DNA of 64,000 nucleotides from Rhodothermales bacterium (GCA_040904565.1 JBBDTI010000030.1:59772-123771); one strand, 5' to 3'. Shown: positions 1 to 64,000, counted from the stretch's first letter. Numbers and translations are program-made. The notes: generated from the letters alone by a model not told the origin.

Positions 1-303
1 GGTGGCGACTGCAAGCGGATCGCCTTCGATGGTCATGCGACCGCCCACGACGGCGGCCAGGTGTACGATCAGATCGAATTCGGGCGACGCTTCTCTGGCG
101 TACTCACGAAAATCGCATTGGTGAAAGGTCATGTGTCGCGCTTGCCTGTCGGAAAGTGCACTTGGAGCGCGCCATGCGCGGGGGGGGAGTCCGGTGGACA
201 GATCGTCGACGATCGTGACATGGTAGCCGCGCTCGATAAGTTGTTTGACGTACCGTCGACCGACGAATCCGCAGCCGCCCGTGACTAGAGCTTTCTTCTT
301 CAT
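1..303 (-). CDS. NAD-dependent epimerase/dehydratase (5' part; runs off window)
   Basis: Manual translation MKKKALVTGGCGFVGRRYVKQLIERGYHVTIVDDLSTG...HLAAVVGG has a GxxGxxG Rossmann motif. ATG overlaps the upstream stop (ATGA). Alternative ATG at 309. Not in the ORF track. Confidence 0.9.
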   Translation of the reverse strand, partial: MKKKALVTGGCGFVGRRYVKQLIERGYHVTIVDDLSTGLPPRAWRAPSALSDRQARHMTFHQCDFREYAREASPEFDLIVHLAAVVGGRMTIEGDPLAVAT

Positions 304-1073
304 TTCCATGTGAGCTTCGTTTTAAGGTTTTGAAGGATGGCCGTGTGGAGCACGGCCCAGATGAAGGGACTGTCTTCGATGAGGTAGCGCCTCCCCAGGC
401 GACGAGGATCGAGCATCATGCGATGAAACCACTCGAAGCCGTAGTCGCGCATCCAGCGGGGTGCTCTACGCTGATCGCCGCAGATGATGTCGAATGCGGA
501 GCCTATTCCGATTCCTACATTTGCGCCGCAGTCGGCCAGGTATGACCGAATCCAACGCTCCTGGCGGGGTGCACCCAGCGCTGCCAGCACGATCTTTGCG
601 CCTCGTTTCTTGATTTCTCCGGCCAGCTTGACGCTGTCGTCCGGTTCCAGTGGAAACGGCGTTGGAAGCGCGTGAATCACGGCACCCGGATACCGCTTCC
701 GAAGAGCCTGCGCAGCACGATCGGCTACGCCGGGCGCCGCTCCGATCAGTGCTACGGAACAGCCCGTTTCGGCGGAAATGCGTCCGCAGCTCCAGACGAG
801 CTCCGTTCCGCTTACGCGGCCGCGAATGGGCGAGTCGAGCAGTGCGGCCGACCAGACTATAGGGACGCCGTCGGCAATCGCCAGATCGGATGCCCATAGA
901 TCCGCTTCGAATGCCGGATCACGCCGCGCTTTCATCGCCATGTCGACGTTGATCACGGCAATGTGGAGCCGCTGGTCCGACACGACGGCGCGGCGCATTG
1001 CTTCGACTGTGTCATCGAAGGAAACTGAATCGACGGGACACCCGAGGATGTCCATGCGTGCTACTTGATCCAT
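300..1073 (-). CDS. WecB/TagA/CpsF family glycosyltransferase (GT26)
   Basis: Motifs IADGVPIVW, RVSGTEL, ALGAPRQERW, GIGSAFD, RAPRWM..GFEWFHR..DPRRLGRRY. Confidence 0.92.
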   Translation of the reverse strand: MDQVARMDILGCPVDSVSFDDTVEAMRRAVVSDQRLHIAVINVDMAMKARRDPAFEADLWASDLAIADGVPIVWSAALLDSPIRGRVSGTELVWSCGRISAETGCSVALIGAAPGVADRAAQALRKRYPGAVIHALPTPFPLEPDDSVKLAGEIKKRGAKIVLAALGAPRQERWIRSYLADCGANVGIGIGSAFDIICGDQRRAPRWMRDYGFEWFHRMMLDPRRLGRRYLIEDSPFIWAVLHTAILQNLKTKLTWK

Positions 1074-1240
1074 GAAAATCTCGGGATCGGAGATCCATTG
1101 ATGAATGGAATGAACAGGCTACCTTTCCCTCGTTACAGTGGGCTCCCGGTACGGAATCGGCCATCGGGCGACACACCGGCGTAGCCTCGAAGATGCGGCT
1201 GTAGAGGAGGTGGGGCCGAACGGGCCCATCAACGCAACCA

Positions 1241-2263
1241 TCAGAGCGCGCGCTCCAGACTCCGGACGCTGCGTGTGACCTCCATATTCCAGCGATTCCG
1301 CTCGTGCGAGAGGTCTATAGAGCGACCGCACGCCGTCCGAATGCCTCGCGCGACGGATTCCGGTGTGTTCTCGACGAGCATGGCCCATTGTCCGAAGAGG
1401 GTCTCGGACAGGGCGTCGCGCGTTACGACCAGCGGCGTATCGGACGACAGTGCTTCACATGCGCCTGATTGCTGCGTTGCGTCTTTCGTCGTGAGCGCCA
1501 CGGCGGCCGCGCTGGAACATAGCACGGCGTGGTACGCTTCCTCACTCAGATAGCCTGTCAACAAGAGATTGGGACAGGAGCGCAGTCGCTGCTGATCTCG
1601 GCGGGACAGTTTGCGTACGTCGGCTGTTAGCACGAACTGATATTCGGGCATTGACTCGACCACGCGGACGATCACGTCCTGCGGCTCGTCGGGATCGAAC
1701 GAGCAGATGAAAAGTACCTGCCGCGGATGGCGTGACGTGTTGACAGTGATTCGGTCTATCGGGTCCGCAATAACATGAAAAGAGATATCGGGATACACTC
1801 CCTGGGCGATTTTTAGTATCTCTCCATTGTGGACGATTACCAGCTTTGCGCGATGCAGGATGAATCCAACGAACGGGAGCCTTCCCCAGAGTGATTGGAA
1901 GAGGGCGTTATGAGCGTCCACGACGTAGGGCACGTTCCATAGCAGTGCGGGCAGGGCGGTGAAATGCGGGGGTACCTGAAAGAAGACGCAGTCTGCCTTG
2001 CGGCGACGGATGAGTCGAATCGTCGTCCAGAACTTGGCGAGATAGTCGAGCGGCCTGAGGAGGCGAAACCGTGTAAGGTGCGGGAGCAGGATCAGATCCG
2101 CACGTAGACGTGGGGCGAGCACTTCCGCTCGTCGCTGATAGCCTCTCCAAACGACGTAGAGGGCCCTCGAATAGGGACGCGCCTCGCCGCTGCCGTTTTC
2201 GCCATTCACGGCGTGGGCGACGTGCTCGGTCGTGTCCGATACATCGATGTTCGTGGCTCTCAT
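1241..2263 (-). CDS. GT-B fold glycosyltransferase (GT4-like)
   Basis: VVDAHNA, SFDPDEP, TGYLSEEAY, GACEALSSDTPLV; glycan-locus context. Confidence 0.8.
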   Translation of the reverse strand: MRATNIDVSDTTEHVAHAVNGENGSGEARPYSRALYVVWRGYQRRAEVLAPRLRADLILLPHLTRFRLLRPLDYLAKFWTTIRLIRRRKADCVFFQVPPHFTALPALLWNVPYVVDAHNALFQSLWGRLPFVGFILHRAKLVIVHNGEILKIAQGVYPDISFHVIADPIDRITVNTSRHPRQVLFICSFDPDEPQDVIVRVVESMPEYQFVLTADVRKLSRRDQQRLRSCPNLLLTGYLSEEAYHAVLCSSAAAVALTTKDATQQSGACEALSSDTPLVVTRDALSETLFGQWAMLVENTPESVARGIRTACGRSIDLSHERNRWNMEVTRSVRSLERAL

Positions 2264-3135
2264 CAGGTCCCTCTAACGTGGCATCGACGCAGAAAGTGGA
2301 CGGATACGCGAAGGAGATCGCACACGAAAAACGAAACAAATTGCAACGGGGAGATGGCCGTTTTTAGCGCGAAATAGAAGCGGAACTTGATCCAGCCGGA
2401 CGAACGGAAATCGAAAAAGTAGTGCCGGAAATCTCTAAGGCGGTAGTGCGCCTCCTGCTCGGATCCATGGGTTAGATTGACGTGACTCATCACCCTGGCT
2501 CCGTAGTACACGAGCAATCGATAGCCTTGGCGACTGGCGCGAACGGGAAACTCTGTATCCCCCCGGTGTCGAAAATGTACGTCGTCGTACAGTCCCACCT
2601 TCCTGAAGACGGATACCGGAATCAGCGTCCCCCGTCCCGTCAGCTGCGAGACCTCGAAATACGCAGAGTCCGGAAATGACGAAAGGGAACGCCCCTGGTT
2701 CATGACCCGGTGCTTGGCGGTAATCCAGTTCGTCAGCCGCCCCCCATCCCAGACCGTGTCGGGTTTTTCTATGTCGACGACCACCGACCCGATCAGCGCA
2801 TCCGGATGCCGGCGTGCAAAGTCGGTCAGTCGCTGTACGTAGGACGGCTCGATTTCCAGGTCGTCGTTGATGATCAGGACGTAATCGTCATCCTCTGCCT
2901 CCGTCAGCAGGTGATTCAGCCCCAGGTTTGTTCCGCCCGACCACCACAGGCTGCCATCGCCCGTCAGCAGCGTCACTTCAGGATACTCCTTCCTGATCAT
3001 ATCGGACGTTCCATCGGTTGAGCCGTCATCTACGATCACGACCCGTATGCCTTCAAACGTCTGCTTGCGCATGCATTCGAGAAATGTTCGCGTAATCGGT
3101 CGGCGATTATGAACCGGTGTAATCGTGTATACCAT
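2263..3135 (-). CDS. GT2 family glycosyltransferase
   Basis: TPVHNRR, VIVDDGSTDGT, LWWSGGTNLGL, INDD. Start placed at MVYTITP (ORF track extends to 3198). Confidence 0.9.
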   Translation of the reverse strand: MVYTITPVHNRRPITRTFLECMRKQTFEGIRVVIVDDGSTDGTSDMIRKEYPEVTLLTGDGSLWWSGGTNLGLNHLLTEAEDDDYVLIINDDLEIEPSYVQRLTDFARRHPDALIGSVVVDIEKPDTVWDGGRLTNWITAKHRVMNQGRSLSSFPDSAYFEVSQLTGRGTLIPVSVFRKVGLYDDVHFRHRGDTEFPVRASRQGYRLLVYYGARVMSHVNLTHGSEQEAHYRLRDFRHYFFDFRSSGWIKFRFYFALKTAISPLQFVSFFVCDLLRVSVHFLRRCHVRGT

Positions 3136-3281
3136 TGCTACATCTAGGAGTCTGTTGAATTCCACGGTCGTAAAGGGCCGGCCGAGAGTGAGATGCATTC
3201 ATGCATGCAGCAGTGATCGGCGCGACGCGAGCCCGAATGACGAGCGCAGCGAGCAAATGCAACGCAGAGTTTCAGGAATTA

Positions 3282-4067
3282 TCAACGACCCGAGGAAACG
3301 TATTCTGCGAACGGCGTCTTTGCCAAAAACGACTGCACGTCGTCGTAATTGATAAGTAAATCTAAAGACGACTTTGGGGTGAGTTTTTTGTATTCACATT
3401 GGACGCTATTCGAACTAATTCCAATATGTTCGCATATTCTGTCAACGGTGGCCTGGTGACTGGTGTCGTCTTCCAGGTCGTCTTCGTACGTAACGGAGAT
3501 ATGCGGGATGTCGGCTAGAATGTGGCGTTCATATGCTTCGAGAGATGCACTTCCTTTCATCCATCGCAGAATCTCTCGAGGATCGACCTTCATGCGATGG
3601 TGCTGCAACGCGCCCTGTTGAACGTTGTGATGGAAGTTAAACTGGCGTGCATGCACGTTCGAGAGGGCGTGGCGGAATAGATTGTTGCGTTTAAGGTAAA
3701 TGATCTGGTAGCCTCCCTCGTGCAAACTCGAGAGGAAGGCGCTTCCTGACGGTACGTTCTGCACGTCGCCGAGCTGGTAGCTCAATATCTTGCAGCCATA
3801 GCTCCTGGCGGCCGCTCTGGCGCACATGGCGTCGACGTGCAGCCGGGGGAACGCAACGGGATGCCGTAGAATCTCCCCATCGCAATGGACTCCGTCGACC
3901 TGGTGGAGGAGGTTCACGAGAGCCGTACTTCCTGACCGACCGCGCCCGAAGATTACGAAGCGCGTCGGACTGAGCGCGGGCCCTGCGGCAGCGTACCAGG
4001 TCGCCAGCGCCAGATGATAGGCGTAGTAGGCGCTTCCGCGAACCCGGTCTGTGTACGTGATCTTCAT
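3282..4067 (-). CDS. Sulfotransferase (Stf0-like)
   Basis: FVIFGRGRSGSTAL 5'-phosphosulfate loop, IIYLKRNNLFRHALS 3'-phosphate motif, VTYEDDL. Confidence 0.8.
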   Translation of the reverse strand: MKITYTDRVRGSAYYAYHLALATWYAAAGPALSPTRFVIFGRGRSGSTALVNLLHQVDGVHCDGEILRHPVAFPRLHVDAMCARAAARSYGCKILSYQLGDVQNVPSGSAFLSSLHEGGYQIIYLKRNNLFRHALSNVHARQFNFHHNVQQGALQHHRMKVDPREILRWMKGSASLEAYERHILADIPHISVTYEDDLEDDTSHQATVDRICEHIGISSNSVQCEYKKLTPKSSLDLLINYDDVQSFLAKTPFAEYVSSGR

Positions 4068-4107
4068 TCCGGATCGCCTGCGGCCATCGGGCGGCTAAAT
4101 GTGGGCG

Positions 4108-4881
4108 TCATTGCTGGAGGGCGACGGAATCATAGGTTTTGGGATTGACGCGCTCCTTTCGGAAGGCCCCGAATCGCCAGTAGAGCATCTTGGCCGCATA
4201 GACGGCATAAAACTGTGCCCACTGGGCAGGCGTGACGTCCGGCGTGTCCCATTCATCCGGAAACGTGTAGCCCAGATATTTCATGACTGGACCAAATACA
4301 CGGAAGGCCTGAGGCCGAATAGAGAGGTCGTACAGCGCGAGATGATCCCGTGCTGGCTTCGCCGTCGGGTTGATGACGGGCAGCGGTCTGACCTGCTGTA
4401 AATCGAGTCGCTGAAGCAGCCGGGAGAAGTCCGCCTGCAGGTCTTCGAATCGGATGACAAAGTCCGATTGCCTACGGGCGAGCACGGAGCGGTTGACGTA
4501 AGGGCGATGGTAATAGGTGCGAAAATAGGACGCGAAATCGGCATCGTTTCGCTGGATGAACGCGTACTGGCGAACCCTCTGTTCGGTGACCCAACCGCCC
4601 TGTTTGCGGTGCGCGGACGGATCCGTCATCTCGCCTCTGTGATTACTCTTCAACTTGAAATATTCCGTAACGACATCATCCATGGGACTCCGAATGCCCG
4701 CGAAAATGAAATAGCGGCCGGCTTCTTCGCGTCCCGCCCATTCGACGAAATGTTGATAGGTCGCATGTTTGAATAGAACGCCCTCGCCGCCGTAGAACTG
4801 CCTGAGCTCATTTGCGATGGCGGTGCAGGCGGTTCTGGGGTTCTCGACGAAGACGTATTTGTGCTCCGGGCTTATGATCAT
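4108..4881 (-). CDS. Sulfotransferase family 2 protein
   Basis: MIISPEHKYVFVENPRTACTAI, IRSPMDDVVTEY, FVIRFEDLQADF. Confidence 0.78.
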   Translation of the reverse strand: MIISPEHKYVFVENPRTACTAIANELRQFYGGEGVLFKHATYQHFVEWAGREEAGRYFIFAGIRSPMDDVVTEYFKLKSNHRGEMTDPSAHRKQGGWVTEQRVRQYAFIQRNDADFASYFRTYYHRPYVNRSVLARRQSDFVIRFEDLQADFSRLLQRLDLQQVRPLPVINPTAKPARDHLALYDLSIRPQAFRVFGPVMKYLGYTFPDEWDTPDVTPAQWAQFYAVYAAKMLYWRFGAFRKERVNPKTYDSVALQQ

Positions 4882-4959
4882 GGCACTGGAATGGGTGTCG
4901 ATCGTTCTCGGTTGGCTTGCGCCGAAGGGTTTTCTGTCTGTCGTAGCATCCCGCGTGCA

Positions 4960-6267
4960 TCACGGAAACGGATGAATCACCGTCCTGTCTACCGACGCAT
5001 CCCGGGCCGGGAGGTCTGTTTCGTAAGACGCCGAATCCGTATTCTCGAATCCTGCCGGCGCCCGCACATCAGTCCGCGGCATCGTTTCGCGATCGCTCAG
5101 GACAAGGCGGAGAAGATCGTACACGCCGGCAGCGTAGCGCTCGATGGTGAAGAGGTCGCGTGCCCGCTGCGCGCCACGCCGGCCCAGTGACCGTGCCCAT
5201 TCCGGATCGTCGAGAAACTGTGTCATGGATGCAGACAGCGTTTCGTGCTCACCATCATACAGCAGGCCCGTCTCGCCATGTCGTATCAGCTCGGCCGTGC
5301 CGGCGCCGCGAAATCCGATAACGGGGCGGTACGACGCCATCGCCTCTGCCGTGACCCGGCCCATCGCTTCGTTTCGTGAGCACATCAAGACGGCATTCGC
5401 ATGCCGATAGACGTCGTAGACGTCGTCGGTGAAGCCGTGGAAATGGACGTGCGCTCCAAGATTCAGCCGGTGGACTAGGTCCTCAAGTCTCTTGCGATAG
5501 TCCGCGGATCCGGAGCCGGCGAGCACCAGCTTGACGTTTCGCCCAGCCCGAATCAGCTCGTGGAGTGCCTCTATCGCCGTTTGCTGCCCCTTGGCAGGGT
5601 GAAGTAGACCGACGAGAGCAAACGTGTACGGTGCATCCGACGGATGCCGGACCGGTTCGGGTCGAAGCTTTTCCAGATCCGCCGCCCACCCGATGCCGCT
5701 GTATACGACCTTCATGCGAGGTGACGCAGTCAAGTGGTAGTATCGTCGAACCGCCTCCGATACCGCAACGATGCCTTCCGCCCGGTTGATGAGCCAGGTC
5801 TGAGCGGTCCGTCCGAAATCCGGGACGAAGGCGTAATCGAGATCGCCAAACTCGCGGAGATGCCAGACGTGCGGCAATCTCAGGAAGCCTGCCGCGATCG
5901 CACCGCTGAGCAAGAGACTGGAATTTGAATAGACGATGTCCGATCGCCACGCTCGAAGCTGTCGGACCACGGCGGGCGCGGCGGCGACGTTCGTCCGGAA
6001 CTGGCAGAACCCGTTCCTCCCTCTATGCATCATACGCCGGGCCGTGGGCATTCGACCATAGCCTTTGGGCAAGCGAGATGCCCAGCGTCCGAGATGAAGT
6101 ACGCGGACAGGCGTGCCACGCCGAACGAGTTCCTCGACCAGCGGGCCTTCTGCGGAGACGAGAACAGACGACTCGACCCCGTAATTCCGCAACCCGTCGA
6201 TCAAGTCCAGCAGCGAACGATTCGCACCGTAGAGCTGGGGATAATGTGTCAGGAAGGTGACCCGCAT
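4960..6267 (-). CDS. GT4 family glycosyltransferase
   Basis: YGANRSL, HVWHLRE, GLLHPAKGQ, EAMGRVTAEAMA (EX7E), ELIRHGETGLL. Start placed at MRVTFLTH (track: 6375). Confidence 0.92.
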   Translation of the reverse strand: MRVTFLTHYPQLYGANRSLLDLIDGLRNYGVESSVLVSAEGPLVEELVRRGTPVRVLHLGRWASRLPKGYGRMPTARRMMHRGRNGFCQFRTNVAAAPAVVRQLRAWRSDIVYSNSSLLLSGAIAAGFLRLPHVWHLREFGDLDYAFVPDFGRTAQTWLINRAEGIVAVSEAVRRYYHLTASPRMKVVYSGIGWAADLEKLRPEPVRHPSDAPYTFALVGLLHPAKGQQTAIEALHELIRAGRNVKLVLAGSGSADYRKRLEDLVHRLNLGAHVHFHGFTDDVYDVYRHANAVLMCSRNEAMGRVTAEAMASYRPVIGFRGAGTAELIRHGETGLLYDGEHETLSASMTQFLDDPEWARSLGRRGAQRARDLFTIERYAAGVYDLLRLVLSDRETMPRTDVRAPAGFENTDSASYETDLPARDASVDRTVIHPFP

Positions 6268-6504
6268 CGCGGCGCCATGTTGAACGGGAGAAAAGCGCGA
6301 AGCCCAATTTCTCGTAATTCGTTCCGTTTGACCCGTGCGCGGAAGCACACGTCCATCGACGCCCTCCGAAGACATTCCGCAATTGCCGTTCAGTGTGATG
6401 AATGTTTACGCGAGGCGCTGGAATGCCCGGACACCGGCCTCCCCTTCCTCCGCCACTGATTCCAATGCACCGGGGGCGGCTTGCGACGAGATGACGAACT
6501 GAAG

Positions 6505-7338
6505 ATGACCTTGATTTTTCAACACATTCCAAAAGCTGCCGGCAGCACGCTACTATCCATTCTCAGACGACATTTTTCTCCCTCGGAGACCTGCTTCCTG
6601 ACGGGACCCGGTGGGATTCGGGAAGCCGAATTCGAACGGCTTCCGCTAAAAGAGCGGGAGGGATTTCGGCTCGTCATGGGGCATATGTATTTCGGCATTC
6701 ATCGGCATCTGCCCGGTCCGTCCACCTACATCACGATGCTGCGGCACCCGGTCGATCGGGTCATCTCGCACTACCATTACGTAAAGAGAACGCCTCACCA
6801 CTATCTATACGGACGCGTTGCCTCCGAAAAGATGTCGCTCGAGGGATACGTCTCGGATGGGATCGCACTCGAACTGAACAACGGTCAGGTTCGAAGTCTT
6901 TTTGGGCTGGAGCATCAGCTGGTGGAATACGGCCAGTGCTCGGACGAGATGCTTCGGGTGGCCGAACGGCACCTCCTGGAGAACTACTCCGTGGTGGGTC
7001 TGACGGAACGGTTCGATGAAAGTCTATTGCTGATGCGACGGCGGCTCGGGTGGACGTTTCGTCCCGTATACGCCGCAAAAAATGTTGCAAGGAAGAACGC
7101 CGGCGCCTCCAATGTTTCGAGAAGAATCGTCGAGATCATTGAGAGGGACAACGCGCTTGATCTGGAACTCTACGAGCGCGTAGCGAAGTCCTTTTCGAGG
7201 GAGGTGGAGCAAACGGACGTGTGCAGCGAACTCAGATCGTTTCGCCTTCTCAACGGCATATACGGACGCTACGTCAAGGTCAGGAAGATGACTCGCACCG
7301 TGGCCCGGACTTCCCGAAGCGCATTTGAGATCGGGTAA
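6505..7338 (+). CDS. Sulfotransferase family 2 protein (paralog 1)
   Basis: FQHIPKAAGSTL, YITMLRHPVDRVISHY, VVGLTERFDESL. Alternative TTG start at 6481. Confidence 0.88.
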   Translation: MTLIFQHIPKAAGSTLLSILRRHFSPSETCFLTGPGGIREAEFERLPLKEREGFRLVMGHMYFGIHRHLPGPSTYITMLRHPVDRVISHYHYVKRTPHHYLYGRVASEKMSLEGYVSDGIALELNNGQVRSLFGLEHQLVEYGQCSDEMLRVAERHLLENYSVVGLTERFDESLLLMRRRLGWTFRPVYAAKNVARKNAGASNVSRRIVEIIERDNALDLELYERVAKSFSREVEQTDVCSELRSFRLLNGIYGRYVKVRKMTRTVARTSRSAFEIG

Positions 7339-7434
7339 TTCCGTCTTTCTCACCTTTCGCTACGACCTTTACTATGCTTGCGCGGACGGCACGTTGCCGA
7401 AACGTCCGCAATCCGTTTTCTACTGGTCATATAG

Positions 7435-8487
7435 GTGAAGCGTTTGGCGGAACATAGAGAATCTGAATGGAACGGTTCGTCCGCACCGGCAGCTGACGAT
7501 CAGCCGGCCTCGAAGGATGCGACGATCATCTTCCACCATATACCCAAGACCGCAGGAAGTACCCTCGAATCGATTCTGGAACGTCGCTATGCGTTTCGCG
7601 AGATCTTCGACGTTGACAGAAGCCGCGACGTGCACGAGAGGCTCCTGGGATCCGTGCCTGACGAGACCCGTGCTGGTATTCGACTCATCAAGGGACATAT
7701 GGATTTTGGCGTCCATCGCTTCATCGCCAATCCGTACGCCTATATCACCATACTTCGGCACCCCGTCGAGCGCGTGATCTCACACTACTACTACGTCATG
7801 CGTACGGCCGGACATCGGCTCCACTACGACGTTGCATTCACGGGCATGAGCCTGGAGCAATACATCACCAGTGGGATCACGCTCGAGCTGAATAACGGTC
7901 AGGTTCGAAGTCTCGTCGGGCCCGAACATCTTGGCGTCGAGTATGGCCGATGTACGAGGGAGATGCTCGGCACGGCGCAGCGGAATCTGACGAGGCACTT
8001 CTCTGTCGTGGGTCTGACGGAGCGCTTCGACGAGACGCTCTTGCTGCTCAGGAGGAGACTGGGATGGTCGGCTTGGCCATTTTATCGACCAAAAAACGTC
8101 TCGAAAGCCCGGCCGCTTGCGGCAAGCATCCCTCGGGAGGTAATTCGGTTGATTGAAGCGCATAATGAACTCGATCTGGAGTTGTATGAAGCCGCTCAAG
8201 CAGCTTTTACGGAGACGATCGCCGGGCTTGAGCTGAGTGAGGAACTCGCGCGCTTCCGACGCTGGAACCGGGTCTTGGGCCCGTGCAGTGCGACGTTCGA
8301 TGCGTTTCGGACGATTCGTCGTCGGCTCGTGTCGGACGATGAGGGAGCGCTATCGCTGGTGCGCCCCGGTTACGCTGCCCAATCGGTGGGTTCGTCGGGC
8401 GATTCCAGTCAGCGCCGTCATTCGGATCCGCGCGCACTCGCGCTGCGGCCCTCGTCGAGCGTGGAGGCCACAAATGGGAAAACCTGA
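7435..8487 (+). CDS. Sulfotransferase family 2 protein (paralog 2)
   Basis: FHHIPKTAGSTL, YITILRHPVERVISHY, VVGLTERFDETL. Confidence 0.88.
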   Translation: MKRLAEHRESEWNGSSAPAADDQPASKDATIIFHHIPKTAGSTLESILERRYAFREIFDVDRSRDVHERLLGSVPDETRAGIRLIKGHMDFGVHRFIANPYAYITILRHPVERVISHYYYVMRTAGHRLHYDVAFTGMSLEQYITSGITLELNNGQVRSLVGPEHLGVEYGRCTREMLGTAQRNLTRHFSVVGLTERFDETLLLLRRRLGWSAWPFYRPKNVSKARPLAASIPREVIRLIEAHNELDLELYEAAQAAFTETIAGLELSEELARFRRWNRVLGPCSATFDAFRTIRRRLVSDDEGALSLVRPGYAAQSVGSSGDSSQRRHSDPRALALRPSSSVEATNGKT

Positions 8488-9340
8488 GCCGAGGGATATG
8501 ACCGCTATCTTTCTACATGTCCCCAAATCGGCCGGCAGTACGCTGCACACGGTACTCGAGCGCATGTATCCGTCCGATGCCGTGTATGACATCCCGGGCC
8601 CGATGTCGGCCCGCGAAACGACGTTCAGTCAGCTCTCCCCGGAGGAGCACGCCCGCATCAGGCTCGTTAAGGGGCACATTCTCTTTGGCATTCATCGGTG
8701 TACGCCGAACCCCTTCACCTACATTACCGTGCTCCGACATCCCGTCGAGCGCGTCATTTCCCATTACTACTTCGTCAAACGCCGTCCGCACCACCGGTTG
8801 CACGACACGATAGCTTCTTCAAACATGAGCCTGGAGGAGTATGTCCTGGGTGGAACGGCCCTCGAGCTTGACAACGGACAGGTTCGGGCGATCTACGGCT
8901 CAGATCATCTGAAGGTGGGATATGGCGACTGCACGGATCACATGCTGGAATCGGCACTCGACAATCTCGAGTCCTACTTCTCCGTGGTCGGCATCGCGGA
9001 GCGGTTCGATGAGACGCTTCTACTGATGGCACGCAGGCTGAATTGGAATCGTCGCCCGCTGTACGTGCGCCGCAACGTCACGAAGAATAGACCTGCCCTG
9101 GAGGCGGTCTCACCACGAGTTCTGCGGGAAATCGAAGCGGCAAACGCCCTCGATCTCGCCCTGTATGAACGTTCTGTACAGCGCTTTGACGAGGCCTCGA
9201 AGCGGCACGACGTGCCGTCAGATCTCGATCGATTCAGGCAGTGGAACGAGCTGTACGGCCGATGTGCGGCACCGATATCAGCTCTTCAGTTCCGGCTTCT
9301 TAACATCAAACATCGGCGAAGAGTACCGACACATGTCTGA
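8474..9340 (+). CDS. Sulfotransferase family 2 protein (paralog 3)
   Basis: FLHVPKSAGSTL, YITVLRHPVERVISHY, VVGIAERFDETL. ATG 8474 follows a GGAGG Shine-Dalgarno. Confidence 0.88.
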   Translation: MGKPEPRDMTAIFLHVPKSAGSTLHTVLERMYPSDAVYDIPGPMSARETTFSQLSPEEHARIRLVKGHILFGIHRCTPNPFTYITVLRHPVERVISHYYFVKRRPHHRLHDTIASSNMSLEEYVLGGTALELDNGQVRAIYGSDHLKVGYGDCTDHMLESALDNLESYFSVVGIAERFDETLLLMARRLNWNRRPLYVRRNVTKNRPALEAVSPRVLREIEAANALDLALYERSVQRFDEASKRHDVPSDLDRFRQWNELYGRCAAPISALQFRLLNIKHRRRVPTHV

Positions 9341-11132
9341 CGTATCCAGGAAACTCAATGCGCTCCTCACCGTGCGTGAGAAGCGGTCCTTCGCCTTACT
9401 GATCGCGGCGATACTGGCCATGGCATTTCTGGAGGTTGCCGGGATTGCCGCGATCATGCCTTTCATGCAAATCGTTTCGGCACCTGAGACGGTGCAATCA
9501 AACCGCTGGCTTAGTGCTGTCTATGAGTGGATGGATTTCGACAGCGTCCGCAGTTTCATGCTGTTCGTGGGCGGCCTCGTTCTCGGGGTCATGACGCTTT
9601 CCAAGATCGCCGGTGCGTGGACCAAGTGGATGCAGCACCGCTTTGTCTGGCTCACGGCGCACTCGCTGTCGACGCGCTTGTTGACGCGGTATCTCCAGCA
9701 GCCGTATGAGTTTTACCTGACCCACGCGCCGACGACGCTGCAAAAGCAGGTCGTTGGAGAAGTAAAGCAACTCGTACGCGAGGTGCTGTTGCCATTGGTA
9801 CGGTTGATCGCACAGGGGATCGTGGCCGTCGTCATCTTCATTCTCCTGATCATTGTCGACCCCGTGCTCGCCTTAACGGTGCTCGGCACGCTCGGCGGTG
9901 CGTACGCCGTCATCTATTTCACCGTCCGACGCTATCTGTCTAAGCTCGGCTCCAGGCGGTTCATACTATTTCGGCAGTCGTTCAAAGCCGTTGCCGAGAC
10001 GTTCGGGGTGGTAAAAACGATCAAGGTGCATCGTTCCGAACGCCACTTCATCGAACGCTTTCGGGTCATCGATCGCGAGCAATCCAGAATCCAGCCGAAA
10101 TATGCGGTAATAGCCGAGACCCCTCAGATTCTCATCGAACTTCTGGCCTTCGGTGGAATTCTCGTCATCCTCCTGTATCTGCTGGCGACGGAGCAGAATA
10201 TGAGGACGGTGATTCCGATGCTGAGCCTGTACGCTGTCGCGGGGCATCGGCTCATCCCGTCACTGCAGCAGGCATTCAATGCGCTGGCGATGCTGCGCTT
10301 CAACCACAGCGTCCTGGATTCCATACATGAGGACCTGACACAGATCGGGGCGTTACCCCTGCTGAACGGCGTTTCGATAGAGGGGAGACATCGAGGCATT
10401 AGAAGCATCGAGCTGCGCGACGTTTCGTACAGCTATCCGTCGTCGGAGGAAGTTATTCTCAAGAACATCAACCTGAATATCAAACCGGGAAGCCGCATTG
10501 CCTTCGTCGGTTCTACCGGATCGGGAAAATCCACACTGGCTGATATCATCCTCGGTCTGCTTCCACCTACGACCGGCGAGGTAATCGTGGACGGCGTTCC
10601 CCTAACCGCCGAAAAGGTGCGAGCGTGGCTCGGCATGATAGGTTACGTCCCACAGGAGGTCATCTTGACCGACGATTCGATCGTTCGAAACATCGCGTTC
10701 GGTCTCGATCAAGACCAGATCGACATGGAGCTGGTACGGAGCGTATCCGCAGTAGCATGCATCCTTGATTTCGTCGAGCAGGATCTGCCCGACGGGTTTG
10801 ATACGCGAGTGGGGGAGCGAGGAATTCGCTTGAGCGGAGGCCAGCGTCAGCGTATCGGCCTCGCGCGGGCGCTGTATCACGGTCCCCAGGTGCTGGTCCT
10901 TGATGAGGCGACGAGCTCACTTGACGGTGTGACGGAGGATTCCGTGATGAACGCTCTGTCGCAGTTGAAGAGACGAATGACCGTCATCACGATCGCGCAC
11001 AGGATTGCCACCGTCGAAGGCTGCGACAAGATCTACCTGCTCGATAACGGCCGCATCGTGGAAGCGGGCAGCTACGAAGACTTGATGGAGACAAGCACGG
11101 CCTTTCGCGGCCTTGCCCGTGTCGCATTGTGA
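9333..11132 (+). CDS. ABC exporter, fused membrane and ATPase domains (PglK/MsbA-like glycan flippase)
   Basis: N-terminal TM helices, Walker A GSTGSGKST, signature LSGGQRQR, Walker B VLVLDEATS, IAHR. Start placed at MSDVSRK. Confidence 0.9.
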   Translation: MSDVSRKLNALLTVREKRSFALLIAAILAMAFLEVAGIAAIMPFMQIVSAPETVQSNRWLSAVYEWMDFDSVRSFMLFVGGLVLGVMTLSKIAGAWTKWMQHRFVWLTAHSLSTRLLTRYLQQPYEFYLTHAPTTLQKQVVGEVKQLVREVLLPLVRLIAQGIVAVVIFILLIIVDPVLALTVLGTLGGAYAVIYFTVRRYLSKLGSRRFILFRQSFKAVAETFGVVKTIKVHRSERHFIERFRVIDREQSRIQPKYAVIAETPQILIELLAFGGILVILLYLLATEQNMRTVIPMLSLYAVAGHRLIPSLQQAFNALAMLRFNHSVLDSIHEDLTQIGALPLLNGVSIEGRHRGIRSIELRDVSYSYPSSEEVILKNINLNIKPGSRIAFVGSTGSGKSTLADIILGLLPPTTGEVIVDGVPLTAEKVRAWLGMIGYVPQEVILTDDSIVRNIAFGLDQDQIDMELVRSVSAVACILDFVEQDLPDGFDTRVGERGIRLSGGQRQRIGLARALYHGPQVLVLDEATSSLDGVTEDSVMNALSQLKRRMTVITIAHRIATVEGCDKIYLLDNGRIVEAGSYEDLMETSTAFRGLARVAL

Positions 11133-11179
11133 TTCACTCCGCCCCCGGCCACGGACCAGACGCCTTCGCGGCGATATAG

Positions 11180-12214
11180 ATGAAGGACAACGTGGAAAGA
11201 AAGCCGCCGACGCTCCGTGAGCTGCCGCCACCCCCGGAAGGAAGGACGGGCTGGCCATGGACGGCGGGCGTAAAGCCGGGCCCCCCTGTCCGACCGGACG
11301 GTACGCCCTGGCCGCGCATTACGGTCGTGACGCCCAGCCTGAACCAGGGGATGTACATCGAGGAAACCATCCGTTCCGTGCTGTTGCAACAGTATCCCGG
11401 CATGCAGTACGTCATATTCGATGGTGGCAGTAGCGATGAAAGTGTCTCCATCATCCGGAAATATGAGCCATGGATCTCTCACTGGGTCAGTGAGCCGGAC
11501 CGCGGTCAGAGCCACGCGATAAACAAAGGACTTGCGATGGCCACAGGGGATATTGTCAACTGGATCAACTCCGACGACATCCTTACTCCTGGCGCGCTGC
11601 GGATCGTAGGAGAGGCATTCGTCGATTGTGACATGGTCGCCGGCGGCAATTACTTCTTATTTCGGAATCTGGAAAAAGACCGGTATGCAAAGGGTCTGAC
11701 GGCGAGGGGACTCCTTCGACGGGAATCGACGTCGCGTCTGCAGCAAATGGCGATGTGGTTTCGGCGAGACGGCGCACTGCTGTGCGGGGGTATGGATGAG
11801 GAGATGCATTTTGCATTCGATCAGGACTTTTTCGTTCGGTATCTCCATACGTTTCCGAGGGTCACCTACGTCAGCGAAATGCTGGGGTGGTTTCGGCAGC
11901 ACGAAGCGGCGAAAACGGCCGCACTCCGGCCGAAATTCCTTCCGGAGCGCCTGCGCACGGTCGACAAGATCCGTCAGGATCCCAGGTGGGCCGATCTAAA
12001 AAAGGACGCGGAATATGCGGCGCGAAGATATCAGTGGTGGATTCGACTAGCCGATATCGTAAACAGCCCCGTTAAGAGTACGCGCCTGCGAGCTCTCAGG
12101 GTCTTGATTACGTCCGGCGTCGATCCATCCATTCGCTGGGATTACGTCACACGCAAGGCCGTGAAGAAGCTCCTTATGGGATCTGAATTACGTCCTTTCA
12201 CACCCGTCATTTGA
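11180..12214 (+). CDS. GT2 family glycosyltransferase
   Basis: LPPPPEGRTGWPW, VVTPSLNQG, DGGSSD, SEPDRGQSHAINKG, WINSDD. Confidence 0.92.
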   Translation: MKDNVERKPPTLRELPPPPEGRTGWPWTAGVKPGPPVRPDGTPWPRITVVTPSLNQGMYIEETIRSVLLQQYPGMQYVIFDGGSSDESVSIIRKYEPWISHWVSEPDRGQSHAINKGLAMATGDIVNWINSDDILTPGALRIVGEAFVDCDMVAGGNYFLFRNLEKDRYAKGLTARGLLRRESTSRLQQMAMWFRRDGALLCGGMDEEMHFAFDQDFFVRYLHTFPRVTYVSEMLGWFRQHEAAKTAALRPKFLPERLRTVDKIRQDPRWADLKKDAEYAARRYQWWIRLADIVNSPVKSTRLRALRVLITSGVDPSIRWDYVTRKAVKKLLMGSELRPFTPVI

Positions 12215-12227
12215 ACGGAAGGGCACC

Positions 12228-13412
12228 ATGAGATTATTTTCTTCTCGACGTCCACTTCTAAAGCAAAAAAGGCAAACGTTAGGCCCCGTACGGTTTAACG
12301 AAGTATGCCCGCACGTACGAAAGGACTTCTACACCCCGGCCCGCGAAGTATCAATTCCGGACGCCAGGGCCCTTCCTGCATCGAAGCCCTGGAGCCACCT
12401 GCGAGGCGGAACGTACGTCGTGCCGGAAGACTTCGTGTCGGTGCTTCAGGATCCGTACTACTGCACGACGAACAACGTCCTCTTGGTCGATGAACGACGG
12501 GTACTGCTCGAGTCGATGAACGCGGAAGTTGGCGTGGCCAAATCGCTGGCACCCGTTTCGACAGAAGCCTTCGAGCGAGCGGAGACCATCCGTGGAGTCA
12601 CGACCTCGTTCGATTCGAACTTCAGCGGCTATTACCATCAACTCGTCGAGCTTCTTCCTCGGATCGCCGCACTCAACACGCAGCCGTACACCGATATGGA
12701 CGAAGTAAAGCTGCTCTGTCCGGAGGTGGTGTACCCCGTTGCGAGATTGGTGCTGGAACGTATGAGCAAGCTGAACCTTCGCCCGATGCACGTCGAGAAA
12801 GGACGTGTTCTGCGGCCGGAACAGTATCTCTTCACACCTTTCAAGACGCGCCAGTTCGCCGGATATGTGCCGGCGTCGTACGTGAGGGCCGTGCACGAAG
12901 CCGTTCTCCCGCAACGCCCTCCGTCCCGACGCCATCGCATTTTCATCTCGCGGGAAGGCTCGAGCAAGCGCCAGATGCTCAATCAGGAAGATCTACTGAG
13001 CGCACTGTCCCGGCTGGGTTTCCAGAAATTCATCCTGGAGGACCTGTCCGCGCCGGAGCAGATCGAACTCTTCCACGACGCGGAGGTGGTGGTAGGCACG
13101 CACGGCGCGGGGCTTACGAACGTCCTTTTCTCGAAGCGGCTGAAAGTACTCGAGATATTCCCTCGCGATTTCATCGAGCCGCACTACCTGTTTCTCTGTA
13201 ATTCGCTGGGCCATACCTACAGACATCTGGTCAATGAAAACTGCTCGCGTTGGGACCTAGACTATCTCGCCGTACGCGCTCGACAGCGGATCGACCGTTC
13301 CTCGTCCTGGAATGGGTACGATGCGTATTCGAGCGCGCGCTCCATCAACCTGTCTTTTTCTGTCGACGTGCCGTCCGTAATAACGAGTCTGGCGGAGATG
13401 GGCGTACGATAG
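12228..13412 (+). CDS. GT61 / DUF563 family glycosyltransferase
   Basis: YYHQLVELLPR, RIFISR, EQIELFHDAEVVVGTHGAGLTNVLF. Confidence 0.88.
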   Translation: MRLFSSRRPLLKQKRQTLGPVRFNEVCPHVRKDFYTPAREVSIPDARALPASKPWSHLRGGTYVVPEDFVSVLQDPYYCTTNNVLLVDERRVLLESMNAEVGVAKSLAPVSTEAFERAETIRGVTTSFDSNFSGYYHQLVELLPRIAALNTQPYTDMDEVKLLCPEVVYPVARLVLERMSKLNLRPMHVEKGRVLRPEQYLFTPFKTRQFAGYVPASYVRAVHEAVLPQRPPSRRHRIFISREGSSKRQMLNQEDLLSALSRLGFQKFILEDLSAPEQIELFHDAEVVVGTHGAGLTNVLFSKRLKVLEIFPRDFIEPHYLFLCNSLGHTYRHLVNENCSRWDLDYLAVRARQRIDRSSSWNGYDAYSSARSINLSFSVDVPSVITSLAEMGVR

Positions 13413-13496
13413 CCGAGTCATCGATCCTGTGGTCGGTCCGCTGCGAACTATCGCAGCCGCCTCCCAGTGGATGTTCATCAACAACGTATAAAACGA

Positions 13497-14378
13497 ATGC
13501 TCCCTGACTTTGTCATTGTCGGTGCCGCACGATCCGGCACGACGTCCCTGTACCGCTACTGCGCGGAGCATCCAGAGATTTTCATGAGCGGCGTGAAGGA
13601 GACCAATTTCTTCTCGTCGAACCCGTTTGAATTTACCCGGGCGACCTACGAGCGCTTGTTCGAAACGGCAAATGGAGCGTGTGCCGTCGGAGAAGCTTCG
13701 CCGTCGTATCTGTACGATGCCGTCGCTCCGGCAGCCATCAAGCAAGCTATTCCGGAGTGCCGAATCGTCATCATTCTTCGCGACCCGGGCGAACGACTCA
13801 TCTCGGATTTCTACTACAGTCAGGGCTGGGGCAGCAATCTCGACGTCGATTTCACGACGTTTCTGACCGCATGCATTGAGCGTGAAGGAGCAGGCCGGCA
13901 GGGTTTCGTGCCTGCACTCATGGCAGAAAAAGGGATGTACGCGGAGCAGGTGCAGCGATACCTGGACGTCTTTTCCGAACGTCGCATGTTTATTCGGCTC
14001 TTTGACGACTTACAGGAGAACCCCCGCAAGGTTGTAGCTGAGCTCTACGAATTCCTGGGAGTCGATTCGTCCTTCGAGCCGGAGCTGGAGCAGGTCCATA
14101 ATGCCAATTCGGAGCCGGTTTTCCCGCTGCTGTCACGCCTGATAAAGCGCGCCGGGCGGCTCGAAACCCTTCTTGTCGATCCCCTCGTCCCCAGCACGAT
14201 GAAAGGCCGCGTCACCAACCTCATGCTCGATTTGAATCGACGGCGAAGAGGAAAGGAGAGCGTGCGCCGATCGATTACGCCGGAAGACAGGGCGAGGCTC
14301 GCCCAGTTATACCACGTCCAGACGCATGCCCTGGAACGGCTGATCGACAGGGACTTGAGCCACTGGCTGCGATGCTGA
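13497..14378 (+). CDS. Sulfotransferase (heparan-sulfotransferase-like fold)
   Basis: LPDFVIVGAARSGTTSL, KETNFF, GEASPSYL, ILRDPGERLISDF. Confidence 0.9.
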   Translation: MLPDFVIVGAARSGTTSLYRYCAEHPEIFMSGVKETNFFSSNPFEFTRATYERLFETANGACAVGEASPSYLYDAVAPAAIKQAIPECRIVIILRDPGERLISDFYYSQGWGSNLDVDFTTFLTACIEREGAGRQGFVPALMAEKGMYAEQVQRYLDVFSERRMFIRLFDDLQENPRKVVAELYEFLGVDSSFEPELEQVHNANSEPVFPLLSRLIKRAGRLETLLVDPLVPSTMKGRVTNLMLDLNRRRRGKESVRRSITPEDRARLAQLYHVQTHALERLIDRDLSHWLRC

Positions 14379-14496
14379 GAGGCGTGACCTTCATCAAACC
14401 GACCACCACTTTCCGGAATCCGGTCCGCCTGCGACGATTTCATACTGACAACGACGACTTCAAAACAACCGTCATGACGACCGGCCCGCTTATATA

Positions 14497-15885
14497 ATGA
14501 TAGGAAACGGGGGAATATCACTTCGAACGCGTCTTGAGTCGGTGATCGGCCAGGAGCTCGTAATCGGGCTAGTGGCGATCGGCGCGGCTGGAGGAGCGAT
14601 CCTCTATGGGGGCGAAGAGGGCCTCGCCGCACTCTATCTTGTAGCTCTCACGATCGGTGGAGGCCTGATAGCCTACCGTTTTCCGACGTCGACCCTTATG
14701 GCGTGGGCGGTTCTCTCGCTGTACTGGCGTCAGCTGATGGACGCCGTCGACATCGCAGGCGGCATCGATGCTCGACCGACCGATCCGATTCTTCTCGCCA
14801 TGGCCGTCGCTCTGGTCTACGCCTTCATGCAGGGTGATCGACGAACCCAGTACGTGTTCACCGGTCCCTGTATCATGTGGGTCGCGTTCTTCGCTTGGGT
14901 CGGACTGCAGGTCGGAATGTCTTCACCCAGGTACGGGCTCGTGAGTGCGCTCGGCGAGTTCCGATTGTCGTTCCAGCCATTGCTGGTCCTGCCGTTCATT
15001 GTCGCATTCGTACGAACAAAGGAGCAGCAGCGGCGGCTTTTCATAGGGTTGGTATGGCTGTCGGTTGTTTTTGTCTCGGTCGCGATTGTAAACGGCCTCT
15101 TTTTCCACGACGGTACCGGATCGAAAGGAACCCGATGGATGGTGGCTCACGTCAATCTTGCCCTCGCTCTGGTCATCGGGGCGTGGTATACGGCCCGGCG
15201 AACGGGTTTCTGGACGGGAGCATCCAACGCCTACGGCGTCCTGCTGCTCGCCGGCCTGGCGCTAATCGTATTTTGCGCGCATAGGTCGGTCTGGGCCGCG
15301 ACCGTAACGATCATCTTCTGCCTATCGGTATTCGGGCTCATCTCCGCAAAGGATTGCTTCAAGCTGGCAGGGGGACTTTTGCTGGCCGCCTTCACCATCG
15401 ACATCCTCGCGGCCGACCTCAATCTTATCGACTTCGTGCGTGAACGGATGACGGCGTTCACGTCATACACCGAGGATGCGACCGCCAGCTGGCGAGCACA
15501 AGTCTGGGCCGCTGCGATTGAACAGGTCAAAGCGAATCCCGTCTCCGGCAAGGGCCTTGGAAACTATTTCTACTTTCAACTCGACGACACACGCGTCGTG
15601 ACGACGATCCCGCACAACGTGTACGTGCAGCTCAGCCTACAGGTCGGCCTGGTCGGACTCTGTCTGTACCTGGCGATGGTTGGGCATATGTTTCAGGTGC
15701 TTCGCCGCGCTTACCGGCGCGCCGGCGACATTCATTCGCTCTCCCTCACCATGTATGGAATGATCGCGTTGCTCGGAGGGTCGGTGTTTTACTTCGCATA
15801 CGGTTTTGAGCCGTTCACATGGCTGTTCGTAGGCGCCGGAATGGCGGCAGCACTCACACAGTCGACTTCATTCCCAAGAGACTAA
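14497..15885 (+). CDS. O-antigen ligase / Wzy-like polytopic membrane protein
   Basis: Many TM segments; HRSVWAA, SWRAQVWAAA, NPVSGKGLG, PHNVYVQLSLQVGLVG (Wzy_C-type). Confidence 0.85.
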   Translation: MIGNGGISLRTRLESVIGQELVIGLVAIGAAGGAILYGGEEGLAALYLVALTIGGGLIAYRFPTSTLMAWAVLSLYWRQLMDAVDIAGGIDARPTDPILLAMAVALVYAFMQGDRRTQYVFTGPCIMWVAFFAWVGLQVGMSSPRYGLVSALGEFRLSFQPLLVLPFIVAFVRTKEQQRRLFIGLVWLSVVFVSVAIVNGLFFHDGTGSKGTRWMVAHVNLALALVIGAWYTARRTGFWTGASNAYGVLLLAGLALIVFCAHRSVWAATVTIIFCLSVFGLISAKDCFKLAGGLLLAAFTIDILAADLNLIDFVRERMTAFTSYTEDATASWRAQVWAAAIEQVKANPVSGKGLGNYFYFQLDDTRVVTTIPHNVYVQLSLQVGLVGLCLYLAMVGHMFQVLRRAYRRAGDIHSLSLTMYGMIALLGGSVFYFAYGFEPFTWLFVGAGMAAALTQSTSFPRD

Positions 15886-16746
15886 ATGCAGATGCTTTCC
15901 GTACTACGGCGCATGCGTTGGATCGGCCGCGTTGATGCGAGTCTGGAGACGCCGATATATATCTGTTGCTACCATAAGGTGGGCACCAAGCTCCTTCGCA
16001 AGGTGTTCAAGCGCATCAGTAGAGACTTCGGTTGGAAGTTCGGTGCCATTTCGGGCCAGTGCACGCACATACCGCCTGAATATGACGTCATTATGTTCCC
16101 ACACTCTCTCGTCGACCTTGATTCCGTTGAACGGCACTTTACTGCCATCCATCTCGTGAGAGACCCGAGAGACGTCATCGTTTCCGGATATCTCTATCAT
16201 AAGCGCTGTAATGAACCCTGGTGTAGGAATACCGACTTTGACTGGAGTGATCCGCTCAATTATCCGATCGTACCACGGTCGCAGGACCACCGTCCACTCG
16301 AATGGAAGAAGAACTACTTGAATTCGCTGAACGGCCGTTCCTATCAGGAAAACCTCAGGAGTCTTGCTCAGGAAGACGGCCTGCTTTTCGAGATGGATCA
16401 CTACGCATCCTGGACGATTCGTCAGATGGAATCCTGGGACTACTCGCGGCCGGATACGCTCGAGTTGAAGTTCGAGGACATCATGACGGATTTTGAGGCG
16501 TCGTTCGCATCGATGTTTGCGCACGTCGGCTTTAATAAGATACAAACGGACTTCGCGTCGTCCGTTGCGATTACAGAGGACATTAGCCGAATGACGGACA
16601 AGGAGATCATGATGAACAATCATATCTCTGCTCGAAGCACGTCAAAATGGAGTCGGTACTTTACGCCGAAACTCAAGGACGAATTTAAGGCCCGGTTTCC
16701 GGACACGCTGCAGCGCCTCGGATATGAGACGTCGACCGACTGGTGA
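15886..16746 (+). CDS. Sulfotransferase domain protein
   Basis: CYHKVGT, HLVRDPRDVIVSGYLYH, LKFEDI, KWSRYFT. Confidence 0.82.
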   Translation: MQMLSVLRRMRWIGRVDASLETPIYICCYHKVGTKLLRKVFKRISRDFGWKFGAISGQCTHIPPEYDVIMFPHSLVDLDSVERHFTAIHLVRDPRDVIVSGYLYHKRCNEPWCRNTDFDWSDPLNYPIVPRSQDHRPLEWKKNYLNSLNGRSYQENLRSLAQEDGLLFEMDHYASWTIRQMESWDYSRPDTLELKFEDIMTDFEASFASMFAHVGFNKIQTDFASSVAITEDISRMTDKEIMMNNHISARSTSKWSRYFTPKLKDEFKARFPDTLQRLGYETSTDW

Positions 16747-16755
16747 GCTGCCGCT

Positions 16756-16780
16756 TGAACCGCCCCGGGCACATGGACGC
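16756..16780 (+). mobile_element. Solo IS3-family (IS51-group-like) terminal inverted repeat remnant
   Basis: TGAACCGCCCCGGG is the typical IS51-group end; the same 14-mer occurs at 28302. Confidence 0.5.
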
Positions 16781-16925
16781 AGGCTCCAGCTTTTCGGGAC
16801 CGTAAGCGGCTCTTCGAGACTGCTTCGCACGTCCGTCGGAATGGCTTTCTCCTGGGGCCATCCTCGATCCGAAACCATAGATCGAGCACAATACGTCGGG
16901 GAGATGGGTTATCGGGAGATATACG

Positions 16926-17765
16926 TCAAGGGCCTGCCAACTTCTCCAGATCTCCGGTCGAAATGTACCGTAGCAGTGTATCGCCATTCCAGGCGGAAGC
17001 AGCCTGCCGGCCGGTAAGAAGAAAGGGCGTATCGTCGATGGGAGGGACCCAGGAGAAACAGGATTGCATGGACAGAATCGTTCTGTTGATGCGCCGCCTC
17101 CTGGACCGCTTTGAGAAGCAGTTGTTGGTCACCAGCATGAGTTTGGTGGCACCATCCGGTGGGGTCCCATTTACGACCGTTCGCTCCACCTGGAGATGGC
17201 CCGCGCCGATCAATCCGAGAAAATCCTCCTCCATTCGGTCTCGAACGACGTCATAGACGCGCACCGTAAGCGGGAAGACGCGGCTCCAGCGAGTGACGAG
17301 CTGATCATAGGCGAGACGCGGGCGAACAATCGCCGCGAACTCCGCAGGTGCGCCGCTTACCTTGCCTGTTTTGATGTGCTGGCGGTAGGAGGATCCGAGA
17401 AAACCGACCGGTCGACGAAGATACAGAATAACCTGTACGTCCCAATCGTTCGTAGCACGTGCCAGCCGCTCAATGCCGTCGTCGGGAAGAAACCAGAATC
17501 CCTCGCAACTTATCACGGTCGTTCGAAAGTCTCGGCCTTCGTCAGCGAGCCTTGAGAAAAGGATCGGCTCCCCGGCATCTCGAATCTCTCTGAAGAGACC
17601 CCAGTGCGCGCCTCGCCGGCGCCCGGTCGTCGGGTTGAGAATGGCGACATCCTTCAGTGCTGTTGCCTGGCGAAGAAGGGCTGCCTGAATGGCTGTCGAA
17701 CCAGCTTTAGACATACCCGCGTGAATGATGAGTCGCCGTGCGTGCATACCTGGATTCTCCATCAT
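16926..17765 (-). CDS. Sulfotransferase-like P-loop protein
   Basis: LIIHAGMSKAGSTAIQ, VISCEGF, VILYLRRP..SSYRQ. ATGA overlap with the stop of the upstream T9SS gene. Confidence 0.75.
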   Translation of the reverse strand: MMENPGMHARRLIIHAGMSKAGSTAIQAALLRQATALKDVAILNPTTGRRRGAHWGLFREIRDAGEPILFSRLADEGRDFRTTVISCEGFWFLPDDGIERLARATNDWDVQVILYLRRPVGFLGSSYRQHIKTGKVSGAPAEFAAIVRPRLAYDQLVTRWSRVFPLTVRVYDVVRDRMEEDFLGLIGAGHLQVERTVVNGTPPDGATKLMLVTNNCFSKRSRRRRINRTILSMQSCFSWVPPIDDTPFLLTGRQAASAWNGDTLLRYISTGDLEKLAGP

Positions 17766-20700
17766 TCCAGCAGGATCATCTTTGCGACACCTACAAACGT
17801 GCCGGCCTGAATCCGATAGAGATAGAGCCCGCTGGCAAGTCCATTCGCGTCGAATGCCGCACGATGGAAGCCCGGCTCCATCCCTTCGTCTACGAGAAGT
17901 GCGACGCGCCGCCCCAGAACGTCAAAGACTTCCAGTCGAACGTGAGCACTCTCGGGCAACGAGAATTCGATCGTCGTGCGTGGATTGAATGGATTCGGGT
18001 AGTTGCCGGAAAGCTCGAAACGATCGGGCAGCGGATCTCCCTGCAACGTCATCCCCGCCGCCTGGAGAGATGGCTCCGTCGTCGCGGCATTGGTGTCGTC
18101 CGTTTGTACGCTTTCCGCCGGGCCGTCTCCCGAGGGCGTGAAATGTGGATCGGTCGTAAGGAGGAGACGGTCGACGATCAAACCATCCTCGCGCATCCAA
18201 ATCCCGACGGTATATAGACCGGTGCTGGTCACCTCTACCGTGGCCGGCGTTGACGTTCCCATGAGCAGGGTCGCCCAGGTCCACGTACTCCGCTCGTCCT
18301 TTCTCAGCTGGATTCCATGCGGAACGGGTTCGCCGTTCAAGCCGAGGTAGAATGAGTCGTCCTTCCACGTTTCGCCCCAGACACGAGTCCAGACGTAGTA
18401 TGTACCGGTCGTGGAGAATTCGATTTGATACTGCAGGTTGGGACTCAGGGTCGGATCGTTGAAGTTCGCGTCCGTATTCGGGTCGGCGATCATGGACGAG
18501 CCGACGTTTCCACTCGCGGTATGCACGATCCAGCTATGGCTTGCCGTCTCGAAATTGCCGTGGTGGTTCTCGGCCTCTATCACGACCTGCCCGCCCGACT
18601 CCACGAAGGCAACGCCACCTGATCCGCTGGTAACGGACACGGTATCAGACGACGTCGACGTGGCGCCGTCGTTGTCGGTCACGACCAGGGTGACGATGTA
18701 CGCGCCGGCCGCGTTGTACGTGTACGACGCCGACCCTTCGGTTGTGGTGGTGTCCACCCCGGCTACCTCGCCGAAATCCCAGGCGTAGGAGACGATCGTG
18801 CCGTCGGAGTCGGTGGAAGCCGAGGCGTCGAATGTGACCGCAAGGGGGGCTTCACCCTCCTTCGGGGTTGCTGAAAAACTCGCCACCGGCACGGCATTGG
18901 TGTCGTCCGTTTGTACGCTTTCCGCCGGGCCGTCTCCCGAGGGCGTGAAATGTGGATCGGTCGTAAGGAGGAGACGGTCGACGATCAAACCATCCTCGCG
19001 CATCCAAATCCCGACGGTATATAGACCGGTGCTGGTCACCTCTACCGTGGCCGGCGTTGACGTTCCCATGAGCAGGGTCGCCCAGGTCCACGTACTCCGC
19101 TCGTCCTTTCTCAGCTGGATTCCATGCGGAACGGGTTCGCCGTTCAAGCCGAGGTAGAATGAGTCGTCCTTCCACGTTTCGCCCCAGACACGAGTCCAGA
19201 CGTAGTATGTACCGGTCGTGGAGAATTCGATTTGATACTGCAGGTTGGGACTCAGGGTCGGATCGTTGAAGTTCGCGTCCGTATTCGGGTCGGCGATCAT
19301 GGACGAGCCGACGTTTCCACTCGCGGTATGCACGATCCAGCTATGGCTTGCCGTCTCGAAATTGCCGTGGTGGTTCTCGGCCTCTATCACGACCTGCCCG
19401 CCCGACTCCACGAAGGCAACGCCACCTGATCCGCTGGTAACGGACACGGTATCAGACGACGTCGACGTGGCGCCGTCGTTGTCGGTCACGACCAGGGTGA
19501 CGATGTACGCGCCGGCCGCGTTGTACGTGTACGACGCCGACCCTTCGGTTGTGGTGGTGTCCACCCCGGCTACCTCGCCGAAATCCCAGGCGTAGGAGAC
19601 GATCGTGCCGTCGGAGTCGATGGAAGCCGAGGCGTCGAATGTGACCGCAAGGGGGGCTTCGCCTTCCTGCGGCGTAGCTGAAAAACTCGCCACCGGCGCG
19701 GTGTTTATTAAGCCCGCCGGAACCCCCATGAACGTCTGTGCGGCGTTTGCACCGCCCGAATAATACATGATGTCGTTTATGACGCCGGCAATACCTGACC
19801 GGCGCTTCACGGGAAGTGGCGTCATCGATGTCCACGAATTTGTCGCGGGATCGTACACGTCCACATTGGCGAGCGCGATCCCGTGCTTTCTCTCTCCACC
19901 GAGTGAGATAATGCGGCCGTCCAATATGGCAGCGGCATGATGGCTTCGCGCCAGCGGTAAATCTGCGACGGGCGCCCACGTGTCGCTTTCGGCGTTGTAT
20001 GCGTGAACGGAGGTCTGCGTCACCAGATTGTCGTCGTGTTTGTGCTGCCCGCCAATGGCGAAGATGCTGCTTCCCAGCACGGCCGAGGCCATATGATGGC
20101 GCGCGTTCGGCAGTGAGGCGGCTATCGTCCACCCGCCCGGCGTATTCGCGAGATCCAGGACGAAGTGGTCTGCCACGTCTATTGTTCGTTCGATGTTGGT
20201 GCCGCCGAAATAGTGCAGCTTGCCATCGAAGTACTCAAGCCCGCCGCCGGCTCGTTCCACAGGGAGCTCTGGCAGAGGCGAATACGTGTTAGTAGCCAGG
20301 TTGTAGCCGAAAACTTCCCGCGTCCCGAAGATCTGAGCGGTGCCGGTCGCATCGGCAATGTAGCCGCCGGCGATGTAGATGTTCGTTCCATCTGTCGTCA
20401 CGCCGTGGTGCGTAGCACCGCCACCGTTTGCGTGGGGCAGGTCGGCGATCGCGGTCCACGTATTGGCTCCCGGATCGTACACGTAGGACCGTTTGGTCGG
20501 TGTACAACAGCTTTTCTGGCTGTCGAATCCGCCGAAAGAGTAGAGCTTGCCCCCGACGACCGCGCCCTGGCCTTCTGCGTTCTTCACAGGCTGCGGGCTA
20601 ACCTGGCTCCAGGTGGCCTCCGACAGGTCGGACGTAGCGCCGGCCTGGCCTACTGTTATCGTTTTGGACGAGGATTTCCAGGCGCCCTCATCGTCCTGGA

Positions 20701-22447
20701 GCGTAAGGGTGACGGCATAGGCGCCGGGGGACGAATAGGTGTGTGAAGTGATAACTCCGGTACCTGCCGTTCCATCTCCGAAGTTCCATGAATAGCTGCT
20801 GATAGCACCGTCATCCGTCGAAGCCGACGCATCGAAGCTGACGTCGAGCGGTGCATACCCGGACATCGGCGTGGCCGAGAAGCTTGCGACGGGAAGCATG
20901 TTGTCTGTCGCGATCACCTCGATGGCCGAGATCATGGGGAAATCGACGGCGGCGAGAAAGTCCAGATTCAGGATGCCGTCGGCGATGCCGACCTGGAATT
21001 CTTTGATAAGGGCCGTAACGGGAGGGACTTCGGCAGTAATGTCGAAGTTCTCGAGGACTTTCATGCCCTCGAGCCATACGTCGAAGACGCGCTTTCCCTC
21101 CCCTCCCTCGGAGCCGGAACAGTTTCCGTGAGCGATTTCGGCAAAATGGAGACGGATGTTATAGACGCCGGCGATCGCGGGAATGGCATAGTGAAATGGG
21201 TTTCCGTCGGAATATTCCGTTCGGTACAGCTCGTCGTCCTCCGTACCGGCAATGTCGCCAAGGTCGCATTTCGGGGTGTAGCTTCCTCCTCCTGAAGAGT
21301 AGATGTCGGCCAGATAGGTTACGTCGCTCGTCGTTACCAGAGGCCCACCGGCGTTGATCCGGATATCCTGTAGTCCGGCAACGGGTGATGACGGCGTTAC
21401 GTTGGACACGAGATAGACGTTATCCTGATAGTCGTAATTGATGCCGGCGAAGTCCATCGCCATGATGTACGTATTGGGCATGACGGTGCCCTGCCGATCC
21501 TTTGCGGGCCAGAATCGAACGTGCTGACCGCAGGTGTCGAGTCCCCCGCTGCAGTCATCATTCGACGAGTCATTCCTGGCGGGGTCGGACCACTCGTTGC
21601 TTTGTATCCGGAATCCGAATACGCCGTCGGCTTCTACGGCCGATGGCATAAAGCTGCCTTCGGCGGGAAGCGCCGAATTAATTCTCCGCGGAAGAATCGT
21701 TTGCGAATCCTCGGCCTCTTGGCGGAAGATCATGTTGGCCGAAAAGCTTCCCTTTGCATGCCAGAAGATGCGATGCGCCTCCGGATACGTATGCCAGGCC
21801 GCCACCTGTCGGACCTTAACCGGCTGCGCAACGTCTGCCTGCCGCCAGTAGGCAGAGATGATTTCGTCTCCAGTGGCAGTAATCTTTCCCCTCGTGTTGA
21901 GGTCCTGTTCGTCACCCACGAGTGTGGTCGTATAACCAAGTACTTCGATGATCTGTTGAAACGTTGGTTCTTTATCTCCTTCTGAAACGTTTTGCCAGTA
22001 TCCGCCAAGACTGATGTCGAGGTTGGGATTGACAGGGTCGTCTGAAGAGATCGTCAGCATCGCCGCGTGAACGCGACGCGCTGATTCGGTAATGAATCGA
22101 ATCGTGAGATCGACGGACGAGCCGGGAGCAATAGACAGTGGAAGCTGCGGCGGATTTTCGATGGACCAGCGCGAACGGTCGGGTCCGTTAAGCGTCAAAT
22201 CTGTGACCGAGAGCGCGGCCGTGCCCGCATTCGCAACGCGCAGAATGACACGCTCATGAACTCCGTTGGGCGGTGGCGCGCTGAGAGACCCGATTCGGCT
22301 AAAGGCAAGGCGGTCAGGAAATGGGGCGCCGTCGAGATTCGCTACCTCGATGCTCTGTGCCGTCACGCTCGAGGCACTCAGTACAGCGACAGCGAAGATG
22401 GAGAAGAGTAGGTGGAGCGTATATTGCGGTCCGATGTGCTGCGAAAT
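17762..22447 (-). CDS. Large T9SS-sorted protein: Ig-like + unknown domain, malectin, PKD, Kelch propeller, 2x(PKD + CBM-like), C-terminal sorting domain
   Basis: Malectin RINAGG..LYRTE..VFDV; PKD FDASAS..YSWNFGDG; Kelch repeats (YSFGG..YDP..W); tail GNYPNPFNP..LASGLYLYRI. Track start is GTG 22366; the signal peptide needs the ATT at 22447 (see findings). Confidence 0.88.
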   Translation of the reverse strand: MSQHIGPQYTLHLLFSIFAVAVLSASSVTAQSIEVANLDGAPFPDRLAFSRIGSLSAPPPNGVHERVILRVANAGTAALSVTDLTLNGPDRSRWSIENPPQLPLSIAPGSSVDLTIRFITESARRVHAAMLTISSDDPVNPNLDISLGGYWQNVSEGDKEPTFQQIIEVLGYTTTLVGDEQDLNTRGKITATGDEIISAYWRQADVAQPVKVRQVAAWHTYPEAHRIFWHAKGSFSANMIFRQEAEDSQTILPRRINSALPAEGSFMPSAVEADGVFGFRIQSNEWSDPARNDSSNDDCSGGLDTCGQHVRFWPAKDRQGTVMPNTYIMAMDFAGINYDYQDNVYLVSNVTPSSPVAGLQDIRINAGGPLVTTSDVTYLADIYSSGGGSYTPKCDLGDIAGTEDDELYRTEYSDGNPFHYAIPAIAGVYNIRLHFAEIAHGNCSGSEGGEGKRVFDVWLEGMKVLENFDITAEVPPVTALIKEFQVGIADGILNLDFLAAVDFPMISAIEVIATDNMLPVASFSATPMSGYAPLDVSFDASASTDDGAISSYSWNFGDGTAGTGVITSHTYSSPGAYAVTLTLQDDEGAWKSSSKTITVGQAGATSDLSEATWSQVSPQPVKNAEGQGAVVGGKLYSFGGFDSQKSCCTPTKRSYVYDPGANTWTAIADLPHANGGGATHHGVTTDGTNIYIAGGYIADATGTAQIFGTREVFGYNLATNTYSPLPELPVERAGGGLEYFDGKLHYFGGTNIERTIDVADHFVLDLANTPGGWTIAASLPNARHHMASAVLGSSIFAIGGQHKHDDNLVTQTSVHAYNAESDTWAPVADLPLARSHHAAAILDGRIISLGGERKHGIALANVDVYDPATNSWTSMTPLPVKRRSGIAGVINDIMYYSGGANAAQTFMGVPAGLINTAPVASFSATPQEGEAPLAVTFDASASIDSDGTIVSYAWDFGEVAGVDTTTTEGSASYTYNAAGAYIVTLVVTDNDGATSTSSDTVSVTSGSGGVAFVESGGQVVIEAENHHGNFETASHSWIVHTASGNVGSSMIADPNTDANFNDPTLSPNLQYQIEFSTTGTYYVWTRVWGETWKDDSFYLGLNGEPVPHGIQLRKDERSTWTWATLLMGTSTPATVEVTSTGLYTVGIWMREDGLIVDRLLLTTDPHFTPSGDGPAESVQTDDTNAVPVASFSATPKEGEAPLAVTFDASASTDSDGTIVSYAWDFGEVAGVDTTTTEGSASYTYNAAGAYIVTLVVTDNDGATSTSSDTVSVTSGSGGVAFVESGGQVVIEAENHHGNFETASHSWIVHTASGNVGSSMIADPNTDANFNDPTLSPNLQYQIEFSTTGTYYVWTRVWGETWKDDSFYLGLNGEPVPHGIQLRKDERSTWTWATLLMGTSTPATVEVTSTGLYTVGIWMREDGLIVDRLLLTTDPHFTPSGDGPAESVQTDDTNAATTEPSLQAAGMTLQGDPLPDRFELSGNYPNPFNPRTTIEFSLPESAHVRLEVFDVLGRRVALLVDEGMEPGFHRAAFDANGLASGLYLYRIQAGTFVGVAKMILLE
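18085..19698. repeat. 807-bp intragenic tandem duplication (18085-18891 and 18892-19698)
   Basis: Appears identical by eye for about 728 bp, then a few mismatches near the unit end; encodes a 269-aa PKD + CBM-like module. Confidence 0.95.
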
Positions 22448-22546
22448 AGTAAGCGCCTCCTTGCAGGTGTGGCTGGTCTAAAGGGGACTCGATCTATAAG
22501 AAGAGTCGTAACGATTCGTTGGAGATACGGAACGCAAGGCCCCGAT

Positions 22547-25500
22547 CTATTTACTGAGGATCATTTTTGACGTCCGAACAAACGACCCTGCACGAAGACG
22601 GTATACGTATACGCCGCTCGAAAGCCTTCCGGCATCGTAGGCTATGCCGTAAACGCCCGCCTGCTGCATCCTGTCGACGAGCAGGTCGACTCGGCGGCCG
22701 AAGAGGTCGAACACTTCGAGACGCACGTGCGCTTCCTGCGGCAGCGAGTACTCGATGGTCGTGATCGGGTTGAAAGGATTCGGGTAGTTTTTCGCCAGTT
22801 CGAAGCGGTCCGGGATGATCTGGTTGCCGAGAATGGGGCGATCGCTCGCGCGGCTGAATGCAAGGATCGGCGTATCAGGGGCGACGATGGCATACTGAAC
22901 GCTCGCACGCGGACTTTCCGACGGACCGTCGCCGGTGGGTGTATACGCAGCGTCGGTCGTTAGAACAAGGCGGTCCAGATACACGCCGTCCTCTCTCATC
23001 CAGACGTTGACAACCCGGAGCCCGGCGGAATCGATTTGAAGCGTAGCCGGTTCCACATCCATCGTCTTGTTGATCCACCGCCACCTCGAAAATTGTGGCC
23101 CCATCGTCATTCGGTCGGCAGTAGATACCGGTTGACTATCCAGGCCGACGTGCCATGAATCGCTGTCGCCTCCTTCGGCGTAGGCGCGCACCCATACGTA
23201 ATACGTTCCCGTCGTACTGAAATGCACGACGTACTGCAGTTCGGGAGACGTGGTAGCATAGTCCGTATCGATATTGGTCAGTGTGACCGGCTCGGGCCGT
23301 ACGGAGCCATTGACGGCACCACCCGGATCTCTAGATATCCAACTATGGTCGTTCCGAGCTATGGTGGTGTCGAAGTGTTCCGCTTCTATCGTGACCTGGC
23401 CGTCTGATTCAGCGAACGCGAGGACTGTCGTTTCGGTTGGCTCCTCTCCTGCAGGTTGATCTGAAACCGGGCGGAGAAGCGTAATCTTTCCGTTGCCGCC
23501 GAACTCCGAAACATAGATATGGCCGTTGGCGAGGTTCTCCGTAAGGTCGATCGGATCGGTGAGCTGGGTAAATCCGGTGATCCCGACCAAATCGCCATCC
23601 GACGGAATGAGTCCGGTGGAAGCATCCGGTGTGAGAACGATGATGTCGTCTCCACCACTGTAGCGCGCCACGAGCAATTTTCCTTGCAACGCACCGTCGA
23701 GCACCGCGCTTTGGTACTCGATGACGCCGTTCGGTGAGATATTCCGTCCAAAATTAAACGCGATCCCCTTCCATGCGGCATCCGGAGCCACACCGACGGG
23801 ATAGCGATTCACCTGTGCGAGGTCAGTTTGATCGGTCGGATTGCCCCCGTTCAGTGTGTATTCGCCACGCGTGGGGTTGGGATGGCCATAATAGGAATAC
23901 GCCCACGAACCGCCGGATGGCGGCGGCATGACATACAGGTAATCGTTCTGCGTCTCCACGCTGTCTATCGCCGGAACGAACGGTCCGCCGTACGGCTGGC
24001 CGTCCGGCCGCATCGTTCCGGTGACGCTTTCCGGCGCCTTTCCGTTGGCTGCGGATCCGTTCGTGGGCACATACAGCGAACCGTTGGAGTGCCAGACGAG
24101 GTCGTACGCATTTCGGATACCCGTGGCGAATACCTTGACCGGTACACCTGGGGCATACGGATCGTACGATCCATCATCCGTCCGCACATTGAGTGGCAGC
24201 GATATGAGCGCATTCAATGCCGAGATGTCTATCCGAAGAACGGCCGCCGTAAGTAGTCGTTCGGGTCTGTTGCCCCATGCCTTGTCGGGCGCCCCCATGG
24301 CCGTGTTGCTGCCCTGGCTCACGTACATCGCACCGTCCGGCCCAAAGGCGATGCCGTTCGTGACGTGATCTCGAAGAGATCGCGGAAGGTCGACCACGTA
24401 GTCCTTCACGGCCTCGAGATCTGGTCCGCTCAGCCGGGTGATCTTGCTGCCCCACTCCGGCATTCCGGTAAAGCCAAATGTACTGTGCGAGATCCAGGCG
24501 ATTAAGTTGGTGGCCGTCGCGGCGGGGTCAAATGCGAGGCCGATGAGCAGGCGATCTCCCCCCTCGGCGATTCGCAGTGCGTCGAGGGTTTCGCCGTTCG
24601 AAAGGGTACCGTCTGATCGGACCGTCCACCGCCGAATCGGGCCGTGCTGTTCCGCCGCATACAATTTTCCGTCCGGCCCCAACGTCAGGCTCGTGAATTT
24701 TCCCGTCGTACCGGCGAGGGCCACCGGCTCGAATTCGATTGTCGTCGCGGCGTCTCCCGTGGGCGTCGCTCCTGTCGTAAAGCTTATGAGTGTGGAGATG
24801 AAGGATGCGCCGGCGAGGTCCTTCAAATCCTCGGTGATCTCGAAAACGTAGGGTGTGTTTGCAGCGAGCAGCACCGTGGGCTGTAGCACGATGGCGTCGC
24901 CTCCACCGCTGGTATTGAGATTTGACGGGATGATGTCCTGCGGCGCGTTGGACGGATAGAGCCTGACGCTGTTCGAGGTGAGGGTGGCCGGATCGATCCC
25001 CAGCCCCTCGTTCGGAAGAAGCACATCCGCGGCGACGAAGCTGTCACGAGGTACGTCCGCCGCACGATCTTCGGGAGCGGTGCCCGTCACGGAAGGGCGC
25101 TCCAGCAGGTAGGGCTTTACGTTTGAGACGAGGTAGATGTTATCCTGATAGCCGAACGTGCCGACCGAAAAATCCATCGCCATTATATACGCGTTCAAAA
25201 TGGGCCGTCCGTTTCGCATCCTCGCGGGCCAGAAGCGGACGTGCTGCCCACACGTATCCGGTCCACTGATGCAGTCGTCGTTCGACGTATCGTTCAGCCT
25301 CGGATTGCTCCACTGATCTTCTTCTATGCGGAAGCCGAAGGCCCCGCCCGCGATGGCGGCCGATGGGGTAAAATTTCCTTTTGCCGGAGTGGCGACACCG
25401 CTTCTACGCGGCACTACGCTCTGGGCGTCTTCGGCTTCGTGGGTGAAGATGGCCGTCGTGTTTATACTTCCCGTATAGTGCCAGCTGATTTGATGCCCCT

Positions 25501-26143
25501 CCGGATACGCGTGGAATGCGGCGAGCTGCTGAACCGTCACCGGCAATGCGCCTTCAGCCTGCTGCCAGAACGGTGAGAGAATTTCTTCCCCGGTCGCCAC
25601 TTGCTTACCATTCGTGTAGAAATCCTCTCCTTCGTAGGCGAGCGCTGTCTTGTAGCCATAGATGTTGATCAACTGCTGCAGGGACGGCTCGTCCCCGTTC
25701 TCCGAGAGCTCCTGCCAGTACCCTCGGAGCTGCACGACAAACGTCGGTTTTTTCGGATCATTCGATGAGACGCTCAGCTTTGCAGAGTGGATGCGTTGTC
25801 GGGATTGAGCCACAAACGTGAGCGTGACGTCTGCGAAGGAGCCCGGCTCGATCGTGAATGGAACTGGTGGCGCCGCATCGACGACCCAGCTGTTCGCGTG
25901 TGAGCCACCAAGTGCAAGCAACGTGACGATCAGTTCGGAATCTCCTTTGTTGCGTACGCGCACGGTGGCACGATCGTGCACACCGTTCGGAGGCGGTATG
26001 CCTGTTTCACCGATCCGGTTGAATACGAGCCGATTCGGGAACGGGACGCCATCCGGATTCGAAACGATGATGCTTTGCGCGGAGGCACAGGTAGTCGCAA
26101 GGACGCAAGTGCACGCCAATAAAAAAGATCGCCTTAGGCTCAT
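22547..26143 (-). CDS. Large T9SS-sorted protein: shared N-terminal domains, Ig-like (Big_5-type), sugar-dehydrogenase-type propeller, CBM-like, sorting domain
   Basis: Signal MSLRRSFLL..ASA|QS; HVTNGIAFGPDGAMY; GIRNAYDLVWH; tail KNYPNPFNP..LSSGVYVYRL. Start uncertain (track 26377). Confidence 0.85.
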   Translation of the reverse strand: MSLRRSFLLACTCVLATTCASAQSIIVSNPDGVPFPNRLVFNRIGETGIPPPNGVHDRATVRVRNKGDSELIVTLLALGGSHANSWVVDAAPPVPFTIEPGSFADVTLTFVAQSRQRIHSAKLSVSSNDPKKPTFVVQLRGYWQELSENGDEPSLQQLINIYGYKTALAYEGEDFYTNGKQVATGEEILSPFWQQAEGALPVTVQQLAAFHAYPEGHQISWHYTGSINTTAIFTHEAEDAQSVVPRRSGVATPAKGNFTPSAAIAGGAFGFRIEEDQWSNPRLNDTSNDDCISGPDTCGQHVRFWPARMRNGRPILNAYIMAMDFSVGTFGYQDNIYLVSNVKPYLLERPSVTGTAPEDRAADVPRDSFVAADVLLPNEGLGIDPATLTSNSVRLYPSNAPQDIIPSNLNTSGGGDAIVLQPTVLLAANTPYVFEITEDLKDLAGASFISTLISFTTGATPTGDAATTIEFEPVALAGTTGKFTSLTLGPDGKLYAAEQHGPIRRWTVRSDGTLSNGETLDALRIAEGGDRLLIGLAFDPAATATNLIAWISHSTFGFTGMPEWGSKITRLSGPDLEAVKDYVVDLPRSLRDHVTNGIAFGPDGAMYVSQGSNTAMGAPDKAWGNRPERLLTAAVLRIDISALNALISLPLNVRTDDGSYDPYAPGVPVKVFATGIRNAYDLVWHSNGSLYVPTNGSAANGKAPESVTGTMRPDGQPYGGPFVPAIDSVETQNDYLYVMPPPSGGSWAYSYYGHPNPTRGEYTLNGGNPTDQTDLAQVNRYPVGVAPDAAWKGIAFNFGRNISPNGVIEYQSAVLDGALQGKLLVARYSGGDDIIVLTPDASTGLIPSDGDLVGITGFTQLTDPIDLTENLANGHIYVSEFGGNGKITLLRPVSDQPAGEEPTETTVLAFAESDGQVTIEAEHFDTTIARNDHSWISRDPGGAVNGSVRPEPVTLTNIDTDYATTSPELQYVVHFSTTGTYYVWVRAYAEGGDSDSWHVGLDSQPVSTADRMTMGPQFSRWRWINKTMDVEPATLQIDSAGLRVVNVWMREDGVYLDRLVLTTDAAYTPTGDGPSESPRASVQYAIVAPDTPILAFSRASDRPILGNQIIPDRFELAKNYPNPFNPITTIEYSLPQEAHVRLEVFDLFGRRVDLLVDRMQQAGVYGIAYDAGRLSSGVYVYRLRAGSFVRTSKMILSK

Positions 26144-26371
26144 TCTCGTCACGTTCTGTTCGCTCTTCATGCGCCCGCGTGGCCTCTTCATGCTGGCTCT
26201 ACCTTTACGCGTCTCGGAGTCGTACCGCCACCACAGCATTACGGAATCCGCGCTTGCGACTTGCTTCGGATCATCCGTCTCCGTTTCCGCACGCCGAATG
26301 CTCTGGGAGGACTCTGCTTTTGAATCGGGCATGCATTTTCTACGCGACTCGTCACCACACCACGAGCTATC

Positions 26372-28267
26372 TTGCATCTTCCGGGCAGAATGTTGAAAGT
26401 GAAGAAGCGAAGTCTCGCCGTCTCGTTCACACGAGGCGGATGGGCGGAGACGGATGACCCATCGACATCTTCAGATCTAGGCGAAAATCACGACCAAGCA
26501 CTCCGCTGGCGCCGCACGATCAGCGGGAAGGCAGCGTGGTGGTTCGCAGGACTGGCATTGTTCGCCGTTCTCGCAGCTGCAGCCGTGGCGACTACCCAGT
26601 GGCATCATGTGGCATTCAGTCTCGTCGCGCCCGCGAACGGATCCGTGGGCGTCAATCGTGATATCGAGATCGAAGCGCGGATCCACCATCGATGGACGGG
26701 TGAGGGGTTGGATGTGGGATCCGTCAATTCGTCTAACGTCAGGCTGTATCCGGCCGGTCAACCTGCCAGCGTGGTTGAGGTCGACATGCTGGTCGATGAA
26801 GAGGAAAGTGCGATTCGATTGCGTCCTCACCGTCTTCTCGCAGCGAATACGCCCTACGTCTTCGAAGTGACCGACGATGTCGTGGACCAATCAGAACGAG
26901 CAGCAGCGTTCCATAGAAGCACATTTCGGACGGGTTCGTTGCCCACGGGAGCGCTCCCGAACGTCGCTTTCTCGAAAGAGAGACTTTCGGGCACGGACGG
27001 ACAGCACACCACGTTGACGGTTGGCCCGGACGGCAAACTATACGCTGCCGGGATTAACGGAATGATCCGCCGATGGACGATCGACGGAGACGGCACCGTG
27101 CGAGATACGGAGGCTATTCCGACGCTATGGTTGCACGAAGGAATGATGCGCCTGCTAATAGGATTGACCTTCGACCCGTCATCAACGGCTGACAGCCTCA
27201 TCGCCTGGGTCAGCCATACGACGTCCGGCTATGAGGACATGCCGGATTGGGGGGGTAAAATTACTCGTCTCTCCGGACCGAATTTGGAGAACGCGGAAGA
27301 TTACGTCGCGCAGCTCCCGCGGTCTACCCGCGACCACGTCACGAACAGTCTCGTCTTCGGACCGGATGGTGCTCTTTACGTTCTTCAGGGCGGCAACACG
27401 TCGATCGGCGATGTGGACGCGGATTGGGGGAACCGACCGGAGCGGATGCTCAGCGCCGCGGTCCTGCGCGTCGACGTCGACGCGCTCGCATCGGGTACGG
27501 AACGGCCGCTTGATGCGAAGACCGAAGATGGCGGCACCTACGATCCTTTGGATCCGACAGCACCCCTAAGGATCTATGCGTCGGGAATTCGGAATGCGTA
27601 CGATGCCGTGTGGCATAGCAATGGGTACCTCTATGTGCCCAACAATGGCGGGGCGAAGGGCGGCCGAACGCCGGAGGCGGTTGGTGGTACGCTTCGACCG
27701 GACGGCAGGCCGTATGTGGGTCCATCCGTTCCCTCCATCTCGAATATCCTGGTCGAGGATGACGTTCTCTATCGAGTTCCACCCATGTCCGAAGATGGAC
27801 AAATCCGCTACCGGTATTATGGGCATCCGAATCCGATTCGAGGCGAATACGTCTTGGATGGCGGCAACCCAACCGCCGGCCTGGACCGGGGTGAAGTAGA
27901 TTTGTATCCTGTCGGCGTTGAGCCGGATGAGGACTGGGAGGGCTTCGTCTACAACTTCGGAACGCATACCTCACCAACAGGCGTGATCGAATATCATGGC
28001 GATGCCTTCAACGGAGCGCTGTCAGGACACTTGATCATCGCATTCTATGGCGGTCGTGCGAGCGGCAATCTGATCGTTTTGCGCCCGGATTCGGACGGTG
28101 GAATCGTTGCGTGGGACGACGTTCTTGGCATTCCGGGATTGACGGGCTTTGACAACGCGCTCGACATCACTGAGGATGTCAGAACGGGCTTTCTCTACGT
28201 TTCCCAGATGGGCGACGGAGGCGGCATCATGCTCTTACGTCCGATCGAAGCGATGGGCCAAGAGTGA
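26372..28267 (+). CDS. Ig-like + sugar-dehydrogenase-type propeller protein with N-terminal hydrophobic anchor; paralog of the divergent neighbour, no T9SS tail
   Basis: Shares LLAANTPYVFE, GPDGKLYAA, RDHVTN, WGNRPER, GIRNAYD, YYGHPNP.RGEY with 22547-26143; start uncertain. Confidence 0.85.
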   Translation: MHLPGRMLKVKKRSLAVSFTRGGWAETDDPSTSSDLGENHDQALRWRRTISGKAAWWFAGLALFAVLAAAAVATTQWHHVAFSLVAPANGSVGVNRDIEIEARIHHRWTGEGLDVGSVNSSNVRLYPAGQPASVVEVDMLVDEEESAIRLRPHRLLAANTPYVFEVTDDVVDQSERAAAFHRSTFRTGSLPTGALPNVAFSKERLSGTDGQHTTLTVGPDGKLYAAGINGMIRRWTIDGDGTVRDTEAIPTLWLHEGMMRLLIGLTFDPSSTADSLIAWVSHTTSGYEDMPDWGGKITRLSGPNLENAEDYVAQLPRSTRDHVTNSLVFGPDGALYVLQGGNTSIGDVDADWGNRPERMLSAAVLRVDVDALASGTERPLDAKTEDGGTYDPLDPTAPLRIYASGIRNAYDAVWHSNGYLYVPNNGGAKGGRTPEAVGGTLRPDGRPYVGPSVPSISNILVEDDVLYRVPPMSEDGQIRYRYYGHPNPIRGEYVLDGGNPTAGLDRGEVDLYPVGVEPDEDWEGFVYNFGTHTSPTGVIEYHGDAFNGALSGHLIIAFYGGRASGNLIVLRPDSDGGIVAWDDVLGIPGLTGFDNALDITEDVRTGFLYVSQMGDGGGIMLLRPIEAMGQE

Positions 28268-28301
28268 TCTCCCCCCCAGGAAAAACGGACCCAACCTGAT
28301 C

Positions 28302-28400
28302 TGAACCGCCCCGGGTTTGCCCGAGACGCCAACATGTGAGAACTTGGAGTCATGGGCAGATTTCAACGGTACGCTCCCGAGGTCCACGATCTGGGGGTGC
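28302..28400 (+). mobile_element. IS3-family (IS51-group-like) left-end remnant with the first codons of orfA
   Basis: TGAACCGCCCCGGGTTTGCCCGAGAC, then GGAG and ATG 28352 giving MGRFQRYAPEV, like an orfA N-terminus. A second IS3-like end (TGATCTCCCCCCC..GGAC) may lie at 28265. Confidence 0.65.
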
Positions 28401-28464
28401 AACATCCCTTTATGGGCTACACACAACGGCTTGCCGAGGGTATGACGACAACCGGACCCGAATC

Positions 28465-29262
28465 ATGAGCGACCCCTTCGTCCCACACGTCGGCGGAATT
28501 CTCAGCGCCGACATCGCCGTTCCCGAACACGAACGCGAGGTGCGCTTCTAAGCGCGTGTACTCAGCACGGGCGAGCATCCTCTCTGGCGGGAGGACCTGA
28601 CGAACAACATCGGGATGCCGATCATCGGAGTGGGCGCACGCAGCTCCGAATATGCCCACCTTCCGCTCCAGTGGATGCCCCACGTTCAGGTCACCGACGT
28701 CGCAGTCAGTGTGGAGCGTGCGCTCGATCTGGGCGGCAGCGAGCTGATGCATTCCAAAAACGATGGTGGAGAGAGCCAGTGGGCCGTCCTACTCGATCCG
28801 AATGGGGCGGCGTTCGGGATTATCCCGGTCGTGCCCGCGGAGGCGATCCCCCCGGCGGATGGCTACGCGTCGAACGACGCGTCGGCGCGGGTGGGTCGTG
28901 TCGCCTGGATCAACCTGACCGTCTCCAACGCTTCCGCAACCCGGGACTTTTATCGACAGGTCGTTGGCTGGTCGGTGGAGGCGGTCGAGATGGCGGACGC
29001 AGGATAGGTCTACGCCGACTACAATATGCTGGGAGAGGATGGAAATCCCGCGGCGGGCGTCTGCCACGCGCGCGGAGCGAACGAGGATCTGCCGCCTGTC
29101 TGGATGATCTACCTCCCCGTGGCTGATATCACCGAAAGCCTCCGCCGAGTGGAGGAGCAAGGGGGTAAGATCGTCAAGGAGGCTCGGGGGAAAGATGGGG
29201 AGTACGCATATGCGGTGGTCCAGGACCTCGCCGGAGCGTACCTGGCGTTGTCGCCCGGGTGA
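28465..29262 (+). pseudogene. VOC/glyoxalase-family two-domain protein with two in-frame stops
   Basis: One frame from MSDPFVPH to LALSPG with TAA at 28549 and TAG at 29005; QWMPHVQV, DPNGAAFG, WMIYLPV motifs. Confidence 0.85.
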
Positions 29263-29423
29263 CGAGGTGCTTGCCCTCCGGCCAACTCCAGGCTACGACG
29301 GAGTGGGAAATCGGCTGAACACGTAGCCGAGCCCGGAAAAACGGTCCTGAACCTCGCTATTCCCGCCCGTATACCCTGCAACAGCTTCGGCGCTAGCCGT
29401 CACGTCGTCAAAACGTCAATACG

Positions 29424-30542
29424 TCACGACGTCTCCACACGCTCTTTATCTGCCGTACAGGGAATGGTAAACGAGAAGGTGCTCCCTTCGCCCACTGTGC
29501 TCTCCGCCCAGATCCTGCCGCCGTGAGCTTCAACGATGTACCTGGAGATGTATAGGCCGAGGCCCAGGCCTTTCTGATCGTTCTGGTCGACCTGCCAGAA
29601 CCGCTCAAAGACGGCCGTCAGCATGTCGTCGCGAATACCGCATCCCGTGTCGCTGACGGAAACCAGGACCTCATCGCCGGCGAGTTCGCCACGCACCCGG
29701 ATACTGCCGCCCTTAAACGAGAACGTGATGGCGTTCGTGATGAGATTGGCCAGCACCTGAAGCATCCGGTCGTAATCGAATTGCGCCGGGATGTATTGCT
29801 GGGTCATCTCCGCTTTAAGAGTGATCCCCTTCGCCAATGCGGGAGCCTCGAACATCTCCACGGCCTCGGCGATGAGTTTTGCCGCATCTGCCTGTTCCGG
29901 CACCACCCGAAGTTTACCGGCATTGATGCGCGTGACGTCAACCAGGTCCCCGATGAGCCGGTTCATACGGGCCGTGAAGCGTTCGATTCGGTTCGTTTCG
30001 ACGAGGATCTTCTTTCCTTCCTCATTGCTCGTGACGCGCCTGGCGATATTCCTGACGCTCATCGCGATTCCGCCAAGGAGGTTGCGCAGATCGTGGCTCG
30101 CAATGCCCATAAAGTCGTCGCGATTAGAAAGGGCGTCATCGGAACGAGCGCGCTCGATCAGGAGATTCCTGTCGGTCTTGCTCCTTTCGAGCGGCAGCAG
30201 CGTTTTGAGCGCGCGCGCAACCTCTTCGCGTTCGCGCCGAAGGCTCTCGTCTGCAAAGGCGCGCTCATCCTGGAGGGCTTCGTCTTCAAGCTCTCGGGCT
30301 TCGACGACGGCGGCGTTCGACTCTTTTCCCTGCCCTGTTCCCGCCTGTTTCTTGTCCGCCCTGTCGCGCGCGGCGTTTACGTTAGCATCCGATTCCTCCC
30401 GGGAATGACGAACCCATTCATCGGCGTCGTCTTCGACGACCTGCTGCTCCTCGATCACGCGATCCACCTTTTCACGTTCACTACGGAGGCTTTCGTCCGT
30501 ACGCTCACGGACTTCCGAGGCGTTTTTCTCTTCGTCAGCCAT
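29424..30542 (-). CDS. Soluble sensor histidine kinase
   Basis: H-box ASHDLRN, N-box NLITNA, DTGCGI, GLGLGLYI, GEGSTF; charged N-terminus with no TM. Start placed at MADEEK. Confidence 0.92.
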   Translation of the reverse strand: MADEEKNASEVRERTDESLRSEREKVDRVIEEQQVVEDDADEWVRHSREESDANVNAARDRADKKQAGTGQGKESNAAVVEARELEDEALQDERAFADESLRREREEVARALKTLLPLERSKTDRNLLIERARSDDALSNRDDFMGIASHDLRNLLGGIAMSVRNIARRVTSNEEGKKILVETNRIERFTARMNRLIGDLVDVTRINAGKLRVVPEQADAAKLIAEAVEMFEAPALAKGITLKAEMTQQYIPAQFDYDRMLQVLANLITNAITFSFKGGSIRVRGELAGDEVLVSVSDTGCGIRDDMLTAVFERFWQVDQNDQKGLGLGLYISRYIVEAHGGRIWAESTVGEGSTFSFTIPCTADKERVETS

Positions 30543-30783
30543 ACGAAATCTCGTCTCTGCGCACCAATGCACACTCTGATAACCGGTGATCGCCGCTGTA
30601 TCCGTGTCATCCCAGTTATGGCTGAGAACTAACGCAGCCAGCAATTTTCAGGATTGAAGATACCACCCACCCAATTGTTTCGGCGCCGCAAGTGTTTTGA
30701 ACCGTACTTAGTATCGGTTGATTTTACAGGATAGAAGGGACTGACAATAAAGAGCTTGCAGAAAATCTTTCGATCATCGAGCC

Positions 30784-33009
30784 CTACGCCAGCGCGGCCG
30801 ATACCCGCTCCGGCGTGAACGGAATACGGCGAAGGCGCACGCCGGTCAGGGCGGCGAACGCATTGGCTACGGCGCCGCCTACGAGTGGGAGGCTTGATTC
30901 ACCCAGTCCGGAGGGATGCTCCTCGGACGCCACGAAGCGCACGTCAACCTCGGGCATGCCGGACATCCGCAGTACGGGATAGTCGGTAAAGTTCGACTGT
31001 TGCACCCGGCCGTTCTTGAAGGTGACGCTCTCGTACAGGATGCTGCTCAAACCGTGCGCGATGCCGCCCTCGATCTGCGCCAGCGCGCTGTCGGGCTGCA
31101 CGATGATGCCCCCATCGAGGGCGACCCAGAACCGGTGCACGCGGATCCGTCCGGACGAGCGGTCCACCGAGATTTCTGCCACGCCGGCCCCCAGCGAGCC
31201 GCTCTGCTCGGCGAACGCGATGCCGCGGGCGCGTCCGTCCGGCACGGCGCTGCCCCAGTCGGCCATCTCCGCGACGGTGTCCAGCACCGTGCGGGCGCGC
31301 GGCGCCCGCTGCATCAAACGGCGGCGGAAGTCGTAGGGATCTGCGCCCTGATCCGCGGCGATCTCGTCGAGGAAGGCCTCGATGGCGAACTTGTTGAATC
31401 CGTGTCCGACCGAGCGCCAGTAGTGAAGCCGCACGCCCGTGTCGACCGCGCAGCGCTCGATGGCCTGGTTCGGGATGTCGTAGAACGGGATCTCGATGCC
31501 GGAAGTGAGGAGTCCACCGCCGTCCCCGACAATGCAGTGCCGCCACGCTGTTACGTTGCCGTCGTCGTCGACGCCGGCCCAGAGGCGCTGCAGGTTCATC
31601 GGCCTGAACATCCCATAATGCAGGTCGTCCTCCCGCGTCCAGATCAGCTTGACGGGGCGGCGCACTTCGCGCGAGAGTCGCACGGCCTCCACCACGAAAT
31701 CCGAATTCGACCGGCGGCCGAAACCGCCGCCCAGGAGACGCCGGTGGATCGTCACGGCCGACTCGTCGACGCCGGCGATGCGCGCCGCCTCGCTCTTTAC
31801 ATCCTCGGGCGACTGCGTGCCGACCCAGATTTCGACGCCGTCGTCGCGCACGGACGCCACGGCGTTGAGCGGCTCCATCTGCGCGTGATAGACGTGATCG
31901 CTGAGAAAATCGGCTTCGTATCGCTTCGCGGCTTCGTCGAGTGCGGCCGTGGCGTCGCCCTGCCGGTTGACCGCCTCGGCCAGTTCCTCCCGGCCGGCCA
32001 TGTCGGCGTACTCGGCGAGCCTGGCCTCACTGTCGAATTGCTCGGCCGGCGCACCCGGCTCCCAGTTAATCTCCAGCGCCTCGCGCGCCTTCATCACGTC
32101 CTCGATCGATTCAGCAATGATGCCGACCCCGTGATCCAGGCGGGCGGTCGTCGTCACACCGGGCATCGCGCGTATCGCGGCTTCGTTGTAGGAGGCGGGC
32201 GTGCCGTAGTGCACGGGCGAGCGGGTCACCATGCCGTAGACCATCCCGTCGACGTGTTCGTCGATGGCGAATCGCGCGCTGCCGTCCGTCTTGGCGGGGA
32301 TGTCGATGCGGGGGACTGAGCGTCCGATCAGGCGGAAGTCCTGCGGCGATTTCAGAAGCGTCTCGGAAACGTCCGGCATCTCGGTCGGCACTTCCGCGAA
32401 GGCGGCGATCTCGCCGTACGTCAGCCGGCGGCCGCTGGGCGTGTGGATCACCACGCTCGGTTCGGTCGTCAGCTCGTTGATCGGGACGTCAAGCCGGCGC
32501 GCGGCATCTTCCAGCAACACACGACGAATCTGCGCGCCCACGAGGCGGAGCTGCGTGAAATATGAGTTCACCGTTCGGCTTCCGACGGTCATCATGCTCC
32601 TCGAGCCGCCCCAGGCCGGACTGCCGTAGACGTCGCCGTCGACGGGAGCGTCGTCTACGCGGACATCCGCCCAGTCGGCGTCCATCTCTTCGGCGATCAA
32701 GACGGGCAGGGCGGTCTTGGAGCCCTGCCCCATTTCGGCGGCCGGATTCAGAATGAGAATGCCGCCGTCCGCGTCGATGGTGACCCACGCGCCGACACCT
32801 GTCGACGATTGCGGTGGCATATAGCTGGTGGCCGTCTGCGCGACGGCCCGCATGCCGGTACGTCCGGCGACGACCGCAAAGGCGAGTCCGGTGCCTGCCG
32901 TCCTCAAAAAGTCACGCCGGGAATAGCCGGCGGCATCTTGCCGTGTCGCGGATACGTCGCGGCCGGCACGTCCCGCCGATTCCCGATTCTTTTCTCCAAT
33001 GGTCGGCAT
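30784..33009 (-). CDS. iorB: Isoquinoline 1-oxidoreductase beta-like molybdopterin subunit, Tat-exported
   Basis: SRRDFL Tat motif, AEMGQG, HAQMEP, LGGGFGRR, WTREDD, QIEGG, GLGE. Confidence 0.9.
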   Translation of the reverse strand: MPTIGEKNRESAGRAGRDVSATRQDAAGYSRRDFLRTAGTGLAFAVVAGRTGMRAVAQTATSYMPPQSSTGVGAWVTIDADGGILILNPAAEMGQGSKTALPVLIAEEMDADWADVRVDDAPVDGDVYGSPAWGGSRSMMTVGSRTVNSYFTQLRLVGAQIRRVLLEDAARRLDVPINELTTEPSVVIHTPSGRRLTYGEIAAFAEVPTEMPDVSETLLKSPQDFRLIGRSVPRIDIPAKTDGSARFAIDEHVDGMVYGMVTRSPVHYGTPASYNEAAIRAMPGVTTTARLDHGVGIIAESIEDVMKAREALEINWEPGAPAEQFDSEARLAEYADMAGREELAEAVNRQGDATAALDEAAKRYEADFLSDHVYHAQMEPLNAVASVRDDGVEIWVGTQSPEDVKSEAARIAGVDESAVTIHRRLLGGGFGRRSNSDFVVEAVRLSREVRRPVKLIWTREDDLHYGMFRPMNLQRLWAGVDDDGNVTAWRHCIVGDGGGLLTSGIEIPFYDIPNQAIERCAVDTGVRLHYWRSVGHGFNKFAIEAFLDEIAADQGADPYDFRRRLMQRAPRARTVLDTVAEMADWGSAVPDGRARGIAFAEQSGSLGAGVAEISVDRSSGRIRVHRFWVALDGGIIVQPDSALAQIEGGIAHGLSSILYESVTFKNGRVQQSNFTDYPVLRMSGMPEVDVRFVASEEHPSGLGESSLPLVGGAVANAFAALTGVRLRRIPFTPERVSAALA

Positions 33010-33012
33010 GGC

Positions 33013-33479
33013 TCAGCCCTCCTCTACGGCGCGTTCGATGGCACTCAGGATGCGTTTGTACGTGCCGCATCGACAGATGACGGCGTCCATGTGGCTCACG
33101 ATCTCCTCGCGAGAGGGTGCGGCGTTTTGCTTCAGCAGCGCGGCGGCCTGCATGATCTGGCCGGACTGGCAGTAGCCGCACTGCGGCACCTGCTCTTCGA
33201 TCCAGGCCTTCTGGAGCGGATGACTCCGGTCGGGGGACAGCCCTTCGATGGTCGTGACGGCGCGTCCCTCGACACCCGAGACCGGCTGCAGGCAGGCCCG
33301 CGTGGGCGCGTCGTCGATGTGGACCGTGCAGGCGCCGCACGCTCCGACGCCGCATCCGTCGTCCCGGTCAGCAGCAGGTGCTCGCGGAGCACCCAGAGCA
33401 GCGGGAGGTCGCCGGGCGCATCCACGGAGACCTCTTCGCCGTTGAGGTGAAAGTGGATGAGTTGAGAGCGGATCGCCAT
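33013..33479 (-). pseudogene. iorA: (2Fe-2S) subunit of the same oxidoreductase, frameshifted near 33360
   Basis: [14 protein letters not shown], then a frame change to [27 protein letters not shown]; about 4 nt are missing from the usual TGTKYGC. Confidence 0.88.
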
Positions 33480-33801
33480 GGGAGCACCCCTCATGAATCG
33501 GGATTCAGACGCGGTTGGTTTCGAAATCCGTGGCGCAAGGTGAGGACGGAGGTATTCGCGCCGGGAACTGCTCCATCAAAGGTCGCGACGTGGGCGGTGC
33601 GGTGCAAGTAAAATCGAGTTGTGGTCGGAGCTTCTGTGCGCGACCGTTGTTCACGCCCCAACTCGGGGTTCCACTCATTTTTCCACGACGAAGGTTCTGC
33701 GGATCGTGGTCTTGAGATGGCGTTCGTAGCCGGCGTGGCTGCTTGCGGCCCAGCAGGAGTTCGCCTGACCGTGAGGTCTACATATATGGGGGTGTAAAGT
33801 T

Positions 33802-34266
33802 ATGACGCAAATGCTGGAATGGATGATGCTCCACGTGCGGTGGGCCGACCGCCGAACGGAGGCCTCGCTGCGTGCGTTTTCCTCCATCCCGGACGAGGCG
33901 ATCCGGTTGTTCGCCCACGTGGCGACGGCGGAACGGATTTACATACTTCGGATGCGAGGCGAGGACCCGTTCCCGCAAGACTTCTGGCCGGACCTTACGC
34001 TCGACGAGGCCGCACGTACGGCATCCGAGGCCGGCGACGCGCTCCTGCCGTTCGTCCGGGAGAGCAGCGACGTCCAACTCCAGGCGCCGGTTCGCTACCG
34101 CAACAGCAAGGGCACATACTTCAAGACGCCGCTGGTGCAGATGCTAATGCACCTGTCGCACCATGGGGAGCATCATCGAGGTCAGATCGCTAGGATCATC
34201 AGGGAAGCGGGGGGCATCCCTGCGGTGACGGATTTTATCTCTTTCGTGCGAGAAGAGCATCCGTAG
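33802..34266 (+). CDS. DinB family protein
   Basis: FAHVATAE, VRYRNSKG, HLSHHGEHHRGQI. Confidence 0.9.
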   Translation: MTQMLEWMMLHVRWADRRTEASLRAFSSIPDEAIRLFAHVATAERIYILRMRGEDPFPQDFWPDLTLDEAARTASEAGDALLPFVRESSDVQLQAPVRYRNSKGTYFKTPLVQMLMHLSHHGEHHRGQIARIIREAGGIPAVTDFISFVREEHP

Positions 34267-34426
34267 CCTAATCGTAGGCATATCCCCGCGCCGCAGGCTG
34301 TGAGCCTGGCTTCCCCCGGGGAGCATGACGGCAAGATGTTGCACTTCGGCGTCCGGAACAGCGGGCGGCAGTCCGCCCGATACACGCACGGCAACGCCGT
34401 CGGTCGGCGTGCGTATATTGCAATGG

Positions 34427-34879
34427 ATGGAAAAGCACACGCCGATATCAGATGGGAAGGGCCCGTCTTTAGCCGAAGCCGAGCGTTTTGAGACGATCGT
34501 AGAGATGCTGCGGCGTGCCGTTCCGTTGGTGCAGGCGATCTATCTCTTCGGTTCGCAGGCAAAGGGTCGCGTCCATCGGGAGAGCGACATCGATCTGGCG
34601 ATCCTCGCGCCGGAGCCGGTCGCTCCGGAAGACCGTCTTGACGTACAGGAGGAGCTTTCCGTTCGGTTCCGATCCGACGTCGATCTCGTCGACCTCATGT
34701 CGGCATCAACGGTCATGCGGATGCAGGTCGTCACCACCGGCAGCCTGCTCTTCGAAGACGAGCCGGCCGTGCGGCACTTCTTCGAGATGCGGACGCTGTC
34801 CGCGTATGCTCTGCTCAATGAGGAGCGCACCGGGCTACTGGAGCACGTCCGTCGTCGGGGGCGCATCTATGGTCGATGA
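34427..34879 (+). CDS. mntA: Type VII TA antitoxin, MntA-like nucleotidyltransferase
   Basis: YLFGSQAKG..ESDIDLA (GSx10DxD), VDLVDL; overlaps the HEPN gene. Confidence 0.88.
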   Translation: MEKHTPISDGKGPSLAEAERFETIVEMLRRAVPLVQAIYLFGSQAKGRVHRESDIDLAILAPEPVAPEDRLDVQEELSVRFRSDVDLVDLMSASTVMRMQVVTTGSLLFEDEPAVRHFFEMRTLSAYALLNEERTGLLEHVRRRGRIYGR

Positions 34880-35291
34880 CGTGCTCACCAACAAGGTCGC
34901 TGCGATCGAGCGGAGCCTCGATAGGATAGAGGAGGAGTACTCCGGAGACCTACGCAACCTCTATGACAACATCACACGGCAGGATTCCATCGTATTGAAC
35001 CTGCAGCGTGCCTGTCAATCAGCGATCGACCTTGCGATGCACGTCGTTCAGATCCACGGGCTCGGTGTGCCGCAAGAAAGTCGCGATGCGTTCGCGTTCC
35101 TTGTCGACGAGGGACTGCTCGATCAGGAGCTGGGTGATCGTATGATGAGAATGGTAGGGTTCCGCGATATCGCAGTACATGAATATCAGCGGATCAACCT
35201 GGATGTGGTGAAATCAATTCTCGATAATCGGCTCGACGATTTTCGCAGCTTCGCCTCGGTCGTCCTGCAAACAAGAGGATTCCGGACGTGA
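34869..35291 (+). CDS. hepT: Type VII TA toxin, HepT-like HEPN RNase (DUF86)
   Basis: LNLQRACQSAIDLA, GFRDIAVHEY (Rx4H followed by the conserved Tyr). Confidence 0.9.
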   Translation: MVDDVLTNKVAAIERSLDRIEEEYSGDLRNLYDNITRQDSIVLNLQRACQSAIDLAMHVVQIHGLGVPQESRDAFAFLVDEGLLDQELGDRMMRMVGFRDIAVHEYQRINLDVVKSILDNRLDDFRSFASVVLQTRGFRT

Positions 35292-35447
35292 GTTCGCGGA
35301 ATGGGCCACAGGGCGGTCGTCAAGCGGGCTGCCGGCTATCCGGCCACGTGGGGTCGGGAAAAGATCTGGACTGGACGTTACGGCCAGACTCCGAGCGTGT
35401 CTTTTATAGCGTCGGCATCGTGAACCGTACGGACACAAGCAGCGTAG

Positions 35448-35768
35448 ATGGATAGACGGAAGATCAAAAAGGACCTGCTCCATTCCGGTTTCGCTGACAT
35501 GCAGAGCGAGGCGCTGTCCTATCTGTTCGCCGAAATGGCGACGAAGGAGGATGTCCGAGAGCTCCGCTCGGAGATGCATGGTGAATTCCGTGCCGTCCGC
35601 GGGGAGATGCAGGTTATGAAGGCAGAGATGCACGCCGACATATCGGATTTGGGCAAGCAATTGATGGACGCCATTGCGTCCTATCAAAACAGGCTCTTCA
35701 CGCACGTTCTCGCGCTGATTGGCGCGCTCACGGCGATCATGACGCTGCTCCTGCTCCTGATTCGGTGA
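35448..35768 (+). CDS. Small coiled-coil protein with C-terminal TM (DUF1640/CCDC90-like)
   Basis: GF..MQSEAL, MATKEDV, heptad xRxEM repeats, hydrophobic C-terminus. Confidence 0.7.
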   Translation: MDRRKIKKDLLHSGFADMQSEALSYLFAEMATKEDVRELRSEMHGEFRAVRGEMQVMKAEMHADISDLGKQLMDAIASYQNRLFTHVLALIGALTAIMTLLLLLIR

Positions 35769-35840
35769 GACGAGGCTTCTGTCAAGAGTTGCTTCCGGCA
35801 CGAGTCAACGTCGCGACGGTTGCCCGGGGCCACGTCGCTG

Positions 35841-36469
35841 TTACGGCCCCAGCAGGGCCAGTGGAACGACGGCGACCCCGTCGCGGCGGCGGTAGGCCTG
35901 CGGGCCGGTCGTTACGATTACGGCGTCGAGCAGGTCGTTGCCTAGACGATCCCGAAGCCAGAGTAGATGCCGAACATCCGCGTCATCCGCCGTGCGGCTC
36001 AGCTTGATCTCGAAGGCGACGACGCGCTGATCGTCCCGCTCGACGATCAGGTCCACTTCCTGCCGCCCGCCAGCCGTTCGAAGATGGCCCACCGTCGCTT
36101 CAGCACCCTGGGCGTAGACGCGGATGGAAAGCGCGGCGAGGGATTCGAACAAATGGCCGAGTAGCGTTCCGTCGCGGGGTATGGCCGGGCCGGAGCTCCG
36201 GAGTCCACCGCGCGTCGTACGCTGTCCCACACCGCGGGTACGCGCTGCCATTCATCGAGCAGGACGGGCGGATCCCCCTGAAGGAGCTGTTCCGGGTCCG
36301 CCTCGGCTATGGCCTGCTGTGCCGGGTCGTCGAGCCTATAGACGGTGACCGCCCGCTGTAACGCCGTTTCGGTCTTGCCAACTCCCCTGGCACCTTCCAG
36401 GGCTACGGCCGGAAGCGCAGGCAAGAGCTCGTCTAGCTCATCGTCAACAATGCGTCGGAGGTAGGACAT
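35841..36469 (-). pseudogene. AAA_14 + DUF4143 ATPase with a large internal deletion
   Basis: N-terminus GARGVGKT..LLDEWQ..WDSVRR joined out of frame near 36190 to the C-terminus GHLFES..EVDLIVE..FEIK. Confidence 0.88.
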
Positions 36470-36502
36470 TCGCCGGCTGATGTACCTGAGGGTGACACGC
36501 GT

Positions 36503-36583
36503 TACCCTACCGATAGGAGGGAATATACACTACCGACGTGAGACTATCTACACTACCGATATGCACGGATGTACACTACCATT
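36503..36583. repeat. Four direct repeats TAC(A/C)CTACC with exact 23-bp period
   Basis: Units start at 36503, 36526, 36549 and 36572, just upstream of the DUF4143 ATPase start. Confidence 0.85.
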
Positions 36584-36671
36584 ACGATCTTTCTGAGACG
36601 ATCCCCTCCTTCCGCCAGGCCGCCGTCATTCCGGGGTGATTTCCGTGATGGGAACCCGTGATCGCGACATA

Positions 36672-36690
36672 TGTTACTACGCCTGTTACA
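36672..36690. promoter_or_regulatory. Putative Rrf2 operator (TGTTA-N9-TTACA)
   Basis: Imperfect palindrome upstream of the Rrf2 gene; a similar box precedes doxX. Confidence 0.55.
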
Positions 36691-36715
36691 CATTGACTTT
36701 CTTGATGGATTTGTG

Positions 36716-37153
36716 ATGACCAGCAGCCGATTCGCCGTGGGCGTGCACATCCTCGCCCTCCTGCAGGAGGGAGGGGGTGAGCCGGTTACGTCCGAATACA
36801 TTGCCGGCAGCGTGAACACGAATCCGGCCGTCGTGCGCCGGATCCTGTCCATGCTCGCCGAGGCCGGCATCACGACGTCGCGTCTCGGCGCCGGCGGCGG
36901 CGCACTTCTCGCCCGCCCGGCCTCAGGGATCACGCTGCTGGAGGTCTTCAAGGCCGTCGAAGGATGCGAGATTTTTGCCATGCATCGCGGCGAGCCCAAC
37001 CAGGCCTGTCCGGTCGGGCGCCACATCCGGTCCGTACTGGAGGAGGTTACCGGTGCCGCTCAGCGTGCCCTCGAGGCAGAACTCGGCGATCGGACGGTTT
37101 CCGACGTCGTCCAGGGCGTGAAGTCGCACGATCGCGTGACACCGGCATCGTAG
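36716..37153 (+). CDS. Rrf2 family regulator (non-Fe-S, YwnA/SifR/HypR-like)
   Basis: SSRFAVGVHIL, SVNTNPAVVRR, GAGGGALLAR, PNQACPVG; lacks the three-Cys cluster motif. Confidence 0.92.
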   Translation: MTSSRFAVGVHILALLQEGGGEPVTSEYIAGSVNTNPAVVRRILSMLAEAGITTSRLGAGGGALLARPASGITLLEVFKAVEGCEIFAMHRGEPNQACPVGRHIRSVLEEVTGAAQRALEAELGDRTVSDVVQGVKSHDRVTPAS

Positions 37154-37178
37154 ACCGGTAAAAAAATTTCCATGTAAC

Positions 37179-37197
37179 TGTAGTCATATTGGTTACA
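37179..37197. promoter_or_regulatory. Putative Rrf2 operator (TGTAG-N9-TTACA)
   Basis: Imperfect palindrome in the AT-rich gap before doxX. Confidence 0.6.
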
Positions 37198-37251
37198 CAG
37201 TAACATATTCGTAGAATCACCAGAACGATCATCCATTCAGAGACACCTACC

Positions 37252-37704
37252 ATGGCCAACGCAACTTCGACCTCATCACCTAGCGACGACGCAGGACGCG
37301 TAATGAAAAATCTGATCCCTGAATCCGTCGCCGGCGCTCTCTACACGCTGCTCCGCGTCGGTGCCGGACTGCTATTCATGCAGCACGGCGCTCAGAAGCT
37401 CTTCGGATGGCTGGGTGGCTTCGGCGGCGAGCCCGGCGCTACGGCGGAACTCTTCTCGCTGATGGGCCTCGCCGGAGTGCTCGAATTTTTTGGCGGAGCG
37501 CTCGTCGCCCTCGGACTCTTGACCGTTCCGGTCGCCGCGATTCTGTCGCTTCAGATGGTGGTCGCCTTTTTCATGGCCCACGTTCCGCAGGGATGGGCAC
37601 CCATCCAGAACGGAGGGGAGCCCGCGCTGCTCTTTGCCCTGATCTTCGCCTACGTGGCGGCACGGGGAAGCGGTCCGGTTAGCCTCGACCGGCGTCTGAA
37701 ATAG
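37252..37704 (+). CDS. DoxX family membrane protein
   Basis: LLRVGAGLLFMQHGAQKLFG, EFFGG, GSGPVSLD. Confidence 0.92.
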   Translation: MANATSTSSPSDDAGRVMKNLIPESVAGALYTLLRVGAGLLFMQHGAQKLFGWLGGFGGEPGATAELFSLMGLAGVLEFFGGALVALGLLTVPVAAILSLQMVVAFFMAHVPQGWAPIQNGGEPALLFALIFAYVAARGSGPVSLDRRLK

Positions 37705-37746
37705 CAGCGGTATTCGCGCATCCATCCAACCAGTAGAAACAGGTTC

Positions 37747-37911
37747 ATGACTGGAGTAACCGGAGCAACCGGCCATCTCGGCCGGCTCGTCATCGAAGCA
37801 CTTCTCGAGCGAGGCGTGGAGCCCTCGGGCGTCGCACAGGCTCGCGCTAAAATCGTCGACCGCGACATCTCGGAAGGATCGAATCGATCGCTGCTCAGTC
37901 CTATCGTATGA
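37747..37911 (+). pseudogene. 5' remnant of an NmrA/QorB-like NAD(P)H oxidoreductase
   Basis: MTGVTGATGHLGRLVIEALLERGV; similarity is lost after about 30 codons. Confidence 0.75.
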
Positions 37912-37941
37912 GTAGATGGTGGCATGTCCTTCTGGTGAGCT

Positions 37942-38820
37942 ATGACGTGCGATAAATGGTTTCTGTTTGCGGCGGGGCTGGCCTTGGGGCTCATCGCCGG
38001 AGGGTGTGATTGGGCGGGCCCGGATGCATCGGGTGAGCGTGGTGGATCCGATCTGAATGACGTCCTCAACGACCGTCTGCCTCTGGCGGACAGTCCGGCT
38101 CGCATCTTCTGTGACCTCTCGCATTTCGACATCAACCTGCCGGGCGGGTTCGGGCCGGATCCGTCGATCGAGACGGATACAGGTTGCGGCGTGCGGTTGA
38201 CGCGGAGCGTGGAGTCGCAGGCGATGGCGATCTATCTCGGTAACCCGATCGCCCTGGAGGAGGACGGGTCGTTCCGGACCCACTTCAGTTTTCGCATCCA
38301 TGGGGCCGGCGGAGCGGAAGATGACGACGGTCCGGGAGCGGACGGCTTCGTGTTCGTGCTTCAGCGTGCCGCCGCCAGTGCCCTGGGCGTGGGAGGAGGA
38401 TCGCTGGGCTACGGAAGGATCTGGGCGAGCGCGGGCGTCGAGTTCGACACGTACTCGAACCACGGCCTGCATGCGGGCGACGAGTTCATCAACGATCCGG
38501 ACGGCAATCACGTCGGCATCAACGTGGAGGGGTCACTCGAGTCGCTGGAGACGGCGTCCGTTCCCAAGCGATTGAACGATGGTGACGTTTGGTGGGTGTG
38601 GATCGATTACGACGGGCAGGTGGAGCAGCTCAGCGTGCGGCTCTCCGAATCCGAGGAGCGTCCGGCCGACGCGCTTCTTTCGGCGGAGATAGACATCCCG
38701 GGCGTGCTGGGGGGCACGACGGCGTGGATCGGCTTTACGGCCGCCACGGGAGGCGGCTACCAGCGGCACGACATTCTGTCCTGGCAGTTTCAAACCGAGG
38801 GCCGGAGTATCGCGGAATAG
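37942..38820 (+). CDS. L-type (legume) lectin domain lipoprotein
   Basis: Lipobox-like IAGG|C; GADGFVFVLQ, GVEFDTY, NHVGI, VWIDYDG, WIGFTAATGG, HDILSW. Confidence 0.88.
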   Translation: MTCDKWFLFAAGLALGLIAGGCDWAGPDASGERGGSDLNDVLNDRLPLADSPARIFCDLSHFDINLPGGFGPDPSIETDTGCGVRLTRSVESQAMAIYLGNPIALEEDGSFRTHFSFRIHGAGGAEDDDGPGADGFVFVLQRAAASALGVGGGSLGYGRIWASAGVEFDTYSNHGLHAGDEFINDPDGNHVGINVEGSLESLETASVPKRLNDGDVWWVWIDYDGQVEQLSVRLSESEERPADALLSAEIDIPGVLGGTTAWIGFTAATGGGYQRHDILSWQFQTEGRSIAE

Positions 38821-38915
38821 CCCGATCTCTTGCAGCCATGCCACCGCGCCGGTTCCGAACGCATCTTCAATGCTGGTAAGACGGCGGCGGTCGATCGCCG
38901 GGAGAACCGACGCCG

Positions 38916-39479
38916 TCACAGGCGGCTGAGGGATTCGTACGTCGGCACGAGATCAGATCGGTCTAACGCACGCTCGAGCCGCTCGAGAATGTCTCGCACG
39001 CGGGCCTCGTCGAGCGCCGGTCCTTGCTTCTCAAGGATACCCCGCACGTCTTCCAGATCCTTTGGACGTCCCGCAAGAATCTTGATCGCGACCAGATCCT
39101 CAGGACTCAAGAAGGGGATGCGTGCGTTTTCGATGTCTACCGGTACCGCTCGCTCGAGGAACTCTCGCTCCAATCCTGGACCCGCGAAAATGATGTCGAC
39201 GGGAATACCACTCGCCGCATGTACTACCGGCGCAGCGCGGGTCCGGCGCACGAATTGCTCCAATTCGTCGACTCGAGCCTCGTATCCGGACTCGTACAGC
39301 GCAACGGCCAGTTCGGAGATCTCTTCGACAGCCAGGTCGATCGTCACGTCAATGTCAAGCGTCTGACGCGGACGGCCGAACACGACGACGGCCTGCGCTC
39401 CGAATACGTACCAGTCAATTCCGCGACGCTGAAAGAGAGTGTCCAGGTCGGCCAGTACGTCACTAACGGTAGCCATCAC
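38916..39479 (-). CDS. Nucleotidyltransferase (DUF6036-like)
   Basis: VFGAQAV..GRPRQTLDIDV, VDII, EDLVAIKILAGRPKDLEDV. Confidence 0.82.
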   Translation of the reverse strand: MMATVSDVLADLDTLFQRRGIDWYVFGAQAVVVFGRPRQTLDIDVTIDLAVEEISELAVALYESGYEARVDELEQFVRRTRAAPVVHAASGIPVDIIFAGPGLEREFLERAVPVDIENARIPFLSPEDLVAIKILAGRPKDLEDVRGILEKQGPALDEARVRDILERLERALDRSDLVPTYESLSRL

Positions 39480-39714
39480 CTGTCATGAAAAGTTGGCGGG
39501 CTATGCGGATATGCGTCTCAAGATCGGCCTCTCGCGCTACATCGTCAGGCCAGTCCGGTCGCAGCGACAGCGTGTACCGACGAAGTTCGTCGGCGACTCG
39601 GAGTCGATCCGCCGGCGCTAAATCGAGGTCTGCCCAGTAACGATGCTTCAGGCGCTCGATTTCCGCCCAGGGTCGTGAGGCGAAGTCCCTGAGTGATTCA
39701 TCGGATGTTTCCAT
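39463..39714 (-). CDS. Small hypothetical protein overlapping the nucleotidyltransferase gene
   Basis: 83-aa ORF with plausible composition and a 17-bp overlap with the downstream gene. Confidence 0.7.
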   Translation of the reverse strand: METSDESLRDFASRPWAEIERLKHRYWADLDLAPADRLRVADELRRYTLSLRPDWPDDVAREADLETHIRIARQLFMTGDGYR

Positions 39715-39717
39715 CGA

Positions 39718-39756
39718 GCAGTGTATTCCAAGTAGTGTGTTCGGGGTAGTGTGTTC
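39718..39756. repeat. Three direct repeats G(C/T)AGTGT(A/G)TTC with 14-bp period
   Basis: Units at 39718, 39732 and 39746, directly upstream of the 83-aa gene. Confidence 0.7.
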
Positions 39757-39918
39757 GCGGACAATTGAGCAGCATGACAGGAGGATCGCGGCCGATACGT
39801 GCGGACATACTACAACGATTCGCCGTATGCGCGGGTTCTTACCGAACGTCGACGGACCGCGGCCTCAGGCACTTCACCGTTCGGCTTCACGGCATCGTCA
39901 AGATTAACTCGGCACGAC

Positions 39919-40332
39919 TCAAAGATCTCGGGGGAGCAGGCGCGGCTGCCCTTCGATCGCCACCGCACCAAAGTCTCGCAGATCCAGTGTGGCGATATCG
40001 GAGGCGCGCAGCCGCTCGGCGGTAGCGATGACGACGGCGTCTACCAGGCCGAGCTTAAGGGATGCGTACTGCTCACAAAGCGCGAGGGCACGCTGAAGGT
40101 CTTCGGGGTCGCCCCAATCGACGAACCATCGGCCCTCTGCGAGATCTCGAACGAACTCCATCGCCACGTCCGGGCCCAGGTGCTCTACCAACAGGTAATC
40201 GACTTCCGGAAGTACGGCCCAGGGGAGGACCCACGCCGCTGAGTCGTCCTCGAAGACGCCGAGCAGGATGCCGTGCTGTCGATCGTCGGCGTCGATCAGT
40301 GCGATCACCGCACCCGTGTCGGCGATTATCAC
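39919..40332 (-). CDS. vapC: PIN domain toxin (VapC-like)
   Basis: IIADTGAVIA, LPEVDYL, LGLVDAVVIA, IATLDLRDF. GTG start overlaps the antitoxin stop. Confidence 0.9.
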   Translation of the reverse strand: MIIADTGAVIALIDADDRQHGILLGVFEDDSAAWVLPWAVLPEVDYLLVEHLGPDVAMEFVRDLAEGRWFVDWGDPEDLQRALALCEQYASLKLGLVDAVVIATAERLRASDIATLDLRDFGAVAIEGQPRLLPRDL

Positions 40333-40583
40333 TCGTCTTGTCCGAATCCGTTCAGCAGTTCCTCCGCGCAATCGGCGACGTCACCCCGCCCGCTCCGTCC
40401 GGCCCCGATGCTTCTTGGCCGCAAGCGGCTCGTTCGGCGGCGCGCATACTCGGCGACGGCCTCCCGCACCAGCTCGGCAGCCGAACGACCCTCGGCCTGC
40501 GCGAGGCCTTTCAGCTTCCGGTAGTCATCGCTATCGAGATACACAGTGGTCTTTACGTTTCGCCGCTCGGGATCGGAGCTCAT
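40329..40583 (-). CDS. Ribbon-helix-helix (CopG) antitoxin
   Basis: KTTVYL..YRKLK..GRSAAELVREAV; an ATATGGT repeat/inverted repeat at about 40610-40633 is a plausible operator. Confidence 0.88.
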   Translation of the reverse strand: MSSDPERRNVKTTVYLDSDDYRKLKGLAQAEGRSAAELVREAVAEYARRRTSRLRPRSIGAGRSGRGDVADCAEELLNGFGQDE

Positions 40584-40810
40584 GACGGTAGCGCCGTCGA
40601 GTGGAATTATTATATGGTATATGGTAACATCATATCTTCGAACGTGGTTCCGGCTTCTCGAAGTAGGCCCAGCTGATCATACGGAGCCGCCGCCGATGCG
40701 AACGAGTCCGCCTGATCCTCGACGACCGGACGAAGACCCATCCTGAGAGCGTCGAAGGGTTTCATCCGCTATCCGAACAGACTGCGCAACAAGAATGACG
40801 ATCGAAAACA

Positions 40811-42868
40811 CTAGAAGCTCACGGCAGCACCGGCGCGCAGCATGCGTCCCGGCCCGGGAAGCCCGAGCTGCGATACCACGGGCGCATCGGTCAGATTGTC
40901 GCCGCGAATGAAGAGCTCCGCCGTCGCCACGCCCACGACGTGGTCGAAGCGATACCCGATGCGTGCATTCAGCGAAAGTGACGGATCCAGCGGCACGAAC
41001 GAATTGTCCTCGCTCTGGGAATAGGCCGCGCCGGTATAGACCGTTTCGAGAAGGGCCGAAAGTCCCGTCTGGCCGATATAGCGTAGCATGGCCGTACCGA
41101 GTACCTCCGGCCGCTCCGCGAGCCGAACGGGGTCGTCCGCTTCGTCCCGGAGTGACCGGACGTCCATGAACGTGACGTGGCCGTTCACGGCGAGATAGCG
41201 CACGGGCCGAACCTCAGCCACAAGCTCCACCCCCAAGATCCGGCTGCCTTTCAGGTTGATGCGCTGCCGCCGCCGCTGTCCGTCTACCGTGACGTGCAAT
41301 TGACCTATACTTTCGGAGGTTCGGTTTAAGAAAGGGACGATCTCCATCGAAAAAGAGGATTGCGCGAGTCCTCCTCCCGCTTCGGCGATCAGTGCTGATT
41401 CGGGGGCGAGATCGGGATTGACCAGGAATCGGTGCATTGCTTCACCGAAAAGCTCCCGCATCGTGGGGAACCGCGTCTTGCGTCCGGCGGCGGCGCGGAG
41501 GTAGAAGCCTTCGATGCCGTCGTAGCGTCCTCCCAGTGTCGCACTGTATGCGCGGAAGGGATCGCGCTCCGGTTTGTCGCCCGTTTTGGGCATGAACATG
41601 ACGTCGCGGCCGGCACTCATCGTTAGCGTGAACCGGCGCGTTACCGGTAACTCGTACGCGGCGCCGAGGCTGAGGAGGCGCTGGCGATAGGCAAAGCGGG
41701 GGGCCACGTCGGGCAGCGCGTCCTTGTTCTCGTCGAAATCCATCTCGCGCTGGTGGTGGGTCGAGATGAGACCGTTGCCGGCCACGCGCAGTGTGCCGGG
41801 TCCAATCTCACGCGCTACCGTCAATCGGATACCGTGCGTCAGGTCGCTGTCTTCCTGCCGCGATCTTGCGTGGTCGAAATCGAGGGAGCCATACGCGTCG
41901 ATCGTCTGCTCGAATCGGCCCGTCCAGCTCGTGGCCTTCCAGCGCGTAGGTCCGGCCAGGCGACCCTCGCCGCTGAATATGCCCATCGTGTAGCGCCAGA
42001 GAGGATAGCGCCAGAGCCGCGCGCGGTCGGTCGGCACGTGCCCCTCCGGCGCCACGCCCTGCTGCGCCTCCACATGGTAGATGGTCGCGCCGAGCGTGGC
42101 GCGATCTCCGAATCGGTAGACGCCGCGCATGAATCCGTTTGCGACGCGGCGGTCCGTATTTGTACGCAGGGCACGCTCCAGCTGATTAAACGGAAGCCGC
42201 GCATCGTCGGGAAGCGGCATGCCCTCCCGCTCGAAAAATCCGACCGAGGCGGCATAACCCAGTCCACCGATTCGTCCGCGATGCGTAATCTCCGCCTGGA
42301 TCGTTCCTGCCGTCCCGCCAAGCGCCGAGGCCTCGGTGAATTGCCCTTCCGAGGCGAGGGAAGGCGAGGTGATGTGGATGACGCCGCCGGGAACGTTGGC
42401 ACCGTATTCGACGGCTGCAACACCTCGAGTCACCGTCATGCCGCCGACCATTCCGCCCGGGATCAGGGCAAGGTCGAGGCGGTTGTCCCACGGCACGTTG
42501 AGCGCGGCTCCGTCGTAGAAGATAGCTGTCTGGCGCTCGTCGCTTCCGCGCAGATAGACGAGGGTCTCGCCGCGAGAGTTCGTCGTGACGTGCGCTGCGG
42601 CCACCTGGCGGAGCAGCCCGGCGGCCGACGGCGCCTCGACCCCCTCGATAACGGACACCGGTAGGCGCTGTACCGTGGAGACCTCATCCCGCTCCCGCTG
42701 ACCGGCCCGCACGACGACCTCCTTCAGGCTGCCGGAGAGCAAGGAGTCGGGTTCCGTTCTCTCGTCGACATCTTGTGCGGCTGTAGGACCCGCCGCCGGC
42801 ACGGCGATCAATCCCAAAATTATCAGGATGCCCCGCATCCTGCATCTGAACGATGTCAGGCGCATCAT
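40811..42868 (-). CDS. TonB-dependent receptor
   Basis: Signal peptide, LKEVVV TonB box, plug YLRG..GGVIHI, NPDLAPE, C-terminal Phe. Confidence 0.9.
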   Translation of the reverse strand: MMRLTSFRCRMRGILIILGLIAVPAAGPTAAQDVDERTEPDSLLSGSLKEVVVRAGQRERDEVSTVQRLPVSVIEGVEAPSAAGLLRQVAAAHVTTNSRGETLVYLRGSDERQTAIFYDGAALNVPWDNRLDLALIPGGMVGGMTVTRGVAAVEYGANVPGGVIHITSPSLASEGQFTEASALGGTAGTIQAEITHRGRIGGLGYAASVGFFEREGMPLPDDARLPFNQLERALRTNTDRRVANGFMRGVYRFGDRATLGATIYHVEAQQGVAPEGHVPTDRARLWRYPLWRYTMGIFSGEGRLAGPTRWKATSWTGRFEQTIDAYGSLDFDHARSRQEDSDLTHGIRLTVAREIGPGTLRVAGNGLISTHHQREMDFDENKDALPDVAPRFAYRQRLLSLGAAYELPVTRRFTLTMSAGRDVMFMPKTGDKPERDPFRAYSATLGGRYDGIEGFYLRAAAGRKTRFPTMRELFGEAMHRFLVNPDLAPESALIAEAGGGLAQSSFSMEIVPFLNRTSESIGQLHVTVDGQRRRQRINLKGSRILGVELVAEVRPVRYLAVNGHVTFMDVRSLRDEADDPVRLAERPEVLGTAMLRYIGQTGLSALLETVYTGAAYSQSEDNSFVPLDPSLSLNARIGYRFDHVVGVATAELFIRGDNLTDAPVVSQLGLPGPGRMLRAGAAVSF

Positions 42869-43057
42869 TAATTTAATTCGATTCCCTTATCCATCCTGCC
42901 GGATCCCGGCCGCGTGCCGTGGTTCTCGCAAGCGACGGGACCGCGCACCGCGCGGGGTGAACGTGCGCACGTCGGAAAATGTACCGGTGGACTAACGTAC
43001 TGGGATGGTGGAGTAGGGAGGATAGGGAGAGGAATGGATGTGTTGCAAGCGGGGGGG

Positions 43058-43138
43058 GGCGGCTACCAGCGTCACGACGTTCTCTCCTGGCAGTTTGAGA
43101 CCGGAGGCCGGAGCATTGCGGATGAGGCGACCCCGTAG
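43058..43138 (+). pseudogene. 3' remnant of a second L-type lectin gene
   Basis: GGYQRHDVLSWQFETGGRSIAD closely matches the C-terminus encoded at 38752-38817. Confidence 0.8.
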
Positions 43139-43275
43139 GTGGTTGTCGGAAGTGAGACGTACTTTAGTGTTCCCCAAAAAGGCTCGTTTATCATTGCGTA
43201 GAATGGGCCGGTTGACAGCGAGGAAGTCACACTCCGAGCTTCCCCATCCTCCCTCCGCACCATTTGCATGCTCGT

Positions 43276-44784
43276 ATGCGATGTCTTTCCCTTGTGACAC
43301 TGCTGATTCTCCTCGCCGCCTGCTCATCCGGCGACGTCCCGCGGGACGGGACCGGCGCCGCCGAGCGCATCCGGCCCTTCGCGGATAATCCCCACTACCT
43401 GGCCTGGGGCGGCGTGCCGATCTTTCCTCTGGGCGCGTCCGGGTACCACAGCTGGACGCCGATCAGCCGGCCCGGCACGGTTGGTTTCGAAGCACAGCTC
43501 GACCGGCTGGCCCGCGTCATCGACGCGATCGGCAGCCCCCACGTACGGGGGCTCGTGCGCGTGCTGCCGTACGACCCGATGAACCACATGCACGATGGAA
43601 CGGTGGCGCGCGTACTCCAGCCGTGGGTGCGACTCGAGGATGGACGATATGATTTGGAACACTTCGAGCCCGCCTGGGAGGAGCGGCTGCGCGCGTACCT
43701 GGATGCGGCGCTGGCGCGGCGGATCGTCGTGTCACTGGAGATCTGGGACGACTGGTCCGTCACGCGCGGCCCCGGCGGCCAGTACGACCCGGGAGAAGGC
43801 GGCGCGTGGAATGCACACCCTTTCAACCCACGCAACAACGTGAACTACGGCGAGGACATGCTGCCGCGGACGACGGCGGTCTGCGAGGCGCCGTTCTACA
43901 GCACGATTCCCGCTCGCGCCGGCATCGATCCGGTGGTGGTCCTGCAGAAGCGCTACGTGGACCGCCTGCTCGAGATCGCAGCCGGATATCCCAACGTGCT
44001 GCTGAAGGTGTCCAACGAGAGCCGCGCGCACCTGGACTGGAGCCGCTTCTGGGCAGCCTACGTCCGGGAGCGGGCGCCGGACGTAATGATCGGAGAGATG
44101 CCCTCGACCAACCGCCGCGATGGCGGCGGCGAATGCGAGGACGCCTTCAGTCCCCTGACGCTCGCGACGGATCCTCACTATGATTACGTGGACGTCGCGC
44201 AGGGCGTCTCCGGACACGAGTTTGGGAGTCCCCGAGAACAGGCGCTCGAGGGCGCCCGGCGGATCGACGTGTACCGCCAGGCCATGGCGCGAGCGGAAAC
44301 GCCGCGTCCGCTGATCGTGTCCAAGGACTATACCCGGGGACCGGACGGCGGGGACGTGGTACTGTGGAGCCGGTTCATTGGCGGCGCGGCCGCCGCCCGC
44401 TTCCACCGCCCGGGCGTGGATCAAGGCAAGGACGTCGTGGCGTTCCAGCACGACGCCGTCGAGCGCCTCGGTCGGTTCATCGCCGAGGTGCCCTTCTGGC
44501 GCATGCAGCCGGCGCCGGAGCTCATCAGCCTGCTGCCGAACGGCGCGGGGGCGAACGTCCTGGCCGAGGCAAACGGGCACGTCGTGATCCAGTTGCTCGA
44601 CGGCCGTACGGGAGAACGCCTGCACCTTGAGCTGGCCCCCGGCACGTGGACGGTACGCTGGCTCGACCCGGCGCGTGGACGGGAGATTCAGCGGGGGGAG
44701 GCCGCCGTCGCACAATCCTCACTGCACGTCGACATACCATCAGACCTCGACCACCAGATCCTGCATCTATCCCCAAACAATTGA
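43276..44784 (+). CDS. Lipoprotein with a putative glycoside-hydrolase-like barrel and C-terminal beta-sandwich
   Basis: Lipobox LAA|C; NVLLKVSNE motif; WTVRWLDPARG tail. Family not resolved. Confidence 0.6.
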   Translation: MRCLSLVTLLILLAACSSGDVPRDGTGAAERIRPFADNPHYLAWGGVPIFPLGASGYHSWTPISRPGTVGFEAQLDRLARVIDAIGSPHVRGLVRVLPYDPMNHMHDGTVARVLQPWVRLEDGRYDLEHFEPAWEERLRAYLDAALARRIVVSLEIWDDWSVTRGPGGQYDPGEGGAWNAHPFNPRNNVNYGEDMLPRTTAVCEAPFYSTIPARAGIDPVVVLQKRYVDRLLEIAAGYPNVLLKVSNESRAHLDWSRFWAAYVRERAPDVMIGEMPSTNRRDGGGECEDAFSPLTLATDPHYDYVDVAQGVSGHEFGSPREQALEGARRIDVYRQAMARAETPRPLIVSKDYTRGPDGGDVVLWSRFIGGAAAARFHRPGVDQGKDVVAFQHDAVERLGRFIAEVPFWRMQPAPELISLLPNGAGANVLAEANGHVVIQLLDGRTGERLHLELAPGTWTVRWLDPARGREIQRGEAAVAQSSLHVDIPSDLDHQILHLSPNN

Positions 44785-44943
44785 GCGACGAGCGCCGGAC
44801 GCTGCCCGAGATAATCGAGCCGGATTGCGTCAACGACCATGCGGGCGCGGCCCCTCTGAATCCCGATGCTATCCGGTCTCGCAGATTTCCTACATTCTAC
44901 CGGCAAGCATAGACCATCCAACGATTCGTCTCGCTAAACGTAG

Positions 44944-46407
44944 ATGGAAACCATGGCACGACGACTGCTGATACTGTTTGTTACTGCACTTGTGGGCGTG
45001 CACGTCGGGTACGCTCAGCAAGCGCGAAACATCGTGTTCATTCTGAGCGACGACCACCGCTACGACTACATGGGCTTTCACCCGAACGCGCCCGATTTCC
45101 TCGAAACGCCGGGCATGGACCGCATGGCGGCGCAAGGGGCACACCTGGCCAATGCATTCGTGAGCACGTCGCTCTGCTCGCCGAGCCGGGCCTCCATTCT
45201 GACCGGACAGTATCCGTTTCGCCACGGCGTCGTCGACAACCAGAACGTGATGCCCGAGGGCATACCGATGGTTTCCGAGGCCCTCCAGGAGGCCGGCTAT
45301 CAGACCGGCTACTTCGGTAAATGGCACATCGGACACGATCACGACGATCCGAAGCCGGGTTTCGATCGGTGGGTCAGCTTCATGGGGCAGGGGGTGTACT
45401 ATGATCCGACGCTGAACGTGGACGGCGAACGCGCCGAATACGAAGGGTACATCACCGATCTGCTGACCGACTTCACGCTGGACTGGCTGGACGAGATCGA
45501 CCGTGACCGGCCTTTCATGGCCTACCTGTCGCACAAGGCCGTGCACGCGGAGTTCGAACCGGCGCAGCGGCACGAGGGTGAATATGCGGACGCATACATC
45601 CCAATGCCGTCGTCGATGAAGAACATCGAGCAGAATTATGAGGGCAAGCCCGATTGGGTGCGCGAGCAGCGCTACAGCTGGCACGGGGTGGAGTACATGT
45701 ACCACGAGCGCGACGATCACCCGGCCAGCCTGGAGGATCTCATCGTGCGCTACAGCGAATCGCTCCTGGCCGTGGATGAGAGCGTTCAGCGAGTGCTCGA
45801 TTATCTGGAAGCAGAGGGCCTTGCGGAGGAGACGCTCGTCATTTACATGGGCGACAACGGGTTCATGCTCGGCGAGCACGGGCTGATCGACAAACGGCAG
45901 GCCTACGAGGAGTCGATGCGGGTGCCCATGCTGGCCTGGGCGCCGGGTCTCATCGAGCCGGGTTCGGTCATCGAGGAGAACGTGATGAACATCGACATCA
46001 CGCCTACTTTTCTGGACCTGGCGGGTGGATCCATGCCGGCGGGGCACGTCGTCGACGGCCGGTCATTCCGCCCCCTGCTTTCCGGTGAGCCGGTCGGAGA
46101 CTGGCGTTCCACCTTCCTCTACCAGTATTTCTGGGAGGATGCATTTCCGCACACGCCCACGACCTACGCCATTCGAGGCGATCGGTATAAGTACATCTAT
46201 TACCACGGGGTGTGGGACGACCACGAGTTCTACGACCTGCGGACCGATCCCATGGAGATGCGCAACCTGATCGACGTGCCGGAGCACCAGGACCGGATCC
46301 AGGCGATGCGCGACGAGATGTTCGATCTCTTCGAGGAGACCGGAGCCACGGATGTCAAATTCCGCCGCCCGTCGAACTTCCGGGCCGACGAACGGGAGCT
46401 CCATTGA
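44944..46407 (+). CDS. Formylglycine-dependent sulfatase (S1)
   Basis: Signal peptide, NIVFILSDD, CSPSRASILTG (CxPxR), GKWH, GDNG, YDLRTDP.EMRNL. Confidence 0.95.
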   Translation: METMARRLLILFVTALVGVHVGYAQQARNIVFILSDDHRYDYMGFHPNAPDFLETPGMDRMAAQGAHLANAFVSTSLCSPSRASILTGQYPFRHGVVDNQNVMPEGIPMVSEALQEAGYQTGYFGKWHIGHDHDDPKPGFDRWVSFMGQGVYYDPTLNVDGERAEYEGYITDLLTDFTLDWLDEIDRDRPFMAYLSHKAVHAEFEPAQRHEGEYADAYIPMPSSMKNIEQNYEGKPDWVREQRYSWHGVEYMYHERDDHPASLEDLIVRYSESLLAVDESVQRVLDYLEAEGLAEETLVIYMGDNGFMLGEHGLIDKRQAYEESMRVPMLAWAPGLIEPGSVIEENVMNIDITPTFLDLAGGSMPAGHVVDGRSFRPLLSGEPVGDWRSTFLYQYFWEDAFPHTPTTYAIRGDRYKYIYYHGVWDDHEFYDLRTDPMEMRNLIDVPEHQDRIQAMRDEMFDLFEETGATDVKFRRPSNFRADERELH

Positions 46408-46474
46408 GAGGCGCGGTTTCCAGTCCTGCTCCTTCCTGCACGAGACGCGCACCGGCCGGCAGCCCGTCTACCAC

Positions 46475-48154
46475 TTATTCGTACTGGACCACCTGTCCGT
46501 CTTCGAGAAGCTGTTCCTTCAGCGCCTCGTAGTCGACGTTTTGCACGGCTACGTCGGTGTCGATCGCCAGCACGGCGGCCGTCGCGGCACTCTGGCCCAG
46601 GATCATAAATACGGGCTCCATACGAATCGAACCGAAGGCGATGTGGGAGCTCGACAAGGCGATGGGTACGAGCAGGTTGCGCACCTCGTCGGCCTGCGGG
46701 ACGAGCGATCCGTAGGCGATGGCGTACGGCACCGGCGGCGATACGCCGATGTCGCCCTCGTTCTGCACGTATCCCTCGGGCGTGACGTAGCGCTGCACGT
46801 TGTGCGAATCCATCGTGTACGACCCCATGCCGACCGGCTGCGGCACCTCGCGCTTGCCGAGGATGTCGTGTTCGGTCATGATGTACGCCCCGATCATCCG
46901 CCGGGCCTCGCGCACGTAGATCTGATGAGGCCAGTGCCCATTGTCGACGAACTCATCCTTCGCGAGGCCCCATCGGTTCACCTCGTCCTGTATTTCCCGC
47001 GGCACCCTCGGATCGTTCGCCAGAAAGTACATGAGACCCTTCTGGTAGACTTCGTGCTCCTTGATGATCTCCTTCCGGCGTTCGTAGGAAGCTTCGGGAT
47101 ACGCGTAGTTCATCCCGATGTTGTCGGTGCTGAACGGACCGTGATTGTTCGTGTCCGTCTTCCGGTTGGGGATGGGGTCGTACTTCGCGAAGAAATTATT
47201 CCGCTCGTGCCAGCCGGTCTCGAACATACGGAGCAGCCCCAGGTACTGCCCTGAATCGTAGCTGTCGGGCATCGGGAACGGCACCTGGTTGTCCGGATGG
47301 CTGCTCAGGCACATCCGGAAGCAGTAGGCCTGAATCTTTTTGTCGCCGCTGCCTTTCTCCCCTGGCGGAGCCGCGGAAACGCGCGGAATGATGCCGCTGG
47401 CTGGATTCCCCGGCGCGAAGTAGGGGTCGACCCGGTCGTCCTCCGGGTCGAAGTAGTGGCTGTGGTGGTAGACGCCCGTCTGCACGCCGTTCCACGTCTC
47501 CCCGTAGACGCTGTTGGCCTCGCGTCCGACGTGGTAGCTTGCGCCGGCGGCCGCCATCAAATCGCCTTCGTACGTCGCATCGATGAACATCCGGCCCCGA
47601 ACCGTCGTGCCGCTCAGCGTCTCGATCGACGTGATCCGACCGTCTTCGAGCGTCACGCCGTCCTTCCGGTCGAGCCACTCGTCACGCAGCACCAGCACGC
47701 CCGCCTCGGCGATCATGTCCTCGAAGACGCCCTCGGCCACGTGCGGCTCGAAAATCCACATCGTGCGCCTCTCCCGATCCACCGCCGGCGTACCCTGCCC
47801 GCGATTTCCGTACTCGTCGCGTTCTTGCCACTTCCAGGCTTCGGCCTGCTGGTAATGCAGGTACACGCGGTGATAGAACTCACGCGACAACCCGCCGATG
47901 ACCTCCTTATTGCCCGTATCCGTATAGCCGAGTCCGCCTGAGGACAGCCCACCCAGGTGGACGTCGGGCGATACGACCACGACCGATTTCCCCATGCGCG
48001 CGGCCTGCACGGCGGCCGTGACCGCGCCGGACGTACCGCCGTAAACGACCACGTCGGCCTCGAGCGACCGCAGCTGCGCTTCGACCGGTCCGGCGAGACC
48101 GAACAGGACGAAGGCGATAACGATAAATGTTGTGGGACCGAGGCGTTGATTCAT
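46475..48154 (-). CDS. FAD-dependent oxidoreductase, exported
   Basis: Signal peptide, DVVVYGGTSGAV, FIDATYEGD, YVREARR, SSSHIAFGSIRMEP. Start placed at MNQRLG. Confidence 0.9.
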   Translation of the reverse strand: MNQRLGPTTFIVIAFVLFGLAGPVEAQLRSLEADVVVYGGTSGAVTAAVQAARMGKSVVVVSPDVHLGGLSSGGLGYTDTGNKEVIGGLSREFYHRVYLHYQQAEAWKWQERDEYGNRGQGTPAVDRERRTMWIFEPHVAEGVFEDMIAEAGVLVLRDEWLDRKDGVTLEDGRITSIETLSGTTVRGRMFIDATYEGDLMAAAGASYHVGREANSVYGETWNGVQTGVYHHSHYFDPEDDRVDPYFAPGNPASGIIPRVSAAPPGEKGSGDKKIQAYCFRMCLSSHPDNQVPFPMPDSYDSGQYLGLLRMFETGWHERNNFFAKYDPIPNRKTDTNNHGPFSTDNIGMNYAYPEASYERRKEIIKEHEVYQKGLMYFLANDPRVPREIQDEVNRWGLAKDEFVDNGHWPHQIYVREARRMIGAYIMTEHDILGKREVPQPVGMGSYTMDSHNVQRYVTPEGYVQNEGDIGVSPPVPYAIAYGSLVPQADEVRNLLVPIALSSSHIAFGSIRMEPVFMILGQSAATAAVLAIDTDVAVQNVDYEALKEQLLEDGQVVQYE

Positions 48155-48274
48155 CGCGATGGGAAGATGTGGGTTTGAGGAAGGAGTGGACGCCTTTATA
48201 GTGCTCCGAATAGACACTCCGGGGGATCGGCGCCATAGATGGCAGGTTGACCAAGAAAACTAAGCTACGTCATC

Positions 48275-48442
48275 GTGACCATCATCAATACACACGAGGC
48301 AACGACCCGTCTCTCCGAGCTGCTGTGCAAGCTAAAGGCCGACGAGGAGATTATCATTGGTCGCGCAGCCTCGACCTGGGAGATCGCCCTCAAAAGCGCC
48401 TCGGCAAAAGTCTACCCTCGATCCATTTCGAATGAGATCTGA
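48275..48442 (+). pseudogene. Fused remnant of a Phd/YefM antitoxin and a PIN toxin
   Basis: Manual translation MTIINTHEATTRLSELL..EEIIIGRA (Phd-like) runs directly into ASTWEIALKS (PIN-like). Confidence 0.65.
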
Positions 48443-48463
48443 GGCCGTGGTTTACTTCATGAT

Positions 48464-48519
48464 TTACGTTTCGTAAATTACGAATCGCTACTTACGAAGC
48501 GTTAATTATGAATCGCGAG
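48464..48519. repeat. Four semi-palindromic units TTA(C/T)G-N3-CG with exact 14-bp period
   Basis: Units at 48464, 48478, 48492 and 48506, ending just before the ATG at 48521. Confidence 0.8.
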
Positions 48520-48520
48520 T

Positions 48521-49654
48521 ATGGCCAATCCATTCGAATACGGGGGCGTCGTCGCCGAGTCCGGCTTCTGCAATCGAGGGCAGGAGATGGAGGATCTGCG
48601 CCGCGCTGCCGAGAACGGCGACCGGCTTTTGATCTACGCGGAGCGGCGCATGGGCAAGACGTCGCTCGTGCAGCGGGTGCTTCGAAAGCTGCCGCCCAGG
48701 CGATACCTGCCCGTGTACGTCGACGTCTGGCCGACGCATGACGCCGCCTCGCTCGCCGCCGGCATTGCTAAGGCGGTCACGTCCGCGGCGGAGACGAAAG
48801 CGGACCGGATCCTGACCACCGCGAAAGACGTCTTCCGCCATCTGGTACCCTCCCTCACCCTCGACGACGCCGACAATCCGTCCGTCCAGTTCGGCGCTCG
48901 CAGCGGGATCGCGCCGCAACCGCAGCTCGAGGACGCACTCGATGGCATCCAGCGCCTCGCTGAGACGCGCGATCAGCGGTTCGTCGTCGTCCTCGACGAA
49001 ATCCAGCGACTCGGCGAGTACGGCGAGGACCTGGCCGAGCGAGTGCTTCGCAGCCGCATCCAGATGCACCAGGGTATCGCCTACTTCTTTCTGGGAAGCC
49101 GGAAGCACCTGGTCGAACAGATGTTCACGGACACAACGCGCCCGCTCTTTCAATCCGCAGGACACTACCCCCTTGAGGCCATCGCGACGGATGACTGGTT
49201 GCCCTTCATTTCCGAGCGCTTCTTCCGCTCCCTGAAGCGCATCCCGGACGAGGTGGTTCGCGAGCTCTGCGCGCGAACCGGAGGCCATCCCTACTACACG
49301 CAGCATTTTGCCCACGTGCTTTGGGAGATTTCACCTCAGGATCAGGACGTCACCCCGGCCGATCTCGACCGCGCCGAATCCGTGCTCCTGGACCGGCTCG
49401 CCTACACGTATACGGTGCTATGGGAGATGCTCACGACGAACCAGCGGCTGCTGCTACAGGGCATGGCGGCCGAAGAAGACGACATCCAGCCGTTCTCATC
49501 GGCCTTCCTCAAGCGGATCGATATGGCCCAGTCGAGCGCACACACGGCCGCGCGGGCGATGCTCGAGCGGGACGTGCTGGACCGCACGCCCGACGGGTAC
49601 GTGATCAGCGACCGTTTCTTCCGGCTGTGGATTTGGAAGACGACGCGTCGCTAG
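48521..49654 (+). CDS. AAA/archaeal-ATPase-like (STAND-type) protein with probable C-terminal winged helix
   Basis: NPFEYG, FCNR..E, Walker A ERRMGKTS, Walker B VVVLDEIQ, TGGHPYY, ISDRFFRLW. Confidence 0.88.
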   Translation: MANPFEYGGVVAESGFCNRGQEMEDLRRAAENGDRLLIYAERRMGKTSLVQRVLRKLPPRRYLPVYVDVWPTHDAASLAAGIAKAVTSAAETKADRILTTAKDVFRHLVPSLTLDDADNPSVQFGARSGIAPQPQLEDALDGIQRLAETRDQRFVVVLDEIQRLGEYGEDLAERVLRSRIQMHQGIAYFFLGSRKHLVEQMFTDTTRPLFQSAGHYPLEAIATDDWLPFISERFFRSLKRIPDEVVRELCARTGGHPYYTQHFAHVLWEISPQDQDVTPADLDRAESVLLDRLAYTYTVLWEMLTTNQRLLLQGMAAEEDDIQPFSSAFLKRIDMAQSSAHTAARAMLERDVLDRTPDGYVISDRFFRLWIWKTTRR

Positions 49655-49667
49655 ACGCGCTTCTTCG

Positions 49668-50801
49668 TTAGGCGAGTCCCGACGGGATCGCGACCGGGGC
49701 GTCCTCATGGGTCAGTTCGCTTTCCTCAGGGTCGGGTTTGTTACGCCACCAGTTCGCCAGTGCCGAGCCCGAGATGTTCATCCAGGGGCCGAAGATCGCC
49801 GGCGCCAGCCCTACGGTCGAGGCCATTCCCATGTTGGCGGCAATACCCGTGGCCAGGCCTCCGTTCTGCATCCCGACCTCCAGCGCGATCGTCCGGCAGG
49901 ACTGCTCGTCCATTCCGACCGCACGTCCACCCCAGTAGCCCAGCAGGTAGCCGATGGCATTGTGCAGGATCGCGGCCACGAAAAGCAGCGGGCCGATTAT
50001 GAGGAGGTTGTCCCTTCCGGCTGCAACGATGATGGTCAGCACGATGGCGATGGCCGCCATCGAGAGCAAGGGCATCGCCTCGCTCAGCCACCGCGCCCGA
50101 CCGTCCAGGAGCCTGTTGACGATCAAACCGAGCACGATAGGAAGCAGGACGATCTGAGCGACGCTGAGCATCATCGCGACGAAATCGACCGGGACGAACT
50201 GACCGGCAAGGACCTGCATCAGTAGCGGCGTCATAAGCGGAGCCGCCAGGGTCGATACGGCCGTCATCGTGATGGAGAGCGCGAGGTTGGCACGCGCGAT
50301 GTAGGCCATCACGTTCGAGGCCACGCCGCCGGAGACCGAGCCGACCAGCACGATGCCTGCCGCCACCTCATCCGGAAAGCCGAACGTCCACGCGATCGTA
50401 AGACCGACCAGCGGCATGATGGTGAACTGACAGACGAGCCCGACCAGCACGGCCCTGGGCATCTTTGCCACGGCGCCGAAATCCCGCAAGCTCATCGACG
50501 TGCCCATCCCGAACATGATGATCATGATGAGCGGTACGATGAGGCGTGTCAGCTCGAAGTCGCCCGCCGTGAGGAAATACTGTGGGTAATACATCGCCAC
50601 CGCGACGGAGACGAAGATCCAGATGGTGAAAGTCAGCTGGCTCAGCAGCGGAATCGCTCGAGAGCCAAGAGCGAGCGTCACCAGGCCTCCCACGACGAAC
50701 GGACCGGTAGAGGCGATTCCATGCCCGAGGATGAGCGCGCCGGCCGCACCGAGGGCACAGGCGGCGGAGAGGGCCAGGAGAGTTCGATAAGCGGCTTGCA
50801 C
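49668..50801 (-). CDS. Bile acid:sodium symporter (BASS) family transporter
   Basis: IMFGMG, GGVASNVMAY, ALEVGMQNGGLA. Confidence 0.93.
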   Translation of the reverse strand: MQAAYRTLLALSAACALGAAGALILGHGIASTGPFVVGGLVTLALGSRAIPLLSQLTFTIWIFVSVAVAMYYPQYFLTAGDFELTRLIVPLIMIIMFGMGTSMSLRDFGAVAKMPRAVLVGLVCQFTIMPLVGLTIAWTFGFPDEVAAGIVLVGSVSGGVASNVMAYIARANLALSITMTAVSTLAAPLMTPLLMQVLAGQFVPVDFVAMMLSVAQIVLLPIVLGLIVNRLLDGRARWLSEAMPLLSMAAIAIVLTIIVAAGRDNLLIIGPLLFVAAILHNAIGYLLGYWGGRAVGMDEQSCRTIALEVGMQNGGLATGIAANMGMASTVGLAPAIFGPWMNISGSALANWWRNKPDPEESELTHEDAPVAIPSGLA

Positions 50802-50854
50802 GGGGTCTCAGCTGAACAGGTCAATGGGTAATGTCGAGACCGCGGCCCGATGCA

Positions 50855-52138
50855 CTACTCGAAAAACGGGACACCTTCCGTCGCGTACGGACGCATCCCA
50901 TCCTCGTTGATTTCGACGCCGATGCCCGGCTTCTCCGACAGCGTGATGAAGCCGTCCTCGACCTTCGGCCCATCGTACGAGACGATCTCGTCGAACATCG
51001 GATTGGAGTGAAAATAGGTCTGCCATTCCAGGATCATGAAATTGGGGACCGACGCGCATACGTGGCAGGCGGCCATCGCTCCGAGATACGAGGCGACCAT
51101 GTGCGGGGCGAACGGAATGTAGTACAGATTGGCGAGGTTCGCGATGCGCTGGCCTTCGCCCAGCCCGCCGGCTTTCTGCAGATCCGGCATGATGATGTCA
51201 ACGGCCCCGATTTCGAGCAGGCGCCGGAAGCCGTGGGCGAGGTACAGGTTCTCGCCGGCGCAGATGGGCGTGCTCGTCGATTCCGTGATGTGCTTGTACG
51301 CTTCCACGTTCTCGGCCGGAATCGGCTCTTCCAGCCACATCAGATCGAGGGGCTCCATGAGCTTTGCCACCTTGTGCGCCGTTGGCGCATCGTACCGGCC
51401 GTGCATGTCCGCGCAGATGTCGACGTTTGGGCCGATCGCCTCACGGGCAGCCGAAATCTGATCGACCATGCGCTGGAGTTCGGCGGGGCTCGCCGTCCAG
51501 TTATAGCGATCGTATTTATTGGGATCGTTGGCCTGGTCGAGATCGAACTTGATCGCGGTGAACCCCATCTCCACGGCCTCCGACGCACTGGCCGCGAACT
51601 GCTCGGGGGTGGGAAGGCGAAACTGATACAGGGCGGTGTCCATGTACACGCGAATCCGGTCGCGGAATTTGCCGCCGAGCAGCTGGTAAACCGGAACGCC
51701 GAGGGCCTTGCCGGCAAGGTCCCACAACGCCGTTTCGACGGCGGAAAGCACGGCGACGAACATGCCGGACTGTGCGCCCTCGAAGAATCCGGATCGGCGG
51801 ATGTGTTCGAAGAGCTGATGGACGTTGAGCGGGTTCTGTCCCTTGATCCGCTCGCCGAACATCTTGACCAGGTGGTAGGTGCCCGGCGTCGCATCGACGC
51901 CTTCCCCGCAGCCCCAGATGTCCTGATTCGTGTAGACCTTAACGAAAAGGCTGTGGCCGTTGCGTATGTACCCGCACTTGATGTCGGTGATTTCCAGGTC
52001 GGCCGGCCGAGACGCCAGGTCGGCACGCTCGACGGCCGACTCCAGACTCCGCCCGAACGCGGACAGAGGTGCGGCCGCGAGAACACCGGCAGCGGCGCTT
52101 TTTGCAAGGAATGAACGCCTCGTGTGAGTTCGTGCCAT
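50855..52138 (-). CDS. Mandelate racemase-subgroup (sugar-acid dehydratase-like) enzyme with a Tat signal
   Basis: TRRSFL, ETALWDLAGKALGVPVYQLLGG, KFD, ADMH, WLEEP, AGEN, PGIGVE. Confidence 0.9.
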   Translation of the reverse strand: MARTHTRRSFLAKSAAAGVLAAAPLSAFGRSLESAVERADLASRPADLEITDIKCGYIRNGHSLFVKVYTNQDIWGCGEGVDATPGTYHLVKMFGERIKGQNPLNVHQLFEHIRRSGFFEGAQSGMFVAVLSAVETALWDLAGKALGVPVYQLLGGKFRDRIRVYMDTALYQFRLPTPEQFAASASEAVEMGFTAIKFDLDQANDPNKYDRYNWTASPAELQRMVDQISAAREAIGPNVDICADMHGRYDAPTAHKVAKLMEPLDLMWLEEPIPAENVEAYKHITESTSTPICAGENLYLAHGFRRLLEIGAVDIIMPDLQKAGGLGEGQRIANLANLYYIPFAPHMVASYLGAMAACHVCASVPNFMILEWQTYFHSNPMFDEIVSYDGPKVEDGFITLSEKPGIGVEINEDGMRPYATEGVPFFE

Positions 52139-52143
52139 CGAGC

Positions 52144-53103
52144 CTACCAGGTTCTGGTTTCGAGGTATTCCTGAACTTGCTCTTTCGGAACGGGCAGCTC
52201 GTCGACGTGGTCGTTCAGCCACTGCGAGAAATCCCGCTCGATTTCGTCCGACCACCGCGAATCGATCTGTCCCGACGTGTACACGCCTTCCCGCAACCGC
52301 TGGTGTCCGAACATATCTCGGAGCCTGACGATCTCCGAGGTCTTGACCACGCGCTCGACGAGGTGAGGCGGGATGAAGATGACGCCGCCGTCTCTCCCCA
52401 GCACGACGTCCCCCGGCATGACGGTGGCCTTTCCGATTCGCGTAGGCTGGTTGATCCCGATCAGCGTGGTGTTGAGTGCACCGGCGGGATTGTTCAGATG
52501 ATGCGACGGATGGTAGCTCCGAACGAACGACGTGAAGTCGCCGAGCTCCTTCAGGCCGCTGATGTCTCGGATGGCCCCGTTGTAGACGATTCCGTTGCCG
52601 GATTTCGCATAGATGGCATTGCCGAGATTATCGCCGATTGTCGGACCGTCCTCGTGCGCGCCGAACTGATCGACGACGTACACGTCGCCATCCACCAGCA
52701 GGTCGACCGGCCATGAGTTCTGAGACTTGATTCGCCCGTCCTCTTCGTGACCTCTTCTGTCGATCACCCGGTGGATGTCGGGTCGGCCGGGTATAAAGGT
52801 GGCCGTCACGGCGCGGCCGACGAGCACGCTGTCCGGATTAATTTGCAGCCAGCCGTCGTCGTACTGGTGGTTGAAGTTGTCGCCTCTCAAGACGGCCCAC
52901 GCCTCTTCGAGCGTCACGAGCTTCATGCGCTCGAGAACGTAGTCCGGCACGCGAGGTCGACCGTCCGGGAAGCGGTCGCCGGACCATTCGGGGGTCAGGA
53001 ATACGAGCTCGTCTCTGGAGATTTGTTGTCCGGCGGCGGGCTCCGCTAGGAGGAGCCATGCGACAGCTGCCGTGAGGGCCAAAGTGAGGAATCGCGTCAT
53101 CAT
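52144..53103 (-). CDS. RraA-like / HMG-aldolase family protein with a Sec signal peptide
   Basis: MMTRFLTLAL..AAG|QQ; GRAVTA, IGDNL, GAIRD, PGDVVLGRDGGVIFIP. Confidence 0.85.
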   Translation of the reverse strand: MMTRFLTLALTAAVAWLLLAEPAAGQQISRDELVFLTPEWSGDRFPDGRPRVPDYVLERMKLVTLEEAWAVLRGDNFNHQYDDGWLQINPDSVLVGRAVTATFIPGRPDIHRVIDRRGHEEDGRIKSQNSWPVDLLVDGDVYVVDQFGAHEDGPTIGDNLGNAIYAKSGNGIVYNGAIRDISGLKELGDFTSFVRSYHPSHHLNNPAGALNTTLIGINQPTRIGKATVMPGDVVLGRDGGVIFIPPHLVERVVKTSEIVRLRDMFGHQRLREGVYTSGQIDSRWSDEIERDFSQWLNDHVDELPVPKEQVQEYLETRTW

Positions 53104-53466
53104 GCGATGGTTATCATGCGATCGTTGTTGCGTCGGGAGAACGATTGATGCGATCGGCGGCATGCAATATATATGAATTTTTGAGCCCGTGCGCATGAAC
53201 CGTAAGAGGCGGACCGTCATGCTCGGTAGCTCCGGACGGCCGGGGAGGTAGGACGGCTGGGGAGGTAGTCATACAAACTCGGCTCGAAGCCGTAGCGTCA
53301 GATGCCCGGCGGCCGAACTTTCGACATCGAAGCGACGACGCAAACAGGAAGCCGCTCCCGACCCGACTACTCACATTCAGCAGCAACATGCCGATTCGTT
53401 CGCGTCGATCGCCGACCGAGATGAGGGCATGATATAGTCCGAATGTCCCGCGCCATTGAAAACGAC

Positions 53467-53766
53467 CTCGTGGTCGCCGGCCTCTCGCGCCTCGCACTCG
53501 GATTTCTGTGGTACGGCCCCCTCTTCGGTCAAGTCCGGATGCGCTACATCGGGAAGACGGAGGAGGAGCTGAAGGCCGATTACTCGCCCATCGTCCACCT
53601 CTGGTCGCTGCTGTTGGCCCTCGTCATGGCGTTCATCCTCGCCGTCTTCATGAGCTGGGTCGGCATTGATGATCTCCTTCCCGGCCTTCCGGTGGGGCTG
53701 CTGGCCGGCATCGGGTTCACCTTCGTTCCGATTGCCGTTAACAACCTCTATGAGCGGAAGCCGTTC
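53467..53766 (+). pseudogene. DUF1761-like membrane protein fragment
   Basis: LGFLWYGPLFG..KTEEE..NNLYERKPF, then an abrupt junction. Confidence 0.7.
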
Positions 53767-54140
53767 GGCCGAATTGTGGCCCATAGCTGCGAGATCGAAC
53801 CCCTCGAGAATAGTGAGCATTTGCAGCGCGGCTATTCCCTGTCCGTTCGGCGGCAGCTCATACACGTCGTAGCCGCGGTAATTAACCGAGATCGGATCGC
53901 CCCATGTGCTCGTGTGCGCTTGCAGATCCTCCTTTCGCAGGTAACCCCCGATGAGGCGCATGTAGGCTTCCAAGACGTCGGCAATCTCCCCTTCATAGAA
54001 CGCATCGCACCCACCGCGGGCGATCAGCTCGTAGGTCTTCGCGAGGTCGGGATTCCTGAAGATATCGCCTTCGACATGCGCGCGTCCGTCGAGGAGATAC
54101 GTCTCCCTGAAGTTGTCGATTTCCTCGATCATCTCCAAGT
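53767..54140 (-). pseudogene. ggt: Gamma-glutamyltransferase internal fragment
   Basis: FRNPDLAKTYELIA..AFYEGEIA..YRGYDVYELPPNGQGIAALQML; both ends missing. Confidence 0.85.
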
Positions 54141-54265
54141 GACCTAGAATGGCGCCGATCTCGTCCTCCCAATCGAGCGCGATAGATTTGGTGACGCTGA
54201 GCGCGCCGAGAAGAAGAAACGAGCGCATGATGTCATTTCAACGACTGAACAAAAGCGAGTGCGGA

Positions 54266-56491
54266 TCAAAGCAGCACTTCATCGAAGGCAATTTCTTCGG
54301 CAGCCAGCACGAATACGGTCGTCGGCAGGCCCTCGGTCCGCTTCCTGAGTTGTTCATAATACGAAACGTAATCGTCGTTGGGCTCGGCCATTCCCATGAA
54401 CACCAGGTCGGCATTATGGGACGACTCGTACAAAATGTCGACGAACGGGCGGCCATGGGCAGCGATGACGTCCAGCTCCGCGCCTGTGCGTGTCTCCGCC
54501 AGGAGGGCAGTGACATTCGCGCGCGCATCTTCTGCCGCCGATTCGTTCGCCACCACCATTTTCAACCTTACGACGGCGCCGCGCCACGACAGGTCGGTCC
54601 GGATCAGGTAGGCCAGCAGCATCATGAGGCCGCCGTTGCCTTTGAGCCCGCCCCACCACACGTCGATGCGCTCTCGACGGCCGAACCCCTGAACCCGATC
54701 GTCGCGCACGATCATCACGTTGCGATTGGCGTCGTAGAAGTGGGAAATCATCTCACAGTAGCGGCCGCGGCTCGCGGCGTCGCCGCTATCCCCGAGAAGG
54801 ATCGTATTCGGTGCCAATCCACCCAGCCCGTAGGCGTCGACGAGGCGCTCCGCCCCTTCAAAAGGATCGGGGGCTGTTATCACGCGGACGAGCGCCTGTA
54901 CTCCGCGATCTTCAAGATACTCGGTGATGCGATTCTCCATCGCATCTTGCCGCCCTCTTGTCACGGAATCCGTCGCAAGCACCGTCGAGACGGTAATTAG
55001 CCCGCGACTGTGACTGAGTGCCGACGCCAGGTCAACGAGGTGCCAGCGGCGCGCGGGAGCGCCCGATAGCACGAGCAAGTGCGGCCGCCAGTTCTTCGGT
55101 TCCGATTTACCGCGAAGGCGGAGCAAGCCGGCGCGTGTCAACGCCATCCACACGCCACGCCAGACGTCGCCCCATGCCGACCGCATCTCCCGTCGCTTCA
55201 ACCAGACGAAGATGCCCGTTACGAATGCCGCGGCGATGAGGGTGGCCGGCGCATTGATCAGAAACATCACCGAGATGCACCCGAGTGCGCCGAGCAGCGA
55301 GAATGCCCAGTGCACTTTTAACGACGGCCGGAACGAAGGGCTTTGGAGCAATCTCTCGACGCCGGCGGCGATGTTCAGCACGCCATAGGTCGTGAGGAAG
55401 AACATCGTGAGAATGGGTGCGATGATGTTCAGATTCCCGAGATAGACGGCCGCCAACGCGAGACCGAGCGTCACCACCGTACCGGCGCGCGGAGCGTCGT
55501 CGTCGCCGCTTCCTTTACCCAGCCATTGGAGCCTTCGCGGAAGGACGCCGTCGCGCGCCAGCGCCTGCAGTACACGCGGTGCCCCCAGAATGCTGCCTAC
55601 GGCGCTCGAGAGCGTGGCGCCCCATACTCCGATGAGGATCGCATCTCCCCAGAATGCCATCCGCCGCATTATGAGCGGATCCTCGATGAGGGTCAACGCA
55701 TCCGCCCGGTTGGCGATGAGAACCGGCAGACCCATGTAGATGACGTAGCCGACGCCGATCGCCCAGAACGTGCCTCGGGGGATCGATTTGGCCGGGTCCT
55801 TGAGGTCACCCGACATGTTGACGCCCGCCATGATGCCGGTGACGGCCGGAAAGAAGACCGCAAATACGACCCAGAACGGCTCGGAGTGCCTGCCCGCCGC
55901 GCCCCACATCTCGATGTGCGTTTCTTCGATGGGTTGGCCGAAGGCCAGCGACACCAGCGACAGCGCGATACCGGCCATGATGAAGAACTGGGCGCGGATG
56001 GCCATCTTAGCGGAAGTCAGTGCCAGTGCGGCAATGAGCACGGTCGTGATGATGCCGACGAGTTTCATATCCAGCGCGGGAAATACGCTCACGACGCTTT
56101 CGGCAAAACCGACCGTGTAGAGCGCCACCGACAGACCCTGCGCAAGATACAGCGGGATCCCGATCGCCCCGCCCGACTCGATGCCCAGCGATCGGCTGAT
56201 CATGTAGTAGGCACCCCCGATCCGAACACGCTGGTCGGTGGCGATGGCCGCGATGGACAGCGCCGTGAGAAACGTGATCGACGTCGAAAGCGTGACGATC
56301 AATAGCGTCCCGATCAACCCTACGTTTCCGACTACCCAGCCGAAACGCAAGTACATGATGACGCCCAGGATCGTCAAGATCGAAGGCGTAAACACCCCGC
56401 CAAACGTCGACAATCCGTCCTGCTTCCCCGAACTAACCTCACTCGGAGGCGGCGCCGAGCGTTTGAACAACTTCCAGATAGGATTCTCCAT
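54266..56491 (-). CDS. Cation-chloride cotransporter (SLC12-like) with C-terminal regulatory domain
   Basis: GVIMYLRFGW, GGAYYMISRSLG, FFPAVTGIMAG, KNWRP, IDVWW. Confidence 0.93.
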   Translation of the reverse strand: MENPIWKLFKRSAPPPSEVSSGKQDGLSTFGGVFTPSILTILGVIMYLRFGWVVGNVGLIGTLLIVTLSTSITFLTALSIAAIATDQRVRIGGAYYMISRSLGIESGGAIGIPLYLAQGLSVALYTVGFAESVVSVFPALDMKLVGIITTVLIAALALTSAKMAIRAQFFIMAGIALSLVSLAFGQPIEETHIEMWGAAGRHSEPFWVVFAVFFPAVTGIMAGVNMSGDLKDPAKSIPRGTFWAIGVGYVIYMGLPVLIANRADALTLIEDPLIMRRMAFWGDAILIGVWGATLSSAVGSILGAPRVLQALARDGVLPRRLQWLGKGSGDDDAPRAGTVVTLGLALAAVYLGNLNIIAPILTMFFLTTYGVLNIAAGVERLLQSPSFRPSLKVHWAFSLLGALGCISVMFLINAPATLIAAAFVTGIFVWLKRREMRSAWGDVWRGVWMALTRAGLLRLRGKSEPKNWRPHLLVLSGAPARRWHLVDLASALSHSRGLITVSTVLATDSVTRGRQDAMENRITEYLEDRGVQALVRVITAPDPFEGAERLVDAYGLGGLAPNTILLGDSGDAASRGRYCEMISHFYDANRNVMIVRDDRVQGFGRRERIDVWWGGLKGNGGLMMLLAYLIRTDLSWRGAVVRLKMVVANESAAEDARANVTALLAETRTGAELDVIAAHGRPFVDILYESSHNADLVFMGMAEPNDDYVSYYEQLRKRTEGLPTTVFVLAAEEIAFDEVLL

Positions 56492-56503
56492 GTGATCCAG
56501 CCA

Positions 56504-57156
56504 CTACTTCCTATGGTTTTCCACGCCGGAATTCGGCGACCATGCCGACTCAGGCTCGAACTCATTCCACAGTAGGCGCGAAACGCGGCGAATCAACACT
56601 TCACCCTCGTTGTCGTGCGCCCACCGCTCATCCGCCTGATTATTCGTGATAACAGTGAAGACGTAATCCCCGTGCGGCGCGTGGACGAGAGCTACCTCCG
56701 ACCGCCACCGGTCGACGGGCCCCTGTTTCGAAGCAACCGAAACGGACGGTGGAATTTGAAAATGCGCTCCCTCATCCTAGTAAGATTTGGAAAGCAAACG
56801 ATACATCTCTTCGTCGACCTCGGGGTTCACGGCCTCGCCGTTCCGAATCAGCACCAGGAGTTCCGCCATCTCGCGAGGACTGGTCTACCCCCATCCGTAA
56901 ACCTCCCAGAATTTACGGCGTCCCTCCGTTCGCGAGTTCATTCGCGTAGCCTGGAAGCCGTGGTCCGATAGCCAGCGATTGATCGCCTCGCCGCCGCCGC
57001 AGAGGTGTTGCAGCCAGAGGCTCGCTGTGTTGTCGCTCAGCGCGGTCATCAGAAATGCTGCTTTGCGCAGCTGAATCTTTTCTCCATCCTTAAACGAGCC
57101 CAGTAGATCCATGCCGGGATAGTACAGTGAGTCGCGATACACCAACTCTTGGGTTG
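56504..57156 (-). pseudogene. Serine hydrolase (class A beta-lactamase-like), 5'-truncated, two internal TAG
   Basis: SDNTA, GWG*TSPREM, SKQG; stops at 56885 and 56778; truncated at the ISCR origin. Confidence 0.85.
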
Positions 57157-57194
57157 GCGGATAGGAAGAATAAACGCGGATAGGAAGAATAAAC
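57157..57194 (-). repeat. Tandem duplication of a 19-bp ISCR/IS91 oriIS-like motif
   Basis: GCGGATAGGAAGAATAAAC twice (minus strand GTTTATTCTTCCTATCCGC); third copy at 62946-62964. Confidence 0.85.
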
Positions 57195-57222
57195 GGACGC
57201 GCGCCCGAGAATTTGTACCAGT

Positions 57223-58128
57223 TTAATCGCTAAGTGCAGCTAAGACAGGTTCGATATCTTCGCCCCGGGTTCGCAGGTAGTTAATCGGCGATTGGTACTC
57301 GATCAATGAGTGCCGTCGCCGGGTGTTGTACTTGGTAAATCGTTCTTTGAGTATCTGCCGGAGTTCGCCGAGCGTTTCGGCCTGGTTGATTCGGGATCCG
57401 ATCTCGTCCTTCATTCGGCTCCAGAGCGACTCGATCCACGGATTATCCTTACAGCCGCGCTCGGAGTACGACGCCCGGGCGCCGTCGCGGACGAGAAGCC
57501 GGTCAAGCCAATCGTAGCTGGTGTAGACGGCGTCCTGGTCGCTGTGGACCATGAGCCCGGCCGCAGAGCGTCCCAGGAGGCTTAGCGTCTCCTTGGCCTG
57601 CTTCCAGGCCCTGAGGGCGAGCTGCCGGTCTGCACGGCGTGAGAGGGTCCATCCGGGCACGAGCTTGCCGGCCACGTCGACGAACGCCATCAGGTAGGCT
57701 TTTCGAGATCCGTCGGCATACTTCAGTTCGGTGAAGTCCGTCGATAGAACCTCCAGCGGCCCGGGCGCCTCGCTGTCGGTGACGAGGTCAAGATGCCCGC
57801 GCGCCTGCTTCAGGATCTTCCGGACCGGACTCGGCTTGTGCTTCGGCACCGAGCGCTTCAGGGCCAGCTCGTGTTCCTTCAGCACGCGGCGGAGCCGCTT
57901 GTGATTGACGGTGTCCTCCATGCGCTCGTTCACCTCTGGCAAGAGCCGCCGGTAACCATATTCGGGATACTCTTCGATGACCTCGAGGAGCACCTCGAGC
58001 AGCGCGCGATCCTTCGCGCCCGGATCGGGCCTGCGAAGGCGGTCGTACCACGTGCTCTTGGCCAGACCGATCGCCTCGAGGCACCGGTTGAGGCCGTGGC
58101 GGTCTCGATGTCCTTTGACCAGTTTCAC
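57223..58128 (-). CDS. IS3 OrfB, DDE integrase core
   Basis: YGYRR, NHKRLRR, TDFTEL, HSDQ, DNPWIES, YNTRRRHS. Confidence 0.93.
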   Translation of the reverse strand: MKLVKGHRDRHGLNRCLEAIGLAKSTWYDRLRRPDPGAKDRALLEVLLEVIEEYPEYGYRRLLPEVNERMEDTVNHKRLRRVLKEHELALKRSVPKHKPSPVRKILKQARGHLDLVTDSEAPGPLEVLSTDFTELKYADGSRKAYLMAFVDVAGKLVPGWTLSRRADRQLALRAWKQAKETLSLLGRSAAGLMVHSDQDAVYTSYDWLDRLLVRDGARASYSERGCKDNPWIESLWSRMKDEIGSRINQAETLGELRQILKERFTKYNTRRRHSLIEYQSPINYLRTRGEDIEPVLAALSD

Positions 58129-58142
58129 CTTCTCGCCTATCG

Positions 58143-58421
58143 TCAGTCCTCGGGAAAAAAATTCTTCAAAAGGGCCAGCTCGACCTCTTTCTTACCGAGC
58201 ATCTGCTCGAGCTTAGCGATCTTATCGTCTTTCTCCTTCACGACATCGTCGCCGCCGAAGACCTTCGCGCCTTCCTCCTGAAACGTCTTCTTCCACTTCG
58301 AGAGCGTGACCGGATGGACGTCGTAGGCCCGCGCCATCTCCGCGTTCGTCCTCTCGCCCTGCAGGGCTTCGAGGACGACCTTGAACTTGAATGATGCGCT
58401 GTACTTTCGTCTCTTCCCCAT
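58143..58421 (-). CDS. IS3 OrfA, HTH
   Basis: RRKYSASFKFKVVLEAL..VHPVTLSKWKK; T7 run at 58155-58161 with orfB in the -1 frame. Confidence 0.93.
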   Translation of the reverse strand: MGKRRKYSASFKFKVVLEALQGERTNAEMARAYDVHPVTLSKWKKTFQEEGAKVFGGDDVVKEKDDKIAKLEQMLGKKEVELALLKNFFPED

Positions 58422-58741
58422 AAGATCTCCTTTTGTTCTTTGGGGGAAGATACCGGCTCCTGCCGTCTTTCTCAGATCAGCCTCTTAGCCATCCAACTGG
58501 TACAGCTTCTGGGGGGCGGCCCCAACGGCCTCTTGCGTAGCGGAGCAAGGCTTGCGGCGGTTTGCTGCAGCGTTATGTAGCGGTCTGGATCGTAAGCTGT
58601 TCTACGCGCGTGGGTTGGAAGGAGGTGGCGTGGGCGCGGTTGGGGGTTTTTGCCCCAGAAAGGGGGCGTTTCCGTAGCGGGAGGACAGACGTGTCCGCCG
58701 GCCCTTTGCGGGGCCTGGCTTCGCGGCGCCGGGCGGGCGGA

Positions 58742-59843
58742 TTAGGCGTAGTCGAAATCGAATGAGGTCTGAGGCCGTGGCCGTGGGGGCGCGACCGGCG
58801 GTGAGCGTGACGTGAGTCCTACGCCTTCGAGGTAGGTGCAAATCGCAGGCGGGTGCGTGAGCGCGGCGATGATCTTCATCGTACCGCCGCAGTCCGGGCA
58901 GAGCGTGACGTCGACGCGGAAGACGCGTGCGAGCAGGCGTGCCCAGGAGAGCCGGTAGGAGGGTCTAGGGTATGGGTTGAGGTCGCGTGGGAACACGGCG
59001 CCTCAGAACCGGCCTCTTCCGGACGGGGTCCCGGCACGATGTGCTCCCGCCCGGCAGCGTTCGGGGCGAGGACGCCGTGGTAGCGGACGAGGTTGAGGCG
59101 GGGACGTGGAATGAGGGTAGCGAGCTTTTACTAGCGTGAGTCGCACGCTGTGCGTGCTCGTCTCGATGAGTTCCAGAGGCGAGAGCAGCAGGTGCGGGCA
59201 CGAAGACGGGCGTGCCGCTGCGGCCTTCGACGAAGACGCCGTCGGGTATGAGGACGTGAAAGTGCGGGTTGAGGTTGAAGGCCGAGCCGCAGCGCTGCAC
59301 GAAAGTGACCGAGCCGCAGCGCGAGTCGTCGTGGCCATCTTCGCGAGCCCGACGCCGATACCAACCGTAGACCACCCGCAGGAAGACCGCCAACACGGCG
59401 CTGAGGAGGTCGCCGTCCCAAGCCAGCCGGAACCGGATCTCGTAGCGTAGACTGAGCACCTACTGACGCACCGGCACCTCCGGCAGCACCTCGTCAGTGA
59501 GTCGGGCGGCGGTGTCGGCCATGCGGCGCCCGGTGCAGCTCGGGCAGAAGCCGCGCTTCTTGCACGAGAAGGCCACGACGCGGCTTTGGCCGCAGTATTG
59601 ACAGCGAGCGCGCAGGAAGCCGAAAGAGAGAATCCCGCATTCCACGTAGGCCCGAAGTTCGCGTTCCACGTAGGCCGGGAGGTGACGGTCGGAGGATCGC
59701 GTGCGCTCCAGGAAGGTTTCCAGGTGTTCGGCCATCACCTGGTAGAGAGGTTCCGTCTCGGGTGTGCGGCGGTGGTAGCAATGGTGGAGTGTCGGCCTTC
59801 CGGCCGATCTGCGCTCGCCGGCAAAGGCTGGAAAGACAGGCAT
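58742..59843 (-). pseudogene. IS91-family HUH transposase with internal stop, frameshifts and deletion
   Basis: AFSCKKRGFCPSC zinc motif, LNPHFH (HUH), WARLLARVF..CPDCGG; TAG at 59460. Confidence 0.92.
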
Positions 59844-59910
59844 GCCCGACTCCTATTGAACAATCGAAGGTCGTGCCCGATCCTGTTGCGGGCCGCTCTA
59901 TTCACATAGA

Positions 59911-60160
59911 CACCGGGGCTGAACTCGGGGATGTCGGTGGTGAAGAGCTCGGTCACGTCCACCACCGGCGCGCCGGTGGCGCCGATCGCCTTCACGGGGA
60001 ACGACGCCAGCACCGGCGCCAGGCGCGCGTTCTGCACCGCGGTGTAGATGGGATCGGTGGAGTCGGCGGCGATCTCGTACATCTCGTTCCGCAAGAGCAC
60101 CCGATCGCCGACCCGCTCTCAGCGAACCACGCGGCTGTCGAGCTTCTGGCCGCCGCCCGT
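59911..60160 (-). pseudogene. Fragment of a DUF5117-type zinc metalloprotease gene
   Basis: GGQKLDSRVVR*ERVGDRVLLR..IAADSTDPI..VVDVTELFTTD. Confidence 0.6.
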
Positions 60161-60169
60161 CAAACGGTC

Positions 60170-61474
60170 TCAACGCCCGTCGTCGTAGGCCGGGCGCGGA
60201 GTGTCGTCGAGCGACCGGTAGCGCTCCAGGAGCGCCTTCTGGCGCGAGTTCTCCGGTTGGACCCGGCCGCGGATCACTACTGCGTCCGGCCAGGTGGAGA
60301 GCTCGAGCGGATCCCCGCTCCACACCACCAAGTTGGCGACCTTGCCGGGCTCAATCGAACCGTACCCGTCGGCGATCCCGTAGATTTCCGCGGGCGCAAG
60401 CGTGATCGCCCGCAGCGCGGCGTCCCACGGCAGCCCGAAACGAACGGCGTTGCCCGCCTCCTGGGTGATCTCGTTGGCGCGGTAGTTGTCGAACGTGGTG
60501 AACGCGATCGGCACCCCGGCGGCGTGGAGGATCGTGGCGTTGTCGAACCGGGCGCCGAGCTGCTCGAAGTCGCCGGGGAGGCTCGTCAGCGGCTTGAGGA
60601 TCACCGGAACGCCCGCCTCGGCAAGCCGGTCGGCGACCGTCCACGCCTCGCTGCCGCCCAGGATGACGGGCCGCACGCCGAACTCGCGGGCGAGCTCGAG
60701 CACGGCCAGGATGTCGCTCGGGCGGTGCGCCCGGACGATCAGCGGCATCGTCCCCTCCAGCACCGGCTGGAGCGCCTCGAGGTCGAGGCGCGACTGCGCC
60801 AGATCGCGCGACTGGCCGCGATCGAAGGCGGACCGGTTGGCGCGCCAGAAGCGGGCGTCCTCGAGGAGCTCGCGCATCCGCACGATCGCCCCGCCGCGAG
60901 CGCCGCCGGCCGCCGCGGCGCCGCTCTCGCCGTAGGAGGCGAGCATCGCCACGCGGGGCCGCACCAGCATCGCATCGGGGGTCTCGCCGGCGAGATCGAT
61001 CACTGCCGCCTGGCCGGCCACCAGCCCGCCGTTGGGGGTGGTGGCGACGGTGGTCAGACCGCCCGAGCGGGCGTAGGGGATCAGGGTCGACCACGGATTG
61101 AGCGCCACGCTCGGATCGAACGCGGCGGTGATCGGGTCGTCGTCGTCGGCCAGCCGCTGGTCGCGGGTCTGCGACACTAGGTCGACCTCGACCAGCCCGA
61201 TCTGGGAGTTGGGGTCGAACAGCCCGGGCGTCACGACCTTGCCGGCGCCGTCGATGCGCCGGACCGCGTCGGGGACGGCGACGTCGCTTCCGACGGCCGC
61301 GATCCGCCCGTCGCGGACGATGACGGTCGCATTCTCGATCGATGGCCCGCTCACGGGGTGGACGGTGGCCCCGACGATCGCGAGATCCTGCGCGTCGGAG
61401 CGATCGGGGAACAGCAGCAGGGCCGCCGCCGCGACGGCGGCGAAGAGCACGGTGTGGGAGATCCGGAAGCTCAT
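60170..61474 (-). CDS. Amidohydrolase family protein (second of a pair; HxH metal motif degenerate)
   Basis: Signal peptide, PGLFDPNSQIG, GSIEPGKVANLVVWSGDP; ATGA overlap with the upstream gene. Confidence 0.88.
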   Translation of the reverse strand: MSFRISHTVLFAAVAAAALLLFPDRSDAQDLAIVGATVHPVSGPSIENATVIVRDGRIAAVGSDVAVPDAVRRIDGAGKVVTPGLFDPNSQIGLVEVDLVSQTRDQRLADDDDPITAAFDPSVALNPWSTLIPYARSGGLTTVATTPNGGLVAGQAAVIDLAGETPDAMLVRPRVAMLASYGESGAAAAGGARGGAIVRMRELLEDARFWRANRSAFDRGQSRDLAQSRLDLEALQPVLEGTMPLIVRAHRPSDILAVLELAREFGVRPVILGGSEAWTVADRLAEAGVPVILKPLTSLPGDFEQLGARFDNATILHAAGVPIAFTTFDNYRANEITQEAGNAVRFGLPWDAALRAITLAPAEIYGIADGYGSIEPGKVANLVVWSGDPLELSTWPDAVVIRGRVQPENSRQKALLERYRSLDDTPRPAYDDGR

Positions 61475-62912
61475 TGCGACCCCCCTTCCGACGCGCTCGG
61501 CATCGGCAGGCCGGTCTCGAAGTCGGTGACGGGCTTGAGCCCGGTCAGCCGATCGTACACCAGCGCCCCGTCGATGAAGACCTGGTCGGCGTGGGAGTAG
61601 ACGCTGAACGGGTCTCCCGACCAGATCATCATGTCGGCATTCTTGCCGGGCTCGAGCGTGCCGGTCTTCTCCGACAGACCCAGCGCCCAGGCGGGATTGG
61701 CGGTGATCCACCGCAGCGCCGCGTCCCGGCTCACGTCGATCCCCGCGCGCCGCCCGGCCCACATCGCGTGGGCGGCATCCTGGTTCATGATCGGATCCCC
61801 ATCGCGTCGTCGGTGTGGAGGATCGCCGGCGCCCCGGCCTCCTCGAGCAGCGCCAGGTTCTGCGGCACCATGTCGAACGCCTCCATCTTGAACCCCCACC
61901 AATCGTACCACACGCTTGCGCCGATCGAGTCGCGGGCGAGCAGGTCACGGATCTTGTACGCCTCCACGCCGTGGTGGAACGAGCGCACCTGGAAGCCGAA
62001 CTCCCGCGACAGGTTGACCATGTTCGTCATGTCGTCGGAGCGGTAGCAGTGATTGTGGACCAGGACGTTGCCCCGCAGCACCTCGGCGAGGGTCTCGTTG
62101 GCGAGGTCCCGCGAGGGCTTCTCGCCGCCCTTTTCGACCCACTCGTCCCATTTCTTGCGGTACTCCTGGGCGGCGATGAACGCCTGGCGGTACCCCGCCC
62201 AGTTGCCCATCCGGGTCGACGGGCCGTCGTCGTCGTAGACCCGTTTGGGGTTCTCGCCGCACGCCATCTTGAGCGCCATCGGCGCGTTGGGCCACATCAT
62301 CGCCTGCGCGCTTCGGGCTGGGATCGGCTTCAACGTGACCCCCCGGCCGCCGATCAGGTTGGCGCTGCCGGGGAGGATCTGGAGCGTGGTGACCCCGCCG
62401 GCGATCGCGCGGGTGAAGCCCGGGTCGTTTGGCCACACCGAGTGAACCGCCCACACCTCGGCGGTCGTCGGGTCGGTGGCCTCGTTTCCCTCGGAATGGG
62501 CCGAGACGCTCGGCGACGGGTAGACCCCGAGATGCGAGTGGGTGTCGATGAGGACCGGCGTGACCCAGCGACCGGAGGCATCGATGACCTCGGCGCCGGC
62601 CGGCGCGTCCAGATTGGCGCCGACCGCCTCGATCCGGCCGTCGCGCATCAGCACGTCGCCCCCGGCGATCTCCTCGCCGGCGGCGGTCATGACGGTGGCG
62701 TCCTTGATCAGGGTCGGGCGCGAGGGGAGCGGCTCGTAGGTGGACTCCCAGGCGCCGTTCTGCATGCCGGCCAGGGCGCGACGCGTCTCGACCTCGCTGC
62801 GCGTTTCGTCGGTATCGTCGCTGGTTCGCGTCTGCGCGCCGGTGGTGGCGCAGCCCGCCACCAAGGCGATGAGTGCGCAGACGAGACCGGCTCGCTACCA
62901 GGGGTTTGCCAT
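61471..62912 (-). pseudogene. Amidohydrolase lipoprotein with early stop and frameshift
   Basis: ATG 62912, TAG at codon 6, lipobox VAG|[15 protein letters not shown]; 1-nt loss near 61792 (GIQIMNQ expected). Confidence 0.88.
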
Positions 62913-62945
62913 TCTTCCTCCATGGGCGCGATGAAGAGATGTCCG

Positions 62946-63277
62946 GCGGATAGGAAGAATAAACGGCTTCTTTCGTAGGGGTGCAAGGTCTGCGGTGGCC
63001 TGCCTGGCGTGTGCCGCAGTTTATTTGTAGCGGTCTGGATCGTAAGCCGTCATACGCGCGCAGGTCGGAAGGAGGTGGCGCGTGCGGTCAGGGCATTTCC
63101 CCCCCGGCGCGCGGGCGTTTCCTTAGCGGGAGGACGGACGTGTCCGCCAGACCTACTCCGTCGAGGTAGGTACGAGTCGAAGGGGGATCTGTCAGCGCGG
63201 CGATGAACTTCATCGTGCCGCCGCAGTCCGGACAGACCGTGACGTCGACGCGGAAGACGCGTGCGAGCAGGCGTGCC
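62946..63277 (-). mobile_element. ISCR/IS91-like remnant 2 (oriIS end plus 3' transposase fragment)
   Basis: Same 19-bp motif and non-coding region as element 1; ARLLARVFRVDVTVCPDCGGTMK. Confidence 0.85.
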
Positions 63278-63399
63278 TCAGGAACCACCAGGCGGCGGCA
63301 ATCTGTCGCCCGGACGCTCATCTACATTGCGATTGCTCGCCTCGGGCGATAGCTTTCGTCACGCATATCGCATCGACAAGTAACGTAACGGCCGGCATA

Positions 63400-64000
63400 A
63401 TGTCTCGTCTCCTCTGCTTCGTCACGCTCGCCGCCCTAGTAACCGCCTGGCCTGCAATCGCTCAGGAGGAGGATGCCGGCGGAGATGCCGCACTTCCCAT
63501 CGAGCCGGCCCGGACCATCGAATTCACGACCAACGAGGCAACCTGGCTCTCGCTCGACGTCTCGCCCGACGGGCAATCCATCCTCCTCGAGCTTCTGGGC
63601 GATCTCTACACGGTGCCCGTCGAGGGCGGTGAGGCGGCCCGCCTCACGAGCGGCATGGCATTCGACTCCCAGCCGCGCTACGCGCCCGACGGCGAGCGGA
63701 TCGCCTTCATCAGTGACCGCCACGGCTCCGAAAACCTGTGGATCATGGATGCCGACGGAACCGAACCGCGCAAGCTGAGCAGCGACGCCGACGCACTTTT
63801 CGCGTCACCCGCCTGGATGCCCGAGGGCGACTACGTCGTCGCGTCCCGCTCGACGTGGGGTTTGCGCACGTACGAGCTCTGGATGTATCACGTAGACGGC
63901 GGCAAGGGCGTCCGCGTCACGACCGCTAAATCGTCTGACGACACGCCCACATCCCAGCGGCATAACGCGCTCGGGGCGACCATATCGCACGACGGGCGCT
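63400..64000 (+). CDS. PD40/TolB-propeller protein, probably an amidohydrolase N-terminus (runs off window)
   Basis: Manual translation: signal peptide, TWLSLDVSPDG, QPRYAPDGERIAFISDR.GSENLW. Confidence 0.85.
   Translation, partial: MSRLLCFVTLAALVTAWPAIAQEEDAGGDAALPIEPARTIEFTTNEATWLSLDVSPDGQSILLELLGDLYTVPVEGGEAARLTSGMAFDSQPRYAPDGERIAFISDRHGSENLWIMDADGTEPRKLSSDADALFASPAWMPEGDYVVASRSTWGLRTYELWMYHVDGGKGVRVTTAKSSDDTPTSQRHNALGATISHDGR

Follow-up and report, generated by a model that had tools for sequence, protein, structure and literature searches.

In the E. coli galactonate pathway (DgoD, DgoK, DgoA and DgoT), as in RhmD/RhmA and GudD/GarL, a mandelate racemase-subgroup dehydratase with six catalytic residues forms a 2-keto-3-deoxy product that is taken by the next enzyme, and a dedicated transporter in the operon imports the intact acid sugar; all of these pathways are cytoplasmic. 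The Salmonella D-glucosaminate pathway likewise passes from a lyase to a next enzyme, DgaE presumably being the ammonia-lyase (DGL) and DgaF presumably the KDPG aldolase. In the periplasm, the Zymomonas glucose-fructose oxidoreductase and the PQQ aldose dehydrogenases of Gluconobacter and Pseudomonas, which are Tat- or Sec-exported, make aldonolactones or aldonates. These known systems go no further than the oxidised sugar, which the cell then imports, and a periplasmic dehydratase followed by a C-C bond-breaking or decarboxylating step is not part of them; to our knowledge, sugar-acid dehydratases and RraA-fold enzymes are otherwise known from the cytoplasm only. Among RraA-fold enzymes, the HMG/CHA aldolases (LigK/ProA/GalC; class II pyruvate aldolase and oxaloacetate decarboxylase; PDB 3noj) belong to cytoplasmic aromatic-ring cleavage, and their Arg123 is said to be catalytic, with Asp124 and Asp102 forming the metal site. 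FlDet of Flavobacterium sp. UMI-01 is described as a 237-aa cytoplasmic protein with no signal peptide that dehydrates and decarboxylates 2-keto-3-deoxy-D-glucarate, a 2-keto-3-deoxy acid from the preceding step, and does not accept KDG or KDPG (PMC8563752). PDB 7lc0 is a structure belonging to the Salmonella D-glucosaminate pathway (see also PMC9529869).

We analysed a three-gene unit in a 64,000-nt stretch of Rhodothermales DNA (GCA_040904565.1 JBBDTI010000030.1:59772-123771; hereafter the window). The original prediction had read the unit as dehydration and aldol cleavage of sugar acids outside the cytoplasm followed by import of the keto-acid, a reading that our results partly support. All three genes lie on the minus strand in the order RraA-like, enolase-superfamily, BASS, with the predicted gaps of 5 and 53 nt following TAG stops at 52146-52144 and 50857-50855, respectively (Table 1). 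A longer RraA-like ORF starting at 53220 was rejected because homologues are about 316 aa and start at the signal peptide; enolase-superfamily orthologues are 422-430 aa, compared to 427 aa in the window. A scan for terminator-like sites between the three genes found none, and a sigma-70 consensus scan, which does not cover this phylum's promoters, gave nothing above shuffle expectation. Like the DgoD-type pathways, the unit combines a mandelate racemase-subgroup dehydratase, a next enzyme and a transporter; unlike them, it has export signals, a BASS carrier, a second enzyme of a different fold and no kinase.

Table 1. Positions of the three genes, their predicted signal peptides and the upstream region in the window.
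Feature	Position	Strand	Description
RraA-fold protein	52144..53103	-	319 aa precursor; exported subfamily
Enolase-superfamily (mandelate racemase subgroup, DgoD-like) acid-sugar dehydratase	50855..52138	-	427 aa precursor
BASS/SBF-family secondary transporter	49668..50801	-	377 aa; GTG start; N-terminal extension ~55 aa
Sec/signal peptidase I signal peptide, RraA-like protein	53029..53103	-	residues 1-25; predicted cleavage A-A-G / Q-Q
Tat signal peptide, dehydratase	52052..52138	-	residues 1-29; T-R-R-S-F-L-A-K; predicted cleavage after A-F-G
Upstream intergenic region, presumed promoter of three-gene unit	53104..53376	-	273 nt; contains no ORF of the unit

The RraA-like N-terminus consists of one positive charge, about 16 hydrophobic residues and A-A-G ahead of Q-Q, and that of the enolase-superfamily protein of T-R-R-S-F-L-A-K, which holds the full twin-arginine consensus of the S/T-R-R-x-F-L-K kind, and a mildly hydrophobic stretch ending in A-F-G (both cleavage sites were read by eye). 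In each of the 120 best RraA-like homologues, a hydrophobic presequence that varies (median 22 aa) precedes a conserved QQIS-type start, with small residues at -1 and -3; the -1 residue is A in 68, G in 41, S in 10 and L in 1. Gln at +1 corresponds to the Bacteroidetes Q-rule (PMC5837995, PMC10653852). The 80 loci yielded 73 enolase orthologues, all of which carry an [ST]RRxF[LFIM]-type motif, and in alignment A2, which comprises 36 orthologues and paralogues with differing adjacent leader residues, R7 and R8 never change. Among paralogous pairs, the RraA-like member bears a signal in 30 of 31 and the enolase member the RR in 32 of 32, and signal-less relatives start precisely at the conserved mature portion. 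Both signals recur far more than chance would predict, and these predicted export signals are conserved family traits of both enzymes, bearing out the Sec-type and twin-arginine assignments of the original prediction. We infer that both enzymes would be exported from the cytoplasm.

The RraA-like protein matches PF03737 (RraA-like) at 60.4 bits, and its AlphaFold2 model (pLDDT 91.8) gave 3k4i, 3noj (HMG/CHA aldolase; E 2.8e-14) and 5x15 (RraAS2) as best Foldseek matches. Residues D158, R179 and D180 align with D102, R123 and D124 of 3noj; R179 and D180 are conserved in at least 90% of 42 RraA-like sequences, G157 is invariant, and D158 varies in the paralogues. The HMG/CHA aldolase equivalogs TIGR02798 and NF006731 were missed (45.6 and 49.1 bits versus cut-offs of 304.5 and 179), and those aldolases have no signal, N-terminal motif or enolase partner of the kind seen here. 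The RraA regulator model NF006875 was also missed (20.4 bits versus 136), and the conserved signal peptide would put the RraA-like protein outside the cytoplasm, in a compartment not shared with RNase E. The top NCBIfam model was NF006093 at 85.5 bits, short of its cut-off of 208; it also ranks first for each of the 7 other subfamily members tested, the eight scores running from 69 to 127 bits compared to 33-65 bits for CHA aldolase models and 332-346 bits for true NF006093 members. NF006093/PRK08245 is the FlDet family: it gives 332 bits for the 237-aa protein at L109:1498-2211, whose first 19 residues agree with the published FlDet N-terminus at 15 positions. Among characterised proteins, FlDet, and not an aldolase, stands nearest to the RraA-like protein; the two share the RraA fold and are 27% identical across 243 aa, an alignment that takes in the G-D and R-D motifs and the C-terminal helices. 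In contrast to FlDet, the window protein is a precursor with a signal peptide; FlDet also lacks the 30-residue N-terminal T-x-x-W-x-G-x-R-x-x-D-G-R-P motif that is conserved in the exported subfamily, and in six FlDet orthologue loci no enolase-superfamily gene adjoins it. The proposal of an aldolase yielding pyruvate holds in that the Arg-Asp and Asp residues of HMG/CHA aldolase are kept, but is weakened in that the nearest relative decarboxylates its substrate and leaves KDG uncleaved. Bacteroidota classes and Rhodothermales supply the 120 best database homologues, which span 76-89% identity.

The enolase-superfamily protein comprises an N-terminal capping domain and a C-terminal (beta/alpha)7-beta barrel (Pfam MR_MLE_N, 39.1 bits; MR_MLE_C, 216.7 bits), and its nearest structure, PDB 2qq6 (function unknown), aligns over residues 50-426 at 350.9 bits. 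BLASTP against E. coli K-12 DgoD (30% identity) placed D244, H246, E270, E296, D319 and H346 on D183, H185, E209, E235, D258 and H285, so that the complete DgoD-type catalytic set is kept, in support of the dehydratase assignment of the original prediction. In DgoD we take D183, E209 and E235 to be the carboxylate metal ligands, H185 the strand-3 His and H285-D258 the His-Asp dyad. Across 36 dehydratase orthologues and paralogues, D319 is kept in at least 90%, and D244, E270, E296 and H346 do not vary. None of the 15 NCBIfam models that match reaches its cut-off, with galactonate dehydratase (NF010624) at 262.6 bits versus a cut-off of 311, talarate/galactarate dehydratase at 141.9 bits and glucarate dehydratase at 26.7 bits. 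By model scores, the protein scores as an aldonate-type dehydratase, and the score of 262.6 for galactonate versus 26.7 for glucarate would favour cleavage over decarboxylation in the following step.

We found the enolase orthologue directly downstream of the RraA-like gene in all 73 loci that leave 1000 nt or more for it (78 of 80 overall), and in a separate phylum sample in all 7 genomes whose RraA-like orthologue is at least 66% identical; one enolase copy (62% identity, genome G215) has no RraA-like match nearby. The BASS gene follows the pair in the window as predicted, with an SBF domain (PF01758, 134.4 bits) and scores below cut-off on the PanS model NF047939 (256.8 bits versus 400) and TIGR00841 (235.5 versus 326.3). 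In three Rhodothermales loci (L005, L011 and L020) an orthologue (74-79%) comes straight after the pair. Conservation of the predicted triad holds for the enzyme pair but not for the transporter, which is present in 25 of 80 related loci and absent from 55, the full triad being conserved mainly in Rhodothermales (these three loci and the window). The same 80 loci hold SusD in 35, SusC in 26 and FecR-type regulators in 15, commonly in the order FecR-SusC-SusD-RraA-ENO-(second pair)-BASS, a layout with no glycoside hydrolase; in Bacteroidota the pair is flanked by SusC/SusD outer-membrane importers and the BASS inner-membrane carrier. In some loci the pair has neighbours for sugar oxidation or lactone opening that are exported or of an extracytoplasmic type. 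In L011 and L020 these are GSDH-type genes, within ThuA-GSDH-cytochrome c giants; a GSDH-type gene also adjoins an RraA-like paralogue (contig C3). A signal-bearing lactonase (L038), a GMC oxidoreductase (L075) and a signal-bearing Gfo/Idh/MocA protein (L031) each adjoin the pair in one locus.

RraA-like paralogues pair with an exported RidA and a glucosaminate ammonia-lyase homologue (116 bits on the DGL match) instead of an enolase, RidA adjoining where checked (the source genome, L013 and L018). All 10 sampled genomes with the lyase homologue also carry the RraA-like subfamily (23 of 401 overall), and the two genes are within 6 kb in 7 of the 10 (the source genome and 6 others). The lyase homologue is expected to be another producer of 2-keto-3-deoxy acids, of the KDG type. 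This layout resembles that of the Salmonella pathway, but an RraA-fold enzyme takes the place of the KDPG aldolase, and the lyase homologues carry Tat motifs, so that they would meet unphosphorylated substrates. The RraA-like subfamily sits beside two separate presumed 2-keto-3-deoxy-acid makers, and the second, independent partner supports its substrate class. Of 20 loci of signal-less cytoplasmic relatives (40-42% identical), 15 hold a KDG-kinase-like PfkB kinase and 12 a KDPG aldolase, a setting of 2-keto-3-deoxy-sugar-acid metabolism; because an aldolase is already present there, an aldolase role for the relatives would be redundant. In the source genome, five further enolase paralogues carry a Tat motif but lack a called RraA-like neighbour, and one RraA-like paralogue lacks an enolase partner, indicating that the families are not obligate partners. 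Taken by sequence, the RraA-like enzyme most likely acts on 2-keto-3-deoxy acids in the periplasm.

We consider it somewhat probable that the unit processes acid sugars in the periplasm as follows, where we infer the step order, the substrate, the chemistry of the second enzyme and the BASS cargo. The enolase-superfamily enzyme would fold with Mg2+ in the cytoplasm before Tat export; in the periplasm it would take the alpha-proton of an acid sugar and eliminate the 3-OH by DgoD-type, His/Asp-His chemistry to give a 2-keto-3-deoxy acid. The Sec-exported RraA-fold enzyme would bind this 2-oxo acid at its metal/Arg-Asp site and convert it to a small 2-oxo acid, most likely by retro-aldol cleavage to pyruvate and an aldehyde, or alternatively by FlDet-like dehydration and decarboxylation, and the BASS carrier would move the product through the inner membrane. 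The substrate would probably come from periplasmic aldose oxidation, or from acid sugars entering via TonB-dependent (SusC/SusD) transporters. As the original prediction had supposed, we found no description of an exported dehydratase/RraA-like pair in the literature searched, and the sequences point to an undescribed step of periplasmic sugar-acid breakdown.

An oxidative uronate/aldarate route with the same location and order is possible but unlikely. Here periplasmic glucarate or galactarate from uronic acids would be dehydrated by the enolase-superfamily enzyme, an FlDet-like RraA-like enzyme would yield alpha-ketoglutarate semialdehyde, and import by BASS would lead to 2-oxoglutarate by oxidation. 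FlDet has the RraA fold and exactly that activity (PMC8563752); the window protein and 7 members rank its model first, the window protein is 27% identical to the FlDet orthologue, and glucuronoxylan genes adjoin the pair in some Cytophagales (GH10 and GH115 in L073; CE15 in L055, L056 and L074, next to UxuA in L055). However, the dehydratase is aldonate-like in model scores and has DgoD-type residues, every subfamily score on NF006093 is far under 208, and the subfamily's extra N-terminal motif is missing from FlDet; moreover, the scanned neighbour proteins (representatives, not every ORF) include no aldehyde dehydrogenase, and the partner lyase homologue is expected to give KDG-type acids, which FlDet refuses. 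A substrate other than free acid sugars for the exported pair seems less likely again. Candidates would be tartrate (turned by way of oxaloacetate into pyruvate), a 4-O-methyl uronate, some other hydroxy- or amino-acid, or an oxidised residue at the end of an oligosaccharide that has been imported. The activities needed exist in D-tartrate dehydratase and in HMG/CHA aldolases, SusC/SusD importers usually carry oligomers while no glycoside hydrolase belongs to the common layout, and the enolase superfamily covers many acids, with 2qq6 having no assigned function and all equivalog cut-offs missed; yet the DgoD-type residues, the ranking of sugar-acid dehydratase models and the sugar-acid settings of relatives favour acid sugars, and nothing points to any specific alternative.

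By analogy with RraA binding to RNase E, the RraA-like protein might instead be a non-catalytic partner of the dehydratase (a regulator, chaperone or subunit), which we regard as very improbable. Strict adjacency in a fixed order, the pairing of each paralogous dehydratase with its own RraA-like paralogue and the very high conservation among the 120 best homologues would fit such a role, but the Arg-Asp pair and the metal-site glycine and aspartate are retained, the subfamily also occurs without an enolase (by lyase and RidA, by kinase and aldolase, or alone), and the RraA regulator model scores just 20.4 bits. It is hardly credible that the proteins are cytoplasmic and their signals wrong start calls or chance hydrophobic N-termini: the window does hold longer upstream ORFs (358 and 466 aa), but homologue lengths fix both starts, the signals persist in all 120 RraA-like and all 73 enolase relatives despite leader variation around an invariant RR, and signal-less relatives begin exactly where the mature part starts.

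In the window itself, neither SusC/SusD nor a sugar dehydrogenase adjoins the unit, and a TonB-dependent receptor with no SusD lies at 40811-42868, about 7 kb away. The unit's neighbours encode an exported FAD oxidoreductase, a sulfatase and an AAA ATPase; none of these was recovered next to the pair in the 80 related loci, except in 3 Imperialibacter loci, where sulfatase matches are weak (26-32% identity).

The three genes of the unit lie on the minus strand with exactly the coordinates and gaps of the original prediction (table), and their starts are backed by homologue lengths. Alternative longer upstream ORFs of 358 and 466 aa exist in the window, and the start codons of the RraA-like and enolase genes (the pair) are fixed by homologues of about 316 aa and 422–430 aa that begin at signal peptides. 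The closest named relatives of all three genes come from Rhodothermales metagenome-assembled genomes, and three related loci (L005, L011 and L020) have the same gene order, with identities of 83–86% for the RraA-like protein, 86–87% for the enolase and 74–79% for BASS. A homologue search with BASS returned relatives 58–85% identical, all unannotated or generically named and giving no clue to the cargo, and a promoter and terminator scan of the unit gave counts equal to shuffle expectation.

Coordinates of the three-gene unit and of other features discussed in the text
Feature	Location	Strand	Details
RraA-like gene	window 53103..52144	-	319 aa; Pfam RraA-like 60.4 bits
Enolase-superfamily gene	window 52138..50855	-	427 aa; 5-nt gap after RraA-like gene; MR_MLE_C 216.7 bits, MR_MLE_N 39.1 bits
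BASS/SBF transporter gene	window 50801..49668	-	377 aa; 53-nt gap after enolase gene; SBF 134.4 bits
Gamma-glutamyltranspeptidase fragment	window 53377-54228		directly upstream of unit; profile positions 132-258 of 512 only
IS-type integrase (rve)	window 57223-58128		4 kb beyond the fragment
Molybdopterin-binding subunit	window 30784-33009		741 aa; about 17 kb from unit
Polysaccharide biosynthesis cluster	window 300-16746
Giant protein, larger	window 17762-22366		1534 aa
Giant protein, smaller	window 22547-26377		1276 aa
Tat-motif enolase paralogues, same genome	C61 3130-4350; C61 4625-5857; C54 69654-70571; C58 34460-35560; C67 94403-95590
Divergent cluster facing second RraA-like paralogue, same genome	C3 28061-36067 = L084:2062-10068
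FlDet orthologue	L109:1498-2211		237 aa
Twin-arginine protein adjoining FlDet gene	L106:459-1406; L108:2228-3190; L110:510-1478		315-322 aa
UxuA-like/xylose-isomerase-like TIM-barrel protein	L008:2095-3279		twin-arginine motif
Second-type exported enolase paralogue	L009:3375-4829; L013:9223-10707; L014:3136-4599; and similar

We surveyed related loci at one genome per species, keeping the best 80 of 505 stretches encoding relatives, and found an enolase orthologue (71–87% identical) directly downstream of the RraA-like gene in all 73 loci whose sequence continues downstream for 1000 nt or more, and in 78 of the 80 overall, the remaining two ending too early. Within the triad the RraA-like/enolase linkage was conserved and the transporter less so, with BASS in only 25 of the best 80 of 505 loci by tblastn (22 by clustering of the 648 ORFs around the pair). 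In a separate, evenly drawn phylum sample of 401 genomes (180 genera), the RraA-like subfamily (E ≤ 1e-40) was present in 23 genomes and 18 genera, which would place the jointly exported pair in a sizeable minority of the sampled genomes of a major polymer-degrading phylum. All seven sampled genomes with an RraA-like orthologue of at least 66% identity carried an enolase orthologue immediately downstream; one genome (G215) has an extra enolase copy, 62% identical, with no RraA-like match near it.

Clustering of neighbours in the best 80 of 505 loci recovered SusD-like proteins in 35, SusC in 26, FecR-type anti-sigma factors in 15 and ECF sigma factors in 4, in the recurrent order FecR-SusC-SusD-RraA-ENO-(third enolase)-(RraA2-ENO2)-BASS, where ENO is the enolase-superfamily gene. 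On the map, this order gives the Bacteroidota pair an outer-membrane importer on one side and an inner-membrane carrier on the other; of the two, only the BASS end adjoins the pair in Rhodothermales, the window included. The common FecR-SusC-SusD-RraA-ENO-BASS layout contains no glycoside hydrolase. Other neighbourhood genes are heterogeneous, with sugar-oxidising or acid-sugar genes recurring, several with a signal: ThuA-GSDH-PKD-cytochrome c giants with a DUF1080 protein (L011, L020), a 7-bladed lactonase with a signal (L038), a GMC oxidoreductase (L075), a Gfo/Idh/MocA protein with a signal (L031), GH10 with GH115 (L073) and CE15 with UxuA (L055). In a Rhodothermia genome (L008), the UxuA-like protein encoded directly upstream of two RraA-like/enolase pairs is, by its motif, a further putative exported dehydratase-like enzyme. 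Similar clusters also appeared in Acidobacteriota in a Protein Atlas look-up. Culturable carriers of the pair are represented too, as loci L014-L076 include isolates of Pontibacter, Larkinella, Emticicia, Chryseolinea and Imperialibacter. The window neighbours of the unit (an exported PF12831 FAD oxidoreductase, a sulfatase and an AAA ATPase) were rejected as members of the system because their adjacency to the pair is not kept: among the best 80 of 505 related loci, the oxidoreductase and ATPase had no match beside the pair, and the sulfatase had weak matches (26–32% identity) in three.

Export signals, which we judged by conservation across homologues, were consistent in both families. The best 120 RraA-like homologues are 76–100% identical over the mature part, and all 120 have a variable N-terminus meeting our hydrophobicity criterion (a 10-residue window with Kyte-Doolittle hydropathy ≥1.6). 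Their presequences have a median length of 22 aa, with A (68), G (41), S (10) or L (1) at position -1, and the Gln-Gln-Ile-Ser start that follows is almost invariant. Two papers describe Gln at +1 as the Bacteroidetes 'Q-rule' of signal peptidase I substrates (PMC5837995, PMC10653852). All 73 enolase orthologues from the best 80 of 505 loci carry the motif [S/T]-R-R-x-F-[LFIM], and R7 and R8 never vary across 36 aligned orthologues and paralogues, in contrast to the remaining leader. Paralogues agree, with a signal-like N-terminus in 30 of 31 RraA-like paralogues (the exception being a truncated ORF call) and an RR pair in 32 of 32 enolase paralogues (28 in the strict pattern, four as S-R-R-E-T-L-K). 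Signal-less relatives begin exactly at the conserved mature part, showing that the leader is an added module. From these signals we infer export of both enzymes. A second type of exported enolase paralogue has a conserved stretch of about 30 residues before the RR, far longer than ordinary Tat n-regions.

The AlphaFold2 model of the RraA-like protein is confident (pLDDT 91.8, pTM 0.86) and matches the RraA-fold structures 3k4i, 3noj (HMG/CHA aldolase), 5x15 (RraAS2), 5ir2 and 2c5q. In alignment with 3noj, its Asp102, Arg123 and Asp124 correspond to D158, R179 and D180; across 42 RraA-like sequences G157 is invariant, and conservation of R179 and D180 is 90% or more. Unlike other RraA-fold proteins, the exported subfamily has an extra, nearly invariant N-terminal segment (T37, W40, G42, R44, D47, G48, R49 and P50). 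Nishiyama et al. (2021, PMC8563752) describe an RraA-fold protein of 237 residues, FlDet of Flavobacterium sp. UMI-01, that forms alpha-ketoglutarate semialdehyde from 2-keto-3-deoxyglucarate through dehydration and decarboxylation, and report no activity on KDG, KDPG, DEHU or 4-hydroxy-2-oxoglutarate. We represented FlDet (LC519890) by its published N-terminal peptide and by orthologues identified with the NCBIfam model NF006093, which found frames of 237–262 aa in 6 of the 401 sampled genomes at 332–346 bits. The orthologue at L109 has the length of FlDet and agrees at 15 of the 19 residues of the published N-terminal peptide, so NF006093 can be equated with the FlDet family. NF006093 was also the top-scoring model for the window RraA-like protein (85.5 bits) and for all seven other members tested (69–127 bits), with CHA aldolase models reaching only 33–65 bits on subfamily members, and the window protein is 27% identical to an FlDet orthologue over 243 aa (BLASTP). 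Because all these scores lie far below the NF006093 cut-off of 208, model comparison places the exported subfamily as a sister, not a member, of the FlDet family.

Three of the six FlDet-orthologue loci encode a protein with a clear twin-arginine motif adjoining the signal-less FlDet gene; the one tested, from L106, had no NCBIfam match. The protein P0127 (532 aa) is a natural fusion of a signal, a complete DUF1080 (3-keto-disaccharide hydrolase) domain and an RraA-like domain; it looks genuine and would tie the subfamily to periplasmic oxidised-sugar metabolism. The fusions P0202, P0204 and P0219, with one common N-terminal part on different truncated domains, were treated as assembly or gene-call chimeras, and P0211 and P0224, both partial and chimera-like, were set aside as functional hints.

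The closest solved structure to the dehydratase is 2qq6 (350.9 bits), a structural-genomics entry without function. The protein scored below cut-off with the NCBIfam models for galactonate dehydratase (262.6 bits, cut-off 311), gluconate/galactonate dehydratase (219.8), ManD (175), talarate/galactarate dehydratase (141.9), rhamnonate dehydratase (133.6) and glucarate dehydratase (26.7). Alignment with E. coli K-12 galactonate dehydratase, DgoD (30% identity), puts D244, E270 and E296 at the metal-ligand positions and matches the strand-3 histidine with H246 and the Asp-His dyad with D319/H346; D244, E270, E296 and H346 are invariant in 36 sequences. The roles of the DgoD residues are those of the literature, and the residue numbers given to them coincide with exactly these residue types in the K-12 sequence. 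The protein is thus an active-looking candidate acid-sugar dehydratase of aldonate type. A muconate-lactonising, aromatic-pathway reading was rejected, as the galactonate dehydratase model (262.6 bits) outscored the cycloisomerase model (100.8 bits) and the residues are of the DgoD type. Complex prediction with the mature dehydratase (residues 30-427, dehydratase alignment A2) and RraA-like protein (residues 26-319, RraA-like alignment A1), run without controls, gave no verdict for or against a complex (score 0.00, mark 0.32).

Tat export of the enolase superfamily appears to be general in this organism, as five further paralogues in its genome carry twin-arginine motifs; no RraA-like gene was called beside them, so the pair is not an obligate two-family unit. 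Two more enolase paralogues, on contigs C51 and C42, have no Tat motif. A second exported RraA-like paralogue, on contig C3 and 55% identical, has no enolase gene called beside it and faces a divergent cluster whose enzymes bear export signals although their kinds normally occur in the cytoplasm: a GSDH-like protein, a Tat-motif RidA, a Tat-motif SelA-like PLP enzyme (a homologue of Salmonella D-glucosaminate ammonia-lyase, the lyase below), a signal-bearing amidohydrolase and a CBM9-like protein. From its gene content this cluster looks like a periplasmic amino-sugar-acid route. In two related loci (L013 and L018), the operon FecR-SusC-SusD-RraA1-ENO1-RraA2-ENO2 ends with the same RidA and lyase genes, each of which carries an RR motif. 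The RraA-like subfamily was present in all 10 phylum-sample genomes with the lyase, versus 23 of 401 overall, and 7 of these 10 genomes had the two genes within 6 kb of each other; the count includes related genomes, which are not independent, and involves at least five families. Partnership with two unrelated producers of 2-keto-3-deoxy acids is expected of an enzyme that takes these acids onward. Signal-less RraA-like relatives, 40–42% identical and found in 20 metagenome loci, share operons with a PfkB kinase (15/20) and a KDPG/KHG aldolase (12/20), and in one lineage also with a LarA-like protein, a zinc alcohol dehydrogenase and a TctC-type carboxylate transporter; no enolase or BASS gene was found in the 20 loci. 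This context places the subfamily in 2-keto-3-deoxy-sugar-acid metabolism.

We propose that an acid sugar, made in the periplasm by exported dehydrogenases and lactonases or imported through a TonB-dependent transporter, would be converted by the Tat-exported dehydratase to a 2-keto-3-deoxy acid, which the RraA-fold enzyme would turn into a small 2-oxo acid for import by BASS. Tat export would fit an enzyme that needs metal assembly, probably as an oligomer too, before crossing the membrane. For the RraA-fold step we put retro-aldol cleavage to pyruvate and an aldehyde ahead of FlDet-like decarboxylation, given a dehydratase of aldonate type and a partner lyase that should produce KDG-type acids. 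A route that starts from an aldarate and ends in FlDet-like chemistry is a serious rival, in keeping with the model scores of the subfamily, and we regard it as improbable. A simple aldolase role is itself weakened by the KDPG/KHG aldolase already encoded beside the signal-less relatives.

We raise as a tentative reading, somewhat unlikely at present, that Bacteroidota, Rhodothermales and some Acidobacteriota degrade oxidised sugars non-phosphorylatively and entirely in the periplasm. Aldoses or amino sugars would be oxidised there, the acids would become 2-keto-3-deoxy acids through Tat-exported enolase-superfamily dehydratases or Tat-exported PLP ammonia-lyases with RidA, a dedicated exported RraA-fold family would perform the common next step, and only the small 2-oxo acid would cross the inner membrane, through BASS. 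If true, this would mean a new compartment for a central-type carbon pathway and would for the first time give Tat export of enolase-superfamily proteins a physiological role. Confirmation that both enzymes are exported and act as proposed would assign a function to several protein families that lack one, including a family with thousands of homologues in databases, explain SusC/SusD loci without a glycoside hydrolase, provide a physiological 2-oxo-acid cargo for a BASS transporter, and add dehydration, with C-C cleavage or decarboxylation, to the oxidation and hydrolysis known from the periplasm. The labels 'regulator of RNase E activity RraA', 'mandelate racemase/muconate lactonizing enzyme' and 'bile acid:sodium symporter' are misleading for these proteins. 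To our knowledge, enolase-superfamily dehydratases and RraA-fold enzymes have so far been studied as cytoplasmic proteins, and a search of the full-text literature, with most subscription journals outside it, found no description of exported enolase-superfamily or RraA-like enzymes or of such a locus. The families and their chemistry are established, which cannot be said of their compartment, their pairing or the type of locus.

Elsewhere in the window, the gamma-glutamyltranspeptidase fragment is probably a pseudogene, and an IS-type integrase gene lies beyond it. The molybdopterin-binding subunit is of the aldehyde-oxidase/xanthine-dehydrogenase type, whose enzymes frequently act as aldehyde oxidoreductases in the periplasm; no connection with the unit was established. 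The polysaccharide biosynthesis cluster is sulfotransferase-rich (five sulfotransferase-family genes) and also encodes GT2, GT4, GT61 and WecG-type glycosyltransferases, a Wzy-like polymerase and an ABC exporter, which suggests a sulfated exopolysaccharide. Each of the two giant proteins with type IX secretion C-terminal sorting domains contains a GH115 C-terminal domain, accompanied in the larger one by PKD, Kelch and malectin domains.
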